A stretch of DNA of 64,000 nt from an uncultured Actinomycetes bacterium (GTDB lineage: Bacteria; Actinomycetota; Thermoleophilia; Gaiellales; Gaiellaceae): assembly GCA_963850485.1 (NCBI GenBank), contig CAWKLR010000026.1, positions 43,883 through 107,882 on the forward strand, in the 5' to 3' direction. Below are positions 1 to 64,000 of the stretch, in pieces. The notes beneath the pieces are model-generated. The model searched no databases, was not told the DNA's origin, and saw only the letters and a program-made list of their open reading frames with translations. Made by a program: the position numbers and the translations under genes. Position 1 is the first letter of the stretch, and each line of letters starts with the position of its first letter.

Positions 1-1388
1 AGGAAGCCCATCCCGATGACGAACGGGACTGCCATCCCGAGGATCTTCTGCGCCGAGTACGAGTTCTCGGGGTCGGCGAGATCGATCGCCGACTTGACGA
101 ACAGGAAACCGAGGATCGCCGCCCCGACGAGCGGGCCGACCCCGATGAAGAAGAAGTTCTTGACCGACTTCGTGAGCTCGCGCCGGTAGTAGATCGCGCA
201 TGCGAGACCGGTGAGCGCGTAATAGAAGGCGATCATCAACGAGAGCGCCGAGAGCGTGTCGAAGAGGGCGTTCTCGGACAGGATGTTGAGGGGGACGTAC
301 CACGCGATCGAGAGCCCGGCGATCACCGCGGTCGAGAACCACGGAGTGTGGAAGCGTGGATGGACCGAGGCGAACGCGCGTGGCAGCGCGCTCTGCCGCC
401 CCATGGAGAACGACGTTCGCGAGGATGGGATGATCGTCGTCTGGGTGGACGCGACCGCAGAGGTGACGATCGCGAGGATCACGAGCTTGTCCCACGGCGA
501 GCCGAGGACGTCCGCGCCGAGGAACGCGAAGATCGCGTCGTCGTCGTCGTACTCGGCCAGCGTCTCGAGCCCCGCATACGCCACCACCGCGACCGCGACT
601 CCCACATACGTGACGAGGAGGATCACCGTCGAGAGGACGGCGGCGACACCGGGCGCTCGCGCGGAGTCGCGCGTCTCCTCCGTCAGGTTCACGGCACTCT
701 CCCAGCCCCAGTAGATGAAGACCCCGATCAGGAGCGCAGAGACGAGAGTCGAGGTGCTCGAGATGGCAAAGGGCGAGAACCAGTCGAGCTCGGGCTTCGA
801 CGACGCGGCGGGAGCGGTGCCGTCGTACACCTTGTAGAGCGCCGCTCCCGCGAAGAGGAGCAGCGCTCCGATCTGGAGCACGATGAGCACGTCCTGGATC
901 GTCCCCGTGAGCTCGGTGCCGATGATGCAGATCGCCGTCATCACGACGATGTACGCGACCGCGAGCACCATCACCGCGGTCTTCGACGCCGCCGCGGACT
1001 CCCACCCGACGAGCTCGTACGTGTAGCGCGCGCCCACGTCGGCGAGCGAGCCGACGACGAGGATCCCGGTCGTGATCACCGCCCAACCCCCGAGCCAGCC
1101 GAGCCATGGCCCGAGGGCGCGGGTCACCCACGAGAACGTCGTGCCCGCGTCCTGATCGGCGCGGTTCATGTAGAAGAACGCGCCCGCGATCAGGAACATC
1201 GGAACGAACGAGGCGAGCATGGCGCCGGGAGCCTGGAAGCCGACGACGACGGTGACGGTGCCGATCACCGCAGCGAGCGAATAGGCGGGCGCCGTCGACG
1301 CCAGCCCGACCGCCAAGGACTCGCGGAAGCCGATCGCGTTCGGCTCGAGCCGCGCCGGCTCGTCCGGCCGCTGCCCCGCCGCGCTCAC
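1..1388 (-). CDS. APC-superfamily amino acid/polyamine permease (3' end runs off the window)
   Basis: Absent from the ORF track because there is no stop in the window. My minus-strand translation from GTG at 1388 reads VSAAGQRPDEPARLEPNAIGFRESLAVGLASTAPAYSLAAVIGT... and continues as a polytopic hydrophobic protein to position 1. GTGA start/stop overlap with the upstream aldehyde dehydrogenase. Confidence 0.75.
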   Translation of the reverse strand, partial: MSAAGQRPDEPARLEPNAIGFRESLAVGLASTAPAYSLAAVIGTVTVVVGFQAPGAMLASFVPMFLIAGAFFYMNRADQDAGTTFSWVTRALGPWLGWLGGWAVITTGILVVGSLADVGARYTYELVGWESAAASKTAVMVLAVAYIVVMTAICIIGTELTGTIQDVLIVLQIGALLLFAGAALYKVYDGTAPAASSKPELDWFSPFAISSTSTLVSALLIGVFIYWGWESAVNLTEETRDSARAPGVAAVLSTVILLVTYVGVAVAVVAYAGLETLAEYDDDDAIFAFLGADVLGSPWDKLVILAIVTSAVASTQTTIIPSSRTSFSMGRQSALPRAFASVHPRFHTPWFSTAVIAGLSIAWYVPLNILSENALFDTLSALSLMIAFYYALTGLACAIYYRRELTKSVKNFFFIGVGPLVGAAILGFLFVKSAIDLADPENSYSAQKILGMAVPFVIGMGF

Positions 1389-2835
1389 TCGGCGAGCTTC
1401 ACGACGACGTGCTTGATGCGGGTGTACTCCTCCATCGAGTACAGCGACATGTCCTTCCCGTAGCCCGACTCCTTGAAGCCGCCGTGCGGCATCTCGGGCG
1501 TGAGCGGGAAGAGGTGCTCGTTGATCCAGACGGTGCCGAAGTCGAGTTGCGCGGCGACCTTCATCGCCCGACCCACGTTCTCGGAGAACACCGAGGCCGC
1601 GAGCCCGTAGCGGACGCCGTTGGCCATCGCGATCGCGTCCTCGTCGGAGGAGTAGGGCTGGACGGTGACGACCGGGCCGAAGACCTCGTTCTGGACGATC
1701 TCGTCCTCCTGGTCGACGTCGGTGACGATCGTCGGCGAGACGAAGAAGCCGCGCTCCCCGACCGTCCCACCGCCGGTGACGATCGTCGCCTTGCCAGCGG
1801 TGGCACGCTCGAGGAAGCCGAGCACGCGCTCCTGCTGCTCGTGCGAGATCACCGGCCCCATCTCGATCTCGTCGTCAGACGCCGGATCGCCGACGGTCAT
1901 GCGCGTCGACGACGACCGACCGTCCGGGAGAGAACGTCGTCGTAGATCCCGTCGCTGACTAGGATCCGCGACGATGCCGTGCAGTCCTGGCCGGAGTTGA
2001 AGAATGCTCCGACCTTGATCGCCTCCGCGACGGTGGCCGGATCGGCATCGTCGAGGACGACCATCGGCGCCTTGCCCCCGAGCTCCAGGTGCAGGTGCTT
2101 GACGGTGTCGGCGGCGTTCTTGGCGATGATCTTCCCGGTCGCCGTGTCGCCCGTGAGGGACACCAGGCGAACGTCCGGATGCCGTACGAGCGCATCGCCC
2201 GCAGGGATCCCCTCGCCGGTCACGACTTGCAACACGCCCGGCGGGATGACCTCCTGCGCGAGCTCCGCGAAGCGAAGCAGGGTCAGCGGCGTCTGCTCGG
2301 CAGGCTTGACGATCTGGACGTTTCCGGCTGCGAGCGCCGGCCCGATCTTCCACATCGCCATGTACAGCGGGTAGTTCCAGGGACAGATACCGGCGACGAT
2401 GCCGAGCGGCTCGCGACGGATCATCGAGGTGTAGCCCTCGACGTACTCCGCGGCCGACTTCCCTTCCAGGTTCCGCGCGGCCCCGGCGAAGAAGCGGAGG
2501 GTGTCCGACATTGCCGGTGGCTCGTCCTTTGCGACCCACCACGGCTTCCCGACGTTCTGCGACTCGAGCCGCGCGAGCTCCTCTGCGTTCTCGTCGATGA
2601 CATCCGCGAGCGCGAGCAGGAGCTCCATCCGGTCCTTCGGCGTCTTCGACCGCCACTCGCTCCACGCCTTCTTCGCGGCCTCGACGGCCTTCTCGACGTC
2701 GTCCGCCGTCCCGGCGGGCACCTCGGCGATGACCTCGCCGGTCGCCGGGTTCAGCACCTCAATCGTCTCGCCGCTCGACGAATCCATCCACTCGCCGCCG
2801 ATGAACTGCTTCAGCTGGGTTACCGAAACGCTCAC
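1385..2835 (-). CDS. NAD-dependent aldehyde dehydrogenase (aminobutyraldehyde/betaine-aldehyde DH-like), frame broken near 1900-1935
   Basis: ORF 1897..2934(-) holds the N-terminal two thirds (VLNPATGEVIAEVP, ELGGKAP, FFNSGQDCTA). ORF 1385..2665(-) holds the C-terminus in another frame (MTVGDP..., NEVFGPVV, PHGGFKESGYGKD). GGAGG then GTG at 2835. Confidence 0.85.
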
Positions 2836-2942
2836 ACCGACCTCCGTTCGCGGAATCTCCGATGAGCGTATCGCTCCGTCGTCGGAGCGCGGGGTCGGAC
2901 CCGTGGGGTCTGACCCCAGGTTGAGGTACAACACGCCCCGCC

Positions 2943-4154
2943 GTGAGAATCCTCGTCGTCGGGACCGGCGGTGTGGGCGCCGCCTTCGCCGCCATCGCGC
3001 GTAGCCGCTCGTTCTTCGAGCACTGCGCGCTGGCCGACTACGACCCGGCTCGCCCGGAGACAGCCGTAGGCGATCTCGACGACGGCCGCTTCAGCGCTCA
3101 TCGAGTGGACGCATCGAGCGCCGAAGACGTCGGACGCCTGATCCGCGCCACACGAGCCGACGCGGTTCTGAATGCGGTCGATCCCGTCTTCAACATGCCG
3201 ATCTTCTCGGCGTGCCTGGAGTCGCGCGTGACGTACCTGGACATGGCGATGTCGCTCTCGCAGCCCCACCCCGAGCACCCGCACGAGCAGACGTACGTGA
3301 AGCTCGGCGACCAGCAGTTCGCCCAGGGGCCCGCGTGGGAGCAGGCGGGACTGCTAGCGGTCGTCGGCATCGGCATCGAACCCGGCGCCGCGGACGTCTT
3401 CGCGCGCCATGCGGCGGACGAGCTCTTCTCGGAGATCGACGAGGTCGGCGTGCGCGACGGCTCCAACCTCGTGGTCGAGGGTTACGACTTCGCGCCGACC
3501 TTCTCGATCTGGACGACGATCGAGGAGTGCCTGAATCCCCCCGTGATCTGGGAGAAGGGACGTGGCTGGTACACGACCGCGCCGTTCTCCGAGCCCGAGG
3601 TCTTCGACTTCCCGGAAGGCATCGGCCCGGTCGAGTGCGTCAATGTCGAACACGAGGAAGTGCTCCTGGTCCCGCGCTGGATCGACTGCAAACGCGTCAC
3701 CTTCAAGTACGGGCTCGGGGACGAGTTCATCGAGGTGTTGAAGACGCTCCACAAGCTCGGGCTCGACTCGAAGGAGCCCATCCCGGTGAAAGGCGCCGAG
3801 GTCGCGCCACGCGATGTCGTCGCCGCCGCGCTCCCGGACCCGGCCACGCTCGGCGAGCGCATGCACGGAAAGACGTGCGCGGGAACCCTGGTCACCGGAA
3901 TCGGAGCGGACGGGAATCCGCGGAAGACCTACCTCTACCACGTGGTCGACAACGAGTGGTCGATGCGGGAGTACGGCGCGCAGGCAGTCGTCTGGCAGAC
4001 GGCGATCAACCCGGTCATCGCGCTCGAGCTCGTGGCCGCGGGCGAATGGACCGGTTCGGGCGTGCTCGGCCCGGAGGCATTCCCGGCGCAGCCCTTCCTC
4101 TCGAAGCTTGCGGAGTACGGCTCGCCACACGGGATCCTCGAGCTCGATCCCTGA
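2943..4154 (+). CDS. saccharopine dehydrogenase family NAD(P)-binding protein
   Basis: Intact 403-aa ORF. N-terminal Rossmann motif MRILVVGTGGVGAAF. Overall length and layout typical of the saccharopine/homospermidine/carboxynorspermidine dehydrogenase family. Confidence 0.75.
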   Translation: MRILVVGTGGVGAAFAAIARSRSFFEHCALADYDPARPETAVGDLDDGRFSAHRVDASSAEDVGRLIRATRADAVLNAVDPVFNMPIFSACLESRVTYLDMAMSLSQPHPEHPHEQTYVKLGDQQFAQGPAWEQAGLLAVVGIGIEPGAADVFARHAADELFSEIDEVGVRDGSNLVVEGYDFAPTFSIWTTIEECLNPPVIWEKGRGWYTTAPFSEPEVFDFPEGIGPVECVNVEHEEVLLVPRWIDCKRVTFKYGLGDEFIEVLKTLHKLGLDSKEPIPVKGAEVAPRDVVAAALPDPATLGERMHGKTCAGTLVTGIGADGNPRKTYLYHVVDNEWSMREYGAQAVVWQTAINPVIALELVAAGEWTGSGVLGPEAFPAQPFLSKLAEYGSPHGILELDP

Positions 4155-4232
4155 AAAGCGACATTGGGGCAGTTGTCGATGAGTTTCGGCTCCGTTCGTC
4201 GTCTTAGGAGCAATGAGAACTAGGATCGACGC

Positions 4233-4493
4233 ATGGCCACGGTGAGGTTGCGGGCGCCGCTCTCCGAGCTCGCCGGAGGGAAGCGCGAGCTCGAGCTCGA
4301 AGGGGCCACGGTTGCGGACGTCCTGAAGGCGCTCGAGCGCGAGCACCCCGGCACGAGAGGCTGGATCCTCGACGAGCGCGGCGCGATCCGAGAGCACATC
4401 AACGTCTTCGTGAACAGGGAGTACGGACGGGAGGAGACCTCGGTCGCGCCAGGCGATCGTCTCCACGTCCTGCCCGCGATCTCAGGAGGGTAG
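4233..4493 (+). CDS. MoaD/ThiS-family ubiquitin-like sulfur carrier protein
   Basis: 86 aa, ends in the diglycine ...VLPAISGG. Size and C-terminus are characteristic of the family. Confidence 0.8.
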   Translation: MATVRLRAPLSELAGGKRELELEGATVADVLKALEREHPGTRGWILDERGAIREHINVFVNREYGREETSVAPGDRLHVLPAISGG

Positions 4494-4498
4494 AACCC

Positions 4499-5560
4499 AT
4501 GACGCAACTGTTGGTCGGAACCAAGAAGGGCCTGTTCGTGCTGGACGGCGTCGACGGCTCGTTCGAAGTGTCCTCGCGCGCGTTCGCGGGCGAGCCGGTC
4601 GAGTTCGCGACCCGCGACTCCCGCACCGGCCGCTACCTAGCCTGTCTCACCTCGGCGTTCTACGGTCCGAAGCTGTTCTTCACGGACGATCTCGCGGCAG
4701 AGTGGCAGCAGGCCGAGGGGATCGAGCTGCCCGAAGACGCCGAGAAGTCGATGACACGCCTCTGGGTCGTCACTCCAGGTGAGGAGGATGGCCTGCTCTA
4801 TGCCGGCGGCGATCCGGGTGTCCTCTTCGAAAGCCGCGACGGCGGCGCGACGTGGGAGCTCAACAAGGCGTTCTGGGAGCAGCCGACTCGGCCCGACTGG
4901 AGCCCTGGCGCCGGTGGGATGTGCATGCACTCGATCGCCACGTGGCCCGGCGATCCGTCGAGGATCGCCCTCGCCATTTCCGCGGTCGGTGTCTGGCTTT
5001 CGGACGACGGCGGCAAGTCGTGGCGCCACGGGAACAAGGGGCTCTACCCCCGGTACATGCCCGAGGAGGCGCGGGCGGACACGATCGACCTCTGCGTGCA
5101 CAACATGCATCGCGCGCCCACTCGCCCGGAACGACTGTTCATGCAATTCCACGGAGGCGTGTATCGCTCTGACGACGCGGGCGAGAGCTGGACATCTATC
5201 GCGGACGGCCTTCCGTCGGACTTCGGCTTTCCGCTGGTGATCGATCCGGAGGACCCCGACAGCGCCTACGTCATCCCGCTCGTCGCGGACCTGGATCGCA
5301 CGACACCGGAAGGTCGCGTCCGCGTCTACGAGACGCGCGACGCCGGCGCGACCTGGAGCGCACGCGGCGACGGTCTCCCCTCCGAGGACGCCTACCTCAC
5401 GATCCTCCGCCAGGCGTTCTGCGGGAACGGCAGCGGGAAGGACATGGAGCTCTACTTCGGAGCGACCTCGGGGGACGTGTTCGGCTCGGCCGACGCCGGT
5501 GCGACCTGGGACACCGCGGCCGCGAACCTTCCGCCAGTGCACTCGGTGCGCGTGGCCTGA
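4499..5560 (+). CDS. BNR/Asp-box repeat beta-propeller protein (sialidase-like fold)
   Basis: Repeated S-x-D-x-G-x-(T/S)-W boxes: SRDGGATW, SDDGGKSW, SDDAGESW, TRDAGATW, SADAGATW. Starts 5 nt after the MoaD-like stop, with AGGAGGG inside the upstream gene end. Confidence 0.75.
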   Translation: MTQLLVGTKKGLFVLDGVDGSFEVSSRAFAGEPVEFATRDSRTGRYLACLTSAFYGPKLFFTDDLAAEWQQAEGIELPEDAEKSMTRLWVVTPGEEDGLLYAGGDPGVLFESRDGGATWELNKAFWEQPTRPDWSPGAGGMCMHSIATWPGDPSRIALAISAVGVWLSDDGGKSWRHGNKGLYPRYMPEEARADTIDLCVHNMHRAPTRPERLFMQFHGGVYRSDDAGESWTSIADGLPSDFGFPLVIDPEDPDSAYVIPLVADLDRTTPEGRVRVYETRDAGATWSARGDGLPSEDAYLTILRQAFCGNGSGKDMELYFGATSGDVFGSADAGATWDTAAANLPPVHSVRVA

Positions 5561-5620
5561 CGGTTTGGACGGAGACGGGGTAAGGCTTCGGACCGACCCC
5601 GGACGGTCACCTCGCAATCT

Positions 5621-5644
5621 GGGGTCAGGCTTCAGCCTGACCCC
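5621..5644. terminator. 10-bp perfect stem-loop between convergent genes (possible bidirectional terminator)
   Basis: GGGGTCAGGC-TTCA-GCCTGACCCC followed by GTCTTTCG. Lies between the BNR gene stop (5560) and the nadA stop (5658). Confidence 0.5.
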
Positions 5645-5657
5645 GTCTTTCGACTGC

Positions 5658-6593
5658 TCAGACGATCGCGACCATCCGGTCGATTGCGCCGCGCGCGCGC
5701 TCCGCCACGTCCGGCGGAACCGTCACCACGTACTTCCAGTCGCGCAGCGAATCGCGCAGCTTCTCGAGCGTGATCATCTTCATGTAGCGGCAGATCGCCT
5801 TCTCGGACACCGCTTCGAAGCGCTTCTCGGGCGCCTCCTTGTTCAGGCGGTGGATGATCCCGGTCTCGGTGGCGACCAGGAACCGTTTCTTGGGGGATTG
5901 CCGCGCGAACTTGATCATCCCCTCGGTCGAGAGGATGTGCGTCTTGCCGTTGCCGAACGCCATGCACTGGCTCGCACAGCCGCACTCGGGGTGGACGAGG
6001 AGCTCGGCGTCCGGGGCTTCGTCCTGCCAGCGCTGGATGTCGGCCGGGCGGATGCCGGCGTGCACATGGCACTCGCCCATCCAGATGCGGAGCGTGCGAC
6101 CGGTCACCTTCTCGAGCCACAGCCCGAGGTACATGTCCGGTAGGAACAAGATCTCCTGATCCTCGGGAATCGACTCGATGATCGCCTTCGCGTTTCCGGA
6201 CGTGCAGCAGTAGTCGCTCTCGGCCTTCACCTCCGCCGTCGTGTTCACGTAGGAGACGACGACCGCGCCCGGGTTCTCCGCCTTCCAGGTGCGCAGCTGC
6301 TCGGCCGTGATCGACGCGGCGAGCGAACAGCCCGCGTCGAGGTCGGGGATGAGGACGGTCTTCTCGGGGCAGAGGATCGCAGCGGTCTCGGCCATGAAGT
6401 GAACGCCGCAGAAGACGATCGCGTCCGCTTCGGTGCGGGCGGCCTCGTGCGAGAGCCCGAGCGAGTCTCCGACGAAATCGGCGACGTCCTGTACCTCGGG
6501 CACCTGGTAGTTGTGGGCGAGGATGACCGCGTCTCGCGCACGTGCGAGCTCACGGATCTCCTCGTGCATGGTCGAGATCTCGGCTGTGGTCAT
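5658..6593 (-). CDS. nadA: quinolinate synthase NadA
   Basis: MTTAEISTMHEEIRELARARDAVILAHNYQVPEVQDVADFVGDSLGL..., three conserved Cys regions. ATGA overlap with the nadC stop. Confidence 0.95.
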   Translation of the reverse strand: MTTAEISTMHEEIRELARARDAVILAHNYQVPEVQDVADFVGDSLGLSHEAARTEADAIVFCGVHFMAETAAILCPEKTVLIPDLDAGCSLAASITAEQLRTWKAENPGAVVVSYVNTTAEVKAESDYCCTSGNAKAIIESIPEDQEILFLPDMYLGLWLEKVTGRTLRIWMGECHVHAGIRPADIQRWQDEAPDAELLVHPECGCASQCMAFGNGKTHILSTEGMIKFARQSPKKRFLVATETGIIHRLNKEAPEKRFEAVSEKAICRYMKMITLEKLRDSLRDWKYVVTVPPDVAERARGAIDRMVAIV

Positions 6594-7420
6594 GTCAGCT
6601 CCAATGAGACGTCGAGTGAACGGGCTGAGTGGGTGAGGGCGCCGATAGAGATCTCGTCGACGCCCGTCTCGGCGATGGTGCGGACGCTCTCGAGCGTGAC
6701 GCCGCCCGACGCTTCGAGTCGCGCCTGCCCTCGCGCGAGCGCGACCGCGGCTGCCAGTTCGTCCGGCTTCATGTTGTCGAGGAGGATCGCGTCGACACGT
6801 GCGGCCAACGCCTCGGACACCTGTGCGAGCGTGTCGCATTCGACCTCGATGGGGAGATCGGTCGCCGCGCGCAGTCGCTCGACCGCGGCGTGAATCGAGC
6901 CCGCCGCCGCGAGGTGGTTGTCCTTCACCAGCACGGCGTCATCGAGACCGAAGCGGTGGTTCTTGCCGCCGCCGCACGCGACCGCGTGCTTCTCGAGCAG
7001 ACGCAGGCCGGGCGTGGTCTTGCGCGTGTCGAGGATGGCGACGCCGGTTCCCGCGACGGCGTCGACGTAGCGCCGCGTGAGCGTCCCGATTCCCGAGAGC
7101 CTGCCGAGGAAGTTCAGCGCGACGCGTTCGCCCGTGAGGATTGCGCGCAGCGGTCCCGAGACGACGGCGACGACGGTCATCCGCTCGACTGGCGTACCGT
7201 CCTCCACGAGGGCTTCGAACCGAACGTCGGAGTCGAGAGCACGGAACACCGCCTCCGCCGCGTCCAGCCCACAGACGATCCCGTCCTCTTTGAGGAGAAT
7301 CTCCGCGGTGCCGACGGCGTCGGCCTCGACCGTTGCTTCGGTGGTGACGTCGCCGGCGCCGACATCCTCCGCGAGCGCGGCGTAGACGACGCGTTCCAGG
7401 GTGTCGGCCGCTACAGCCAT
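6590..7420 (-). CDS. nadC: nicotinate-nucleotide diphosphorylase (carboxylating) NadC
   Basis: MAVAADTLERVV...GERVALNFLGRLSGIGTLTRRYV...DTRKTTPGLRLLEKHAVACGGGKNHRFGL...LLDNM. Start at internal Met of ORF 6590..7618(-). Confidence 0.95.
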   Translation of the reverse strand: MAVAADTLERVVYAALAEDVGAGDVTTEATVEADAVGTAEILLKEDGIVCGLDAAEAVFRALDSDVRFEALVEDGTPVERMTVVAVVSGPLRAILTGERVALNFLGRLSGIGTLTRRYVDAVAGTGVAILDTRKTTPGLRLLEKHAVACGGGKNHRFGLDDAVLVKDNHLAAAGSIHAAVERLRAATDLPIEVECDTLAQVSEALAARVDAILLDNMKPDELAAAVALARGQARLEASGGVTLESVRTIAETGVDEISIGALTHSARSLDVSLELT

Positions 7421-8851
7421 GTCTCCAGCCTGGGCTCGTCGTGCACGCGCAGGACGACGTGACGCTCGAGTGACGGATTCTCCACCGGGAAGTCCGCGCG
7501 GAAGTGCGAGCCTCGACTCTCTTCCCGGATGAGCGCGCTCTCCGCAATGAGTCGCGTGAGCAGGTGCGACGAGGCGCGTAGCCGCTCCAGCCCCTCGAAG
7601 TCTCGGATGAGCCCGCAATCCCGCCAGAGCCCCGTCCGCACGCTTTCCTCCACCTGTCCTCCCAGGACACGGCCTGGGTCAGACCCCGGACGTGTCCCGT
7701 TAACGAAGCGCGGGGCCTGTCCGGACAGGGCGGGCTCAGCGAGGGCGGCGAGCGCGGCCCGGCGGCCGAAGACGAGACACTCGAGGAGTGAGTTCGACGC
7801 CAGCCGATTCGCTCCGTGGACACCGGTCGCTGCGCACTCGCCCGCCGCGTAGAGACCCGGAAGCTCGCTTCGCCCGTCGAGATCGGTCACGATTCCGCCG
7901 ACCGTGTAGTGCGCGGCAGGAGCGACGGGAATCGGCGTCTCGGGCGGCGTCGTATCCGCGCTCCGCGAGGCTCCCCATCAGGCTCGGGAAGCGCGCGCGG
8001 TCGATCTGGCGCAGGTCGAGAAGCGCCGTTCCGCGCGCGGCGATGTCGCGCGCGACCACGTCGCGGGGGGCGAGCTCGTCGGTAAACCGCTCGCCGCGAT
8101 CGTCCAGCAAGAGCGCGCCCTCGCCGCGGAGCGCCTCCGAGAGCAGGAGAGTGGAGTCGACGAGCGTCGTCGGGTGGAACTGCACGAACTCGAGATCGGC
8201 GATCGCGGCGCCCGCCCGGTAGGCGGCGGCGATCCCGTCCCCTACCGCCCCTGGAGGGTTCGTGGTCCGGCTCCAGAGCGCGGCGGCTCCACCGGTGGCC
8301 AGCAGTGTCGCGCGCGAACGAATGGCTCGACGATCGGTCACGACACCCAGGCAGCGGTCTCCCGACCGCCACAAGTCCCGCATCTGCTCCTGCTCGGCGA
8401 CCTCGATCCGCGGGTGCGCGAGCACGCGCTCCACTAGCACTCTGGCGACGCGGTCACCGGTCGCGGCACCACCCGCGTGGACGACGCGCCTCCGGCCATG
8501 GCCGCCTTCGAGGCCGAGATCGTCGTCGAACGCGACGCCGAGCTCGACGAGATCGCGAATGCGCGCCGGCGCTTCGCCGGTGAGCGCGGCGACGGCACTG
8601 GGGCGGGAGAGACCGCGGCCCGTACGCAACGTGTCCTCAGCGTGGAGCGCCGGCGAGTCGTCGCCGCCGAGCGCCGCCGCGATCCCCCCCTGCGCCAGCG
8701 AGCTCGTCGTCAGGCGAAGGGGTCCCTTCGCCAGCACGAGAACGCGTCCTTCGGCGGCCGCGCAGAGTGCGGCGTAGAGGCCGGCGACGCCCGCGCCGAC
8801 GACCGCGAGGTCGAAGTCTTGGCCGCTATGTGTCCCGTTTGTGGCGCTCAT
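7411..8851 (-). CDS. nadB: L-aspartate oxidase NadB, frame broken near 7930-7950
   Basis: ORF 7736..8905(-) gives the N-terminus (DFDLAVVGAGVAGLYAAL, SSLAQGGIAAAL, EFVQFHPT). ORF 7411..7890(-) gives the C-terminus (LPGLYAAGECAATGVHGANRLASNSLLE, ESRGSHFR). The third-frame read ETPIPVAPAAHYTVGGIVTDLDGR bridges the two. Confidence 0.9.
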
Positions 8852-8881
8852 GCTAGTTTTCGCCTCTGAGTCAATAACCTC

Positions 8882-9574
8882 ATGGCCGAGTCTACCAGCC
8901 CACACTCACCTCCCGCCCACGCTGCGCTCGCCACCGTCTTCCAGGTGCGCGACGACGAGCTGCAAGTCCTCCTCTGGGAGCGCGCCCGTGAGCCCTTTCG
9001 GGGCGACTGGTCGCTACCGGGCGGGTCGCTCGGCCCCGACGAGACGCTCGAGGAGTCGATCCTGCGGCACCTGGCGACCAAGGTCGATGTACGCGAAGTC
9101 GCCCATCTCGAGCAGCTCGGCACCTGGAGCGACCCTTCGCGTCATCCGGAACATTGGGAGCTCGCGACCGCCTACGTCGGCCTCGTCCCGCTTGGCATCG
9201 ACCCGCGCGTCCCCGCGGACACGCGCTGGCACCCGGTGGACGCGCTGCCACCCACGGCGTTCGATCACGGCGCCATCGTCCTCGCGGGGCGCGAGCGGCT
9301 CCGCGGCAAGCTCTCGTACTCGAACGTCGGCTTCGCACTGGCTCCGGAAATGTTCACTCTCGCGGAGTTGCGTGACATCTACGCCGCGGCGCTCGGGTAC
9401 GACGTCTCCTCGACCAACCTCAAGCGGGTGCTGCTCCGCCGTGGAGCGATCGAGACGACCGGCGGCATGCGCACACACGGTCCTGGCGGCGGCCGGCCCG
9501 CGGAGGTCTTCCGCTTCCGGAGGAGCCGCCTCGAGGTCACGGATCCGTTCGCAGTTCTCCGTCCGCCCGCCTGA
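8882..9574 (+). CDS. nrtR: NrtR-type Nudix-related transcriptional regulator of NAD metabolism
   Basis: Nudix-like N-domain (WSLPGGSLGPDETLEESILRHL) plus a C-terminal winged-helix-like part (FTLAELRDIYAAALGYDVSSTNLKRVLLRRGAIE). Divergent from nadBCA. Confidence 0.75.
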   Translation: MAESTSPHSPPAHAALATVFQVRDDELQVLLWERAREPFRGDWSLPGGSLGPDETLEESILRHLATKVDVREVAHLEQLGTWSDPSRHPEHWELATAYVGLVPLGIDPRVPADTRWHPVDALPPTAFDHGAIVLAGRERLRGKLSYSNVGFALAPEMFTLAELRDIYAAALGYDVSSTNLKRVLLRRGAIETTGGMRTHGPGGGRPAEVFRFRRSRLEVTDPFAVLRPPA

Positions 9575-9683
9575 GACGCGTTTGCCACCGAGGATTTCGG
9601 GAGATATTCAGAGCGTGCTTCCGCGGCGCCTGAGGCGATCTGCACACTCAAGGTCGAGCGGTCGGCGTCCGATCTTCGATCGC

Positions 9684-9803
9684 ATGCGGCACTTTCGGAT
9701 GTGGCTTCTCGTGATCGCGGTGCTCAGCCTCGTCGCCGAGGCGATCGGCGCTGCCGCCGTCTTCTGGCGGCGGCCCGATCAACTCCAGCGACTAGGCGAC
9801 TAG
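9684..9803 (+). CDS. possible 39-aa single-TM peptide
   Basis: MRHFRMWLLVIAVLSLVAEAIGAAAVFWRRPDQLQRLGD read from the tail of spurious ORF 8841..9803. No homology evidence. Confidence 0.2.
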   Translation: MRHFRMWLLVIAVLSLVAEAIGAAAVFWRRPDQLQRLGD

Positions 9804-10100
9804 GCGCACGAGAGCAGTCACGAGCGCGGCGACGAACATCGCAGCGATGATCGGCGCTCCGCGCCAGATCGCGATCGCGGCCGCAGCGACCCCCGGGATA
9901 CGCGCGTCCACGACGAGCTCCTCGTCTCCGCCGACCGTTTGGGTGACGACCAGAGCGGTGAGCATCACCGGGGCCACGAGATCGACGACCGACTGGATCT
10001 TGGCCGGAAGCCGCCGCCTTCCGAGAAAAACCGGACCCGCAGCCTTGAACACCATCGTGAATGCTCCCACCACGAGCACCACGATCCAGACGTCGCTCAT
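9792..10100 (-). CDS. azlD: branched-chain amino acid exporter small subunit AzlD
   Basis: MSDVWIVVLVVGAFTMVFKAAGPVFLG..., about 100 aa and hydrophobic. ATGA overlap with the azlC stop. Confidence 0.8.
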   Translation of the reverse strand: MSDVWIVVLVVGAFTMVFKAAGPVFLGRRRLPAKIQSVVDLVAPVMLTALVVTQTVGGDEELVVDARIPGVAAAAIAIWRGAPIIAAMFVAALVTALVRLVA

Positions 10101-10762
10101 CGCCGCAGACCGAGCAGGCATGCTGCCGACGCAACGACGAGAGGAACGCCAGCGGGCGTCAAAGGGATCAGAACGAGCGTGATGGCGACGGCAACGAGCG
10201 CAGCCGCGACGGCCTTTCGTTCCCGCAGGTACGGCTTGGCCAGCGCGAGGAAGAGCGCAGCGAACGCGGCGTCGAGCCCGAGATCATTGGGATCGCCGAG
10301 GGCGCTGCCGACCACGGACCCGATCGCCGTGCTCGAGACCCAGAGCACATAGAGGAGCAGACCAGCCCCGACGAGAATCGGCCATTCGAACCGTCCCGAC
10401 CTTCCGGAAAGGGCCCAGGACTCGTCCACGATCAGCTGGGATTCGACGAACCGTCGCGGGCGGCTTCCAGGAAAGATGGATGCCGCGGCGACGCTCTGTC
10501 CGACATAACGGAGGTTGAGCAAGACCGCTGACACGACCGCAGCGAGCACGGTGCCACCGTCCTCCAACACCGCGACCGCCGCGAACTGCGCAGAGCCAGC
10601 GAAGGTCGTTGCGGACATCACGACCATGGCAACCGGACTCATCCCCGCCTCCTCGGCGACCACTCCGAAGGAGAGCCCGAAGAGCACTGGTCCGAGTACG
10701 AGCGGCAGGGCGGCGCGAGCGCCGTCGCGAACGCGAGGCGCAGGACGGCCGTCCGACGTCAC
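10097..10762 (-). CDS. azlC: AzlC-family branched-chain amino acid exporter subunit
   Basis: ...FGLSFGVVAEEAGMSPVAMVVMSATTFAGSAQFAAVAVL...LLNLRY... The start (GTG 10762) is uncertain. Confidence 0.8.
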   Translation of the reverse strand: MTSDGRPAPRVRDGARAALPLVLGPVLFGLSFGVVAEEAGMSPVAMVVMSATTFAGSAQFAAVAVLEDGGTVLAAVVSAVLLNLRYVGQSVAAASIFPGSRPRRFVESQLIVDESWALSGRSGRFEWPILVGAGLLLYVLWVSSTAIGSVVGSALGDPNDLGLDAAFAALFLALAKPYLRERKAVAAALVAVAITLVLIPLTPAGVPLVVASAACLLGLRR

Positions 10763-10812
10763 TCTCCGAACGTAGCAGCGGCCGGCCGTCGTTCGTCCGC
10801 GACAATGCGAGC

Positions 10813-11859
10813 GTGCTCGACCTCGCGACCCTCGGCTGGGACGGTGACTGGGCCGAGGCGTTCGCACTCCATCGTGCCGCGGAGCTCGAGCCCGGCAGGG
10901 TCGCGGTCCAGCATCGCGGCGAATACGACGTTCTCACCGAGCGCGGAGAGATGCGTGCTCGTCTGCCCACTCGCACGCGACGCGACATCGAGGCACGCGC
11001 GGAGCTTCCCGTGGTCGGCGACTGGGTCGCGCTCGATCCCGCGGAGGATCCCCTGCCGACGATACGTGCGGTTCTCCCCCGTCGTACGAAGTTCTCCCGG
11101 CGCGCGGCGCACGAGCCGGGCTCGGACGATGTGCGGGAGCAGGTCGTCGCGGCGAACGTCGATGTCGTGTTCATCGTCGCCGCGATCAGCGAGCAGGTCA
11201 GTCGCGGACTCCTCGAGCGCTACCTCACCCTGGCCTGGGAGAGCGGAGCGCAGCCCGTGCTGCTTCTCACGAAGGCCGACCTCGTACCGGACGTCGATGT
11301 CGACGAGACAGCCGCCGAGCTGGCGGAGCTCGGGATCCCCGTGCACGGCGTATCGGTTCGCACGAAAGTGGGTCTCGAGGATGTCCGCGCCTACCTCGAC
11401 CCTGGAGTGACGGGCGCTCTGCTCGGTCCGTCCGGCGTGGGAAAGTCCACCCTTGTCAACGCCCTGGCCGGCGAGGATCTCCTCGCGACAGGGTCCGTCC
11501 GGTCGGACGGCTCGGGCAGGCACACCACGACGCGGCGAGAGCTCATCGTCCTGTCGAGTGGAGGGCTCATCGTCGACAACCCAGGCATGCGAGAGCTCCA
11601 CCTCTGGGTTGCTTCCGATGGGCTCGAAGAGACGTTCGACGACATCGTCGCGCTCGAGGCCCAGTGCCGGTTCACGGACTGTCGACACGAGACCGAGCCG
11701 GGCTGTGCAGTGCAAGCGGCACTTGCCGACGGGCTCCTCGCAAGGGAGCGCTGGCAGCGCTATCGCGAGCTCGAGCGCGAGCTCGCCGAGCTCGACGAGA
11801 AGCTCGTTCGTCGTGGGCGCTCCCGCGCCCGGCGCAGTCGGCCGGACGCGGGAGCCTGA
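10813..11859 (+). CDS. rsgA: ribosome small-subunit-dependent GTPase RsgA
   Basis: Circularly permuted GTPase motifs (LLTKADL, GPSGVGKSTLVNAL). C-terminal zinc knuckle CRFTDCRHETEPGCAV. GTG start at 10813 inside ORF 10609..11859. Confidence 0.9.
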   Translation: MLDLATLGWDGDWAEAFALHRAAELEPGRVAVQHRGEYDVLTERGEMRARLPTRTRRDIEARAELPVVGDWVALDPAEDPLPTIRAVLPRRTKFSRRAAHEPGSDDVREQVVAANVDVVFIVAAISEQVSRGLLERYLTLAWESGAQPVLLLTKADLVPDVDVDETAAELAELGIPVHGVSVRTKVGLEDVRAYLDPGVTGALLGPSGVGKSTLVNALAGEDLLATGSVRSDGSGRHTTTRRELIVLSSGGLIVDNPGMRELHLWVASDGLEETFDDIVALEAQCRFTDCRHETEPGCAVQAALADGLLARERWQRYRELERELAELDEKLVRRGRSRARRSRPDAGA

Positions 11860-11865
11860 TTGCCG

Positions 11866-12901
11866 TTAGGAGGACGCGATGTTGGCGGCTCCTTTCGTGA
11901 GGGTCGTCGTGAACGCCCAGTCCGTAGCCGCGTTGTTCGAATCGCTGCCGTTCGGGATCCGCGACAGCGAGCCGGCGACCGTGTTCGAATCGACGACGCT
12001 TTCATCGAGTGCGGTGCCTTCGACGAGGTTGTACGTCTGTCCGTCGATGACCGCCGCAGTGATCCCGCCCTCGTACGAGAGCGCGTCCAGTAGCGCCTTC
12101 GACGCGGTGTCGATGAGCGCCACCCCGTCGGGCGCGCCGTTCTGCGCCTCGATGTCGAGCGCCAGGTAGGACCCGGCGGCAAGCGAGCCCGTGAGCGCGA
12201 CCCGCGCGTACTCCGAGCCGTCTCCACCGTTCACGAGCACGAGCGCCAGACCGTCGAGCGACCTCGCTGACGTGGTCGTGTTGGCGATCTCGACGAACCC
12301 GCCCGAGTCAGCCCCTACCTGGTCGTAGTCGATCTCGTTGATGACGAGACCGCCGGTCGGAGGAGGCGGAGGCGGCGGAGGAGCACCGCCCGCGCACGTG
12401 AGCGCGACGAGACCGCCCGCCCCGGTCGAGACGTCCACCGTGCCGGCGGATCCGTCCTGCCGCGTGCACGCCACGCCCTCGAGCGCGTTCAGCGAGTCGA
12501 GAGCGGGACCCTGGGGCCCGCGCGGCCCGGCAGGTCCCGGCGGGACCCGCAGCTCCAGCCGGGCCTACTGCGCCTGCGGGTCCGACTGGGCCCGCTGGAC
12601 CGGCCGACCCTGCAGGCCCTGCCGCACCGGCGGGTCCTGCTGGGCCTCGCGCGCCGGCTGGGCCGATCTCGCCCGCCGGACCCGCGGGACCGGCTGGGCC
12701 GACCTGGCCGTTCTTGCTCCAGGTCACCACGCGTTCTCCCACCTTGCACTTCGACGCATCGCTCACGATGCGGAGGTACTTCTTCTGGCAGGCCGTGATG
12801 GTGTCTTGGTTTCGCGATGTGGCCGAGCCGGTGGCCAGGGCAGTGGCGCCACCCGCCAGTCCGAGCGCGACCAATCCCACGGCAATCGTGCGTACGTGCA
12901 C
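11866..12901 (-). CDS. secreted collagen-like (Gly-X-Y) repeat protein with C-terminal lamin-tail (LTD) domain, frame broken at ~12533-12541
   Basis: ORF 12308..12976(-): signal peptide VHVRTIAVGLVALGLAGGATALA, then GPAGPAGPAGEIGPAGARGPAGPAGAAGPAGSAGPAGPVGPAGAVGPAGAAGPAG. The Gly-X-Y register continues (PGPAGPRGPQGPA) in the frame of ORF 11866..12474(-), which carries LVINEIDYDQ...FVEI...LVLVNG. Confidence 0.7.
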
Positions 12902-13080
12902 GCATCCTCCCTTCGTCGGTGTCGCACCGGTGGTAGTCGCGGAGGTGGCGCGACGCCAGATGTCCCGATACGACACGTGCCCGGGAAAAGCGCATGGCTC
13001 TGCGAGCCTGTGGAAATCTCGTCACCGACTCGTTACGGGATGGCGAGGGAAGCAGGCGATGAGCGAGAATTCGTAACGCT

Positions 13081-13446
13081 ATGCCGACGGAGCCGCTCAG
13101 CCCCGAGCTCGCACTCATCGACCCCGATCTCGGCGCGCGCGCGCGCGCCGCGCTCCCGGAACGCGGCCATGGCCCGGCGCGGCCGCGACCCGCGGCTACC
13201 GCACCTCCCCTGCCGGCCGGCGCCCCTGTGGCGAGCGCCGAGACGCGGCCCTACCCGATCTGGGCGCGCCTGACGGCCGCACTCTGGCTGCTCGTCCTCG
13301 GAATGCTCATCGGCGGCACCGCGATTCCGCACGCGCAGGATCGCCCACGCGTCGTCCCGCCTGGCGAGGACGTCACGATCTGCCCCCGCCCGACCGAGCG
13401 GTCCACGCCCGATCAGCTGCCTCCCGGCCAGCCGCTCGGCCCGTAG
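13081..13446 (+). CDS. hypothetical Pro-rich single-TM protein
   Basis: 121-aa ORF with one hydrophobic helix (LTAALWLLVLGMLIGGTAI). No recognisable family. Confidence 0.35.
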   Translation: MPTEPLSPELALIDPDLGARARAALPERGHGPARPRPAATAPPLPAGAPVASAETRPYPIWARLTAALWLLVLGMLIGGTAIPHAQDRPRVVPPGEDVTICPRPTERSTPDQLPPGQPLGP

Positions 13447-13486
13447 CGGTACGGGCCGCCGTCCCTGGCTACAATCCGGCCTGCCC

Positions 13487-13559
13487 GGGGCTATAGCTCA
13501 GTTGGGAGAGCGCCTGGATCGCACCCAGGAGGTCGGCGGTTCGAGCCCGCCTAGCTCCA
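13487..13559 (+). tRNA. tRNA-Ala (anticodon CGC)
   Basis: GGGGCTATAGCTCAGTTGGGAGAGCGCCTGGATCGCACCCAGGAGGTCGGCGGTTCGAGCCCGCCTAGCTCCA. G3:U70 pair, cloverleaf folds, anticodon loop ATCGCAC. Confidence 0.95.
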
Positions 13560-13629
13560 TCGTCGTCAGCAGATCTCTGCCGGGTTCCGGCTGGATCCAA
13601 CCGGGCAACCGCAGGTAGCGTGCGCGGGC

Positions 13630-14049
13630 ATGCACGCCGCGGTTCGCGACTACTTGGACGGTATCTCGTCCGCGAGGCGCCAACGCGACGCCGAGACCAT
13701 GGTCGACCTGATCGAGCGCGCGACCGGCCAGGAGCCCAGGATGTGGGGCAGCATCGTAGGGTTCGGCGAGTATCACTACCGCTACGAGAGCGGACGCGAG
13801 GGTGATGCACCGGCTGCCGGGTTCGCCGCCCGCAAGTCCGCGACCACCGTCTACGTCGCCGACGGCGTGGGTGCCCACGGCGATCTGCTGCAAGGGCTCG
13901 GGCCGCATACCACGGGAGTCGGGTGCATCTACATGAAGGATCTGACCGCAGTCGATCTCGAGATCCTCGCGGCCATCGTTGCCCGCTCGTACGCGACCGT
14001 CACAGCCGGCATGTACTTACAGCGAGCGCGCGAGGGTGGCACGAGCTAG
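13630..14049 (+). CDS. DUF1801 (YdhG-like) domain protein
   Basis: 139 aa. Pattern ...MWGSIVGFGEYHYRYESGREGDAPAAGFAARKSATTVYV... is typical of the family as I recall it. Confidence 0.6.
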   Translation: MHAAVRDYLDGISSARRQRDAETMVDLIERATGQEPRMWGSIVGFGEYHYRYESGREGDAPAAGFAARKSATTVYVADGVGAHGDLLQGLGPHTTGVGCIYMKDLTAVDLEILAAIVARSYATVTAGMYLQRAREGGTS

Positions 14050-14066
14050 AAGCCCGCAACGTTCGG

Positions 14067-15044
14067 TCAGCGCACGGTGTACGGCCCAGTCGAGACTGCG
14101 TGGTACCCCTTCGAGCCGATCGCGACGGCAAGTGGGCTGCGAGGATCTTCGCCCGCTGAGAGCGCGTCGAGCGCCCGGCGGAAGTCGTAGCGGGGAGTCC
14201 AGCCGAGATCGGTCCGCGCACGAGCGTTCACGTACACGCGATCGACGCTCGAGAACATACTCCAGCCGAGCTGCTCGTAGACCTCCTGACAGTCGGGGAA
14301 CAGCCGCGTAACGACCGACGGAGCGTCGACCGCGAGCTCCTGAAGATCATCCCGCGTGAACGGCGTGGTCGCGCTGACGATATAGCGGCCGAAGCCAAGC
14401 GCAGGAGCATGCTCGAGTGCGAGCCGGTGCGCGCTCACGACGTCCTCGATGTCGACTCTGCGGTAGAGGAGCTCGTTGACCTTGAGGTTGGCGTCGTCGT
14501 AGGCGTTTCGCACCTCTTCGCGATCGTCGGCCTCCGGGAAGAAGCGTGACGTCCGCAGGATCAGGCAGGGCAACCCGTGGTCGCGATGGACGAGCTCGCA
14601 GAGATCCTCCGCCGCGGTCTTCGTGACGCCGTAGACGTTCCTGGGGATCGGCGCGACGTCCTCGGTGATCCACGCAGCCGGCTCCGCGGCGAGCGGCGTG
14701 AGCGCCCGGCCGAAGGCGCTCGTCGTGCTCGTGTAGACGAAGCGGCCGACACTCGCGGCGACGGCCTCCTCGAGCAGGTTGAGCGTGCCCGTGACGTTCG
14801 TGTCCAGGAAAACCTGCCGGTTGTGAGATCCAACATGCGGCTTGTGCAGCGTCGCCGTGTGCACGATCGCGTCCACGCCCTCGACGCAGCTCCGGACGAA
14901 CTCGCGGTCGACGATCGACCCCACCACAGCGGTGTACTCGGACTCCAGTAGATCGAGCCCCACGACCTCTGCTCCGTCGGAACGAAGGACGCGCACGAGT
15001 GCCTCGCCGAGGTGACCAGAGCTACCGGTGACGAGGATTCTCAC
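14067..15044 (-). CDS. NAD-dependent epimerase/dehydratase family protein
   Basis: VRILVTGSSGHLGEALV (GxxGxxG) and YGVTKTAAE (YxxxK). GTG start at 15044 inside ORF 14067..15239(-). Confidence 0.85.
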   Translation of the reverse strand: MRILVTGSSGHLGEALVRVLRSDGAEVVGLDLLESEYTAVVGSIVDREFVRSCVEGVDAIVHTATLHKPHVGSHNRQVFLDTNVTGTLNLLEEAVAASVGRFVYTSTTSAFGRALTPLAAEPAAWITEDVAPIPRNVYGVTKTAAEDLCELVHRDHGLPCLILRTSRFFPEADDREEVRNAYDDANLKVNELLYRRVDIEDVVSAHRLALEHAPALGFGRYIVSATTPFTRDDLQELAVDAPSVVTRLFPDCQEVYEQLGWSMFSSVDRVYVNARARTDLGWTPRYDFRRALDALSAGEDPRSPLAVAIGSKGYHAVSTGPYTVR

Positions 15045-15060
15045 GCTGCGAGTGTCGCAC

Positions 15061-16107
15061 TCAAGCGTGGAACGCAGCGAGCCGATCCGCCTCTTCGCGC
15101 ACTTCGCGTAGCGCCGCGCGGTCGAGTCGCTCGAACGGCGTGGTCTGGACGCTGCCCGCGTCGTAGCGCCATGTTCCCGCGACTGCTCCGTCGACCAGAA
15201 ACGTGCCCACCGAGTGAGGGGTCTTCGTGGAGAACACAAGCGGGCGGTACTTCTCCGGCAGGATCCCGCTGCGGCGGGCGTGGACGAGCAGCGTCGCGTC
15301 CCACGTCGGCAGGAAGCGAACGGGAGCGGGCGTCTCCTGGTCCGGGAGCGGCGCCCGCGGGACGTCCAGAAGCTCCTTGCCCAGCTCGTCGCGGAAGCGC
15401 CTGAGCGTCATGCGCGTGAGCACGGGATCGAGCCGCGGCCTCGAGACCTTCGACCAGCTCGCGATGTCGTTCCGCGACGCCGGTCCGAATCCGCCGAGAT
15501 ACCGCCGTACGAGGTGCTCGATCCCATCCTCCTCGGACGCCTCCAGCGTCCCCACCCACTCTTCGGCGAGCGCGAAGAGATGCGCGCGACGCTGCTCCCA
15601 CGTGCCCGAAGGCGGCACGCGGACTACGTCGAGCCAGTGCGCGAATCCCCACGAGCTCGCGTGCGGGAATTCGTTCGAACGCAGGAACTCCTCGATCTCA
15701 GCGCGGCTCCTGACCGACCCGAGCAGAAATCGACGTGCGCGCCCGGCGAACGCGCGCATGTCCACATCGGCCGGCACCTTGTTCACCCGGCTCCACCACT
15801 CCTGGCCGGACCGGCGGATCCCGGCCGCGAGCAGCGCGTAATCCCGCTTCGAGACGACGTGGATCGTCTCGCGCATCAGCGTCCCCTGGATGACGCTCCG
15901 TCGCTCGAGCGCGCGCGTCAGATCGTCCCGTCGAAACCCCTCCAGGCAGGACCACAGCCGGATATAGGCATTCGGCGCGTACTGGTTCTGGATGCCGCCG
16001 ATCCGCTCGAGCGCTCTCGGGATCGGCAGGTGCGCGCGTTCGAGCAAGAGCTGGCGCGCGAGGAGTGCTCGGTTCAACTCTCGCTGGGAGAGGATGCGCT
16101 CCGCCAC
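15061..16107 (-). CDS. winged-helix DNA-binding protein, YcaQ/DUF1006-like
   Basis: Intact 348 aa. N-terminal ...LNRALLARQLLLERAHLPIPRALERIGGIQNQYAPNAYIRLWSCLEGF... matches my memory of the YcaQ-type crosslink-repair glycosylase family. Confidence 0.65.
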   Translation of the reverse strand: MAERILSQRELNRALLARQLLLERAHLPIPRALERIGGIQNQYAPNAYIRLWSCLEGFRRDDLTRALERRSVIQGTLMRETIHVVSKRDYALLAAGIRRSGQEWWSRVNKVPADVDMRAFAGRARRFLLGSVRSRAEIEEFLRSNEFPHASSWGFAHWLDVVRVPPSGTWEQRRAHLFALAEEWVGTLEASEEDGIEHLVRRYLGGFGPASRNDIASWSKVSRPRLDPVLTRMTLRRFRDELGKELLDVPRAPLPDQETPAPVRFLPTWDATLLVHARRSGILPEKYRPLVFSTKTPHSVGTFLVDGAVAGTWRYDAGSVQTTPFERLDRAALREVREEADRLAAFHA

Positions 16108-16116
16108 GACTCGACG

Positions 16117-16409
16117 CTAGCCGAGCGCCCCCTGTCTCGGTGTCCGCTGGGCAAGCGCGATCCCGCCGACGACGAGCACGGCCCCGAGAACGAGCCAGAA
16201 CGACAGCTCCTCGCCCAGCACCGCCGCCGCGATGAGCACCGCGAGCGGCGAGATCGCGTACGTGTACGCGAGCCGGCCCAGACCACCACCACGGCGATCA
16301 GCGAGAAGTGCGCGCGGGTTGCCACTGAACGGGTCAACGCGGAGAACGGCTCCATCGTGAGCTGACCAACGCAGCGCGGGTCGCATGCTTCCGCGAGATC
16401 GTCGGGCAA
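16117..16409 (-). pseudogene. 5'-truncated EamA/DMT transporter remnant
   Basis: ORF 16117..16386(-) ends ...AYTYAISPLAVLIAAAVLGEELSFWLVLGAVLVVGGIALAQR, a typical EamA C-terminus. The preceding helix is in another frame (ORF 16074..16409). No N-terminal half is present. Confidence 0.4.
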
Positions 16410-16461
16410 TAGCCCTCTACGGGGCTATTTCGCGAGGGCAAGCCAGTCGATGTAGACCCTC

Positions 16462-16740
16462 ATGGGCCACAACCGAGACGAATGGAACGCGGAGGCCGTC
16501 GTGATCGCATTCCAGCCGTGGGAGATCGACGTCATCGCACGTGGCCTCGGTCGCCTCGCCCAGCTCGCAGATGCGAACCCGGCGCGATATGGCCTCTTCG
16601 GCCATGGCGCCCAACCCGCCCTGGCCGTCGGCGAGAAGATCGACCAGGTGCTCGAGTATCAGGGCCACGGGGGTATCGAGGACTTGCGGAACCGCGTCGA
16701 GGAACGGCGTGGCTACGAGCTCGACCCGAGCGCCGGCTGA
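16462..16740 (+). CDS. hypothetical protein
   Basis: 92-aa ORF with strong G/C third-position bias and balanced composition. Preferred over the antisense ORF 16417..16827. Confidence 0.4.
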   Translation: MGHNRDEWNAEAVVIAFQPWEIDVIARGLGRLAQLADANPARYGLFGHGAQPALAVGEKIDQVLEYQGHGGIEDLRNRVEERRGYELDPSAG

Positions 16741-16774
16741 CCGTACTAGCTCGACGCGCAATACTTCTCTCGCA

Positions 16775-17407
16775 GTGCTGGAAAGCTTGACCGCCTTCGT
16801 CGCCGTGTCCGCGGTGGTCATCTGCACGCCCGGTCAGGACACGGCGCTCACGATCAGGAACACCCTGGCAGGCGGGCGCCGGAGCGGTATCGCCACCGCG
16901 CTCGGCGTCGCGGGCGGACAGGCCGTGTGGACGCTCGCGGCGAGCGCGGGTGTCGTTGCGCTGCTCAGCGCCTCGGAGCCGGCGTTTCGCGCGCTCAAGC
17001 TCGCGGGCGCGGCCTACCTCGTCTATCTCGGAGCGCAGTCGCTCGTCGCAGCGGTGCGCCGGCGGGACGGCGGTGCCTTGCAACAGACTGTTACAAGGTC
17101 GGCTGATCTGTCCTCCTCACGGGCGTTTCGTCAAGGTGCGATCAGCAACCTCGGCAACCCGAAGATGGCGGTGTTCTTCGCGAGCCTGCTGCCCCAGTTC
17201 GCACCCGGAGGAAGCACGTCGTTCCTCGTGCTCTTCGCGCTCGGACTGCTCTTCTGCGCAATGACGCTTGCATGGCTGACGCTCTATGCGGTGGCGGTCG
17301 CGAGGGCGCGATCGCTCTTCGCGGGGCCGGTCCGGCGTGCGCTCGATGCGGTGACGGGCCTCGTGTTGGTCGTGCTCGGCCTGCGGCTCGCGAACGAAGC
17401 TCGCTAA
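16775..17407 (+). CDS. LysE/RhtB-family amino acid exporter
   Basis: VLESLTAFVAVSAVVICTPGQDTALTIRNTLAGG...NLGNPKMAVFFASLLPQF. GTG 16775 inside ORF 16541..17407. Confidence 0.85.
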   Translation: MLESLTAFVAVSAVVICTPGQDTALTIRNTLAGGRRSGIATALGVAGGQAVWTLAASAGVVALLSASEPAFRALKLAGAAYLVYLGAQSLVAAVRRRDGGALQQTVTRSADLSSSRAFRQGAISNLGNPKMAVFFASLLPQFAPGGSTSFLVLFALGLLFCAMTLAWLTLYAVAVARARSLFAGPVRRALDAVTGLVLVVLGLRLANEAR

Positions 17408-17702
17408 CGCGCCCGGGCGAAACGGTGAACCGCCTCGAGCAGCTCCTTGCTCTTCGCTCCTGCCTCGGCGGCATCCCCCGACGCGAGCGCTCCCGCCACG
17501 CAGTGGTTCACGTGATCGTCGAGGATGCGGAAGGCGACGCTCTCGAGCGCGGTCGTCACCGCGGAGATCTGCGTCAGGATGTCGATGCAATAGCGGTCGT
17601 CGTCGACCATGCGCTCGATGCCGCGCACCTGTCCTTCGATCCGGTGCAGCCGGCGGACGAGCGCTTCCTTGTCGGCGACGTACCCGTGCGTTTCCGTCTC
17701 GC

Positions 17703-17706
<4 letters not shown>
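17404..17706 (-). CDS. csoR: CsoR-family copper-sensing transcriptional repressor
   Basis: [70 protein letters not shown] (C-H-C ligand pattern). ATGA overlap with the copA stop. Confidence 0.85.
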
Positions 17707-19807
<2,101 letters not shown>

Positions 19808-19811
<4 letters not shown>

Positions 19812-20005
19812 GCGACGTCGTAACCTGCTTCCGCGATCGCCGCCCGCAGCGCGGCGTCGTCGAGCGGATCGCCATGGATCGTGACGCGTTTCGCGTCCAG
19901 ATCGACCTCGACCTCGTCGACGCCGTCCACTTCGGAAACCTCCTCGCGAATCGACAGCGCGCAATGCGCGCAATGGATCGCGGGAACGCTGTACGTGATG
20001 TCCAC
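19808..20005 (-). CDS. copZ: copper chaperone CopZ (HMA domain)
   Basis: [45 protein letters not shown]... GGAGG then GTG at 20005. Confidence 0.85.
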
Positions 20006-20037
20006 CGGCCTCCTCTCGTCTCGGCTACCGCGAGGAG

Positions 20038-20056
20038 TATACCCCATCAGGGTATA
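20038..20056. promoter_or_regulatory. candidate CsoR operator upstream of copZ
   Basis: Perfect inverted repeat TATACCC-CATCA-GGGTATA 33 nt upstream of the copZ start. Resembles the GC-rich-core, AT-flanked CsoR operators known from other bacteria. Confidence 0.6.
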
Positions 20057-20328
20057 AGTGAACCCCGCTTTTCGTACAGCCGTCCGGCGCGAATCGTCTC
20101 GGCCATCGCCTTCGACTCCTCGCGGTACCAGCTGCCGTCCTCGAACTCGATCGCAGGGAGGTAATGCTGCCCCGTGTGCTCGATGACGTCCTTGCGCCTG
20201 CCGCGCGGGTATGTCGGCTCGATCACGTTCTCGTACTCGACCCCCTGCTCGTCGAGCGCCTGCTGAACCGTCCAACACGCCCCGACCTTGACCTTGAACC
20301 TGCAGCGGTGAAACTTGACCGAGATCAG
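20047..20328 (-). CDS. glutaredoxin/GST-N-like small protein, start codon unresolved
   Basis: ...KFHRCRFKVKVGACWTVQQALDEQGVEYENVIEP...HYLPAIEFEDGSWYREESKAMAETI. No ATG/GTG/TTG between the upstream stop (20325) and the conserved core. Confidence 0.5.
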   Translation of the reverse strand: MISVKFHRCRFKVKVGACWTVQQALDEQGVEYENVIEPTYPRGRRKDVIEHTGQHYLPAIEFEDGSWYREESKAMAETIRAGRLYEKRGSLIP

Positions 20329-20991
20329 AGGCCTTCGATCCGACTGGCGCCGACGATCGCCTCGTCGCCGCCGGCGAGACGTACGAGCGCCTTCCCCTTG
20401 CCGTCGTAGTCCGGCGACCACACCACGAGCGTCGCGTCCTCTCCGTGCACGCGGCACGCGCGACCGTCCTCCGAGTCGAGTCCGCGCCAGAAGCGGACGA
20501 AGGGATTCGCTTCCCACTCGCGGCCGATCGTCGTCTCCTCGGTGTGGCCCGGGAGCACACGAACCTCGTGCGGAAGCGCCATCAGCACGTCCATCACCGA
20601 GCGCCTGACCTCGTCGGCCGCGCCGCCCCCAACCGAGTCCTTGAACAGCGTGTCGCCGGTGAAGCAGAGCTCGTTTCCGAGGACGAACGAGACCCCGTCC
20701 TCGGAGTGCCCGGGCGTCGCGACCACCTCGATTCGCAGGTCGCCCGTCTCGACCGCGCCCGTCGTCACCTCGAGCCCGAACCGGCGGACGAGCTCGTCGT
20801 TTCCTGCGACGTGATCGGCGTGGTCGTGCGTGATCAGCAGATGGGTGGGTTTGAGGCCGTCGCGCTCGACCACGGAGACGAAGCTGCTCGAGCGGTGCGC
20901 CCGAGTCGACGAACACGGCGGTTCCGTTCTCGTCCGCGAGCAGATAGGCGTTCGAGAGCCACGACGGGTGCATGCTGCGTTCGACGAGCAT
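20325..20991 (-). CDS. MBL-fold metallo-hydrolase, frame broken near 20880-20895
   Basis: N-terminus MLVERSMHPSWLSNAYLLADENGTAVFVDSGAPLEQ in the frame of ORF 20047..20991. The rest, FVSVVERDGLKPTHLLITHDHADHVAG...ATPGHSEDGVSF..., is in ORF 20325..21092. Confidence 0.75.
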
Positions 20992-21073
20992 GGACAGATG
21001 GTACGGGAGAGGATCGCGCGGGCATGAGAGAATCGAGCTCGCGTCCGTTTCACCGCCGGTCGAAGGAGGTCAG

Positions 21074-21700
21074 ATGAGCGGAAGTCCCGCAAGTACGGTG
21101 GACACGGTGTTCGAAGATCGCGAGGTGCTGCGCTCGGCCTCCGGGGTCTGGTGGCTGTTCCTTCTCACCGGGCTCGCATGGCTCGTTTTCTCGGTGATCG
21201 TCTTCCGCTTCGACATCACGAGCGTGCGGTCGATCGGCATCCTCTTCGGCGCGATCGCGATCGTCGCCGGTGTCAACGAGTTCCTCGCCGTCGTCGTGTC
21301 GACGATCGGCTGGAAGTTCGTGCACGGCATCCTGGGCGTGGCCTTCATCCTGATCGGACTCTTCGCGTTCATCGAGCCGGGGAGCGCGTTCGCAGCACTG
21401 GCCTCGGTGATCGGCTTCTACTTCCTCGTCAAGGGGGTCTTCGACATCGCCGTTGCGATCACGACGAAGGGTGAGTTCGATCTCTGGTGGCTCCAGCTTC
21501 TCGCCGGCATCCTCGAAATCGCGCTCGCGTTCTGGGTGTCCGGGAACTTCGAGCAGAAGGCGACCCTGCTCCTCGTCTACACCGGGCTCGTCGCGCTCTC
21601 GAAGGGAGTGACCGAGCTCTTCCTCGCGTTCAAGCTCAGGAGCCTGCGAACGCACTCTCGAGACTGTCTGAGACTCGTTTTGGTTAGGATCGAAGCCAGG
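21074..21700 (+). CDS. HdeD/DUF308-family membrane protein (no in-frame stop before the next gene)
   Basis: GAAGGAGG then ATG at 21074. MSGSPAST...VWWLFLLTGLAWLVFSVIVF...SIGILFGAIAIVAGVNEF... and six hydrophobic helices. The frame reads straight into the cytochrome c gene. Confidence 0.65.
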
Positions 21701-22147
21701 ATGCGTCGTGCCGCTCTCGTACTCGCCGCGCTCATGCTCGTGCTCGCCGCAGGCATCGCCGCGGGGTGCGGCGGCGAAGAGGAGGCGACTCCCACGCCGG
21801 ACACGATCACGGGCACCCTCACCACAGACACGACCGAGACGGAAACGACCGAGACCGGCACGGATACCACCGAGACGACCGAGGACACGGATACCGAGCC
21901 GGCTCCCGCCGGCGACCCGGCTGCAGGCAAGGAGGTCTTCCTCGGCGTCGGCGGTTGCGGCTCCTGCCATACCTTTGCGGATGCGGGTACCTCTGGTTCG
22001 ATCGGGCCGAATCTCGACGACGCAGCGCCGAGCCTGGATCTCGCTCTCGACCGGATCACGAACGGACAGGGCGCAATGCCCTCGTTCTCGGATCAGCTCA
22101 CGGATCAACAGATCGCCGACGTCGCAGCGTACGTATCCGGCGCCTGA
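21701..22147 (+). CDS. lipoprotein c-type cytochrome with Thr/Glu-rich linker
   Basis: MRRAALVLAALMLVLAAGIAAGCGG (lipobox), TTDTTETETTETGTDTTETTEDTDTE linker, CGSCH heme motif, and ...GAMPSF (Met ligand region). Confidence 0.8.
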   Translation: MRRAALVLAALMLVLAAGIAAGCGGEEEATPTPDTITGTLTTDTTETETTETGTDTTETTEDTDTEPAPAGDPAAGKEVFLGVGGCGSCHTFADAGTSGSIGPNLDDAAPSLDLALDRITNGQGAMPSFSDQLTDQQIADVAAYVSGA

Positions 22148-22180
22148 GTCTCGCGCGCGGGCGCCGCTTAGACTTCCTCT

Positions 22181-23380
22181 GTGATCGACCTCAAGGCCGC
22201 GCGCTCGGACGCCGATCGCTGGCGGGCTGCGCTCGCGCGCAAGGGCGCCGCGGACGCTTTCGACGCGCTGCTCGGAGCCGACGAGCGCTGGCGTGCCCTC
22301 ATCCCCCAGGTCGACGAGTTGCGGACGCGGACGAACCTCAAGGGAAAGCCGACTCCCGACGAGCTCGAGCAGGTGAAGGCGGCGAAAGAGGATCTCCGGC
22401 GGCTGGAGAGCGAGCTGGCCGACACGGGGTCCGAGCGCGACCGCCTCGGCCTTCTCGTCCCGAACCCTCCCCACGACTCGGTCCCGGAGGGCGCCACCGA
22501 GGACGATGCTCTCGAGATTCGCCGCGTCGGCGAGGCGCCGAACATGGTCGGCGCAAAGGATCACACGGAGATCGGGCGCTTCGACATGGACCGCGCCGCT
22601 CGTATCGCCGGATCTCGCTTCGGCTACTGGATCGGCGACGCCGCCCTTCTCGCGCTCGCCATGTACCGCCTCGCACTCGATCGGCTCGTCGCGAAGGGGT
22701 TCGTACCGGTTCTGCCTCCCGTTCTCGTCCGCGAGGAGGCTCTGGTCGGCACGGGCTGGCTCCCGTCGGACGACCCCAACGTCTACGCGGTCGAAGGGGA
22801 AGACCTCTATCTCGCAGGCACGGCCGAGATTCCCGTCGGCGGTCTCCATCTCGGCGAGCTCCTGCAAGCGGACGACCTCCCGCTGCGCTACGTCGGCTTC
22901 TCACCCTGCTTCCGCAGCGAGGCCGGAGCCGCGGGGAGGGATACACGGGGCATGTTCCGCGTCCACCAGTTCAACAAGGTCGAGCAGTTCGCGTTCACGC
23001 GTCCGGACGAGTCCTGGGACGAGCATGAGCGGCTCCTCGCGAATACCGAGGAGATCGTGGCCGAGCTCGGGGTCCCGTACCGGGTCGTCGTGCTCCCGAC
23101 CGGCGACATGTCGAAGGCGTCCGCGAAGACCTACGACGTCGAGATCTGGTTCCCCTCGCAGGATCGCTACCGCGAGACGGCGTCGATCTCGAACACGACC
23201 GACTTCCAGGCGCGCAGGCTCGGTACCCGCTTCCGCGGCGAGCACGGCCCGGAGCCCGTGCACACGCTCAATGGGACCGCCGTCGTCGATCGCATGGCCC
23301 TGGCGATCCTCGAGAACTTCCAGGGCGGCGTCCCGGACGTGCTGCAGAGCTACGGCGCACCCGCCGAGATCCGCTCCTAG
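22181..23380 (+). CDS. serS: serine--tRNA ligase
   Basis: Intact 399 aa. Coiled-coil N-arm, then class II motifs (FSPCFRSEAGAAGRDTRGMFRVHQFNKVE, TLNGTAV). Confidence 0.95.
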   Translation: MIDLKAARSDADRWRAALARKGAADAFDALLGADERWRALIPQVDELRTRTNLKGKPTPDELEQVKAAKEDLRRLESELADTGSERDRLGLLVPNPPHDSVPEGATEDDALEIRRVGEAPNMVGAKDHTEIGRFDMDRAARIAGSRFGYWIGDAALLALAMYRLALDRLVAKGFVPVLPPVLVREEALVGTGWLPSDDPNVYAVEGEDLYLAGTAEIPVGGLHLGELLQADDLPLRYVGFSPCFRSEAGAAGRDTRGMFRVHQFNKVEQFAFTRPDESWDEHERLLANTEEIVAELGVPYRVVVLPTGDMSKASAKTYDVEIWFPSQDRYRETASISNTTDFQARRLGTRFRGEHGPEPVHTLNGTAVVDRMALAILENFQGGVPDVLQSYGAPAEIRS

Positions 23381-23407
23381 TCGCTCGGCTCGTTCACAAT
23401 GCCCCTC

Positions 23408-23494
23408 GGTGGGGTGCCGGAGCGGTCGAACGGGGCGGTCTTGAAAACCGTTGGGCGTGCAAGCGCCTCGTGGGTTCGAATCCCACCCCCACCG
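23408..23494 (+). tRNA. tRNA-Ser (anticodon TGA)
   Basis: GGTGGGG acceptor pairs with CCCCACC. Anticodon loop CTTGAAA, long variable arm, T-loop GTGGGTTCGAATCCCAC. Lies 27 nt after serS. Confidence 0.95.
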
Positions 23495-23514
23495 TTATCA
23501 AAACACCCCACTAC

Positions 23515-23534
23515 TGATTACACTTGATTACACT
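23515..23534 (+). repeat. tandem 10-bp repeat TGATTACACT x2 (possible arm-type site)
   Basis: Read directly, in the AT-richer segment just inside the left att repeat. Confidence 0.35.
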
Positions 23535-23705
23535 TTTTCGCACGCCTGGCAAAGAAATACCTGCAAAACAACACTTTCTGTGCTTTGAGCAGTTGGCAAC
23601 TGCTTACGTGTACCACCGACGCCTGCCTGAGAGCACGGCTCGAAGGTGACCGCATCGACCATCAACACTCGCTGAATTCAGGCATGATCTGCTTGACAAG
23701 CTAAA

Positions 23706-24939
23706 ATGGGGCGGCACCGCGCGAACGGCCCGCCCCCGGCACAGGAGGCGGAGCTCCCATGCGTCAACACCGTACCCACGCAAGGGATCCACGATCGGCA
23801 CTCGCGCGCGTGCGCGACGACACGCGGCGGCCGTTGTGACTGCCATGAAGCGGCGGGGCAGAGTCACAAGATCCGACGCATCGTCGCCACCCTGATCGAG
23901 AGTCGGAGACGCGACTCCGGAGGCGAGACTCGCGGCGGCAACCGTCGCACTGCCCCGAACGCGACGCTGCGTGAGGCATGGACGGTCTGGCTCGACGGAG
24001 CGAAGGCCGGCACGATCCGCACCCGCTCAGGCGATCCATACAAGCCCTCTGCGCTGCGGTCGTATGACCTCGGGATGGAGGCACGCGTCCTGCCAGTGCT
24101 CGAAGGCGTGAAGGTGTCCGACCTCGAGCTTCGCGACCTCCAAGACCTGGCCGATCAGCTCCTCGCCGACGGCCACGATCCCTCAACGATCCGAAACACG
24201 TTCATGGGTGTCAGAGCCCTCTACCGACGCGCCGTCGCACGCGGGGAGGTTGCGGTGAACCCGACTGCCGGATTACAGCTTCCAGCGGTTCGTGGCAGAC
24301 GTGACCGCATCGCGTCAGTGAACGAGGCCGACAAGTTGCTCGCCGCGCTGCCCGCTGGTGATCGAGCACTGTGGTCGACGGCGTTCTTCGCAGGACTACG
24401 ACGCGGCGAATTGATGGCACTCGACGTGAATCACGTGTTCGACGACGAACGGCGTCGCCAGCACGATCGCGGTCGAGCGATCGTACGACCCGGTAGCCGG
24501 CCAGTACATCAGTCCAAAGAGTCATGCGGGAACACGCCGCGTCCCGGTGACGCAGGAACTCCGCGGCCACCTAGCAGCGCACCAGAAGCGGCTAGGCAGA
24601 GGCACGGGACTTCTCTTCGGTCGCACAGCAACGAGGCCATTCGACGACCGCGCCCTGAAGATACGAGCGGAGAAGGCTTGGGACGCGGCCGGACTGACGT
24701 CAATCACGCTTCATGAAGCCCGACACACATACGCAAGCCTTCTCATCGCCGCGGGGGTCAGCTCGAAGGCAGTAAGCACGTACATGGGCCATGCGTCCAT
24801 CACGATCACGCTCGACCGCTACGGCCATTTGTTCCCCGGCAACGAGGCTGAGGCCGCCGACCTGCTCGACGCATACATCGCTCGAGAGCGGGAGACATCC
24901 GGTTCGTCCGCGTCACACAAGTCGCAAATTCAGCTGTGA
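23706..24939 (+). CDS. tyrosine recombinase / phage-type integrase, frame broken near 24445-24455
   Basis: ORF 23706..24716 (core-binding region, LRRGELMAL) and ORF 24547..24939 (HEARHTYASLLIAAGVSSKAVSTYMGHASITITLDRYGHL: HxxR, H, catalytic Y). The bridging read GVASTIAVERSYDPVAGQYISPKSHAGTRRVPV is in the second frame. Confidence 0.85.
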
Positions 24940-25017
24940 TCCCGGCATGCCGGACACTACTGTGATGCAGCGCATGGAGACGCACGCGACAGGCGTGGGG
25001 AGTACGGGGAGCCGTGG

Positions 25018-25082
25018 ACGGGCGGTCTTGAAAACCGTTGGGCGTGCAAAGCGCCTCGTGGGTTCGAATCCCACCCCCACCG
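25018..25082 (+). repeat. attR-like partial copy of the tRNA-Ser(TGA) 3' portion
   Basis: ACGGGCGGTCTTGAAAACCGTTGGGCGTGCAAAGCGCCTCGTGGGTTCGAATCCCACCCCCACCG. Lacks a matching 5' acceptor/D-arm, so it is not a functional tRNA. Confidence 0.75.
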
Positions 25083-25108
25083 CTACATCGCGAAGTCTCG
25101 GAGCTGGC

Positions 25109-26534
25109 TCAGTACGCCGAGCGAATGCGGGCCAGCGCGGGGAGGGTGAGCATGATCAGCCGCACGTCCTCGCGCAGCGACCAGTTGGTCACGTACAGGT
25201 AGTCGAGCTTCGTCATCTCGTCGAACGGGATGTCGCTCGCTCCCAGCACCTGCCACAAACCGGTCATGCCCGGCTTCAGGTCGAGGCGCTTCCGCGCCCA
25301 CGCTTCGACGTGTTGATCCTCGTCGAGGATGAGCGGCCGGGGGCCTACGATCGACATCTCGCCGCGGATGACATTGATCAGCTGCGGAAGCTCGTCGATG
25401 CGCCAGCGGCGCAGAAAGCCGCCGACACGCGTGACTCGCGGGTCGTCGGGAATCTTGAACATCCTCGGGTCTTCGTCGCGGTGCATGTTCATGTGCGCGA
25501 CGTCGGCCTTTCTCGACTCGGCGTCGTGCACCATCGTCCGGAACTTGAGGACATGGAACGTGCGCCCCTGGGCGCCCATGCGCACCTGCCGGAAGAGGAT
25601 CGGACCGCGGGAGTCGATCGCGATGAAGATCGACGCGATGAGCAGGAGCGGGGAGAGGAGGACGAGGCCCGCCGCCGCGCCGAGGAAGTCGAAGGAACGC
25701 TTGAGGAATCGCTCGGAGTCGGAGAGTTGCGGAATGGGCAGGCCTACCAACGGGATTCCTTCGATCGTGTGCAGCTGTGCGTTCGTGCCCAGCACCTCGA
25801 ACATGCGCGGAACGATGTCGATCTGAACGTCGCTGTCCTGCATCGAGCGAATCACCGCGAGCGTCTGCTCGTGCGAGTCCGTCGAGAACGCGATTGCGAC
25901 GCGGTGCACCGAGTGCGCCTTGACGAGCGCGGGTAGTTCGCCGGTCGATCCGAGGAGGTCGAGCGGTTGATCTCCGTTCGGCGAAGCGCGGCCATCGCGG
26001 TCGACGAAGCCGACGATCTTCAGTCCGTACTCGGGATGGTTCCCGATCTTGTTGGCCAGCAGGCGCGCGACCTGACCCGACCCGACGATGATGACGTTCT
26101 GGATGTACGCGGCGTTCCGGCGTCCCATGACTCGCGCGATCGCCCGGAGCAGCGGAACGAGCAGGATCGCGATCGCCCAGAAGACGACGAGGCGCGTGAG
26201 GTTCGGATGAGGCAGGCCGATGATCTCCGTGACCGCCACGAACCCCCAGGTGCCGATGGAGACCACCTGCAGGACGCCGAAGATGTCGTCGACGGTCGAG
26301 TGGTCGGTTCGCTCCTCGTCTCGATCGTAGAGGCCGTGCATGCGTGCGATGAGCACCCAGAGGGGGAGGCTCGCGATGAAGAGTGCGATCTCCCAGCGAG
26401 TGTTGACCTGATCGACCGCGGGATTCGGGCGAGACCAGCGCCAGAGCGAGCAGAAACGCGGACAAAAGCCCGACAAGATCGGCGATGAGCAGCAGCCGGC
26501 GCATGAGCCAGCCACGGCGCCGCAAGGCCGGCAT
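25109..26534 (-). CDS. polyprenyl-phosphate hexose-1-phosphate transferase (WbaP/exopolysaccharide priming type), frame broken near 26400-26430
   Basis: ORF 25109..26584(-) has the central NAD/CoA-binding-like domain (IIVGSGQVARLL) and the C-terminal sugar-transferase domain (FKFRTM, DELPQLINVIRGEMSIVGPRP). The N-terminal TM (MPALRRRGWLMRRLLLIADLVGLLSAFLLALALV) is in the frame of ORF 25083..26705. Confidence 0.85.
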
Positions 26535-26802
26535 GGCAGCCTCGACCTCCGGAATGATCGCGCGATCACTGGTTGCGACGACAAGGCCGTCGCGAGATGC
26601 TGCCCCCAATTGAATCCTCCCCTTCACGCGCGGCTCCCCGCCATGCGTTTTCCACCCAGTTCCCCTGGCTGAAATAGAGGATACTCGCACTCCCGCTGGC
26701 GTCAACGAAAACCGTGAAATCCCGTACCTTCGTCCAGCTCCGAAACCAGAATGCGACGAGAACGTTTCGTCTCTCGCTGATCCGGTGCGTACACGCGCCG
26801 CC

Positions 26803-27474
26803 TCAGTACGTCAACCCCTCGCCACGGGCGAGCACCTTCACGGTTCGCCAGAGGATCCCGAGGTCGTACCGCGCGAGCTCGAGACCGCTCCACCTCCGGC
26901 TCGCCTCGACGTACGCCAGATCGAGCCTCGTGTAGCCGGCGGGCTCGATGATGCCCTTCTGCACCTGAACCGGCCCGGTCCAGCCCGGCAGCACGTGGTG
27001 TCGGTAGTCGAGCCCCGCCGCGACCTGGTCTCGCACCATCGACGGTGGCCAGGGCCGCGGGCCGACCAGGCTCATGTCTCCGCGGAGGACGTTGAAGAGC
27101 TGCGGGAGCTCGTCGAGGTACCACGGCTTGAGGATCCGTCGCCCGGCCCAGGTCAAGTTGTCGTGGTCGTTCTCGAGCAGCCGGGCATGTGCCTCCCCGT
27201 GGCGCTGCCGCTCGAGCGCCGCGCGCCGGAGCGTCCGGAACTTGAGGAGGTCGAACTCGCGGCCGCGCGAGACGCGGCGCTCCCTATACAGCCAGGCTCC
27301 GCGGTCACGTGGGACGAGCATGCCGTCGATCCCGATCGCGATGTACGCGACGACGAAGACCGGGCTGAACGCGACGAGGAGAAGGCTCGAGATCCCCTTG
27401 TCGGTGACCTTCTTCGCCAGGGGATAGCGCACTGCATGCGGGTTCACGAGGTCACGGTTCTCGGATCCGAGCAT
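26803..27474 (-). CDS. small bacterial sugar transferase (PglC/WcaJ C-domain type)
   Basis: ...SSLLLVAFSPVFVVAYIAI...LLKFRTL...DELPQLFNVLRGDMSLVGPRPWP. The start was chosen at Met 27474 and is uncertain. Confidence 0.8.
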   Translation of the reverse strand: MLGSENRDLVNPHAVRYPLAKKVTDKGISSLLLVAFSPVFVVAYIAIGIDGMLVPRDRGAWLYRERRVSRGREFDLLKFRTLRRAALERQRHGEAHARLLENDHDNLTWAGRRILKPWYLDELPQLFNVLRGDMSLVGPRPWPPSMVRDQVAAGLDYRHHVLPGWTGPVQVQKGIIEPAGYTRLDLAYVEASRRWSGLELARYDLGILWRTVKVLARGEGLTY

Positions 27475-27985
27475 GTCACCTGCAGTCTCTAGTGTGAGAA
27501 GCGTGGCTGCCGGAGTCGAGACCGAGGACCTGCGCACCCTCCTCGGCCGGTTGCCGGCCGGCGCCTCCATCCTGACCGTGGCGGCCGGGGAGCAGAAGCT
27601 CGGGCTGACCGTCGGGTCGCTCGTCTCGCTCTCGCTTGACCCTCCGCTGATCGGATTCGCGATCTCGCGGGAGGCGGCGATGCACGAGCTCCTCCGCGAG
27701 GCGGGCGGCTGCGCGCTGTCCCTGCTCGCCGCCGGTCAGGAGTGGCTGGCGCAGCACTTCGCGCGTGGCGTGCCGCCGATCGCGATGTGGCACGCAATCG
27801 CGACGTCGGAGGGCGCGAACGGCGCACCGCTCATCGTCGGAGCGCTCGGCTGGCTGGAGTGCGAGATCCGAGAGCAGGTGAGCGCAGGAACGCACACGTT
27901 CTTCGTCTGCGACGTCCACCGTGTCGAGCTCGGGGTCGAAGCCGCGGCCCTCGTTCGTGTTCGCGGCGAATACTCGAGCGCGTGA
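27473..27985 (+). CDS. flavin reductase-like FMN-binding protein
   Basis: ...ASILTVAAGEQKLGLTVGSLVSLSLDPPLIGFAI...THTFFVCDV. The true start is possibly a downstream GTG. Confidence 0.75.
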   Translation: MSPAVSSVRSVAAGVETEDLRTLLGRLPAGASILTVAAGEQKLGLTVGSLVSLSLDPPLIGFAISREAAMHELLREAGGCALSLLAAGQEWLAQHFARGVPPIAMWHAIATSEGANGAPLIVGALGWLECEIREQVSAGTHTFFVCDVHRVELGVEAAALVRVRGEYSSA

Positions 27986-28643
27986 GCGTCGTCGAAGCGG
28001 TGGTCTTCGATCTGGACGGTGTCCTGATCGACTCCGAGCAGGTATGGGACGAGGTCCGCGAGCAGCTCGCCCACGAGCGTGGCGGTCGCTGGCACGCGCG
28101 AGCGCAGGCCGACATGATGGGCATGAGCTCGAGGGAGTGGTCGCGCTACCTCCACGACGTCATCGGGCTCGCGGACCCGCCCGAAGAGCTCAACGCCGAG
28201 GTCGTGCGGCGCATGCATGCGCGCTACGCACGGCACCTGCCGCTCATCGACGGCGCCGTTGAGGCATGCGATGAGGCTCGCGGAGGTGTTCCGGCTCGCG
28301 CTTGCATCGTCGTCCAACCGGCCGTTGATCGACGTGGTGCTCGCGAGCGCGGGCCTGGACGCGCTGTTCGAGGCGACCGTCTCGTCCGAAGAGGTGGAAC
28401 GCGGAAAGCCCGCTCCGGACGTCTTTCTCGAGGCTGCGCGACGACTTGACGTCGAGCCCGTGCGGTGTGCGGCGATCGAGGACTCGGCGAACGGGATCCG
28501 CTCGGCCCACGCCGCCGAGATGCGCGTCCTCGCCATTCCGAACCGGCACTACCCACCCTCTGCCGACGCGCTTGCGCTCGCCGATGTGGTGCTCGATTCG
28601 CTCGCGGACCTGACGCCCGCGGTCGTGGCCGGAGAGAGCCTAG
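27982..28643 (+). CDS. HAD-superfamily hydrolase (beta-phosphoglucomutase-like), frame broken near 28262-28270 and stop not in frame
   Basis: VVFDLDGVLIDSE (motif I) in ORF 27742..28449. ...LALASSSNR..., GKPAPDVF and AIEDSANGIRSAHAAEM (motifs II-IV) in ORF 28217..29221. That ORF then runs antisense through fabF, while a TAG at 28641 sits in another frame. Confidence 0.7.
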
Positions 28644-29866
28644 ACGCGGCCGACGAGAACGCAGGCGTTGTGCCCGCCGAGACCCATCGCGTTCGAGAGC
28701 GCGACGTCGACGTGCACGCTGCGCGCCTCGTTCGGCACGTAGTCGAGGTCGCACTCGGGGTCGGGCGTGCGGTAGTTGATGGTCGGGGGAAGCACGCCCT
28801 CGTGCACGGCGCGGACGCACATCATCGCCTCGACCGCCCCGGCCGCGCCGAACAGGTGGCCGAGCACCGACTTCGTCGAGGAGACGGCCAGCTCGTACGC
28901 GTGCCCGCCGAAGACCTCCTTGATCGCCTTCGTCTCCGCGAGATCGCCCTGCGGCGTCGACGTTCCGTGCGCGTTGATGTAGCCGACCCGCTCGGGCGCT
29001 ACGCCGGCGCGGGTCAGCGCAGCCCGCATCATCTCGGAGACGCCGACCGATGCGGGGTCGGGCTGAGCCATGTGGTGGGCGTCGTTCGAGGTCCCGTACC
29101 CGAGCACCTCCGCGTACATCCGCGCGCCTCGCGCCTCGGCGCGCTCGAAGTCCTCGAGCAGGAGGACGCACGCGCCCTCCCCCATGACGAACCCTGCGCG
29201 GGTGGCGTCGAACGGCCGTGATGCGCGCGTCGGATCGTCCTCCTCGGCGACGAGCCCGCGCATCGCCGTGAAGCCGGCGAGGATCACGGGATGCATGCAG
29301 GACTCGGTGCCGCCCGCCAGGACGACGTCGGCGTCACCGCGGCGGATCAGCTCGGCGCCCTCGCCGACCGCGTGTGACCCGGTCGCACACGCCGAGACCG
29401 GAGCGTAGTTCGGGCCACGCACTCCGAGATCGATGGCGATCTGGCCGCTCGCCGAGTCGACGAGCACGTTGGGAAGGAACCACGGCGACACACGCGTGTA
29501 TCCGCGCTCCTTGAGCACTTCGTTCTGCGCGAGCACGCCCATGACTCCCCCGATCGCGGAGCCCACGAGAATGCCGGCCCGGGCAGGGTCCACCCCGTCG
29601 ACGCCCGCATCGCCCCACGCTTCCCGCGCGGCCGCGACCGCCAGCACGACGTTCCGCTCGAGCCGGCGTGCGTCCTTGGGCCCGACGACCGCCTCCGGCT
29701 CGAAGTCCTTCACCTCGGAGGCGATGCGAACCGGATAGCCGGTCGCGTCGAAGGCGCGGATCCAGTCGACGCCGCTCTTCCCGGCGACCGCCGCCTCCCA
29801 CGTCGAACGCGCATCGTGCCCGAGCGGGGTCACCGCTCCGAGTCCCGTGACGACGACGCGGCGCAT
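28640..29866 (-). CDS. fabF: beta-ketoacyl-ACP synthase II
   Basis: Intact 408 aa. Active-site ACATGSHA, HGTSTP and GHLFGAAG motifs. Confidence 0.95.
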   Translation of the reverse strand: MRRVVVTGLGAVTPLGHDARSTWEAAVAGKSGVDWIRAFDATGYPVRIASEVKDFEPEAVVGPKDARRLERNVVLAVAAAREAWGDAGVDGVDPARAGILVGSAIGGVMGVLAQNEVLKERGYTRVSPWFLPNVLVDSASGQIAIDLGVRGPNYAPVSACATGSHAVGEGAELIRRGDADVVLAGGTESCMHPVILAGFTAMRGLVAEEDDPTRASRPFDATRAGFVMGEGACVLLLEDFERAEARGARMYAEVLGYGTSNDAHHMAQPDPASVGVSEMMRAALTRAGVAPERVGYINAHGTSTPQGDLAETKAIKEVFGGHAYELAVSSTKSVLGHLFGAAGAVEAMMCVRAVHEGVLPPTINYRTPDPECDLDYVPNEARSVHVDVALSNAMGLGGHNACVLVGRV

Positions 29867-29893
29867 CAGGCGAGAGCGTAGTAGCTTGGCATC

Positions 29894-30958
29894 GTGCCGC
29901 GCACGCGTCGCCGACTCCCAAGCCGTGAGCCCGTCGAGCGGCCGGACGATCTCGACGCCTCGATCCCCTTCCCGCCGATGGAGGCGGAGCTCGTTCGCGA
30001 GCTGCCCGACGCCGACGGCTGGCAGTACGAGCCGAAATGGGACGGTTTCCGTGGAATCCTCGAGAACGCATCGGGTGAGCTTCGTCTGTGGTCCCGAAAC
30101 GCGCGGCCGCTCCTCCGCTACTTCCCCGAGCTACGGCCGCTCGAGAAGCTGCTGCCCGAGCGCTCGGCGCTCGACGGCGAGATCGTGATCGAGCGGGACG
30201 GCGTCCTCGACTTCGACGCGATGCAGACTCGTTTGCACCCCGCGGAGTCGCGGATCAACAGGCTCTCCGGAGAGATCCCCGCGCGCTTCGTGGCCTTCGA
30301 CATCCTCGTCTGGAAAGGGGAAGAGGCATGGCGCGAGCCGCTCGAGAAGCGAAGGAAAGCGCTCGAACGGAAGGCAAAGCGCTTCGGCCTCTCCCCCGCC
30401 TCGCGCGACCGCGACGAGGCGCTCGCCTGGCTCGACCGCTTCGAGGCGATCGGTCTCGACGGCGTCGTAGCGAAGCGCATCGACGCTCCCTATCTCCCGG
30501 GCTCGCGCGACGGCGTCGTCAAGGTCAAGCCCGAGAAGACCGCCGACTGCGTGGTCGTCGGCCTGCGCTGGAAGTCGCGACCCGATCGGATCGCAACGCT
30601 CCTGCTCGGGCTCTACGACGCGAAGGGCGGAATCGACTACGTGGGCTCGGCTGCGGTCGCCGCGACGAAGCACACGGAGATCGCCGAACGCGTGCTGCCC
30701 GCTCCTCGAAGGACGCACCCGAGCGCCGCTTCTCCGAGCCGAACCGCTGGGGCGGCGGCGAGCTGGAGGAGTCGCCGCTTGCGGCCGGAGCTCGTCGTCG
30801 AGGTGCGCTACGACAAGGTGCAGTCGAACCGCTTCCGCCACGGCACGAAGCTCATCCGCTTCCGCGACGACAAGGATCCCGCGCAATGCACCTGGCGCGA
30901 GCTTCGCCCCGCTCGCAAGCGGGGCGTGACGGTGGCGTCGTTCCTCGGCACGGACTGA
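29894..30958 (+). CDS. ATP-dependent DNA ligase (LigC-like), apparent compensated double frameshift ~30700-30790
   Basis: YEPKWDGFR adenylation motif and EGVVAK-like DGVVAKR. ...PELVVEVRYDKVQSNRFRHGTKLIRFRDDKDP. The expected ...PERRFSEPNRWGGGELEESPL segment is readable only in the frame of ORF 30088..31047. Confidence 0.8.
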   Translation: MPRTRRRLPSREPVERPDDLDASIPFPPMEAELVRELPDADGWQYEPKWDGFRGILENASGELRLWSRNARPLLRYFPELRPLEKLLPERSALDGEIVIERDGVLDFDAMQTRLHPAESRINRLSGEIPARFVAFDILVWKGEEAWREPLEKRRKALERKAKRFGLSPASRDRDEALAWLDRFEAIGLDGVVAKRIDAPYLPGSRDGVVKVKPEKTADCVVVGLRWKSRPDRIATLLLGLYDAKGGIDYVGSAAVAATKHTEIAERVLPAPRRTHPSAASPSRTAGAAASWRSRRLRPELVVEVRYDKVQSNRFRHGTKLIRFRDDKDPAQCTWRELRPARKRGVTVASFLGTD

Positions 30959-30959
30959 G

Positions 30960-31420
30960 TCAGCGAAGTCGCTTGCCGAAACGAGCGACACGGAGTCCAG
31001 GCACCACCTCCACCTCGTCGGTCTGCTCGAAGCCCTCTCGGAGATAGAGGGCCTTGGCCGGCTCGTTGTCGGCGCCGGTCTGGACGATCGCACGCCGCGC
31101 CGCCGGCTCGCTCGCGAGAACCGCTCGAACGAGGGTGGCGCCGATCCCGCCGTCGAAAGTGCGCGGGATCGACCGCCAGTCGATGGACGTCGAGCGTGTC
31201 GCCGAGCAGGCGATACGACAGAGCGCCGACGATGCGGCCGTCGACGAGAACGGCGAGGAACGTCTCGTTCGCGCTCTGCAGCGTCTTCCAGCGTCTCCGT
31301 CAACGGGGGGATCTCCCGCGAGCCGATCAGCGCCGCCTCCACCTCGTAGGCGCGACGCTGGAGCTCGAGGAGCTCGGTCGCGATCTCGGCGTCCGAGTGA
31401 TCGACGTGGACGACGTCCAT
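30960..31420 (-). CDS. GNAT-family N-acetyltransferase, frame broken twice (~31285 and ~31165)
   Basis: Three-frame reconstruction: MDVVHVDHSDAEIATELLELQRRAYEVEAALIG... / ANETFLAVLVDGRIVGALSYRLLGDTLDVHRLAVDPAHFRR / GIGATLVRAVL...ADNEPAKALYLREGFE. Confidence 0.65.
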
Positions 31421-31426
31421 GGCAGC

Positions 31427-32437
31427 TCAATCCGGCTTGCGAGCGCGCGACGGTTGCACCCGCGCCGGCTCGCCCGGCATCTTCGGGAAGTTCGGCGGGT
31501 ACGGGGCCTCTCCGAGCCCTTCCTGCTCCTCGCGCTCGACCCATTCGAGCAGGACGCGAAGATCGCAGACCGCTTCGTCCATCCCCGCCTGGATGTCTCC
31601 GATCCGGGCGAAGCGCTCGGGCATCGTGGTCATCGTGAAGTCCTCGGTCTCGACGTCCGGCAGCTCGTCCCAGGTGACGGGCGCAGAGACCGCTGCGTCC
31701 GGGCGAGCGCGGACCGAGTAGGCCGAGGCGATCGTCCGGTCGCGCGCGTTCTGGTTGAAGTCGATGAAGACGCGACGACCGCGCTCCTCCTTCCACCACG
31801 CCGTCGTGACCTTCTTCGGGAGCCGCCGCTCGACCTCCCGCGCGAACGCGAGCGCGGCGCGGCGCACCACCGGGAACTCCCAGTTCGGCTCGATCCGGCA
31901 GAACACATGGACGCCGCGGTTTCCCGAGGTCTTCGGCCAGCCGACGTAGCCGATCTCGGCGAGCACCTCACGCACGAGCGCGCCGACGCGCTTCGCGTCC
32001 TTGAACGTCGTCCCCGGCTGCGGATCGATGTCGATGCGGAGCTCGTCCGGGTGCTCGGTGTCGCGCCGGCGAGAGGGCCAGGGATGGAAGTCGATCACCG
32101 CGAGGTTCGCGGCCCAGACGACCTGGGCGAGCTCCGTCACGCAGAGCTCGTCGGCGTGCCTGCCCGACGGGAAGGTGACGCGCGCCGCCTCGACCCACTC
32201 CGGTCGCTTCTCCGGCACGCGCTTCTGGTAGATCTGCTCGCCCGCGATCCCGTCCGGGAAGCGACGGAGCTGGGTCGGCCGCTCGTACAGCGTGCGCACG
32301 ATCCCGTCGCCGACCGCGATGTAGTAGTCGACGAGGTCGCGCTTGGTCTTCTTCGCCTTGGGGAACAGGATCTTGTCCGGGTTCGTCACCTTGACGACCC
32401 GCTCCCCCACTTCGAGCTCGACGAACGGCGAAGCCAT
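31427..32437 (-). CDS. LigD-type primase-polymerase (NHEJ/repair Prim-Pol domain protein)
   Basis: Intact 336 aa. ...VTNPDKILFP...RFPDGI...IDFHPW...LRIDIDP...KTSGNRGVHVF...IDFNQNARDRTIASAYSVR. Confidence 0.9.
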   Translation of the reverse strand: MASPFVELEVGERVVKVTNPDKILFPKAKKTKRDLVDYYIAVGDGIVRTLYERPTQLRRFPDGIAGEQIYQKRVPEKRPEWVEAARVTFPSGRHADELCVTELAQVVWAANLAVIDFHPWPSRRRDTEHPDELRIDIDPQPGTTFKDAKRVGALVREVLAEIGYVGWPKTSGNRGVHVFCRIEPNWEFPVVRRAALAFAREVERRLPKKVTTAWWKEERGRRVFIDFNQNARDRTIASAYSVRARPDAAVSAPVTWDELPDVETEDFTMTTMPERFARIGDIQAGMDEAVCDLRVLLEWVEREEQEGLGEAPYPPNFPKMPGEPARVQPSRARKPD

Positions 32438-32504
32438 GGCCGCACGCTACCCGGGCAGTGCTAGGCTCGCCGCGGCCTTCCCGGACTACAAGGAGTGGAT
32501 TCGC

Positions 32505-33377
32505 ATGCGCCCGGTTCTCTTCGGTCTCGCCCTCGTCTCACTCGCCCTCGCACTCGCGGCGACGGCCACCGGTAGTCCTGAGGCTCACGTCCAGACCGGC
32601 GCCTGCGCGAAGGCCAACCTCGACCTGATCGAGGACGGACGCCTGACCCTCGGCACCGACAATCCGGCGTTCCCGCCCTGGTGGGGCGGCGGCCAGACGC
32701 GGAAGCCCTGGAAGACGTCGAATCCCTACTCGGGCCGGGGGTACGAGTCCGCAGTCGCGTACGCCGTCGCTCGGCAGCTCGGCTTCGCCAAGCGCCAGGT
32801 GGACTGGCGCGCGGTGCCCTTCGCGCAGTCGTACCGGCCGGGCGACAAGAACTTCGACTTCTACCTGGCCCAGGTCTCGTACACACCGGAGCGTGCGAGG
32901 ACGATCGACTTCTCGAACGCGTACTACTTCGTGTACCAGTCGCTGGTCGGACGCGAGGGAACGGCCATAACTCGAGCCCGATCGGTCGCAGACCTCAAGT
33001 CCTTTCGGCTGGGGGCGCAGCTCGGCACGACGAGCTACCAGTACATCGCCAACTACATCGAGCCTTCCCAGAGCCCCCTCGTCTACGACTCGAACGACCT
33101 CGCCGTGCAGGCGCTGAAGAACGGTCAGATCGACGGCATCGTCGTCGACTTGCCCACGGCGTTCTACGTAACGGGCGTTCAGCTCGACGATGGCGCGATC
33201 GTCGGTCGCTTCGCGAGCCGAGGAGGAAGGGAGCGCTTGGGCATGGTCTTCGAGAAGGGCAGCTCTCTCCGGCGATGTGTCAACCGAGCGCTGAACCGGG
33301 TCTGGGCGAACGGGACGATCAAGCGACTCCAGAACCGCGAGCTGCCGAGCGGCACCGAGCTACGCGTCCTCAGGTAG
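32505..33377 (+). CDS. amino acid ABC transporter substrate-binding protein
   Basis: AAGGAG then ATG 32505. Signal peptide MRPVLFGLALVSLALALAATATG. Family 3 SBP-like (LTLGTDNPAFPPW..., DGIVVDLPTA). Confidence 0.85.
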   Translation: MRPVLFGLALVSLALALAATATGSPEAHVQTGACAKANLDLIEDGRLTLGTDNPAFPPWWGGGQTRKPWKTSNPYSGRGYESAVAYAVARQLGFAKRQVDWRAVPFAQSYRPGDKNFDFYLAQVSYTPERARTIDFSNAYYFVYQSLVGREGTAITRARSVADLKSFRLGAQLGTTSYQYIANYIEPSQSPLVYDSNDLAVQALKNGQIDGIVVDLPTAFYVTGVQLDDGAIVGRFASRGGRERLGMVFEKGSSLRRCVNRALNRVWANGTIKRLQNRELPSGTELRVLR

Positions 33378-33380
33378 CAG

Positions 33381-34229
33381 CTGGAAGGCGACCGCCGCTC
33401 CCGGATCCTGAGCACCTCGACTCCCCGCTCTGCCCAAGGGCGGGGAGTCCTGATCGCTGTCGCGAGCACGCTCGTCTTCGTCGGCGCGCTCGCGTTCCTC
33501 GCGACGCAAGCTCCCGGCTGGGAACGTTTCAAGGCGTACTTCTTCGACTGGGACCTGTACCGGGAGTCCTTTCCGGAGATCGCCGAGGCGTTCCTCCTGA
33601 ACGTGAAGATCTTCCTCATCGCCGAGGCGATCATCCTCGTCACCGCGCTCGGACTCGCGGTGCTGCGCAGCCTGCCCGGCCCGGTGTTCTTCCCCATACG
33701 CGTGCTCGCGATCGTCTACACGGACTTCTTCCGTGGAGTGCCGACGATCCTCGTCATCCTCATGCTCGGAACGGGGATGCCCGCTCTCGACATCGACTGG
33801 ATGCCCAAGTCACAGATCTTCTGGGCGGTCGTGTCCCTCGTCCTCGTCTATACCGCGTACGTCTCCGAGGTGTATCGCGCGGGCATCGAATCCGTCCATC
33901 CGAGCCAGGACGGCGCAGCTCGCTCGCTCGGCCTGAGCCGCCTCCAGTCCCTCCGCTACGTCGTCGTCCCGCAGGCGGTCCGCCGCGTGATCCCCCCGCT
34001 CCTGAACGACTTCATCGGGCTCCAGAAGGACACAGCGCTCGTCAGCGTGCTCGGGGTCGTCGAGGTTCTCCGCCAGACGCAGATCAACGAGGCGGCGGCA
34101 TTCAACGGCACGTACTACCTCGTCGCCGCGACGCTCTTCGTCGCGATCACGATTCCACTCGCGCGCTTCACGGACTGGATCGTGGCTCGCGACCGGCGGC
34201 GGCGGCAGGTGGCGGGAGTGGCTGCGTGA
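33381..34229 (+). CDS. amino acid ABC transporter permease (His/Glu/Gln/Arg/opine family), N-terminus unresolved
   Basis: The frame is open from the SBP stop but has no ATG/GTG/TTG before 33603. LIAVASTLVFVGALAFL... and the EAA-like region SQDGAARSLGLSRLQSLRYVVVPQA are in this frame. The likely N-terminal piece is in another frame. Confidence 0.75.
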   Translation: MEGDRRSRILSTSTPRSAQGRGVLIAVASTLVFVGALAFLATQAPGWERFKAYFFDWDLYRESFPEIAEAFLLNVKIFLIAEAIILVTALGLAVLRSLPGPVFFPIRVLAIVYTDFFRGVPTILVILMLGTGMPALDIDWMPKSQIFWAVVSLVLVYTAYVSEVYRAGIESVHPSQDGAARSLGLSRLQSLRYVVVPQAVRRVIPPLLNDFIGLQKDTALVSVLGVVEVLRQTQINEAAAFNGTYYLVAATLFVAITIPLARFTDWIVARDRRRRQVAGVAA

Positions 34230-34975
34230 TCGAGCCGATGCTCCGGGTCGAGGAGCTCCACAAGTCCTTCGGCAAGCTCGAAGTGCTACGTGGGATCGAC
34301 CTCGCGCTCGAGGAGCACGAGGTCGTGTGCCTGATCGGTGCCTCGGGCTCCGGCAAGTCGACGCTGCTCCGCTGCATCAACCTGCTCGAGCCGATCGACG
34401 CGGGACGGATCGTGCTGCGCGGGGACGAGATCACGGGAGCCGGCGTGGACGTCGATCGCGTGCGGAGCAGGATCGGGATCGTCTTCCAGGCCTTCAACCT
34501 GTTCCCGCACATGTCCGTGCTCGACAACGTCACCCTCGGGCCGCGGAAAGCGCTGCGGCTCGGAAGGAAGGAAGCCGACGGGCGCGCGACCGAGCTCCTG
34601 GGCCGATTCGGCCTCGCGGACAAGCGCGACGAGTATCCCGACCGGCTCTCCGGCGGACAGCAGCAGCGCGTCGCCATCGTCCGGGCGCTGGCGATGCAGC
34701 CGGGCCTGCTCCTGCTCGACGAGGTCACGAGCGCACTCGACCCCGAGCTCGTCGCCGAGGTGCTCGAGGTCGTCCGCGAGCTCGCCGCCGAAGGCATGAC
34801 GATGCTGATCGCCACGCACGAGATGAGCTTCGCCCGCGACGTCGCCCATCGTGTGTGCTTCCTGGACGAAGGAGTGATCCTGGAGCAAGGGAGCCCGGAG
34901 CAGATCTTCGGAGCTCCCGCGGAGCCTCGTACGCAGCAGTTCCTGCAGCGGATCGTCGACGCCGGGCGGCTGTAG
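34226..34975 (+). CDS. amino acid ABC transporter ATP-binding protein
   Basis: GASGSGKST (Walker A), LSGGQQQRVAI (signature), LLLLDE (Walker B). GTGA overlap with the permease stop. Lies in the tail of the long spurious ORF 32681..34975. Confidence 0.9.
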   Translation: MIEPMLRVEELHKSFGKLEVLRGIDLALEEHEVVCLIGASGSGKSTLLRCINLLEPIDAGRIVLRGDEITGAGVDVDRVRSRIGIVFQAFNLFPHMSVLDNVTLGPRKALRLGRKEADGRATELLGRFGLADKRDEYPDRLSGGQQQRVAIVRALAMQPGLLLLDEVTSALDPELVAEVLEVVRELAAEGMTMLIATHEMSFARDVAHRVCFLDEGVILEQGSPEQIFGAPAEPRTQQFLQRIVDAGRL

Positions 34976-35079
34976 CCGCACCGCTGTGGACGGATTGACA
35001 CGCAATCGTCGACTTACAGTGCCAGGCACTGTTAAGACCACCGTCGCCGCTCGCCGCGGCTTCGACGTATCGTTAGGCC

Positions 35080-35376
35080 GTGATCGAGGAGTCCCGCAGC
35101 ATCGACGTCACGCTCGAGCCGCTCGACGAGTTCGTCGTCGTCCAGCCCGTGGCGGACGAGACGGAGACGCGCGCGGGGCTGATCCTCCCTGCGTCGGCCA
35201 CCGAGACTGCTCCCTGCCGCACGGGGATCGTCACCGCGGTGGGGAGTGACGCGACCGGCGTGGAAGCAGGCGACAAGGTGCTGTACCCGCGCGACGCGGG
35301 CTACGACGTCCGCCTCGGCGGTATCGACGTCAAGGTCCTCAAGCGCGAAGAGCTGATCGCCCGCATCCACGATTGA
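35080..35376 (+). CDS. groES: GroES-like co-chaperonin (Cpn10 family), no groEL adjacent
   Basis: ...LEPLDEFVVVQPVADETETRAGLILPASA...GIVTAVG...GDKVLYPRDAGYDV...VLKREELIARI. Confidence 0.7.
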   Translation: MIEESRSIDVTLEPLDEFVVVQPVADETETRAGLILPASATETAPCRTGIVTAVGSDATGVEAGDKVLYPRDAGYDVRLGGIDVKVLKREELIARIHD

Positions 35377-35403
35377 GCCGCGGCTGCGGGCCGACGAGCA
35401 AGG

Positions 35404-35494
35404 CGGAGAAGGAGGGATTCGAACCCTCGAGGCAGGGTTTTCCCCACCTAACGCCTTAGCAGGGCGCCGCCTTCAGCCACTCGGCCACTTCTCC
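35404..35494 (-). tRNA. tRNA-Ser (anticodon GCT)
   Basis: The reverse complement folds as a type II tRNA: GGAGAAG acceptor, anticodon loop CTGCTAA, long variable arm, GGGTTCGAATCCCTC T-arm. Confidence 0.9.
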
Positions 35495-35574
35495 GCGCGC
35501 CTGCGCAGGATAACGGACGCTCTGGCGGGCACCGCGAGCCGCGGCAGCGATCGACGAGGCTACGCTGTCGGATC

Positions 35575-35661
35575 GGAGGGGTGCCGGAGCGGTCGAACGG
35601 GGCGGTCTCGAAAACCGTTAGGGGTGCAAGCCTCTCGAGGGTTCAAATCCCTCCCCCTCCG
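35575..35661 (+). tRNA. tRNA-Ser (anticodon CGA)
   Basis: GGAGGGG acceptor pairs with CCCCTCC. Anticodon loop CTCGAAA, long variable arm, GAGGGTTCAAATCCCTC T-arm. Confidence 0.9.
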
Positions 35662-35666
35662 TTAGC

Positions 35667-37022
35667 TCAGCGCGTCAGCTTCCCCTCGAGCTCCTGCAGC
35701 CCGCTGAAGATCGCCTCCGAAAACGTGGGATAGGGCTGGATCGTGTCGAGCAGGACGTCGACGGAGATCCGGGCGCGAACCGCGAGCGTGAGCTGGCCGA
35801 TCCACTCGCCCGCCTCGGGACCTACCGCCACCGCGCCGACGACGACCCGCTCGTCGGGATCGGCAGCGAGCTTCAGGACGCCCGGGCGCTTCGGGCGCTC
35901 GTAGGTCGAGAGCCGTCCGCCCTCGATCCGAAACTCGGCGGTCACCAGCCCGTCGCCGTCCATGGTTCCCACGGAGGCAACCTGGGGATCGGTGAAGACG
36001 GCCGCCGGGATCGCCCGGTAGTCCGCGACGTAATCCACACCGGCGATGTTCGCGGCCGCCACCCGCGCCTGGTACTTGCCGACGTGCGTGAGGAGGGCGA
36101 CACCGCTCGGGTCGCCGATCGCCCACACGTCGTCCGCAGCCCGCAGGCGCTCGTCGACGGTGATGCCCGTCTTCGTCAGCTCGACGCCGAGCTGTTCGAG
36201 GCCGAGGCCATGGACGTTCGCGCGTCGTCCCGTCGCGACGAGGAGCTTCTCCGCCTCGACGACGTCACCGGAGGCGAGCTCGACGCGGATCGCGTCAGCG
36301 GCCGCGCTGACCCGCTTTGCCTGCGCCTCGACTCGAACATCGATCCCCTCTTCCTCGAAGCGCTCGCGGAGCAGCGTTCCGGCGACAGGATCCAGGCGGG
36401 CGAGCAGGTGGCCGTGGCTCTCCAGGATCGTCACGCGGGAGCCGAGCCGGTGGAAGAACTGGGCGAGCTCCGCGCCGACGGGCCCACCGCCGAGGACGAC
36501 GAGGCTCTTCGGTACGGCTTTCGCCCACACGGCGTCGCGGTTCGTCCAGAACTCGACCTTGTCGAGGCCCTCCACGGGTGGCACCGCCGGCGATGACCCC
36601 GTCGCCACCACGAGGCGGGCGTACTCGATCTCCCGCTCGCCGACCGCGACGACACCCTTTCGGAGCACCCGTCCTTCGCCGCGAACGAGCTCGGCGTCCT
36701 GCTCGGCGAGCCAGTCGGCATGCCACGCGTCGTCGAGGCCGTCGGTCACCTGGTCGCGCCACCAGAACACGCGCTCGGCATCGAGCTCGCCGGTGATCGC
36801 CTCCGCGGCGCCGGGCGCTGCCCTGGCGGCTGCGAGGACTTCGCCCGACCGGAGGAGTGTCTTCGTCGGAAGGCACGCGTAGTAGGAGCATTCCCCGCCG
36901 GCGAGCTCCTTCTCGACGACGACGATCTCCACGTCCGGATCGAGCCGGCGCAGGGCGCCGACGAAGTGCTCACCGCTCGATCCGGCGCCGAGGACGACCA
37001 CAGGACCCTGTGCCTTCACCAC
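35667..37022 (-). CDS. pyridine nucleotide-disulfide oxidoreductase (dihydrolipoyl dehydrogenase/mercuric reductase-like class I)
   Basis: VVVLGAGSSG, redox-active GGECSYYACLPTK, second Rossmann VVLGGGPVGAELAQ, C-terminal dimerisation domain ending ...HPTFSE-like QPYPTFSEA. The start was trimmed to avoid the tRNA at 37024. Confidence 0.85.
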   Translation of the reverse strand: MVKAQGPVVVLGAGSSGEHFVGALRRLDPDVEIVVVEKELAGGECSYYACLPTKTLLRSGEVLAAARAAPGAAEAITGELDAERVFWWRDQVTDGLDDAWHADWLAEQDAELVRGEGRVLRKGVVAVGEREIEYARLVVATGSSPAVPPVEGLDKVEFWTNRDAVWAKAVPKSLVVLGGGPVGAELAQFFHRLGSRVTILESHGHLLARLDPVAGTLLRERFEEEGIDVRVEAQAKRVSAAADAIRVELASGDVVEAEKLLVATGRRANVHGLGLEQLGVELTKTGITVDERLRAADDVWAIGDPSGVALLTHVGKYQARVAAANIAGVDYVADYRAIPAAVFTDPQVASVGTMDGDGLVTAEFRIEGGRLSTYERPKRPGVLKLAADPDERVVVGAVAVGPEAGEWIGQLTLAVRARISVDVLLDTIQPYPTFSEAIFSGLQELEGKLTR

Positions 37023-37023
37023 A

Positions 37024-37112
37024 CGGAGAGGGCGGGATTTGAACCCGCGACGCACCTTTCAGCACGTACGCGATTTCCAGTCGCGCTCCTTAGGCCGCTC
37101 GGACACCTCTCC
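37024..37112 (-). tRNA. tRNA-Ser (anticodon GGA)
   Basis: Reverse complement: GGAGAGG acceptor, anticodon loop CTGGAAA, long variable arm, GCGGGTTCAAATCCCGC T-arm. Confidence 0.9.
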
Positions 37113-37139
37113 AGGCGGCGTAGCTTAGCCCGCCGCGAA

Positions 37140-37804
37140 CTAGCCTCCGGCTGCGGACGAGACGTACGCTGCGACGTCCTGAATCTGCTGCTCGGTCAGG
37201 GTGTCCGCGAACGGCGGCATCAGCCCGGCGCCGTTCGTCACCCGGTCGACCGCCGTATCGAAGGAAGGCGCCGCCGCATCGAGGTTGGGACCGACCGTGC
37301 CGCTCGTCCCCGCGTCGGCGAGCGTGTGACAGCTCCCGCAACCCCCGGGGCCCAGGAACACCTCTTTCCCGGCAACCGGGTCGCCCGCGCTTTCGGTCGG
37401 CTCGGTGGTAGCGGTCGTCTCGGTCGTGCTCGGTCGTCTCGGTCGTGTCGGTCGTCTCGGTCGTGCCGGTGGTCTCGGTCGGCTCCGTCGTCTCGGTGGT
37501 CGACGTCTCGGTCGGCGTCGTCTCGCCGGGCTCGGTCTCCTGTGCGACCTCCGCGTGCTCCTCCTCGCCCAGCTCGGCGAGCAGGATGACTGCCGTCATC
37601 TGCACGGCGAAGAGCACGATGCACGCTGCGATGAACCAGCCGAGGTACTTGGACGGGAACGTCGGGCCGCGAGCGCGGCACGACGAGCGCGACGACCAGT
37701 GCGAAGACGATGAAGAGGAGCGCGGAGGACAGAAGGCCGATCTCGTAGCCGGTCAGCGCCAGCGGCCAGTGAGACCAAGACGACACTGGCGAGGACGCTA
37801 CCAC
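37140..37804 (-). CDS. membrane-anchored c-type cytochrome with Thr/Glu-rich linker, frame broken twice (~37640 and ~37428)
   Basis: Pieces from three listed ORFs: MVASSPVSSWSHWPLALTGYEIGLLSSALLFIVFALVVALVVPRSRPD / PSKYLGWFIAACIVLFAVQMTAVILLAELGEEEHAEVAQETEPGETTPTETSTTETTEPTETTGTTETTDTTETTE / TTETTATTEPTESAGDPVAGKEVFLGPGGCGSCHTLADAG...LMPPF... Confidence 0.7.
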
Positions 37805-37826
37805 GGTGCCCGCCGCGAATACGGCG

Positions 37827-38123
37827 CTACTGCTCGAGCGGCGCCATGGTCAACCCGTGGCCGCCGAGCTGCGTCCAGTAGAGCTCCGCGAGCTCCTTGT
37901 GACCGGACCAGACGATCGCCTGCCCGGTGTTGTGGATCTTGTCCGCAAGTCGCATCCCACCGTCGTACGAGACTCCCGGGATAACGCTCGAGAGCGCGAA
38001 CGCCACCCCCTGGAACGTGTTGTGATCGTCGTTTCTCACGACCACGCGCCACGGCTTCCCGAGACCGCTTCCCGTGCCGCGCGAAGCTCGCTCGCGAGGC
38101 GGCGTCATCGTCGCCGGCGCCAT
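37827..38123 (-). CDS. clpS: ATP-dependent Clp protease adaptor ClpS
   Basis: ...WRVVVRNDDHNTFQGVAFALSSVIPGVSYDGGMRLADKIHNTGQAIVWSGHKELAELY... Confidence 0.85.
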   Translation of the reverse strand: MAPATMTPPRERASRGTGSGLGKPWRVVVRNDDHNTFQGVAFALSSVIPGVSYDGGMRLADKIHNTGQAIVWSGHKELAELYWTQLGGHGLTMAPLEQ

Positions 38124-38164
38124 GCCGGGACGGTACCAAGGGCTGCGCTACCCTTGAGCCTCCC

Positions 38165-38236
38165 GGGCGCATAGCTCAGCGGGAGAGCGCTCGCTTCACA
38201 CGCGAGAGGTCCCTGGTTCGATCCCAGGTGCGCCCA
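38165..38236 (+). tRNA. tRNA-Val (anticodon CAC)
   Basis: GGGCGCATAGCTCAGCGGGAGAGCGCTCGCTTCACACGCGAGAGGTCCCTGGTTCGATCCCAGGTGCGCCCA. Confidence 0.9.
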
Positions 38237-38417
38237 TCCATCGAACCCGCTGGAAAGCGCGGTTTCTCTCCTGAAGCATGCCTCGATTGAATCGACGGAG
38301 CGCTTACTTGGGTAGCAACGTCTGGAACGGAGAGGCAGGTAAGGCGAGGAAGAGCGTACGCCCAGCGCGGCAGGCGAATCGGCCAAGGGGGACCGTTCGC
38401 CTACGTGGAACGCGTGG

Positions 38418-41101
38418 TCACCCGTTCGCACATCCCGGGTGCGGGATGAGCGTGCGAAGCGCATAGGGAAGCGGCTGCGGGATGTCGCAGGCGGCACCCC
38501 AGATCTGCGGGTAGGGAGGCTGGTCCTTGACGTACCAGTGCCCGTCTCGGAAGACGGCGATGTCGGCATCTCCGATCGCCGTCGTAGTCTCCGGGAACGG
38601 GGACGATCTCCCGCCTGGCCCCAGATCTGCGGGAAGGGAGGCTGTCCCTGCACGTACCAGTGCCCGTTTCGGAAGACGGCGATGTCCGCATCTCCGTCTC
38701 CGTCGTAGTCGCCGGGGACGGGGACGTCTCCCGCCTGGCCCCAGATCTGCGGGTAGGGAGGCTGGTCCTTGACGTACCAGTGCCCGTTTCGGAAGACGGC
38801 GATGTCTACGTCTCCGTCTCCGTCGTAGTCAGCGGGGACGGGGACGTCTCCCGCCTGGCCCCAGATCTGCGGGTAGGGAGGCTGGTCCTTGACGTACCAG
38901 TGCCCGTTTCGGAAGACGGCGATGTCCGCGTCTCCGTCTCCGTCGTAGTCGGCGGGGACGGGGACGTCAGCCGCCTGGCCCCAGATCTGCGGGAAGGGAG
39001 GCTGTCCCTGCACGTACCAGTCCCCGTTTCGGAAGACGGCGATGTCGGTCGAGCCGTCGCCGTCGTAGTCAGCGGAGACCGAGAGATCCCCGCTTGCGCC
39101 CCAGATCTGCGGGAAGGGAGGCTGTCCTTGCATGTACCAGCCGCCCTCGGAGGGACGGAAGACCGAGAGGTCGGTGTCGCCGTCGCCGTCGAAGTCGGCG
39201 GGTGGGGGTGTTGGGGCCACCACCGCCTCGAGGTAGGCGTTCTCGTCGAGGTCGAGGCAGCCGGGGTTCGAATGTCTGTAGTAGTCGTCGTTCCCGGAGT
39301 CGAGAAGCACGTTCGCCCACCCGCTGGGGGCCCAGAAGTCGTCGCCCGCCCACATGAGGTCGTCGGCGGTGTCCGAGACGTGACCCGCTCGCCAATGGTG
39401 CGGCGCACAGGCGGGGGCGAAGCCCAGCGTGTGCATGACCTCGTGCAGCATCCCGAACTCCAGGTATGTCGGCGGCTCGCCTGGCCCGGCGAAAGAGTTC
39501 GAGGAGCACGGCACTGACTCATCGGGCAAACCGTTGAGGTACATGGCCGCTACGTTGCCGACGAGGGTTGGTGGCCAAGCGCCACCGCCGCACGAAAACG
39601 TACTCGTCCCGTCGTAGTAAACAGCGTAGATCGTGTTCGGATCGTCGAATCCCGCCGCCTCCGTCTCGTTCTCGATCTCATCTCGGACGAAGGCTCCAAA
39701 GCTGGCGATCTCATCGTCCGCGCGGCTCAGCTGGAAGAACGAGATGTCGAGCGAGCCCTGGAAAGTGTCCGCCCGGAACGGGCGACCCCCGGTCTTGCCC
39801 GCGAGCCACGTCTGGAACGACTCGACCGTGTTCTTGAGTGTTCCGTCCGTGTCGAGCTCGCGGTCCGTGCCGTCGCTTGGGAGCACGTACATCACGTGGA
39901 TCTGGGGGCCGGGAACGTCGTCCGGTCGATCGGCCGTCGCGCGTGGCAGTACAGGGCCGTACGTCACCGCGAGCGGCCCGTCCCTGAACTCATCGAGTAC
40001 TCCCAGGGTCGGATCGCCCGGGCCAATGTCATAGCTGGCCGGTGAGCCGTCCTTGTTCCACGCCCACACGAGCTCACCCGCGATGCCTGCCGCGAACTGC
40101 GCGCCGAATTTTGCCCGGAAGGCGTTCGCACGAGCATTCAGCGATGCCACGTCCTCCTGGCGAATCCCGGTTTCCCCGACGAACAAGGGCTTGTCGAGCG
40201 CGTTGCACTGATCGATGCGAACCTGCAGCCCGTTCCACTGATCGCCTGGAATTGGCACGTTCGGCGAGCCGTAGTCATGAAACTCGCATAGGTCGATAGT
40301 CGACAGGTCGTGCACGGACTGGTACTCCTCGCTCTGGGCACCGCACTGGCCGCCACCGATCGTCCCGAGGCTGACGAGGTGATTCGCGTCTATTGACTTG
40401 ATCAATCCCGAGACATCATCTGCAAAGCTCTTCAGAATCTGAGCCGCGTTCGCACTGCAAGATCCAGAGCCTTCGCTTGGCTTGACCTCAGCCTCGTTCA
40501 TGAGCTGCCACGCGAGAATCGTGGAGTCGTCCTTGTAGCGCTCGACGATCTCAGCGACCCAACCGCGATACGACACCGTTCCTGCTGCATCGGGTTGCGT
40601 GTAACCGCCCGTGTACCACGCCTCGTCCTTGAAGCTGCCCGCACCGCCGTTCAGGCCGTCGCAGTCCTTCCACTGGTTCCCGAGCGTCACGATGACCTTC
40701 GTGCCGTGCGACTGGGCGACAGCGAGGGTGTTGTCGATCGCACTCCAGTCCCGGACTCCGCCGACCGTCGCGAGCGACTGAAAGAACCATGACCGCATAA
40801 CCTTCGGTCCGCCCGCGTTCGACATCGCGGAAAGCGACTCGTCCAATGTTGGGCCCGAGCCCATCGGGTACCAGCAACCCGAAAGGTTGTTGGCGTTGTA
40901 GACGTTCATCCCGGTGAAGCGGTACGGCTGGCCGTCCAGCTCGAGCGAAGTGCCCGAGCGCGTGACGAATCCAGGCTGCGCTGCCATCGCGGCGGAGGAG
41001 CCTCCCACGATGGTTAGCACCGCGATTGGCAGAAGCACCGCGATCACGGCCACCGGATTCACCAAACCATGTGACCACGACCATCCGGGGGCCTGCCTCA
41101 T
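38418..41101 (-). CDS. secreted GH5-type glycoside hydrolase fused to an HExxH-containing middle domain and six C-terminal FG-GAP/VCBS-type repeats; frame broken twice in the last repeat
   Basis: ORF 38105..41101(-): signal peptide. GH5-like region (WQLMNEAE acid/base, LFVGETG nucleophile context). Then GMLHEVMHTLGF. Then the 40-aa repeat [40 protein letters not shown] x6. After correcting two 1-nt insertions the true end reads ...[27 protein letters not shown], stop at 38418. The ORF-track tail, which crosses tRNA-Val, is an artefact. Confidence 0.8.
38470..39205. repeat. 120-bp tandem repeat array (6 units) encoding FG-GAP-type blades
   Basis: The anchor CCCCAGATCTGCGGG recurs at 38497, 38619, 38739, 38859, 38979 and 39099. 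Confidence 0.9.
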
Positions 41102-41478
41102 CGAATCATTCTCGTGCGCCGCCAGTGGCAGTTGAGGGGGCGCGGCGCGTGGTCCGTCAACGATGATCTCACCGATCGAAAACCCGTTGTCGCCGCAGCC
41201 ACGCCGCCCGCCTCGCCTCGTTGCTCACGGTCGTCAGACAGGCGCGACCGTATCCGGTCACCATGGTCGAGTCAAGCGACCGCTTCAAGTCTGGGAAACG
41301 CGCGAGCACGCCGATCGGTTCATGGAGTGCGTCATGGCAACCGTAGGAGCGGCAGGCGCAGCCAAACCGCTCGAAGTGCACCAACCCTGGAGTTGCTCCT
41401 CTGCGGCCCCCTAAAAGGGGGTCTCCTCAGCGCGCCGGAGCGTCGACGGACTTCATGGACACGAGAAAGGAGTAAGCG

Positions 41479-41658
41479 GTGGCAGCTCACGCAGAGCAGA
41501 AGACGACTCACGCGCTCGATTCGGAGGACACGACCAGAGCCTTCGTCGTCATCCGCTCGGACCAGCGCGGCGTCCTCGCCCCCGACATGTGGGACTACGC
41601 AATCGTCGGTTGGCTCTTCGTTACCCTCGTCGTCGTCTCGGCGTTTCTCCTGGCATAG
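41479..41658 (+). CDS. possible 59-aa tail-anchored membrane peptide
   Basis: AAGGAG 7 nt before GTG 41479. VAAHAEQKTTHALDSEDTTRAFVVIRSDQRGVLAPDMWDYAIVGWLFVTLVVVSAFLLA. Good third-position GC bias. Just under the ORF-track length cutoff. Confidence 0.35.
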   Translation: MAAHAEQKTTHALDSEDTTRAFVVIRSDQRGVLAPDMWDYAIVGWLFVTLVVVSAFLLA

Positions 41659-42092
41659 CCGGACAGACAACCACAGCCGGAACCACGTTCGAGTCCCGCA
41701 CCGCCCATCAGCAGGTCGCCGAGTGAACTCGGGGCCCTAACACCCATTGACTGGGGCGGCACGAACTCTTATCGAGGCAACTCCGCCAAGCGCGCGGCAC
41801 CCCGGTCTGGTTCTGCACAACCGTGGTCGTGTACGGCGCGCCATCGGCACGAGCAAGACAAGAGGCCGGACGCATGAGGGAGGTGTAGCTGCGGCACTAC
41901 TGCCCCCTCGTCGCCCCCCACCGGAGGCAGACTGCGCCCGACCTTCTCGCACAGTGGCCGCAACGGCCTTGCAGCGACTATGCCCCAATCGGGGCATCAG
42001 ACACTGATGGCTCGTAGCATCGAACCGTGGCCCCTGGGTCGAACCTTCGTATCATCGAAGCGGGCGGAAGCTTAGAAGAGAGATGGGCGTGG

Positions 42093-42296
42093 ATGGTTCG
42101 TAAGCTCGTTGGCGGCGTGGTGACTGGTGCCGGTATCGCGCTCCTCGTCCTCTCCGCGCTCGCAGATCCGATTGGCATCGGAGGCGGCGACGATTTCGGG
42201 TGGAAGCAGATGACCGGAGTCGCCATCGGCGCGGCAGCGATCGTCGTCGGTCTGGCTCTGCTCGTGCGGAGGGACCAGGAAGAGGCTTGGCTCTAG
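42093..42296 (+). CDS. possible small two-TM membrane protein
   Basis: MVRKLVGGVVTGAGIALLVLSALADPIGIGGGDDFGWKQMTGVAIGAAAIVVGLALLVRR... from inside ORF 42027..42296. Confidence 0.35.
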   Translation: MVRKLVGGVVTGAGIALLVLSALADPIGIGGGDDFGWKQMTGVAIGAAAIVVGLALLVRRDQEEAWL

Positions 42297-42363
42297 GCGC
42301 GCGTCTGCCGCGCATGGGCTCGCAGCTTTACTCTGCGAGCGCCCACGGCTAGAGTCGACCGAG

Positions 42364-42882
42364 ATGAGGATTCCGGCTGCCGTGACCGTCGCTCTGCTTG
42401 CCGCTGTCGCCGCGGTTGCGGCCAATGCAGCGTCGAGCTCCCCGACGGAGCGGGCCGCCTGGCAGCAGTACGGCCCGAACACAGTCCTGGTGTGCCACAA
42501 GACGGCTTCCCAGACCAAGCCGTTCGTCACGTTGAGCATCTCTCGTGAGGTGCTATCGACGTACCTGCGGCGCGGGGCGACCGTGGGCCCATGCGTCTAC
42601 GGTGCGGTGAGAACGGGAGGGTCTGTATCGCTACGCACCTGGAAAGGCCAGCCGATACGCGCACTTGATGCTCGGCGGCTGTACTCGATCGTCGTCACGG
42701 ACGCGTCTCGGGTCGAGAACTTCCACCTCCGGGGCAAAGGCATCGACCGAAGCACCGGGCTCAAAGCCCGCGGAACCGTGCGCTGGAAGGTCAGACTCAC
42801 TCCCGGTCGTTACAGCTACCGGTCGGACGCACATCCGCGACTCCAGCGTTTCTTCACCGCGCGCGCTCAGGGCTCAGCCTAA
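42364..42882 (+). CDS. secreted protein with a possible cupredoxin-like C-terminal domain
   Basis: Signal peptide MRIPAAVTVALLAAVAAVAANA. The C-terminal YSIVVTDASRVENFHLRGKGIDRSTGLKARGTVRWKVRLTPGRYSYRSDAHPRLQRFFT resembles the NFHL...C/S-D-x-H cupredoxin-like modules of high-GC Gram-positives (from memory). Confidence 0.45.
   Translation: MRIPAAVTVALLAAVAAVAANAASSSPTERAAWQQYGPNTVLVCHKTASQTKPFVTLSISREVLSTYLRRGATVGPCVYGAVRTGGSVSLRTWKGQPIRALDARRLYSIVVTDASRVENFHLRGKGIDRSTGLKARGTVRWKVRLTPGRYSYRSDAHPRLQRFFTARAQGSA
42826..42872 (+). repeat. copy 1 of a ~47-bp direct repeat (3' end of the cupredoxin-like gene)
   Basis: GACGCACATCCGCGACTCCAGCGTTTCTTCAC is identical to 53959..53990. Identity continues with 2 mismatches and 1 indel. 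Confidence 0.85.
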
Positions 42883-42891
42883 CGCGAGGGA

Positions 42892-42912
42892 GTGTGCCGG
42901 GTTCCGGCACAC
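42892..42912 (+). terminator. stem-loop terminator candidate after 42364..42882
   Basis: GTGTGCCGG-GTT-CCGGCACAC followed by GCTGTTGTTCG. Confidence 0.5.
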
Positions 42913-43094
42913 GCTGTTGTTCGAGTGGGTTTCCGCCCTCGGCTGCGCTCCGACTGCCCTGCCGACGATCCGCCGAGCTACGCTTCCTTACCCTCTGGAG
43001 TCAGTGGGACGAATGATCGACCCGCGTTCACCGGCGTAACACGCGCTCACCCGTCCGTGCACCCCGGCCGCGGAACGAGGCTACGAAGCGCATA

Positions 43095-43835
43095 GGGAAG
43101 CGGCTGCGGGACGTCGCAGACGGCACCCCAGATCTGCGGGTAGGGAGGCTGGTCCTTGACGTACCAGTGCCCGTCTCGGAAGACGGCGATGTCAGCGTCT
43201 CCGTCCCCGTCGTAGTCTCCGGGGACGGGGACGTCTCCGGCCTGGCCCCAGATCTGCGGGTAGGGAGGCTGTCCCTGCACGTACCAGTGCCCGTTTCGGA
43301 AGACGGCGATGTCGGCGTCTCCGTCCCCGTCGTAGTCGGCGGGCACGGGGATGTCTCCGGCCTGGCCCCAGATCTGCGGGTAGGGAGGCTGGACCTTGGA
43401 CGTACCAGTGCCCGTCTCGGAAGACGGCGATGTCTGCGTGTGCCGTCTCCGTCGTAGTCGGCAGGCACGGGGACGTCTCCGGCCTGGCCCCAGATCTGCG
43501 GGTAGGGAGGCTGTCCCTGCACGTACCAGTGCCCGTCTCGGAAGACGGCGATGTCTGCGTTTCCGTCTCCGTCGTAGTCGGCGGGGACGGGGACGTCTCC
43601 TGCCTGGCCCCAGATCTGCGGGTAGGGAGGCTGGTCCTTGACGTACCAGTGCGCCGTTTCGGAAGACGGCGATGTCGGTGGAGCCGTCTCCGTCGTAGTC
43701 GGCGGAGACCGAGAGATCCCCGGAGGCGCCCCAGATCTGCGGGAAGGGAGGCTGGCCCTGGAAGTACCAGCCACCCTCGGATGGCCTAAAGACCGAGATG
43801 TCGGTCGTGCCGTCACCGTTGAAATCAGCAACGAC
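43095..43835. repeat. 120-bp tandem repeat array (6 units, with 1-2 nt indels)
   Basis: Anchor CCCCAGATCTGCGGG at 43126, 43246, 43366, 43488, 43608 and 43729. Confidence 0.9.
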
Positions 43836-43850
43836 CTGCCCCGGAGTAGC

Positions 43851-44754
43851 CACCTGACCGGTCGTGAAGACGACCTGCTCCACGAGCGGGGTGCGCTCGC
43901 CTCCGCTCGAGGAGAGCAGCGCCCGGTACTGGGCATAGCGACCCGCCAGGCCGATCTGCCCACCCGAGCTCGCGATCGGCGTCCAGGCGCTCCACGAACC
44001 GTCCGGGGAGGCCGTGTCACCGGTGCGCACGCTCATCGCCAGCGTCGTGCCCAGCGGCAGCTGCGCCTGCCAGGAGAGCGACTGCCAGCCCACCTGTTGG
44101 CTGGCGTCGAACACGCGCGAGAGGAACGTCCCCGTCTCCGGATAGGGGCTCATGTGCAGCCAGTCGATGGTCGAGCGTCGCCCCGCCACTCGCGAAGTCG
44201 GAGACGAGAGGGCGCATCTGCGCGGTGATCGTCGCGTTGTGCCGGGCGACCTCCTGGCCGTCGACGAAGTAGACGACCTCGCCGGTGCCCCAGGCGATCT
44301 CGAAGCGATGCGGCTGCCCCAGCGAGACGCCGCTCAGCTCGGTCTCGGTCGCTTGCCCGCCGTTGTTGGTTCGGGCATAGAGCGTCGTCGCGGTGTTCTT
44401 GGTGCTGAACATGGCCCAGTTGGGCGAGGTGTTGTAGTCGACGCCCAGGCCGGCGTGCTCGAAGGAGGCAGCGCCGAAGGTGGCGCTGAACTCCAGCGAG
44501 CGGCCGGCGGCGAAGAAGGCGTTCGTTCCCGCCCAGGCGCCGTCGATCGAGAGTGAGCCGCCGCCGACGGTCACCGAGCCGGTACCCGCATTCCAGCTGT
44601 CCGAGGTCCAGCCGGCCGGCAGCGCCGAGCCGCTGAACTCGCTGCCGACGGTCGGCGCCAGCAAGAGCTCGCCGTCGCCGTCCTCACCCACGTACAGGTC
44701 TGCGCCGAGCGTGCCCGCCTGGAAGTCGGCGGCGGTGGTGTCGGTCAGGCCTGG
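43851..44754. repeat. 0.9-kb cassette ~99% identical to 51664..52566 (first ~315 nt also at 50459..50779)
   Basis: Line-by-line comparison: 6 substitutions and 1 indel (extra G at 44169/44170) over ~900 nt. Confidence 0.9.
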
Positions 44755-47700
44755 CGTGGACGTGGCCTGGACGCGTGATCGAGACGGTCGCCGCGTTCGA
44801 CTGTGCGGTGCCGTCACTCGCCTTGTAGGTGAACGAGGCGGTGCCGGTGAAGCCTGCAGCGGGCGTATAGGTGAACGACCCGTTCGCGTTCAGGATCACC
44901 GACCCGCTCTGCGGGATCGGTGATCTTCACCGCCGACAACGAGTCACCCGCATCCGGATCGCTGTCGTTACTCAGCACACCCGGTGCGGCCACCGTCAGG
45001 GGCGTGTTCTGCTGCGTCGCGTACGTGTCGGCTACGGCTGTCGGGGGCTGGTTGGTCGGGCTACCTGCGTAGCGGGCCTGGAAGGAGGCGGCTGCGGCCG
45101 GGAAGACCGCGTACTCGATGCCCTTGATCGTCTGTCGCTCGAAGGAGGTGGCGCTCCCGTTCTTCGTGAGTTCCGACAGCGAACCGCCGCCGGCCAAGGT
45201 CGGGAGCATGGCCTGCAGCCCGTTGGCGCCCGCGCCGACGGCAATATCGAAGGAGAGACTGTCGCCGCTCCAGCTGAGGGACTCGAACGAGGAGCCGTTG
45301 CGGCCGTCGAGCCACGTCAGCAGCTGGCGCGCCGAGACGACCGGCACGCCGCGCGTGCTGCGCGGAGGCGACGATCGCAGTCGGCACGGCGTGCCGCTGC
45401 TGATCGGTGTGCATGTTCGCGGTGAACACGCCGTAGTAGCCCTCGGGCCCGACGGCCCTGTCCAGCAGCGCGTCGATCGTGAGCGGGTAGGTCTGGCCCG
45501 ACTCGTCGGTCATCTGCGTCGCCGCCTGGTAGACGTCGATCATCGTGCCGTCGACGTCGGCGAACCGCATCGGCATGCCCGAGCCGGTGAAGAGCCCGGG
45601 GCGGTCCTGGATCCACTCAGGCGGGCCAGTAGTAGTAGTTCGTGTCGAGCCGGATGCCGTGGTCGAGCTCGACCTTCGGCTGGCGTGGCGTAGTCGCTCC
45701 AGGCGATGCAGTGCGTCCGGTTCGTCGTCGGCGCCGGAACGCTCGGGAACGTCGAGCTCGAAGCTCGCGAGCTGATCGTCGTAGATGTCGCTCGAGCTGA
45801 GCACGGCGTCTAGGTCCGGCGCAGCCCGTGTTGACGTGCAGCGCGACCTCGAAGCCCTGCGGCCTCGTAGGCGGCGGCCTGGGCGTCGGTCAGCGGCGTC
45901 GCTCGGTGTAGATGTACGACGGTCGCTCGGACGCACTCCCAGTCGGCGACCGAGCAGCCCGCCGGGCTCTGCTGCTTGAGCAGTTCGAACCGGCCGGCGG
46001 TGCCGCCGTTGCCGTGGTCGTCGCCGGTCATGACGACGACGGCCTTCTCGCCGCGCGGGAAGTACCAGAAGCGCGGCAGCGGCTTGCGATCGGCGTTCAT
46101 GATGCTCGATCAGGTTCGCGAGCAGCCGCTGCTGCTCGTCCGCCTGCGGGATCGCGACCTTTGTCAGGTCGACCCAGTCGGGCTCGAGCCGCCGAAGAAC
46201 AGATCGTCCGAGCGGATCGGCGCGCGATGCCGTCGCGCTCCTGGCCGGACCAGGCCGGGTTGCCCTGACGCGTGTAGACGACCGACCGCGCGAGGTCGAA
46301 GGTGAACGCCGCCGCCTGGCCGCCGTTCGGCCCGACGCGTGCGGAGCGTGACCGCGGGATTCGACGTCGCAGCGTGACGCGGTGTCGATAGAGCGTCGCG
46401 ACCGTCGGCGCCGCTGTCGAGCGTGTACCGGTCGGCGGTGCCGTGGAACTGGATCGTCTCGCCGACGATGCCCGCGCCTGGCGCCGTCGCCGTGTCGACC
46501 TGGAGATAGGCATTCGCGAGCGTCCCCGCTTCCGTCGGTCAGGCCGAGCAGCCCGGCGAGCTGCTTGTCGGGCCGCATCGCGATCAGGTTGCCGCCGGCC
46601 GTGCACCCAGTCGGTGAGCATCGTCACCTGGGCCGCCGTCAGCGGCATCTCGCCGAGCACGACGACGTCATAGTCCGACAGCAGGCTCGGCGTGACGGAG
46701 CGATAGTCGGTGGCGGTGAAGGCGTTCAGCCCCTCGGCCCGCAGGATCTCGGCGTAGTAGCGGCCGAACGGGTTGCGAGCTGCTTCCCACGACCAGCACC
46801 GGTCCGCCCGGTCCGTCGGTCGGCGGCGGAGGCGGCGGAGCCGCCGTCGTGAACGACCAGTTCTTGTCGGACTGGAGCGCGTTGCCTGCGAGGTCCGTAA
46901 CGCCGTTCGAGCCGCCCTTCACCGAAGCGGTGTAACTCGCAGAGTTGGAGAGCGCCGCGCTCGGATCCAGCGTCGCTGTGTGGGTCGCTGAGCTGTATGA
47001 GACCGCCGCCGGGACGAGCGCACCCGACCCGTCGCGGAGCTCGAAATTGCCCGTGAGGCTCGACTCGGCGATGCCCTCGCTGAACGTGACCGTGACGTTC
47101 GCGCTCGTACCGATGCCCGCCGCGCCATCACCAGGCGAGACGGACAGAACGGTCGGCGCGGTGTTGTCCGGGCCCACGTCCGTGACGAAAACGACGTCCA
47201 CCCAGTAGTTCGTGGCGTTGAACGACTGGTCGGGGAAGGAGCCGCTCGCGCCGTACTTGTAGATGCTGTTCGGCCCGTCCTGGCCATCTCGGAGCGCTGT
47301 GCAGCGGCGGATTGTCGACGGCGGAGCCGGTGAAATAGCCACTATCCGCCGCGTAGCGGCCGTTCGGCGCGTGGTAGGAAGCCACGTAGGTCGTACCCGC
47401 CGTCACCGCCGCCGGACTGGCAAGCGAGACCTGCTGCCAGCCCGAGGCACTTTCGCCGCTGAACGTCGCCTGGGCGAGGAGCGTCCCTCCGCTCGTCCAC
47501 AGGTGACCGACGTGCGTCCCCGTGTTCGCCGAGCCCTTGTAGAACCGCAGACCGGTGACGAAGCCGTCAACGTCGGTGCGGAACTTCACTCCGAGCTCAA
47601 CGGCCGCCGTGTCCGGGTCGCTCACCGTCGCGGGCGTCGTCGAGTTGCTCCAGATACTGCATGGGCAGGTTTGGCCAGCAACCGTGACGGTCGTGCCCGC

Positions 47701-49699
47701 TGATGGCGTCTCGAGGTTTCCGCTGTCGTCGACCGCCCGCGTCTTGAGCGTGACGCTGCCGGCTGAACTCGGTGTCCAGTTGTACGTCCACGTATCCCGG
47801 CCCTGGGCAGGAAGCCATGTTGTGCCCCCGTCGGTGGACACCTCTACCCCGCCGACCATGCCGGCCGTGTCCGATGCCGTGCCGGTAACTGTGACAGCCT
47901 GGCCCGCGACGAGCGTCGCGCCTGTGGACGGCGACGTGATCGTCGACGACGGAGGGCCTGCGTCCGACGACTCGGTCGGGGAGGTGAGCCCAGGCTGCAG
48001 GGTGGCGGGCAGCGCGCTCATGTCTGCCAACAGGTTGGCCGTTGCCTGCTGCATCCGAACGTCCACGGGCACGCCGCTGCCCCGATCGTGGGTCGCGTCG
48101 AGCCCCCACGGCCACTGAATCGTGCCCGCTCCGAAGACGAGCGCACCACTGGAGTGGCGATACATCGTCAAGTTGTGCGTCGCCGTCCCCGAGGCGTACG
48201 TGGAGCCGTGATCCTGGAGGACCGGCTGGTTCTGGCGGGTGGTGGACGACAGGCGGAAGAGTCCGGGCGGACGAGAGCCGTTGCGAGATCCTCGTCCCAC
48301 TCGTAGCCCAGCGTCCCGACGGGAAGCGACGCGAACTGGCCCTGGGTCAAGGTCGCGACGTCGGTGTTCCGCCAGAACCGCATCTTCCCGTCAGCCGCAG
48401 GCACCTCGATCGCCTGAGGACCGCCGCCGTCGTTGACCATGAAGATCGTGCCGGTGAGCGCGTTCTCGGGCTTCGGCCCTTCCGGGTTGAACGAACCGCG
48501 GATCGCGCCAGGTACCGGTCCAGACGTTGGCGGCTGGATCGATCTTCGCGTTCGCGTGCGTCTCCTTGTACGAGACGAGCGTCCGGTAATCGCTCGTCGA
48601 GCCGTCGATGCTCGGTCTCCCAGCGCGTCTTCCAGAAGACCTCGTTGCCGCTGAAGAACGCGAGATTCACGCCGGCGGCGCGCGCGGCCTCGACGTTGCC
48701 GCGCTGCTCGCCCGACCAGTACTCGTCATGGCCGACCGAGAGGAACGCCTCGTGCTCGAGCAGCTCGGCGCCGCGGCGCGCCGTGTCGACGCCGCTCGTG
48801 TAGCTGACGTCGTACCCGTTCCGCTCGAGCCAGCGGACCATCGGATACTCGGCGTTGAAGATCCAGTCCTCGGGCGCGTACCCGCGCGTCGTGAACGGGC
48901 GGTTGTAGCTCACCTTGTAGGCGCGACCGGCGGGGCTGCCGACGTAGAGGCTGTTGCCGCCGTACTGGTTGTATGCCTGCCAGGTCGTATCCAGGTCTGG
49001 AAGAGGAGGTCCGAGGCGCCGTCGTCATCGCGCACGACGAACGCGATGTGGCTCCCTTCGCTGGACACGTCGTCGCGGATGAGCTTCGCCAGGTAGATCC
49101 CGGAGACCGCGTCGGCGGGCACATCCCACGAGGCAGAGACCGCCCAGTTGCCGCAGTCGACGAGGCCCGTCCCGCTCTCTGACAGGCAGTCGGGCTGCGC
49201 CTGGGGCAGGGAGGCCGACGGATTCACGGTCGCGAGCTTGCGCGCGCCGGCGCCGCCGTAGTAGCCCAGCCGGTAGATGTCGAGGTGATACGCGGTCGAG
49301 GCGGTATCCACCTTGAACTCCACATTCGTGCCCTGGTCGACGCTGATGTCGGTCGCGAAGCCCTGGATGGCGGAATCACCCGTACCCGAGATGTCCCACT
49401 CGCTGCTAGGCGAGCCCGCCAGCTGGTTCTCGCACACGATCTCGTTCGCGCCGCATGGGTCTGCCGCGGCGACGCGATCCGAGCCGACGATGAGCATGAG
49501 CACCGCTGTGACGAGCAGTCCGAGCAGTGACCAGCTCGGCACAAGACTTCGGCGGGCTTCGTGAGTCGCCGAATCGCGCGTCGTGCGAGTCAGAGAGCCT
49601 GCATCCCCGGAGACACGCGCGCGCAGCGCATCCCCGGAGGACAAAAGCTCCGCTCGCGCTGTGGGCGACGGATTCATGTACCGAGCGCCATTCGGATCG

Positions 49700-50450
49700 C
49701 GTACGGCAGGACGACGGCCACGTCCGTCTCGACGCCCCAGCCGACGGTCGCCCCTCCGCGGACGTACCAGATACCTTCCGAAGGCCTGAACACCGCGATA
49801 TCGCTCGCGCCGTTGCCGTCGTAGTCACCGGGGACGGGGATGTCCCCGCTGGTTCCCCAGATCTGCGGGTAGGGCTCCTGGCCCCGGACGTACCACTCGC
49901 CGTCTCGGAAGACGGCGATGTCGGTGGTGCCGTTGCCGTCGTAGTCGCCGGGGACGGGGATGTCGCCCGCTGGTCCCCAGATCTGCGGGTAGGGCTCCTG
50001 GCCCTGGACGTACCACTCGCCGTCTCGGAAGACGGCGATGTCGGTGGTGCCGTTGCCGTCGTAGTCGCCGGGGACGGGGATGTCGCCCGCCTGGCCCCAG
50101 ATCTGCGGGTAGGGCTCCTGGCCCTGGACGTACCACTCGCCGTCTCGGAAGACGGCGATGTCGGTGGTGCCGTTGCCGTCGTAGTCGCCGGGGACGGGGA
50201 TGTCGCCGCTGGTTCCCCAGATCTGCGGGTAGGGCTCCTGGCCCTGGACGTACCACTCCCCGTCTCGGAAGACGGCGATGTCGGTGGTGCCGTTGCCGTC
50301 GTAGTCACCGGGGACGGGGATGTCCCCGCTGGTTCCCCAGATCTGCGGGTAGGGAGGCTGGTCCTTCGACGTACCAGCCACCTTCGGATGGCCTGAAGAC
50401 CGAGATGTCGGTCGTGCCGTCACCGTCGAAGTCAGCAACGACCTGCCCTG
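49700..50450. repeat. 120-bp tandem repeat array (6-7 units, inner units >97% identical)
   Basis: Anchor CCCCAGATCTGCGGG at 49855, 49975, 50095, 50215 and 50335. Sequence lines 49861, 49981, 50101 and 50221 are almost superimposable. Confidence 0.9.
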
Positions 50451-51663
50451 GGGCCGGTCACCTGACCGGTCGTGAAGACGACCTGCTCCACGAGCGGGGT
50501 GCGCTCGCCTCCGCTCGAGGAGAGCAGCGCGCGGTACTGGGCATAGCGACCCGCCAGGCCGATCTGCCCACCCGAGCTCGCGATCGGCGTCCAGGCACTC
50601 CACGAACCGTCCGGGGAGGCCGTGTCACCGGTGCGCACGCTCATCGCCAGAGTCGTGCCCAGCGGCAGCTGCGCCTGCCAGGAGAGCGACTGCCAGCCCA
50701 CCTGTTGGCTGGCGTCGAACACGCGCGAGAGGAACGTCCCCGTCTCCGGATAGGGGCTCATGTGCAGCCAGTCGACCGACACGCTCGTGCCGCCCGTGTT
50801 GTAATCGCTCGCGATCGGCCGCATCTCGGCGGAGATGTCCACGTTGTGCCGGGCGACCTCCTGGCCGTCGACGAAGTAGACGACCTCGCCGGCCCGCCAC
50901 TCGATCCGGTAAACGTGCGGCGCGGTCGGCGACACCCCGGTGATCTGGGTGTTCTCCGGGGAGCCGGAATTGGTCTTCGCCCAGAGACCGAGCGCGAGGC
51001 TGCCGCCGCCGGTCGAGAAATGGGCCCAGGGCGCGTCGTTGAAATCGACGCCGAAGCCCACGTGTTGGAAAGCATCGGTGCCGAAGGTGGCTACGAACTC
51101 GAGCGTGCGACCCGGGCCGAACAGCGCATCGGTGTTCGCCCGTGCCCCGTCCACCGAAAGCGACCCGTCTGCCACCGTCGCGGCACCGCCGGCGTTCCAC
51201 ACCGTCTGCGACCAGCCGGCCGGAAGCGCCGAGCCGCTGAACTCGCTGCCGACGGTCGGGTGCCAGCAAGAGCTCGCCGTCGCCGTCCTCTCCCACGTAC
51301 AGGTCTGCGCCGAGCGTGCCCGCCTGGAAGTCGGCGGTGGTGGTGTCGGTCAGACCTGGACGTGGGTGTCGCCTGGACGGTGATCGAGACGGTCGCCGCG
51401 TTCGACTGAGCCGTCCCGTCACTGGCCTTGTAGGTGAAGGAGTCGCCGCCGGAGAAGCCCGTAGCGGGCGTATAGGTGAAGGACCCGTTCGCGTTCACGG
51501 TCACCGACCCGTTCTGCGGATCGGTGCTCTCGACCGCCGTCAAGCTGTCACCGACATCCGGATCGCTGTCGTTACTCAAGACACCCGGCGCCGTCACCGT
51601 CAGCGGGGTGTCCTGCTGCGTCGCGTAGCTGTCGGCCGTGGCTGTCGGGGGCTGGTTCTCGGG

Positions 51664-52566
51664 CACCTGACCGGTCGTGAAGGCGACCTGCTCCACGAGC
51701 GGGGTGCGCTCGCCTCCGCTCGAGGAGAGCAGCGCCCGGTACTGGGCATAGCGACCCGCCAGGCCGATCTGCCCACCCGAGCTCGCGATCGGCGTCCAGG
51801 CACTCCACGAACCGTCCGGGGAGGCCGTGTCACCGGTGCGCACGCTCATCGCCAGAGTCGTGCCCAGCGGCAGCTGCGCCTGCCAGGAGAGCGACTGCCA
51901 GCCCACCTGTTGGCTGGCGTCGAACACGCGCGAGAGGAACGTCCCCGTCTCCGGATAGGGGCTCATGTGCAGCCACTCGATGTCGAGCGTCGCCCCGCCA
52001 CTCGCGAAGTCGGAGACGAGAGGGCGCATCTGCGCGGTGATCGTCGCGTTGTGCCGGGCGACCTCCTGGCCGTCGACGAAGTAGACGACCTCGCCGGTGC
52101 CCCAGGCGATCTCGAAGCGATGCGGCTGCCCCAGCGAGACGCCGCTCAGCTCGGTCTCGGTCGCTTGCCCGCCGTTGTTGGTTCGGGCATAGAGCGTCGT
52201 CGCGGTGTTCTTGGTGCTGAACATGGCCCAGTTGGGCGAGGTGTTGTAGTCGACACCCAGGCCGGCGTGCTCGAAGGAGGCAGCGCCGAAGGTGGCGCTG
52301 AACTCCAGCGAGCGGCCGGCGGCGAAGAAGGCGTTCGTTCCCGCCCAGGCGCCGTCGATCGAGAGTGAGCCGCCGCCGACGGTCACCGAGCCGGTACCCG
52401 CATTCCAGCTGTCCGAGGTCCAGCCGGCCGGAAGCGCCGAGCCGCTGAACTCGCTGCCGACGGTCGGCGCCAGCAAGAGCTCGCCGTCGCCGTCCTCACC
52501 CACGTACAGGTCTGCGCCGAGCGTGCCCGCCTGGAAGTCGGCGGCGGTGGTGTCGGTCAGGCCTGG
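51664..52566. repeat. partner copy of the 0.9-kb cassette at 43851..44754
   Basis: See 43851..44754. Confidence 0.9.
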
Positions 52567-52823
52567 CTCTGCGGCGACAGACTCCGAGCCGCCTGTTAGC
52601 CCCAGCAGCCCGACTACGAGCAATACGAGCAGCGACCCGCTGGCCACACGGCGTCGCCGAGGTGCCTCAAAAGTTGAACCCACGCCCATTCCCCCCCCGC
52701 AATGAGTGCAGCGCGTCGGCTACTGCGTGGGAGAAGGACCCCTAAATCCTTCCCGCACCTTTTCCTCCGACAGCCGCAGGATGTCGTTCGGAACCTGGTG
52801 CTTACTTACTACGTTCTTCCTGC

Positions 52824-53729
52824 TTATTGCTCTTTTGGTCGTCCCACAGTAGCAGGTGTCACGATGTTCGAGTAGCAGATGCCACTAGGGAGCACCACGC
52901 ACGACGTGATTCGGGCCGAGACTGCCGACTCGTTTGCGCATCGCAGAGTGCACTCACTGAAGCGGTTGGCGCTCTCGACGCAGCTGCGGCGGTAGCGCGG
53001 GCAAAGTGCGATCTCCAGCCTCCAGAGCCTCACCCCCATGGGTTCCGTCAGCTGCGACCAGATCCAGTCGTAGGTGCACTCGAGCCCGGCGCGGAGCGGA
53101 GTCGACGGCTGCCAGCCGAGGCGCTCCTGGATCAAGGTGTTGTCGCTGTTCCTGCCGCGGACGCCCTGCGGCGCGTCGAGGTCGTAACGCCGCTCCAGTG
53201 TCAAGCCCTCGATCCCCTCGATGAGGTCGACGAGCCCGTTGACCGTCACGAGCTCCGAGCTCCCGACGTTCAGCGGCTCCGCGACGTCGCTCGCCATCAG
53301 GCGCAGCGTCCCCTCGATCGCATCGTCGATGTAGGTGAAGCTCCGCGTCTGCTCGCCGTCCCCCCAGATCTCGATCTCATGGCGGCCCGAGAGCTTCGCC
53401 TCGGCAACCTTGCGACAGATCGCGGCGGGAGCCTTCTCGCGTCCCCCTGCATACGTGCCGTTCGGACCGTAGACGTTGTGGTACCGAGCGATGCGCACCT
53501 CGAGACCGAAGTCCTCCGCGAAGTGTCGACACATACGCTCGCCGAAGAGCTTCTCCCAGCCGTACCCGTCCTCGGGCATCGCGGGGTACGCGTCGGATTC
53601 CGTGAGCGCCGTGACCTCGGAGGTGACCTGCTTCTCGGCTGCGTAGACGCAGGCCGACGACGCGAAGAAGTACCGCCGGACGGCCGCAGCCGTGCTCGCC
53701 CGGGACACGTGTCGCGACCTGAACCGCAT
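52824..53729 (-). pseudogene. 5'-truncated GDP-mannose 3,5-epimerase-like NAD-dependent epimerase with an odd Cys-rich, lower-GC C-terminal extension
   Basis: RRYFFASSACVYAAEKQ...AYPAMPEDGYGWEKLFGERMCRHFAEDFGLEVRIARYHNVYGPNGTYAGGREKAPAAICRK...IWGDGEQTRSFTYIDD. The Rossmann GxxGxxG N-terminal ~100 aa is absent. The tail reads MGVRLWRLEIALCPRYRRSCVESANRFSECTLRCANES... Confidence 0.65.
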
Positions 53730-53965
53730 CGGAGCGTGTCAGCGCCAACCCCGCCTACGAGGCGGTCATTACCCGGCCCACCTACGAGCAGGTCGTTGCC
53801 TGCGGCGCCGATGAGCTTGTCGTTACCGCCTTTGCCGTAGATCTGGTCCGCGCGAGGGCCCCCGCGCAACGTGTCATTGCGTGCCGACCCGTTGATGGTC
53901 GCCGCCCAGACCGTGCCGGCGGCGAACGCGAGGAGGGCGAATGCAAGTGCCGCCAACCGACGCAC
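53720..53965 (-). CDS. small secreted RTX/hemolysin-type calcium-binding repeat protein (fragment; no stop of its own)
   Basis: GTG 53965. MRRLAALAFALLAFAAGTVWAATINGSARNDTLRGGPRADQIYGKGGNDKLIGAAGNDLLVGGPGNDRLVGGVGADTLRCGSGRD. The frame then continues out-of-frame across the epimerase remnant. Confidence 0.5.
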
Positions 53966-54005
53966 ATCCGCGACTCCAGCGTTTCTTCACTGCGCGCGCA
54001 CAGGC
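53959..54005 (+). repeat. copy 2 of the ~47-bp direct repeat (orphan 3' gene fragment)
   Basis: Would encode ...DAHPRLQRFFTARAQARPDKPS, versus ...DAHPRLQRFFTARAQGSA in the intact gene at 42364..42882. Confidence 0.85.
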
Positions 54006-54042
54006 TCGACCCGATAAACCCTCGTAAGCGTCGGTTCTCGAC

Positions 54043-55344
54043 TCAGGTCAGAGCGTCTCTCACGCAGACCGGCGGAATCCGTCCTGATCCATACCCACCG
54101 TCAACGACGTACCTGGTAACTGCCTCCAATTCCGTTGGCGGCGCCAGTGCCCGCTCGAGCCGGGAAAGCGCGCGCACGCGCCCGAACTGTTCTTGTGCGT
54201 ACGCCCGCGCCCGCAAGCCGAGCTCTTCGCGCAACTCCGGTTGCGCACTCAAGGTTCGCATGGCATCTGCGAGCTCGCGAGGCGCTTCAGGCGGGACGAT
54301 CAGCGCTCCGCCCGACTCTTTCAGGACAGACGCAGCCTCACTGGTTGCCGAAACCGAAGCTACGACCGGCCGGCCGCTCGCGAGGTAGGAGGCGATCTTC
54401 GACGGGAAGTTCGCGTTCGCGCTGACTCCCCGCTGGACGACGACGTGAACATGTGCCGAAGCCAGCAGGTCGGGATAGTGGTCATTCGTCACAGGTGGAG
54501 AGACCTCAACGTTCGTCGTGGTGGCCGCCAATCGTCGCACCTCGGCGGCCGAGTTACCTGCCCCGACGATCTCGAGGCGGATGTCGTCACCCACCAGGCG
54601 GGCGGCCTCGACGAGCGTCTCGACTCCTTGCGTGTATCCGAGGTTTCCCGCGTACAGGAACCGCGTGGGCCCGAGGGGTTCTCGCGGCGGTAGTGCTCGT
54701 ACTCGGTCGAGGTCGACCCAGTTGTGGATTATTTCGATCCGCTCGGGCTCGACGCCGAGCCGCTCCGCGTGCTCGGCGAAAACCGGGCTGCATACGACCA
54801 GACCGTCGGCGGCACGGAACACGGCCTTCTCCACGCCTCCCGCGAGCCCGATCAAGCGGCAAGCACCAGGGCCGAGATCGTCGAGCGACGAGGCTGCGCG
54901 TAGCACAAGGTCCTGCACCCATAAGACGAGGCGAACACGCCTGCCGCTCGCACGAGCCGCCCGGACGAGAACAGCGCTCCCGGCGGCAGCGCTCAGACAT
55001 GGGACAACGCAGAGAACGACGTCGGCTCGCGCGATCCGTCGAATGGCCGCCGGTGTCGAAAGCGCCGCGAACGAGAGCTCGTACAGCGCCTTGTCGACGA
55101 AGCGTTCCCTGGGTCGGGCCCAAAGCCATGACCGATGGAGACCCACGTCTCCGCGGCGCTCACTCAGCCAGATCTTCCCGCGGTATCCGGGATGGATCCG
55201 CCGCTCGGGGTAGTTGGGCAGCGCCGTGACCACGTCGACCTGATGCCTGCGGGCAGCGAGCCAGTTGCAGGCATCGGTGACGAGCGGCGGGATGCCGATG
55301 AGCTCCGGCGCATAGTTCGGAGACCAGACGAGGATCCGGCTCAC
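54043..55344 (-). CDS. GT4-family glycosyltransferase (WcaI-like)
   Basis: Intact 433 aa. VSRILVWSPNYAPELIGIPPLVTDACNWLAARRHQVDVVTALPNYP... and a C-terminal GT-B Glycos_transf_1-like region. Confidence 0.85.
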   Translation of the reverse strand: MSRILVWSPNYAPELIGIPPLVTDACNWLAARRHQVDVVTALPNYPERRIHPGYRGKIWLSERRGDVGLHRSWLWARPRERFVDKALYELSFAALSTPAAIRRIARADVVLCVVPCLSAAAGSAVLVRAARASGRRVRLVLWVQDLVLRAASSLDDLGPGACRLIGLAGGVEKAVFRAADGLVVCSPVFAEHAERLGVEPERIEIIHNWVDLDRVRALPPREPLGPTRFLYAGNLGYTQGVETLVEAARLVGDDIRLEIVGAGNSAAEVRRLAATTTNVEVSPPVTNDHYPDLLASAHVHVVVQRGVSANANFPSKIASYLASGRPVVASVSATSEAASVLKESGGALIVPPEAPRELADAMRTLSAQPELREELGLRARAYAQEQFGRVRALSRLERALAPPTELEAVTRYVVDGGYGSGRIPPVCVRDALT

Positions 55345-55359
55345 GAATGCACTGCTACG

Positions 55360-55560
55360 ACAGCGAGCTGGTTTCCGAAGCGGCCGGCGACCGCATTCGC
55401 GAGACGGAATGAAGACGCGATGCGGCGAGCGCGCGGCGATCTGGCGATACGCAATCGCATCCGGAGCCCTGAGCGCCGCCGCCGAGATGCAGCAGAGTGG
55501 GGTGACGAAAAGGTCACGCGGAGACGACCCGGTCCGTACCGGTAGTAGGCCGTTCCGATC
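55360..55560 (-). pseudogene. diverged partial duplicate of the 3' end of the adjacent methyltransferase gene
   Basis: 55361..55440 aligns at roughly 70% identity by eye to 55700..55780 (ACGACAGCGAGCT.GTT.CC.AA...GCCGGC..CCGC.TTCGC.AG...GAATGA). 55530..55560 aligns to ~55815..55845 (GACCCGG.TCGT.CCGGTAGTA). Confidence 0.3.
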
Positions 55561-55681
55561 GGTGCGACCGATGTGGCGTACGCCGCAGTAACTTTCTCAC
55601 TCCCCCAAGGCCCCGTCGAGTGTTGTACAGACCGACTGAGGATACTCGGTTTGTCGCAAATGGGGCATATTTGACCGCGAG

Positions 55682-56618
55682 TTACGATTCGGCTCCCCGC
55701 CGGACCGCCACGACAGCGAGCTTGTTGCCAAAATCGCCGGCAGCCGCGTTCGCCAGCTTGAATGAGCTTGTCGCGGCCTCAAAAAGGCCACGATGCGAGA
55801 GGAGCCGCACGACGCGACCCGGCTCGTGCCGGTAGTACATCGCGTAACGGCGGCTCTTGCGGATGGAGAAACCTCGGTCGCGAAGGGCGGCTATCACCGC
55901 CTCGGCGTCGAGTCGACCGACGCGGTTGCCGGCTTCCTCGCGCTCGAGGGCCAGACCGGCGCGCACGGCAAGGGCGGTGATCCGCGCCCGTGCGGGCTCA
56001 CTGACGCAGACAGCCGAGCGCGCGACTCGTGCCATCTCCGCGAGACCGGCGAGCGGGTCGTCGAGATGATGGAGACCGTCGTGCACGTGAACGACATCGA
56101 CGGAGCGGTCGCGGAACGGGAGAGACGCGGCATCGCCGACGACGGCGAGCAGCTCGAAGCCGTGACGCCGCGCGCGCTCGTTCGCCCGCCGCGCTGCTCC
56201 GAGAGACACGTCGAGCGCGACGACGTTGGCTCCCGCGCGCGCCAGGAACTCTGCGTCCATCCCTGACCCCGCACAAATCGTGAGTGCCGTCGCTCCCGCG
56301 AAGCTCGACACCCTCGACGGCGCGCCGGAACTTCTCCTCGAGCAACCAGCGGTGGAGTGCAGGCGCGCCGTGCGGTCGCTCGATCTCCCATTCGTCGTCT
56401 GCTTGCTCGTCGAACCAATCCGCTTGCCGCCGAGAGTGCTCCGACGGGCCGACGAGGAGCAGCGGAATACCGCCATCGACCTCGTACCGAATGCCGCACC
56501 GGCAGCGCGCTTCCGTCGGCCCGAGCGCGAGGTCGCCGTGGCAGGCCGGGCACACGAGGAGCTCGAACACGGCAGGAGGCGGGGAGGTCACCTCGGTCAA
56601 TGGCTCCGCTGCGGTCAC
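55682..56618 (-). CDS. class I SAM-dependent methyltransferase with N-terminal Trm112-like zinc ribbon, frame broken near 56295-56320
   Basis: ORF 55998..56618(-): FELLVCPACHGDLALGPTEARCRCGIRYEVDGGIPLLL. ORF 55682..56476(-): ALTICAGSGMDAEFLARAGANVVALDVS...DVVHVHDGLHHL. Confidence 0.8.
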
Positions 56619-57449
56619 CGCGACTTCTCCACTCGGCTTCGCTCGCCCATCTTCAGCCCGATCTGCCAGTAGTAGAAACCACGAGACACGGCGTAGTGGA
56701 AGCCCGCGCGCCCGTCAAGGAACCCACCGGTCAGGAGGTACGAGTAGGCGAAGATCCCGAGAGGCCGAAACGGCATCGACGCGAACGCCCGCTTGAGCCG
56801 AAGACGCCGAGCCGTTTGGGTCTCGTCGTCCCGCCCGATGCCGCCTCGCAAGCGCAGAGCTGCTTCCCAGTCCGAGTAGCGATTGTGCCGCTCGAAGTAG
56901 TGATAGAGGTCGTCATGGTCGCGATGGAGCATCCGGCCACGCAGCGTCCCGACGCGTCCGTCGACCGTCGGCTGATAGTGCCCCTCGACCTCCCACATGT
57001 GCTCGACGTCGAGATCGTCGATCGGGACATACCGCGCGCGGCGCCGATCGAAGAGCACGAGCTTGAACACGCGAAGTCCGTGCCCTAGCCGCCTCCCGAG
57101 GAAGACATAGTCGTAGCCGACGAAGTACCCGGCCCGGTCGAACCCGCGGGCCGCATGTCGCGCTATCTCGTCGACCAGCCCCGCGGTGAGTTCCTCGTCC
57201 GCATCGAGAAAGAGGACGAAGTCGTGCCGGAAACGGGAGGTTCTCGAGGCACCACTGCTTCTTCTTCGGATACCGGCCGTTCCAGACGAACTCGACGACC
57301 TCGGCGCCGGCCGATCGGGCGATCTCCTGCGTGCTGTCGTCGCTCTGCGAGTCGACGACGAAGACCTCGTCGAACCGCTCGACCGACGCCAGGCACTTCG
57401 AGAGATTCGCCTCTTCGTTCTTCGTCATGACGACGACGGAGACCGGCAC
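56615..57449 (-). CDS. GT2-family glycosyltransferase, frame broken near 57235
   Basis: VPVSVVVMTKNEEANLSKCLASVERFDEVFVVDSQSDDST (ORF 56913..57506), then HDFVLFLDADEELT... and the rest in the frame of ORF 56615..57070. An extra base is needed at TTTCCGGCAC. Confidence 0.8.
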
Positions 57450-58101
57450 CCTGCGCGTTCGACACGGCTTACTTCTTCCTGCGCCCACGCGAGCGTGTTG
57501 GCCCAAAGAGGCGGGTATCGGCCCAGATGAACGATCTCCACGACCTCGAACCCGCTCTCCTCCAGCAATCCGGTGAGGGCTTTGTCCGTGAAGAAGCGGA
57601 CGTGCTCACCATCGACGCCGAAGTGCCTGTCGAAGCGAAAGGCAGCGATCGCCAGGTTCTTCACGAGGCCGTGGTACGGCGTGGAGAGTGCGAGCGCCAC
57701 CGCCCGGGACGAGCGCCGAGTGGGCGCCGCGCAGAAGTGCGCGTGGCTCGAGCAAGTGCTCGATCACCTCGAACGAGACGACGACGTCCCAGGACGCAGA
57801 CTCGACGGGCCAGGGAAGCTCTTCGACCGAGTGCCGCCGGATGTCAATGCCCGCATGGCTCGCCTGGGCGCGCTCGATGGCCGCTGCAGAGATCTCGAGC
57901 CCGGCTGCCTCGATACCGCGAGCGCGGGCTTCGGCAACGAGACCGCCGTCGCCCGCACCGCAGTCGAGGAGCCTCGGAGTGTCCGCCGCGGAGCGATGCC
58001 ACCCGAGACCAGAGGAACTCGCGCCGCCTCGCAGTGAGGGGGTCGATCGACGCTGCCGGCACCTCGGCAGACCAGTGATTCTCGTAGCGCTGGGAACTCA
58101 T
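57425..58101 (-). CDS. class I SAM-dependent methyltransferase, frame broken twice (~58000 and ~57700)
   Basis: MSSQRYENHWSAEVP... / RLLDCGAGDGGLVAEARARGIEAAGLEISAAAIERA...DVVVSFEVIEHLLEP / ...LALSTPYHGLVKNLAIAAFRFDRHFG...HVRFFT, read from three frames. Confidence 0.7.
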
Positions 58102-59412
58102 GCGTCTTGCACTTCAATCGCTTTCTCGCTCCCGTAGGCACCGCGCTGTACGGGAGAGTCGCCGAGGCGCTGATGAGCCTCGGCTTCCGCCCACCGCCGC
58201 GCGCCGACGGCAACACTCACGGCCGTAAGGATGCCCTCGGCCGCCTTCGCGTAGTTCCACGAGCCGATGATCTCCGCTCCGCGTCTTCCGAAGTGCTCTC
58301 TTCGACCTGCGTCGGCGACGAGCAACTTGAGATAGCGGGCGAGCTCGTCCGGCCTGTCGTGGTCGAACACGTACCCGTTCTCGCCGTGAACCACCAGATC
58401 CGCGGCACAGCCGACCTTGTCCGAGACGACGACCGGCAGGCCGAAGTTCATCGCTTCATTCACCACCAGGCCCCACGTTTCGTCCCAGCCGGATGCGAGA
58501 GCGAAGATGTCTGCCGCCGCGTATGCCCGCGAGACTTCGCTCTGATTGAGAAAACCAGCGAAACACGACATCCTCGATCCCCTCCCGTACCACGAATTCA
58601 CGCATCTCGCCGTCACACGAACCCGTTCCGACGACGAGCAGCGTGCAGGGACGACTGGCGCGGAGCTGTCGAAAGGCCTCGAGAAGAACGAATGGCTGCT
58701 TCTTGGGGACAAGCCGCGCAACACTCAAGACAACCGGCGCGTCGGATACCACACCCAACTGCCGCCGGAGACGCATGCGCTCTCCGGAGAGTTGACGTGC
58801 TTCACTCTGAAAGAACTCGTTATCGACGCAGAAGGGAACATGAAACAAGCGTTCCTCGGGCATTCCGTAGTGGCGAAACCATTTCTGATTGTTCCCACCG
58901 ATGAAGAGCCCATATGAACCTGCGAACAGCGCCCGCAGCAAGGGTATCTTGAGCGCCGTCCTCCAAAGCGGCCGTGGGCTCAGAAGCGTCTGCTCCTCGC
59001 GGATGAAGAGACTTCGACGACACGCGATCTGCGTTGCGGCGGCCATGAGATGTGTCGGTGAGTAATAACCATGAAGCCAAAGAACGTCGAAACGTCGTCG
59101 AATAACCTGTCGCACTATGTCGCCATCAAAAAGGCTTGTGAAAGAGCTCCGAGGTTCGGTTTTCTCCGCCCGCTTCAAGAACACGCTCTTGAAACCCAAG
59201 AGAGCGTCTGAGTCGAACACTATTGGTTGGTTAAATCCGAGATCGCCCGGTCGCACACCGGCCGAGGACGAGAATATCGCGGTGAACTCGATTCTCGGAT
59301 CAGCGGCGATATGGCGATACAAGCCGGACCGGTAGTAGACCGGAGAAGGAGCGTAGGCACCGACTCGAATCGGTCGGGCCAATCCGTCTACAGCCTGTGA
59401 CGGGACGGTCAC
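58098..59412 (-). CDS. GT4-family glycosyltransferase, frame broken near 58565
   Basis: ORF 58456..59412(-) gives the N-domain. ORF 58098..58724(-) gives GFLNQSEVSRAYAAADIFALASGWDETWGLVVNEAMNFGLPVVVSD (EX7E region). The junction GTGTTTCGCTGG fits one extra T. Confidence 0.8.
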
Positions 59413-60855
59413 ACAGACTTCGCCGTCAGGGTTCCGTCTCGCCTTCGCTGCACAGCGCGCAACGCCAGCACGAGAGCGACAGGCACCCAGCCGTAGCGCA
59501 CGTACAAGGTCGGTTGGGCCAGTCCGAATGCCAGGTATGCCGCGAACGACCCGACGAGCGAGCCAGCGAGCATTCGCTCCCGCGGCGTCGTAGCGCCAAC
59601 CGTGGCTTGCACTCCGGCACGAAGGCAGCTCACGATTATGAACAAGAGACCGATGAGGGCTAACAGACCGCCCTGATACCAGGTATTCAGAAAAGCATTG
59701 TGGATGACGTCGGAAATATCCCCTCCGGCACGAAGTGGCTCGAATTCAAATCCTACTCCGACGAACGGGTTCTCGCCAATTCGGGTCCACGCCACTTCGA
59801 AGCCGTCAAACCTCGCTGCGACCGTCCCATTGGAGCCGCGAACTTCCGAGATGCGTTCTGACAACGTCGTGGCACCTTCCTCTGGAGTGGCAACCCCAAT
59901 CGTGAGGATTGCGAGCCCGATCACCAGAGCCGCCATTCCGATGGCGAGCTTGCGTCTTCCGAACCATGCGGCGACGGTGATACCTATCCCCGCCGCCAGA
60001 AGTCCGCTCACGGAACCGGACAGTACGAGTCCGGTCGTAATGAGGACGGTCGTCGCAACCCCCAAGAGTCTGGTGGCGCTGCCGGCACCGCCGTAGAACG
60101 CAAGTCCGATCGCCGCGGGAAGCGCAACGGCGGTCGATCCACCAAGGTCGTTCACGTGCTGGGCCGTCCCCGTCATCCTGCCAAAGGCGATATCCGTGTT
60201 CGGAATCACGTCTCCAGCGAGAAGTTGCGCGATCGCAGCTGCGCTGCTTGACCGCGAGGGACACCATCCAGAAGCTCACCGCGAGGCTTACATGACGCGT
60301 GGTTCTCAAGACGACGGACGCCACCCAGAACCAGGCGACGGTCAGGTAGAGAAACCGTGCTCCGATTTCGATCGACGCGACGCCGGTATCGCTCGAGAAC
60401 GCTGAAATGCACGCCCCGGCAGCGAAGAGCGCGGCGCCTGCGAGAACTCCGGCAGGCAGGAATCCCTGGTCGCCGCGACGGTAGAGGACGATGGCGACGA
60501 GCGTTGCGACCAACGCGGCGGCAAACACGAAGTCGGAGGCGGTCGTGGCGTAGAGCGGACGGATCGTGAGTTGTCCGACGAGCAGTAGTCCGAACAGGAA
60601 GGCAAGCCGAGGCACTCGAAACACCTGCTCCCGCCCACGCTCTGCCGAGCGCGTCTGGTCGGCGAGGGGCTTGGTGTGGTCGCCACCGAACCACGCAACC
60701 GCGCCGATCCCCAGAATCAGCATTCCGCCGACGACATCCTCGATGTCGGGCTCTGTCTCCGTGACGAGGTAGCCGCAGAAAGCCGAAACGACTGCAATCG
60801 TCACGAGCGTCAGAAGTCCGAGCGGACGCCCCGGTTCCTGGGCGAACGCTTTCAC
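59409..60855 (-). CDS. O-antigen ligase/polymerase-like (Wzy-type) polytopic membrane protein, frame broken near 60248
   Basis: ORF 59806..60855(-) gives the N-terminal helices. ORF 59409..60209(-) gives the rest, including the periplasmic-loop region ...GVGFEFEPLRAGGDISDVIHNAFLNTWYQGGLLAL. Confidence 0.7.
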
Positions 60856-62174
60856 GCTTCGCGCCGTCCGAGCGACACGGCGCGGGGCTCATCGACGTCG
60901 ACCACCACGGCACCCATCTCAGGGTTCTCGAGCGTGACCACCCGTTGCATGATCCGCCGCATCATGAACGCCAGGACGGCCAAGCTCGCCGCCGCGCCGA
61001 TGGTGAGTGCGGTTGCAACTCCCTCGATGCCCCAGCGGGGGGCGACGAGAACGATGAGAGGCAAGACCAAGGCCAAATTGACGAGCTCGGCAACCGTCCC
61101 GGCGCCCGGAGATCCCGCACCTTGCGCGATGTCGGTCAGAACACGCCGCATTGCGAGAAGAAGCGATGCGATCAAGAGGATCCGCGCCGTCGTTACCGCT
61201 CCGGAGAACTCGGCTCCGAAGAAGGTTGGGATGAGCCAGGGCATAATCGCCGCGAGTAGTCCGACCACAGCCGTGGTGGCAACGGCGACGATCAGGACAT
61301 ATGCATGAAGCATCCGCCGTACCTCGTCGCCCGGCGCCGCCGCAGCAACCCTAGGATACGCAACCATCCCCACACTCTGACTCAGGAATCTGGGAAGGTT
61401 CGTGAATGCCAATGCGACCACGTAGAGGCCCAGGTCGGACCGTGGCAACGAAATGGCAACGACGGCTTGATCCATGCGAAGTACCTCGACGGGGGAATTC
61501 GAGCCGAGCACGCCACTGACCCCGAAGCGGATCACTCGCAGCAAACCGATCTCCGTGTCCTCGTGGTGGCCCGACGCGTAGCGGATCGCTGTTGCGGCGA
61601 GGGCGACACCGACCAAGACGTTCGCCAGCGTCCACGCGAGAACGACCTGGACGAGAGCCGTCTCGTCGGTGAGCACGAGCGCGATCATCCCCAGCATGTA
61701 CATCGCCGCAGGCGCGATGCGAAGGACATTGAAGATCGCAAATCGCGCCTGGCCCTGAAGGACCGCCAGGCCGTACTGCTGCGCAACGAGCGCGGGCATA
61801 ACCGGAATGGACACCAGAGCCGCCTCCCGTTGCGCGTCGTCGACGAGAGCCCACAGGAGACCGGCTTGAGCGATCGTCAAGAGGATCGTTTGCAGCCAGA
61901 TCGGCAGCCACAACCGGCGCAGCAGCGTTCGACTCCCTTCGGGGTCTCGCGCGACGTAGTACGTCATGGCCAGGGGCATTCCCAGCGTTCCCAGCTGACT
62001 GAGAATCGAGGGGACGAGCGCGATCGCGGCCAGGTCGCCGCGTCCCTCGACTCCAAGTGCTCGGGCTGCAAGGATGCCGCTCGCCACCAGCACCGCCTGC
62101 CCGACAATGCCCGTTGCAAGCGACCCGGCCACACCACCGCGAAGCCGCTTGCCGAAGACGTCCGGCGTGCTCAT
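60852..62174 (-). CDS. Wzx-type polysaccharide/oligosaccharide flippase (MOP superfamily)
   Basis: Intact. About 12 predicted helices. MSTPDVFGKRLRGGVAGSLATGIVGQAVLVASGILAARALG... Start at internal Met of ORF 60852..62276(-). Confidence 0.8.
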   Translation of the reverse strand: MSTPDVFGKRLRGGVAGSLATGIVGQAVLVASGILAARALGVEGRGDLAAIALVPSILSQLGTLGMPLAMTYYVARDPEGSRTLLRRLWLPIWLQTILLTIAQAGLLWALVDDAQREAALVSIPVMPALVAQQYGLAVLQGQARFAIFNVLRIAPAAMYMLGMIALVLTDETALVQVVLAWTLANVLVGVALAATAIRYASGHHEDTEIGLLRVIRFGVSGVLGSNSPVEVLRMDQAVVAISLPRSDLGLYVVALAFTNLPRFLSQSVGMVAYPRVAAAAPGDEVRRMLHAYVLIVAVATTAVVGLLAAIMPWLIPTFFGAEFSGAVTTARILLIASLLLAMRRVLTDIAQGAGSPGAGTVAELVNLALVLPLIVLVAPRWGIEGVATALTIGAAASLAVLAFMMRRIMQRVVTLENPEMGAVVVDVDEPRAVSLGRREA

Positions 62175-62398
62175 TCGAGCTGTCCACATGTGCCGCCGAT
62201 CGTCCTGCGGCCGCCGCGCTCGCTCATCGCCAGATGGACGCGACCGCGACAGGGGCGAGCTGCGCGCGCTAAGCACCTCGAGACGAGAACACCGCAGGCC
62301 TCATTCGCGCACTGTGAAAGAAAGCGAGACGTGTGTCCAACGTACCGTTCTGGTCCGGCGCCTTGCCCCTCCCAGACGGCTTGCGCCTCCCCGGCACC

Positions 62399-63201
62399 AT
62401 GTCTAACGTCCCGGTCCTCTTTGAACGCGAATGACCTCCTGAAGCGCCACTATCCCGAGAGCGAGTATGGCGGTTTCAGCGACGTCGACGGAACGGTGGC
62501 TTTCTATACCCGGGTGAGAGCACTCCTCACGTCCTCGTCGATCGTCGTTGACGTCGGCTGCGGCCGCGGGGGCATGCTCGACGAGCCCGCATCGTTGCCG
62601 CGAGAGCTCATGTCGCTCAGAGGTTCCTGCGGAAAGGTAATCGGCGTCGATGTCGACGAAGCCGGCGCTTCCAACCAGCTGATCGACGAGTTCCGGCTGG
62701 TCGAGTCGGCGACATTGCCCCTCGAAACTGCCTCGGCTGACCTTTGCATCTGCGACTGGGTGGTCGAACACGTCGAAGAGCCGCCGAGCTTCTTCGCGCG
62801 AGTTGGCACGCGTTTTGCGACCGGGCGGCTATGTCTGCGTCAGGACGTTGAACCTCGTCAGCTACGTCGGCATAGCGTCGCGGATGATTCCCAGCGGTCA
62901 GCACGAGCGCGTATTGGCGTGGGCGCAGCCACAAAGACGCGACGTGGACATCTTTCCAACGCTGTACAGGTGCAATACGCGGCGTCGACTTCACCGAGTG
63001 CTCGATCGCTCCGGTTTCGACTCCTGCGTCTACGGCCACAACGGCGAACCGGCGTACTTCGGCTCGTCTCCGTTCCTCTACAGGCTCGGCGTGTGGTACG
63101 AGCGGCACGCTCCCCGTGCGGTGGCAGTGTCCCTTTTCGGCTTCGGCCGCCGGCGATCTGGAAGCGGCGCGCGGGTGTCCCGGCCTGCCGAAGTATCCTA
63201 G
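62399..63201 (+). CDS. SAM-dependent methyltransferase, frame broken near 62430 and 62800
   Basis: MSNVPVLFER / NDLLKRHYPESEYGGFSDVDGTVAFYTRV...VVDVGCGRGG...ICDWVVEHVEEP / ARVLRPGGYVCVRT... (ORF 62803..63201). Confidence 0.65.
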
Positions 63202-63205
63202 GTCG

Positions 63206-63953
63206 GTGCCCGCTCGCTACTCCGACCGCTACTACCGGCGGCTCGAAACAGGGATCGACGCGGTCAGCCCAGGAGACAGTTCCGCTCATACTCCGGCTCT
63301 TTCCCTCGAGAACGGTGCTCGACGTCGGCTGCGGTGCCGGTGCGTGGTTGAAGGCGTTTGCCGATGAAGGTTGCGACGTTTTCGGCATCGACAGCGACGG
63401 CATTCGAACCGAGAAACTCCTCATCGCCAGAGAGTCGCTGGCCATTTGCGACCTCGAGCAGCCGCTGCGACTCGATCGTCGGTACGACCTCGTGACATGT
63501 CTCGAAGTCGCCGAGCATCTCTCGCCCGGCCGCGCGTCGAGCCTGGTGGCCGATCTCTGTCGACTCGGTGACGTCGTCGTCTTCTCCGCCGCGGTTCCCG
63601 GACAGGGCGGAACGCACCACGTCAACGAGCAATGGCCGAGCTACTGGATCGATCTGTTCGGGCAGAACGGTTTCGAGCCGCTCGACTGCATGCGACACCA
63701 GATATGGACGAACGTAGCGGTGGAGTGGTGGTATGCGCAGAACGTCTTCGTATTCGTCCGGTCGACACGCATCGATGACTTTCCCGAGGCGTTGGCAGAG
63801 AGCAGAGCTCTACCGACGGACTTGGTGCATCCGCGTGCTTTCGTCCGGCTTGCCATCCCTTCCGAGATGACACCACGCATGCTCAAGGAAGTCGTACTCG
63901 CCCTTCCGCATTTTCCCAGCAAGATCGTGCAACGTTTTCGTAGAGTCGACTAG
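63206..63953 (+). CDS. SAM-dependent methyltransferase, frame broken near 63265
   Basis: VPARYSDRYYRRLETGIDAVS (frame of ORF 63116..63367), then QETVPLILRLFPSRTVLDVGCGAGAWLKAFADEGCDVFGIDSD...CLEVAEHL...VVFSAAVPGQGGTHHVNEQWPSYW (tail of ORF 61305..63953). Confidence 0.65.
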
Positions 63954-64000
63954 TTGTCCGCGGCGATGGCCCTCGCTCGATCGTCGCGCCTCGGAACGCC

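Follow-up and report, generated by a model that had tools for sequence, protein, structure and literature searches.

Organization of the locus and repair of the reading frames

The analysed window, a 64,000-nt stretch of DNA from an uncultured soil actinobacterium, contains three neighbouring genes, A, C, and B, which according to the ORF list all lie on the minus strand, consistent with the co-orientation described in an earlier note on this DNA. The heads of the encoded proteins are mutually unrelated, and a C-terminal module is common to all three. The N-termini consist of hydrophobic signal-like segments, and the number of cysteines is even in A and C. Gene A (positions 38421–41101, minus strand) codes for 894 amino acids after correction of two frameshifts by ORF analysis and three-frame stitching, and its product is composed of a signal peptide, a GH5 domain, an HExxH domain, and a six-bladed propeller. 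Uncorrected, it is a single 998-aa ORF (P0001 in NCBI/ENA) in which two 1-nt frameshifts, close to positions 38606 and 38575, carry the reading past the true end; the corrected stop at 38421 is close to the previously given end at 38418. Gene C (43050–49677, minus strand) has a length of approximately 2168 amino acids after stitching of about 27 frameshifts. Gene B (49677–52689, minus strand) codes for 1004 amino acids after four frameshift corrections, arranged as signal peptide, cassette, cadherin-like domain, second cassette, and FG-GAP propeller. The ORF coordinates also bear out an ATGA overlap between the stop of B and the start of C (49674–49677, minus strand), which suggests translational coupling and an operon. 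The domains previously assigned to A, B, and C were largely recovered by Pfam profile searches.

In total, about 33 frameshifts were found across the three genes. Most likely these are Nanopore assembly errors and not signs of gene decay, because nadB and the glycosyltransferase (GT) and other glycan genes in the window are likewise split. We infer the Nanopore origin from closely related metagenome-assembled genomes, which are Nanopore-only assemblies with one round of Medaka polishing. If the locus were decaying instead, B and especially C would be true pseudogenes and the common module would have no current function here. The roughly 27 frame changes in C and four in B, some thirty 1-nt insertions relative to the ortholog on the related contig L004 that cluster at 45.35–46.8 kb, and an adjoining epimerase gene without its N-terminal Rossmann part are compatible with such decay. 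Since the frameshift density in C (about 1 per 245 nt) is far above that in A, some probability has to be retained for decay of this gene. However, premature stops occur only where frame changes cause them, every domain is still recognizable with 60–68% identity to distant homologs, substitutions relative to the L004 ortholog favour the third codon position (60/50/132), housekeeping nadB is affected as well as the GT genes, and the homologous genes of sister assemblies are frameshifted at different positions. Decay is thus considered very improbable.

Domain composition of the three heads

The GH5 domain of A (Cellulase, PF00150; 40055–40873, minus strand) was detected by Pfam with an E-value of 1e-10 over profile positions 17–269 of 272. 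It carries the motifs NEA202 and GETG309, which correspond to the acid/base glutamate (N-E) and the nucleophile glutamate (G-E), and close homologs bear the JGI name mannan endo-1,4-beta-mannosidase. The domain is apparently intact and predicted to be a mannanase-type hydrolase. The adjacent HExxH domain (HEVMH553; 39227–39949, minus strand) contains an HE..H...H core and matched no Pfam or NCBIfam model; the GH5-plus-HExxH architecture noted before holds. With 1618 cluster representatives at E ≤ 1e-3, in which the HE..H...H core is invariant or near-invariant, the region can be regarded as an unnamed yet common domain, described here as zincin-like. Binding modules found in its homologs include CWB2, RTX, Kelch, and legume lectin domains.

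The product of gene C is arranged as DMFA2_C, Big_7, DUF4082, Big_5, a region of about 580 amino acids, a cadherin-like domain, a concanavalin-like (LamG-like) cassette, and FG-GAP repeats. DMFA2_C (PF20254; 48094–49284, minus strand) was recovered as pieces on three frameshifted ORFs (Pfam E-values 2.9e-21, 7.1e-36, and 7.5e-07), followed by Big_7, DUF4082, and Big_5 (46845–47952, minus strand; 2.3e-11, 3.2e-46, and 3.7e-24). The central region (45042–46805, minus strand), where frameshifts are densest, is marked by TGDDHG...HVNTGC...NRTHC, contains PRFWYFPRGEKAVVVMTGDDHGNGGT, and gave no match in Pfam and no sequence match in the PDB. For the homologous segment of P0148, AlphaFold2 (AF2) yielded a model with a pLDDT of 78.8, of which Foldseek matched only the first 200 or so residues, the hits being GH42 domain B and folds of the ThuA type. 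The region is predicted to consist of three parts: one GATase1/ThuA-like, one alpha/beta, and one beta-sandwich domain. The cadherin-like domain (Cadherin_4, E 3.5e-11), the concanavalin-like cassette, which has a weak GH16 match (E ~1e-3), and a further beta domain occupy positions 43847–45059 (minus strand).

When C was compared with DUF4082 giants, 7991 of 8000 candidates matched at E ≤ 1e-3, the best homologs scoring 2400–3084 bits at 56–70% identity. P0148 maps collinearly onto C by tblastn, and the L004 ortholog is 89.9% identical. By these matches, C is placed in a very large family of DUF4082 proteins of 2000–2700 amino acids, which to our knowledge is uncharacterized. The giants of Tautonia plasticadhaerens, Nocardioides pinisoli, and Rivibacter subsaxonicus share with C, at 60–68% identity, the full head of DMFA2_C, Big_7, DUF4082, Big_5, and the central 580-aa region as well as the concanavalin-like end cassette. 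They end in this cassette or in CopC, FN3, or purple-acid-phosphatase-N modules, whereas C has an extra cadherin-like domain and the propeller. Since the homologs P0148 and P0185 also terminate with the cassette, it is the usual C-terminus in intact homologs, and C is a standard member to which a propeller was appended beyond the normal end of the family.

The earlier description of B as two LamG-like cassettes with a cadherin-like domain was confirmed, and no recognizable catalytic domain was found in this protein. Its first cassette copy (51660–52566, minus strand; repeat families D2–D5) is near-identical to positions 43851–44755 of C, with 99.2% identity over 905 nt (six substitutions and one indel). 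B is a partial duplicate of the C-terminal cassette region of C, and the sequence similarities indicate that the three genes arose via local duplication and domain shuffling.

A six-bladed propeller of the VCBS/FG-GAP superfamily

Motifs of the form D[FY][DN]G[DN]G occur exactly six times, at a spacing of 40 amino acids, in each of the three proteins; the repeats reported earlier are thus real, and their number is corrected from six or seven to six throughout. The propellers are located at 38421–39202 in A (Pfam, AF2, Foldseek) and 43050–43840 in C (stitched ORFs, repeat motifs), both including a tail with a cysteine pair, and at 49677–50451 in B (Pfam, stitching), where the repeat has the variant form GNGTTD...GEWYV...QEPYPQIWG; all are on the minus strand, and no additional copies were found elsewhere in the window. 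The module of A exceeds the Pfam cut-offs for FG-GAP_3 (69.1 bits versus 26.9) and FG-GAP (65.5 versus 22.1) by a wide margin, and those of B and C likewise match FG-GAP-type profiles. On the question raised earlier of whether the repeats close into six or seven blades, AF2 predicted for A a six-bladed propeller of six equivalent four-strand units (pLDDT 93.6, pTM 0.89). Blades of the same index are 82–97% identical between A and C, the whole propellers share about 87% protein identity, and blades within the B propeller are up to 97% identical to each other. The module is therefore a member of the VCBS/FG-GAP beta-propeller superfamily, with a predicted six-bladed fold.

Contrary to the earlier statement that it could not be assigned to a described system, the module not only clears the Pfam cut-offs of FG-GAP_3/VCBS and FG-GAP with ease, but also fits a published class (PMC8023676, PMC9218822), the highly repetitive VCBS propellers that secreted proteins of bacteria carry, usually with six blades. 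VCBS-like propellers are typically tied to carbohydrate recognition, and the highly repetitive ones among them have a median of six blades (PMC9218822). With this group (PF13517/PF01839; Pereira and Lupas, 2021, 2022) the module has in common the above-threshold Pfam matches, one DxDxDG loop per blade, the presence of a signal peptide and of Ig and jelly-roll domains alongside, a count of six blades, and internal blade identities of up to 97%, and no defining difference was noted. Within VCBS/FG-GAP propellers at large, the present sub-family is distinguished by unusually short blades of 40 amino acids and, in a narrow clade, by a C-terminal cap with a cysteine pair. We know of no characterized member of this sub-family.

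A and C do share a terminal tail, a stretch of 27 C-terminal residues with a cysteine pair in each protein, as reported before. B ends in ...VVLPYAIRMALGT, its tail LPYAIRMALGT lacking cysteine. The reading of the tail as a separate signal was not sustained, since an ending of the type ...GD.P.PLP.A[IL]R closes many homologous propellers; PLPYALR is nothing more than the final strand and cap with which propellers of this family normally end, and the cysteine pair is the sole clade-specific element. No LPXTG-type sortase or exosortase motif (L[PA]xT[GAS]) was found anywhere in A, B, or C, nor a C-terminal hydrophobic segment (maximal 19-aa hydropathy of the last 60 residues, 0.46–1.14).

Distribution, lectin likeness, and possible role of the module

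Homologs of the module are present in more than 5000 database proteins, attached to proprotein-convertase P domains, reprolysin proteases, phosphatases, CAP, M23, cohesin, PKD, and Ig domains. The repeats occur without locus specificity, a case for which the earlier note had allowed, and the architectures are common, although uncharacterized. Of the carbohydrate-active role assumed there for all heads, the GH5 part is supported, and such a role is putative for the DUF4082 giant and the LamG-like cassettes; in relatives, the heads in front of the module include proteases, phosphatases, and CAP domains.

The best Foldseek matches of the A module are lectins: Streptomyces UmbA4 (9oee_A, E 3.8e-8) and the fungal lectins PVL (Psathyrella velutina lectin, 2bwr_A, 2.4e-6), AAL2 (4tqm_A, 3.1e-6), and PAL (5mb4), the fungal proteins spanning 2e-6 to 1e-5. 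Query-normalized TM scores of 0.54–0.58 for 9oee_A, 2bwr_A, and 4tqm_A (about 0.55) at 18–21% identity place this likeness, which was seen with the predicted model, at the fold level only. Sequence-level membership of a characterized beta-propeller lectin family, of the UmbA 6BP or PVL/PropLec7A kind, was rejected: the blades measure 40 amino acids versus about 55–60, phmmer gave nothing significant, and a profile search of the PDB returned 9oee_A alone, with a marginal E-value of 0.029. The C-terminal domain of UmbA4 is a six-bladed propeller lectin with conserved Ca2+ loops that holds teichuronic acid in its canonical pockets (PMC13274773). This best structural match (PDB 9oee; Cell 2025, PMC13274773) resembles the present module in its six blades, in calcium-type GD(F/Y)(N/D)GDG..D loops, and as part of an actinobacterial secreted protein, itself binding a cell-wall glycopolymer, but its blades are about 60 amino acids long with pockets diverged between them, and within the Umb toxin particle it is joined to domains of trypsin-like and bulb-lectin type; Umb genes are absent here. 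The PVL-type lectins, too, are FG-GAP propellers of integrin-like form whose loops have the DxDxDG pattern, and they bind GlcNAc multivalently between blades, a mode that the present module would share. They differ as stand-alone eukaryotic proteins with seven blades of about 55 amino acids and 18–21% identity to the module. The wall-retention modules of monoderm bacteria (SLH, CWB2, LysM, GW, and choline-binding repeats) follow the same logic of one repeated C-terminal module on many unrelated secreted enzymes of one genome, but have no sequence or fold kinship to the propeller, for which wall binding is putative.

By analogy, the propeller of A, B, and C would be a multivalent lectin-like module that holds varied secreted domains on a polysaccharide surface, a reading to which we assign a probability of roughly 0.55. 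Each 40-aa blade would carry an integrin-type DxDxDG calcium loop, and six near-identical blades may provide avidity for a repetitive glycan. The unrelated domains thereby retained would be the mannanase-type GH5 hydrolase of A together with its zincin-like HExxH neighbour, the DUF4082 giant, and the cassettes of concanavalin-like type, and the surface would most likely be an envelope or matrix glycan of the producer itself, less likely an environmental substrate. The analysis supports directly the fold, the number of repeats, the family membership and distribution of the module, the history of duplication, and the secretion signals, and we infer that glycans are bound, that calcium is required, and what the ligand is. 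The anchoring or targeting role proposed earlier is reasonable given the confidently predicted propeller and lectins as closest solved relatives, but the idea of a dedicated set did not hold.

Classical carbohydrate-binding modules (CBMs) bring cellulases to their substrate, and the propeller could similarly bind plant or fungal mannan or glucan in the environment and deliver catalytic heads to it. The apparently intact GH5 mannanase-type domain of A, the variety of other propellers and lectin-like modules at the C-termini of many GH5 homologs, and the nearest folds being lectins are consistent with this. However, the same module is also attached to proteases, metallophosphatases, CAP and M23 domains, and to proteins made of Ig or LamG domains alone, without a polysaccharide substrate, and B has no recognizable catalytic domain. 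Because of this head diversity a generic retention module fits better, and substrate targeting is considered unlikely.

VCBS/integrin-type propellers also mediate protein–protein contacts, for example in integrins and TcB, and further Foldseek matches were to BBSome, KICSTOR, and TcB propellers. The module might therefore be a scaffold that assembles a surface complex or recognizes kin or partner proteins instead of glycans, and a function of VCBS proteins in bacterial self-recognition has been suggested (PMC9218822). This is improbable: the blades are highly conserved and not diversified (82–97% per blade between A and C), A is 93.9% identical in nucleotides to its counterpart on the related contig L001, as are the flanking genes, and the top-scoring structural neighbours are all lectins.

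Upstream of B, co-oriented glycan-biosynthesis genes (52824–62276, minus strand; Pfam, NCBIfam) comprise an epimerase fragment, a small RTX-repeat ORF, GT4, methyltransferase, GT2, a split GT1, Wzy_C (59409–60209, Pfam E 1.5e-14), and a possible MOP flippase. The Wzx/Wzy locus recognized earlier was confirmed for Wzy_C, GT4, GT2, GT1, methyltransferases, and the epimerase fragment, but the Wzx call (60852–62276) relies on one sub-threshold NCBIfam match (E 1.2e-4, 21 bits versus a cut-off of 273) with no Pfam match. A tie between this locus and the gene set, implied by their adjacency, found no support in related contigs: L001, where the orthologous position holds the same propeller behind another head, and L003, with a tandem trio that bears the same propeller tail on Ig, LamG_3, and Metallophos heads, carry no glycan genes within about 8–10 kb of the propeller gene. 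On L004 none lie downstream, and since the upstream end of this contig falls within gene B, it does not bear on the question. Since the synteny is not kept in L001 or L003, it gives no pointer to a specific ligand. It is a doubtful conjecture that the compact propeller is an unrecognized non-covalent surface anchor of soil Actinomycetota, analogous to SLH and CWB2, with the adjoining Wzy-locus polysaccharide as ligand; if it were so, the operon would couple surface-glycan synthesis with enzymes displayed on that glycan.

The gene set illustrates cleanly a pattern that is already known and is built on a widespread module, and is not a new system. Its main value is as a natural example of domain shuffling, with one propeller on GH5, DUF4082-giant, and LamG heads and head swapping at an orthologous site. 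Two large uncharacterized families, the HExxH domain and the central domain of the DUF4082 giants, merit structural work. Should the propeller indeed retain proteins by binding glycans, this would account for the way in which a large, uncultured group of soil Actinomycetota, together with some Chloroflexota and Acidobacteriota, holds varied exo-enzymes at the cell surface, and protein engineering would gain a lectin scaffold that is compact, highly symmetric, and equipped with six sites.

Gene structure and origin of the frameshifts

ORF calling resolved the region from 38.4 to 52.7 kb of the window (G+C content of the window 67%) into three genes, A, C, and B, all on the minus strand. In its uncorrected form, gene A is a single ORF of 998 aa with the final 150 codons out of frame; correction of two 1-nt shifts near 38606 and 38575 regained the last repeat and placed the stop at 38421, giving a protein of 894 aa. 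Genes C and B are broken into numerous overlapping ORFs. They were stitched by hand in three frames and checked by tblastn with intact homologs, the GC3 frame-plot signal being too weak to guide the procedure, which yielded ~2168 aa for C (49677 to 43050, ~27 frame changes) and 1004 aa for B (52689 to 49677, 4 frame changes). The stop of B and the start of C overlap in an ATGA at 49674–49677. An N-terminal hydrophobic segment resembling a signal peptide is present in all three proteins, and A and C contain 12 cysteines each.

The frameshifts are single-base indels. Outside the locus, the FAD_binding_2 domain of nadB is split across overlapping ORFs (7739–8905 and 7414–7977, minus strand), a GT1 gene (58101–59412, minus strand) is split at ~58.5 kb, and an epimerase (52827–53738, minus strand) lacks the first ~97 profile positions, which speaks for indel errors along the whole contig. 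Sister assemblies likewise carry frameshifts in homologous genes, at other positions, and the nearest genome match is a Microflora Danica MAG; these MAGs are Nanopore-only assemblies that received one round of Medaka polishing (PMC12313526). Compared with its ortholog on the related contig L004 (89.9% identical), C shows 60, 50, and 132 substitutions at codon positions 1, 2, and 3, respectively, a pattern that indicates purifying selection. On these grounds (shifts outside the locus, differing placement in sister assemblies, Nanopore-only kin, and third-position bias), the frameshifts were taken as assembly errors. True pseudogenes are improbable, albeit possible for C, where the error density is unusually high, above all in the cluster of 1-nt insertions at 45.35–46.8 kb.

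This cluster (45355–46776) comprises ~30 single-base insertions relative to L004 within 1.4 kb of C, far denser than elsewhere, and may reflect a weakly supported consensus sequence, due to low coverage or mixed strains, or else decay of this stretch. In the last repeat of A, both frameshifting insertions (38575–38610) create GATC when compared with the sister repeat (GGAGA-CG to GGAGATCG and GGAGA-CGG to GCGATCGG) and may represent a motif-linked basecalling artefact.

Fold and ending of the shared propeller

In each protein the motif D[FY][DN]G[DN]G occurs exactly six times, once every 40 aa, a count that replaces the six to seven copies of the earlier note; the W/Y residues of WYV and IWG are invariant. 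Blades inside one protein are 85–97% identical to each other, and those of A and C share 82–97% identity blade for blade, with B being a more divergent variant; no further copies of the module occur elsewhere in the 64-kb window. AF2 modeling with an alignment of A's module and 33 homologs predicted six equivalent four-strand units (pLDDT 93.6, pTM 0.89). A Foldseek search against the PDB with this model retrieved the Streptomyces umbrella-toxin lectin UmbA4 with teichuronic acid (9oee_A, E 3.8e-8), followed by the fungal GlcNAc lectins PVL, AAL2, and PAL (E 2e-6 to 1e-5). Sequence and profile searches of A's propeller against the PDB gave nothing significant, and its sequence similarity to these four lectins is marginal. 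The C-terminal domain of UmbA4 is a six-bladed beta-propeller lectin with conserved Ca2+-type loops and with canonical pockets in which a cell-wall glycopolymer is bound (PMC13274773). VCBS propellers group with integrins, PVL, and tachylectins in one supercluster and are found in proteins with signal peptides, beside Ig and jelly-roll domains (PMC8023676); the highly repetitive ones are bacterial, with a median blade number of six, and are usually tied to carbohydrate recognition (PMC9218822). An umbrella toxin itself was rejected as an explanation, as neither a trypsin-like UmbA head nor UmbB/UmbC-type genes were found among the ORFs scanned around the locus.

The terminal tail with two cysteines previously noted in A and C has the sequence described, and in the model of A it forms a short terminal helix. 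Its standing as a separate signal was not upheld: many homologous propellers end in '...GD.P.PLP.A[IL]R...', and the tail is therefore the normal closing element of the propeller family. Among propeller homologs, the version with the Cys pair is shared only by three database proteins (P0241, P0245, and P0270). In none of the three proteins of the locus is there an LPXTG motif or a hydrophobic helix at the C-terminus. Together with the same ending in homologs, this led to the rejection of a sorting signal; a secretion or sorting role is not supported.

Domains preceding the propeller

The heads of all three proteins belong to common families. According to Pfam, A combines a GH5 domain (PF00150; NEA202, GETG309) and a 245-aa HExxH region with the FG-GAP repeats. 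C consists of DMFA2_C, Big_7, DUF4082, Big_5, a ~580-aa region without family, a cadherin-like domain, a concanavalin-like cassette that matches GH16 only weakly, and the FG-GAP repeats, and B of a cassette, a cadherin-like domain, a second cassette, and the FG-GAP repeats. NCBIfam searches of A, B, P0148 (an intact homolog of C), and neighboring ORFs returned no informative family. The GH5 domain has hundreds of homologs, many named mannan endo-1,4-beta-mannosidase, which carry varied C-terminal propellers (among them PD40, Kelch, RCC1, YVTN, NHL, FG-GAP). The HExxH region (39227–39949, minus strand) matches no Pfam or NCBIfam model; its family counts 1618 cluster representatives at E<=1e-3, 500 of them at E<=1e-30, with conserved features including HE..H, CAPHH, and GHV.D..DLM and with partners including RTX, CWB2, FG-GAP, cadherin, LamG, Kelch, and legume-lectin domains.

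The head of C is a member of a very large family of proteins of 2000–2700 aa from Planctomycetota, Pseudomonadota, Acidobacteriota, and Actinomycetota; no papers on the function of DUF4082 were found. These giants were compared using extracted segments, full-length MAFFT alignment having misaligned them. Because intact members end with the concanavalin-like cassette, the propeller of C is an addition. The first cassette of B matches that of C at 99.2% DNA identity, which makes B a recent partial duplicate. The central region, modeled with AF2 on the homologous segment of P0148, gave a pLDDT of 78.8, and Foldseek matched its first sub-domain only (GATase1/ThuA-like, as in GH42 domain B); sequence and profile searches against the PDB gave nothing significant. 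A CE4/NodB deacetylase, an idea raised by the TGDDH...H motif, found no support from Pfam, PDB sequence searches, or Foldseek, and no family was assigned to this alpha/beta part. The 580-aa region (45042–46805, minus strand; residues 932–1513 of P0148) lies near residue 40, 940, 1200, or 1650–1800 in different homologs, and the giants are therefore internally permuted; its invariant residues include GDDH, R..HC, TGS..MRF, and W.D.RN.

Distribution, neighborhood, and role of the propeller

In a word-indexed search, A's module matched 5039 proteins at E<=1e-3, with sources naming Solirubrobacteraceae, Acidimicrobiales, Pyrinomonadaceae, and Chloroflexi and heads including the proprotein-convertase P domain, reprolysin-type proteases, CAP, M23, cohesin, PKD, FN3, and Kelch. 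Contig L003 (ENA assembly ERZ25039591) carries three co-oriented tandem genes, each ending in this propeller, with heads of Ig/He_PIG, LamG_3, and LamG_3+He_PIG+Metallophos, and no glycan genes nearby. L004, from the same assembly, has an ortholog of C and B plus a Metallophos+FG-GAP gene. The MAG L001, 93% identical to the window across 30.8–35.5 kb, encodes in collinear position a propeller 93.9% identical to that of A with a quite different head. The module is therefore freely shuffled and tandem arrays are recurrent, and linkage to the Wzy locus is not conserved.

Rfam matches were tRNAs solely. Three tRNA-Ser and one tRNA-Val lie just downstream of A (35402–38236), and synteny with L001 (2324–5645) ends exactly at this cluster; L001 has paralogous genes in which a different head carries the orthologous propeller, which suggests that heads are swapped in a variable region next to the tRNA genes. 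Two tRNA-Ser(TGA) genes (23407–23495 and 24992–25083, plus strand, 1.6 kb between) adjoin a Bac_transf initiating sugar transferase with a CoA_binding_3 domain (25112–26623, minus strand) that may act in the same glycan pathway or in another, second one. A 46-nt direct repeat (42826–42871 and 53959–54004, 96% identical, 11.1 kb between) brackets C, B, the epimerase fragment, and a small RTX ORF, and may lie at the border of a duplication or an insertion. Read on the minus strand, it provides GGAG and the GTG start of the RTX ORF; read on the plus strand, it supplies the C-terminal codons of ORF 42364–42882. The RTX ORF (~53740–53990, minus strand) has a signal peptide and RTX nonapeptide repeats (HemolysinCabind, E 1.2e-16) and sits between a GT4 gene and the epimerase that lacks its N-terminal part. 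ORF 42364–42882 (plus strand, 172 aa, with signal peptide) lies between A and C inside a stretch conserved in L004 and has no family match; the spacing in its C-terminal 'PGRYSYRSDAHPRL' is loosely reminiscent of a cupredoxin copper site, with the Cys missing.

The best-supported role of the propeller is that of a multivalent lectin-like module, probably Ca2+-stabilized, that would retain or target secreted domains on a repetitive glycan. A role in protein interaction or self-recognition is disfavored by the strong blade conservation. Of the two proposed lectin-like roles, a generic one in retention, on the envelope or matrix of the producer itself, is more parsimonious than substrate targeting, because the module also occurs on proteases, phosphatases, and non-catalytic Ig/LamG proteins. 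Apart from blade count and tail status, the earlier observation was accurate and its interpretation partly right in spirit. The propeller adds a new member to a kind of module that is already known and very common; what would be novel, if true, is the possibility that this compact propeller acts as a putative cell-surface anchoring device linked to the neighboring glycan.
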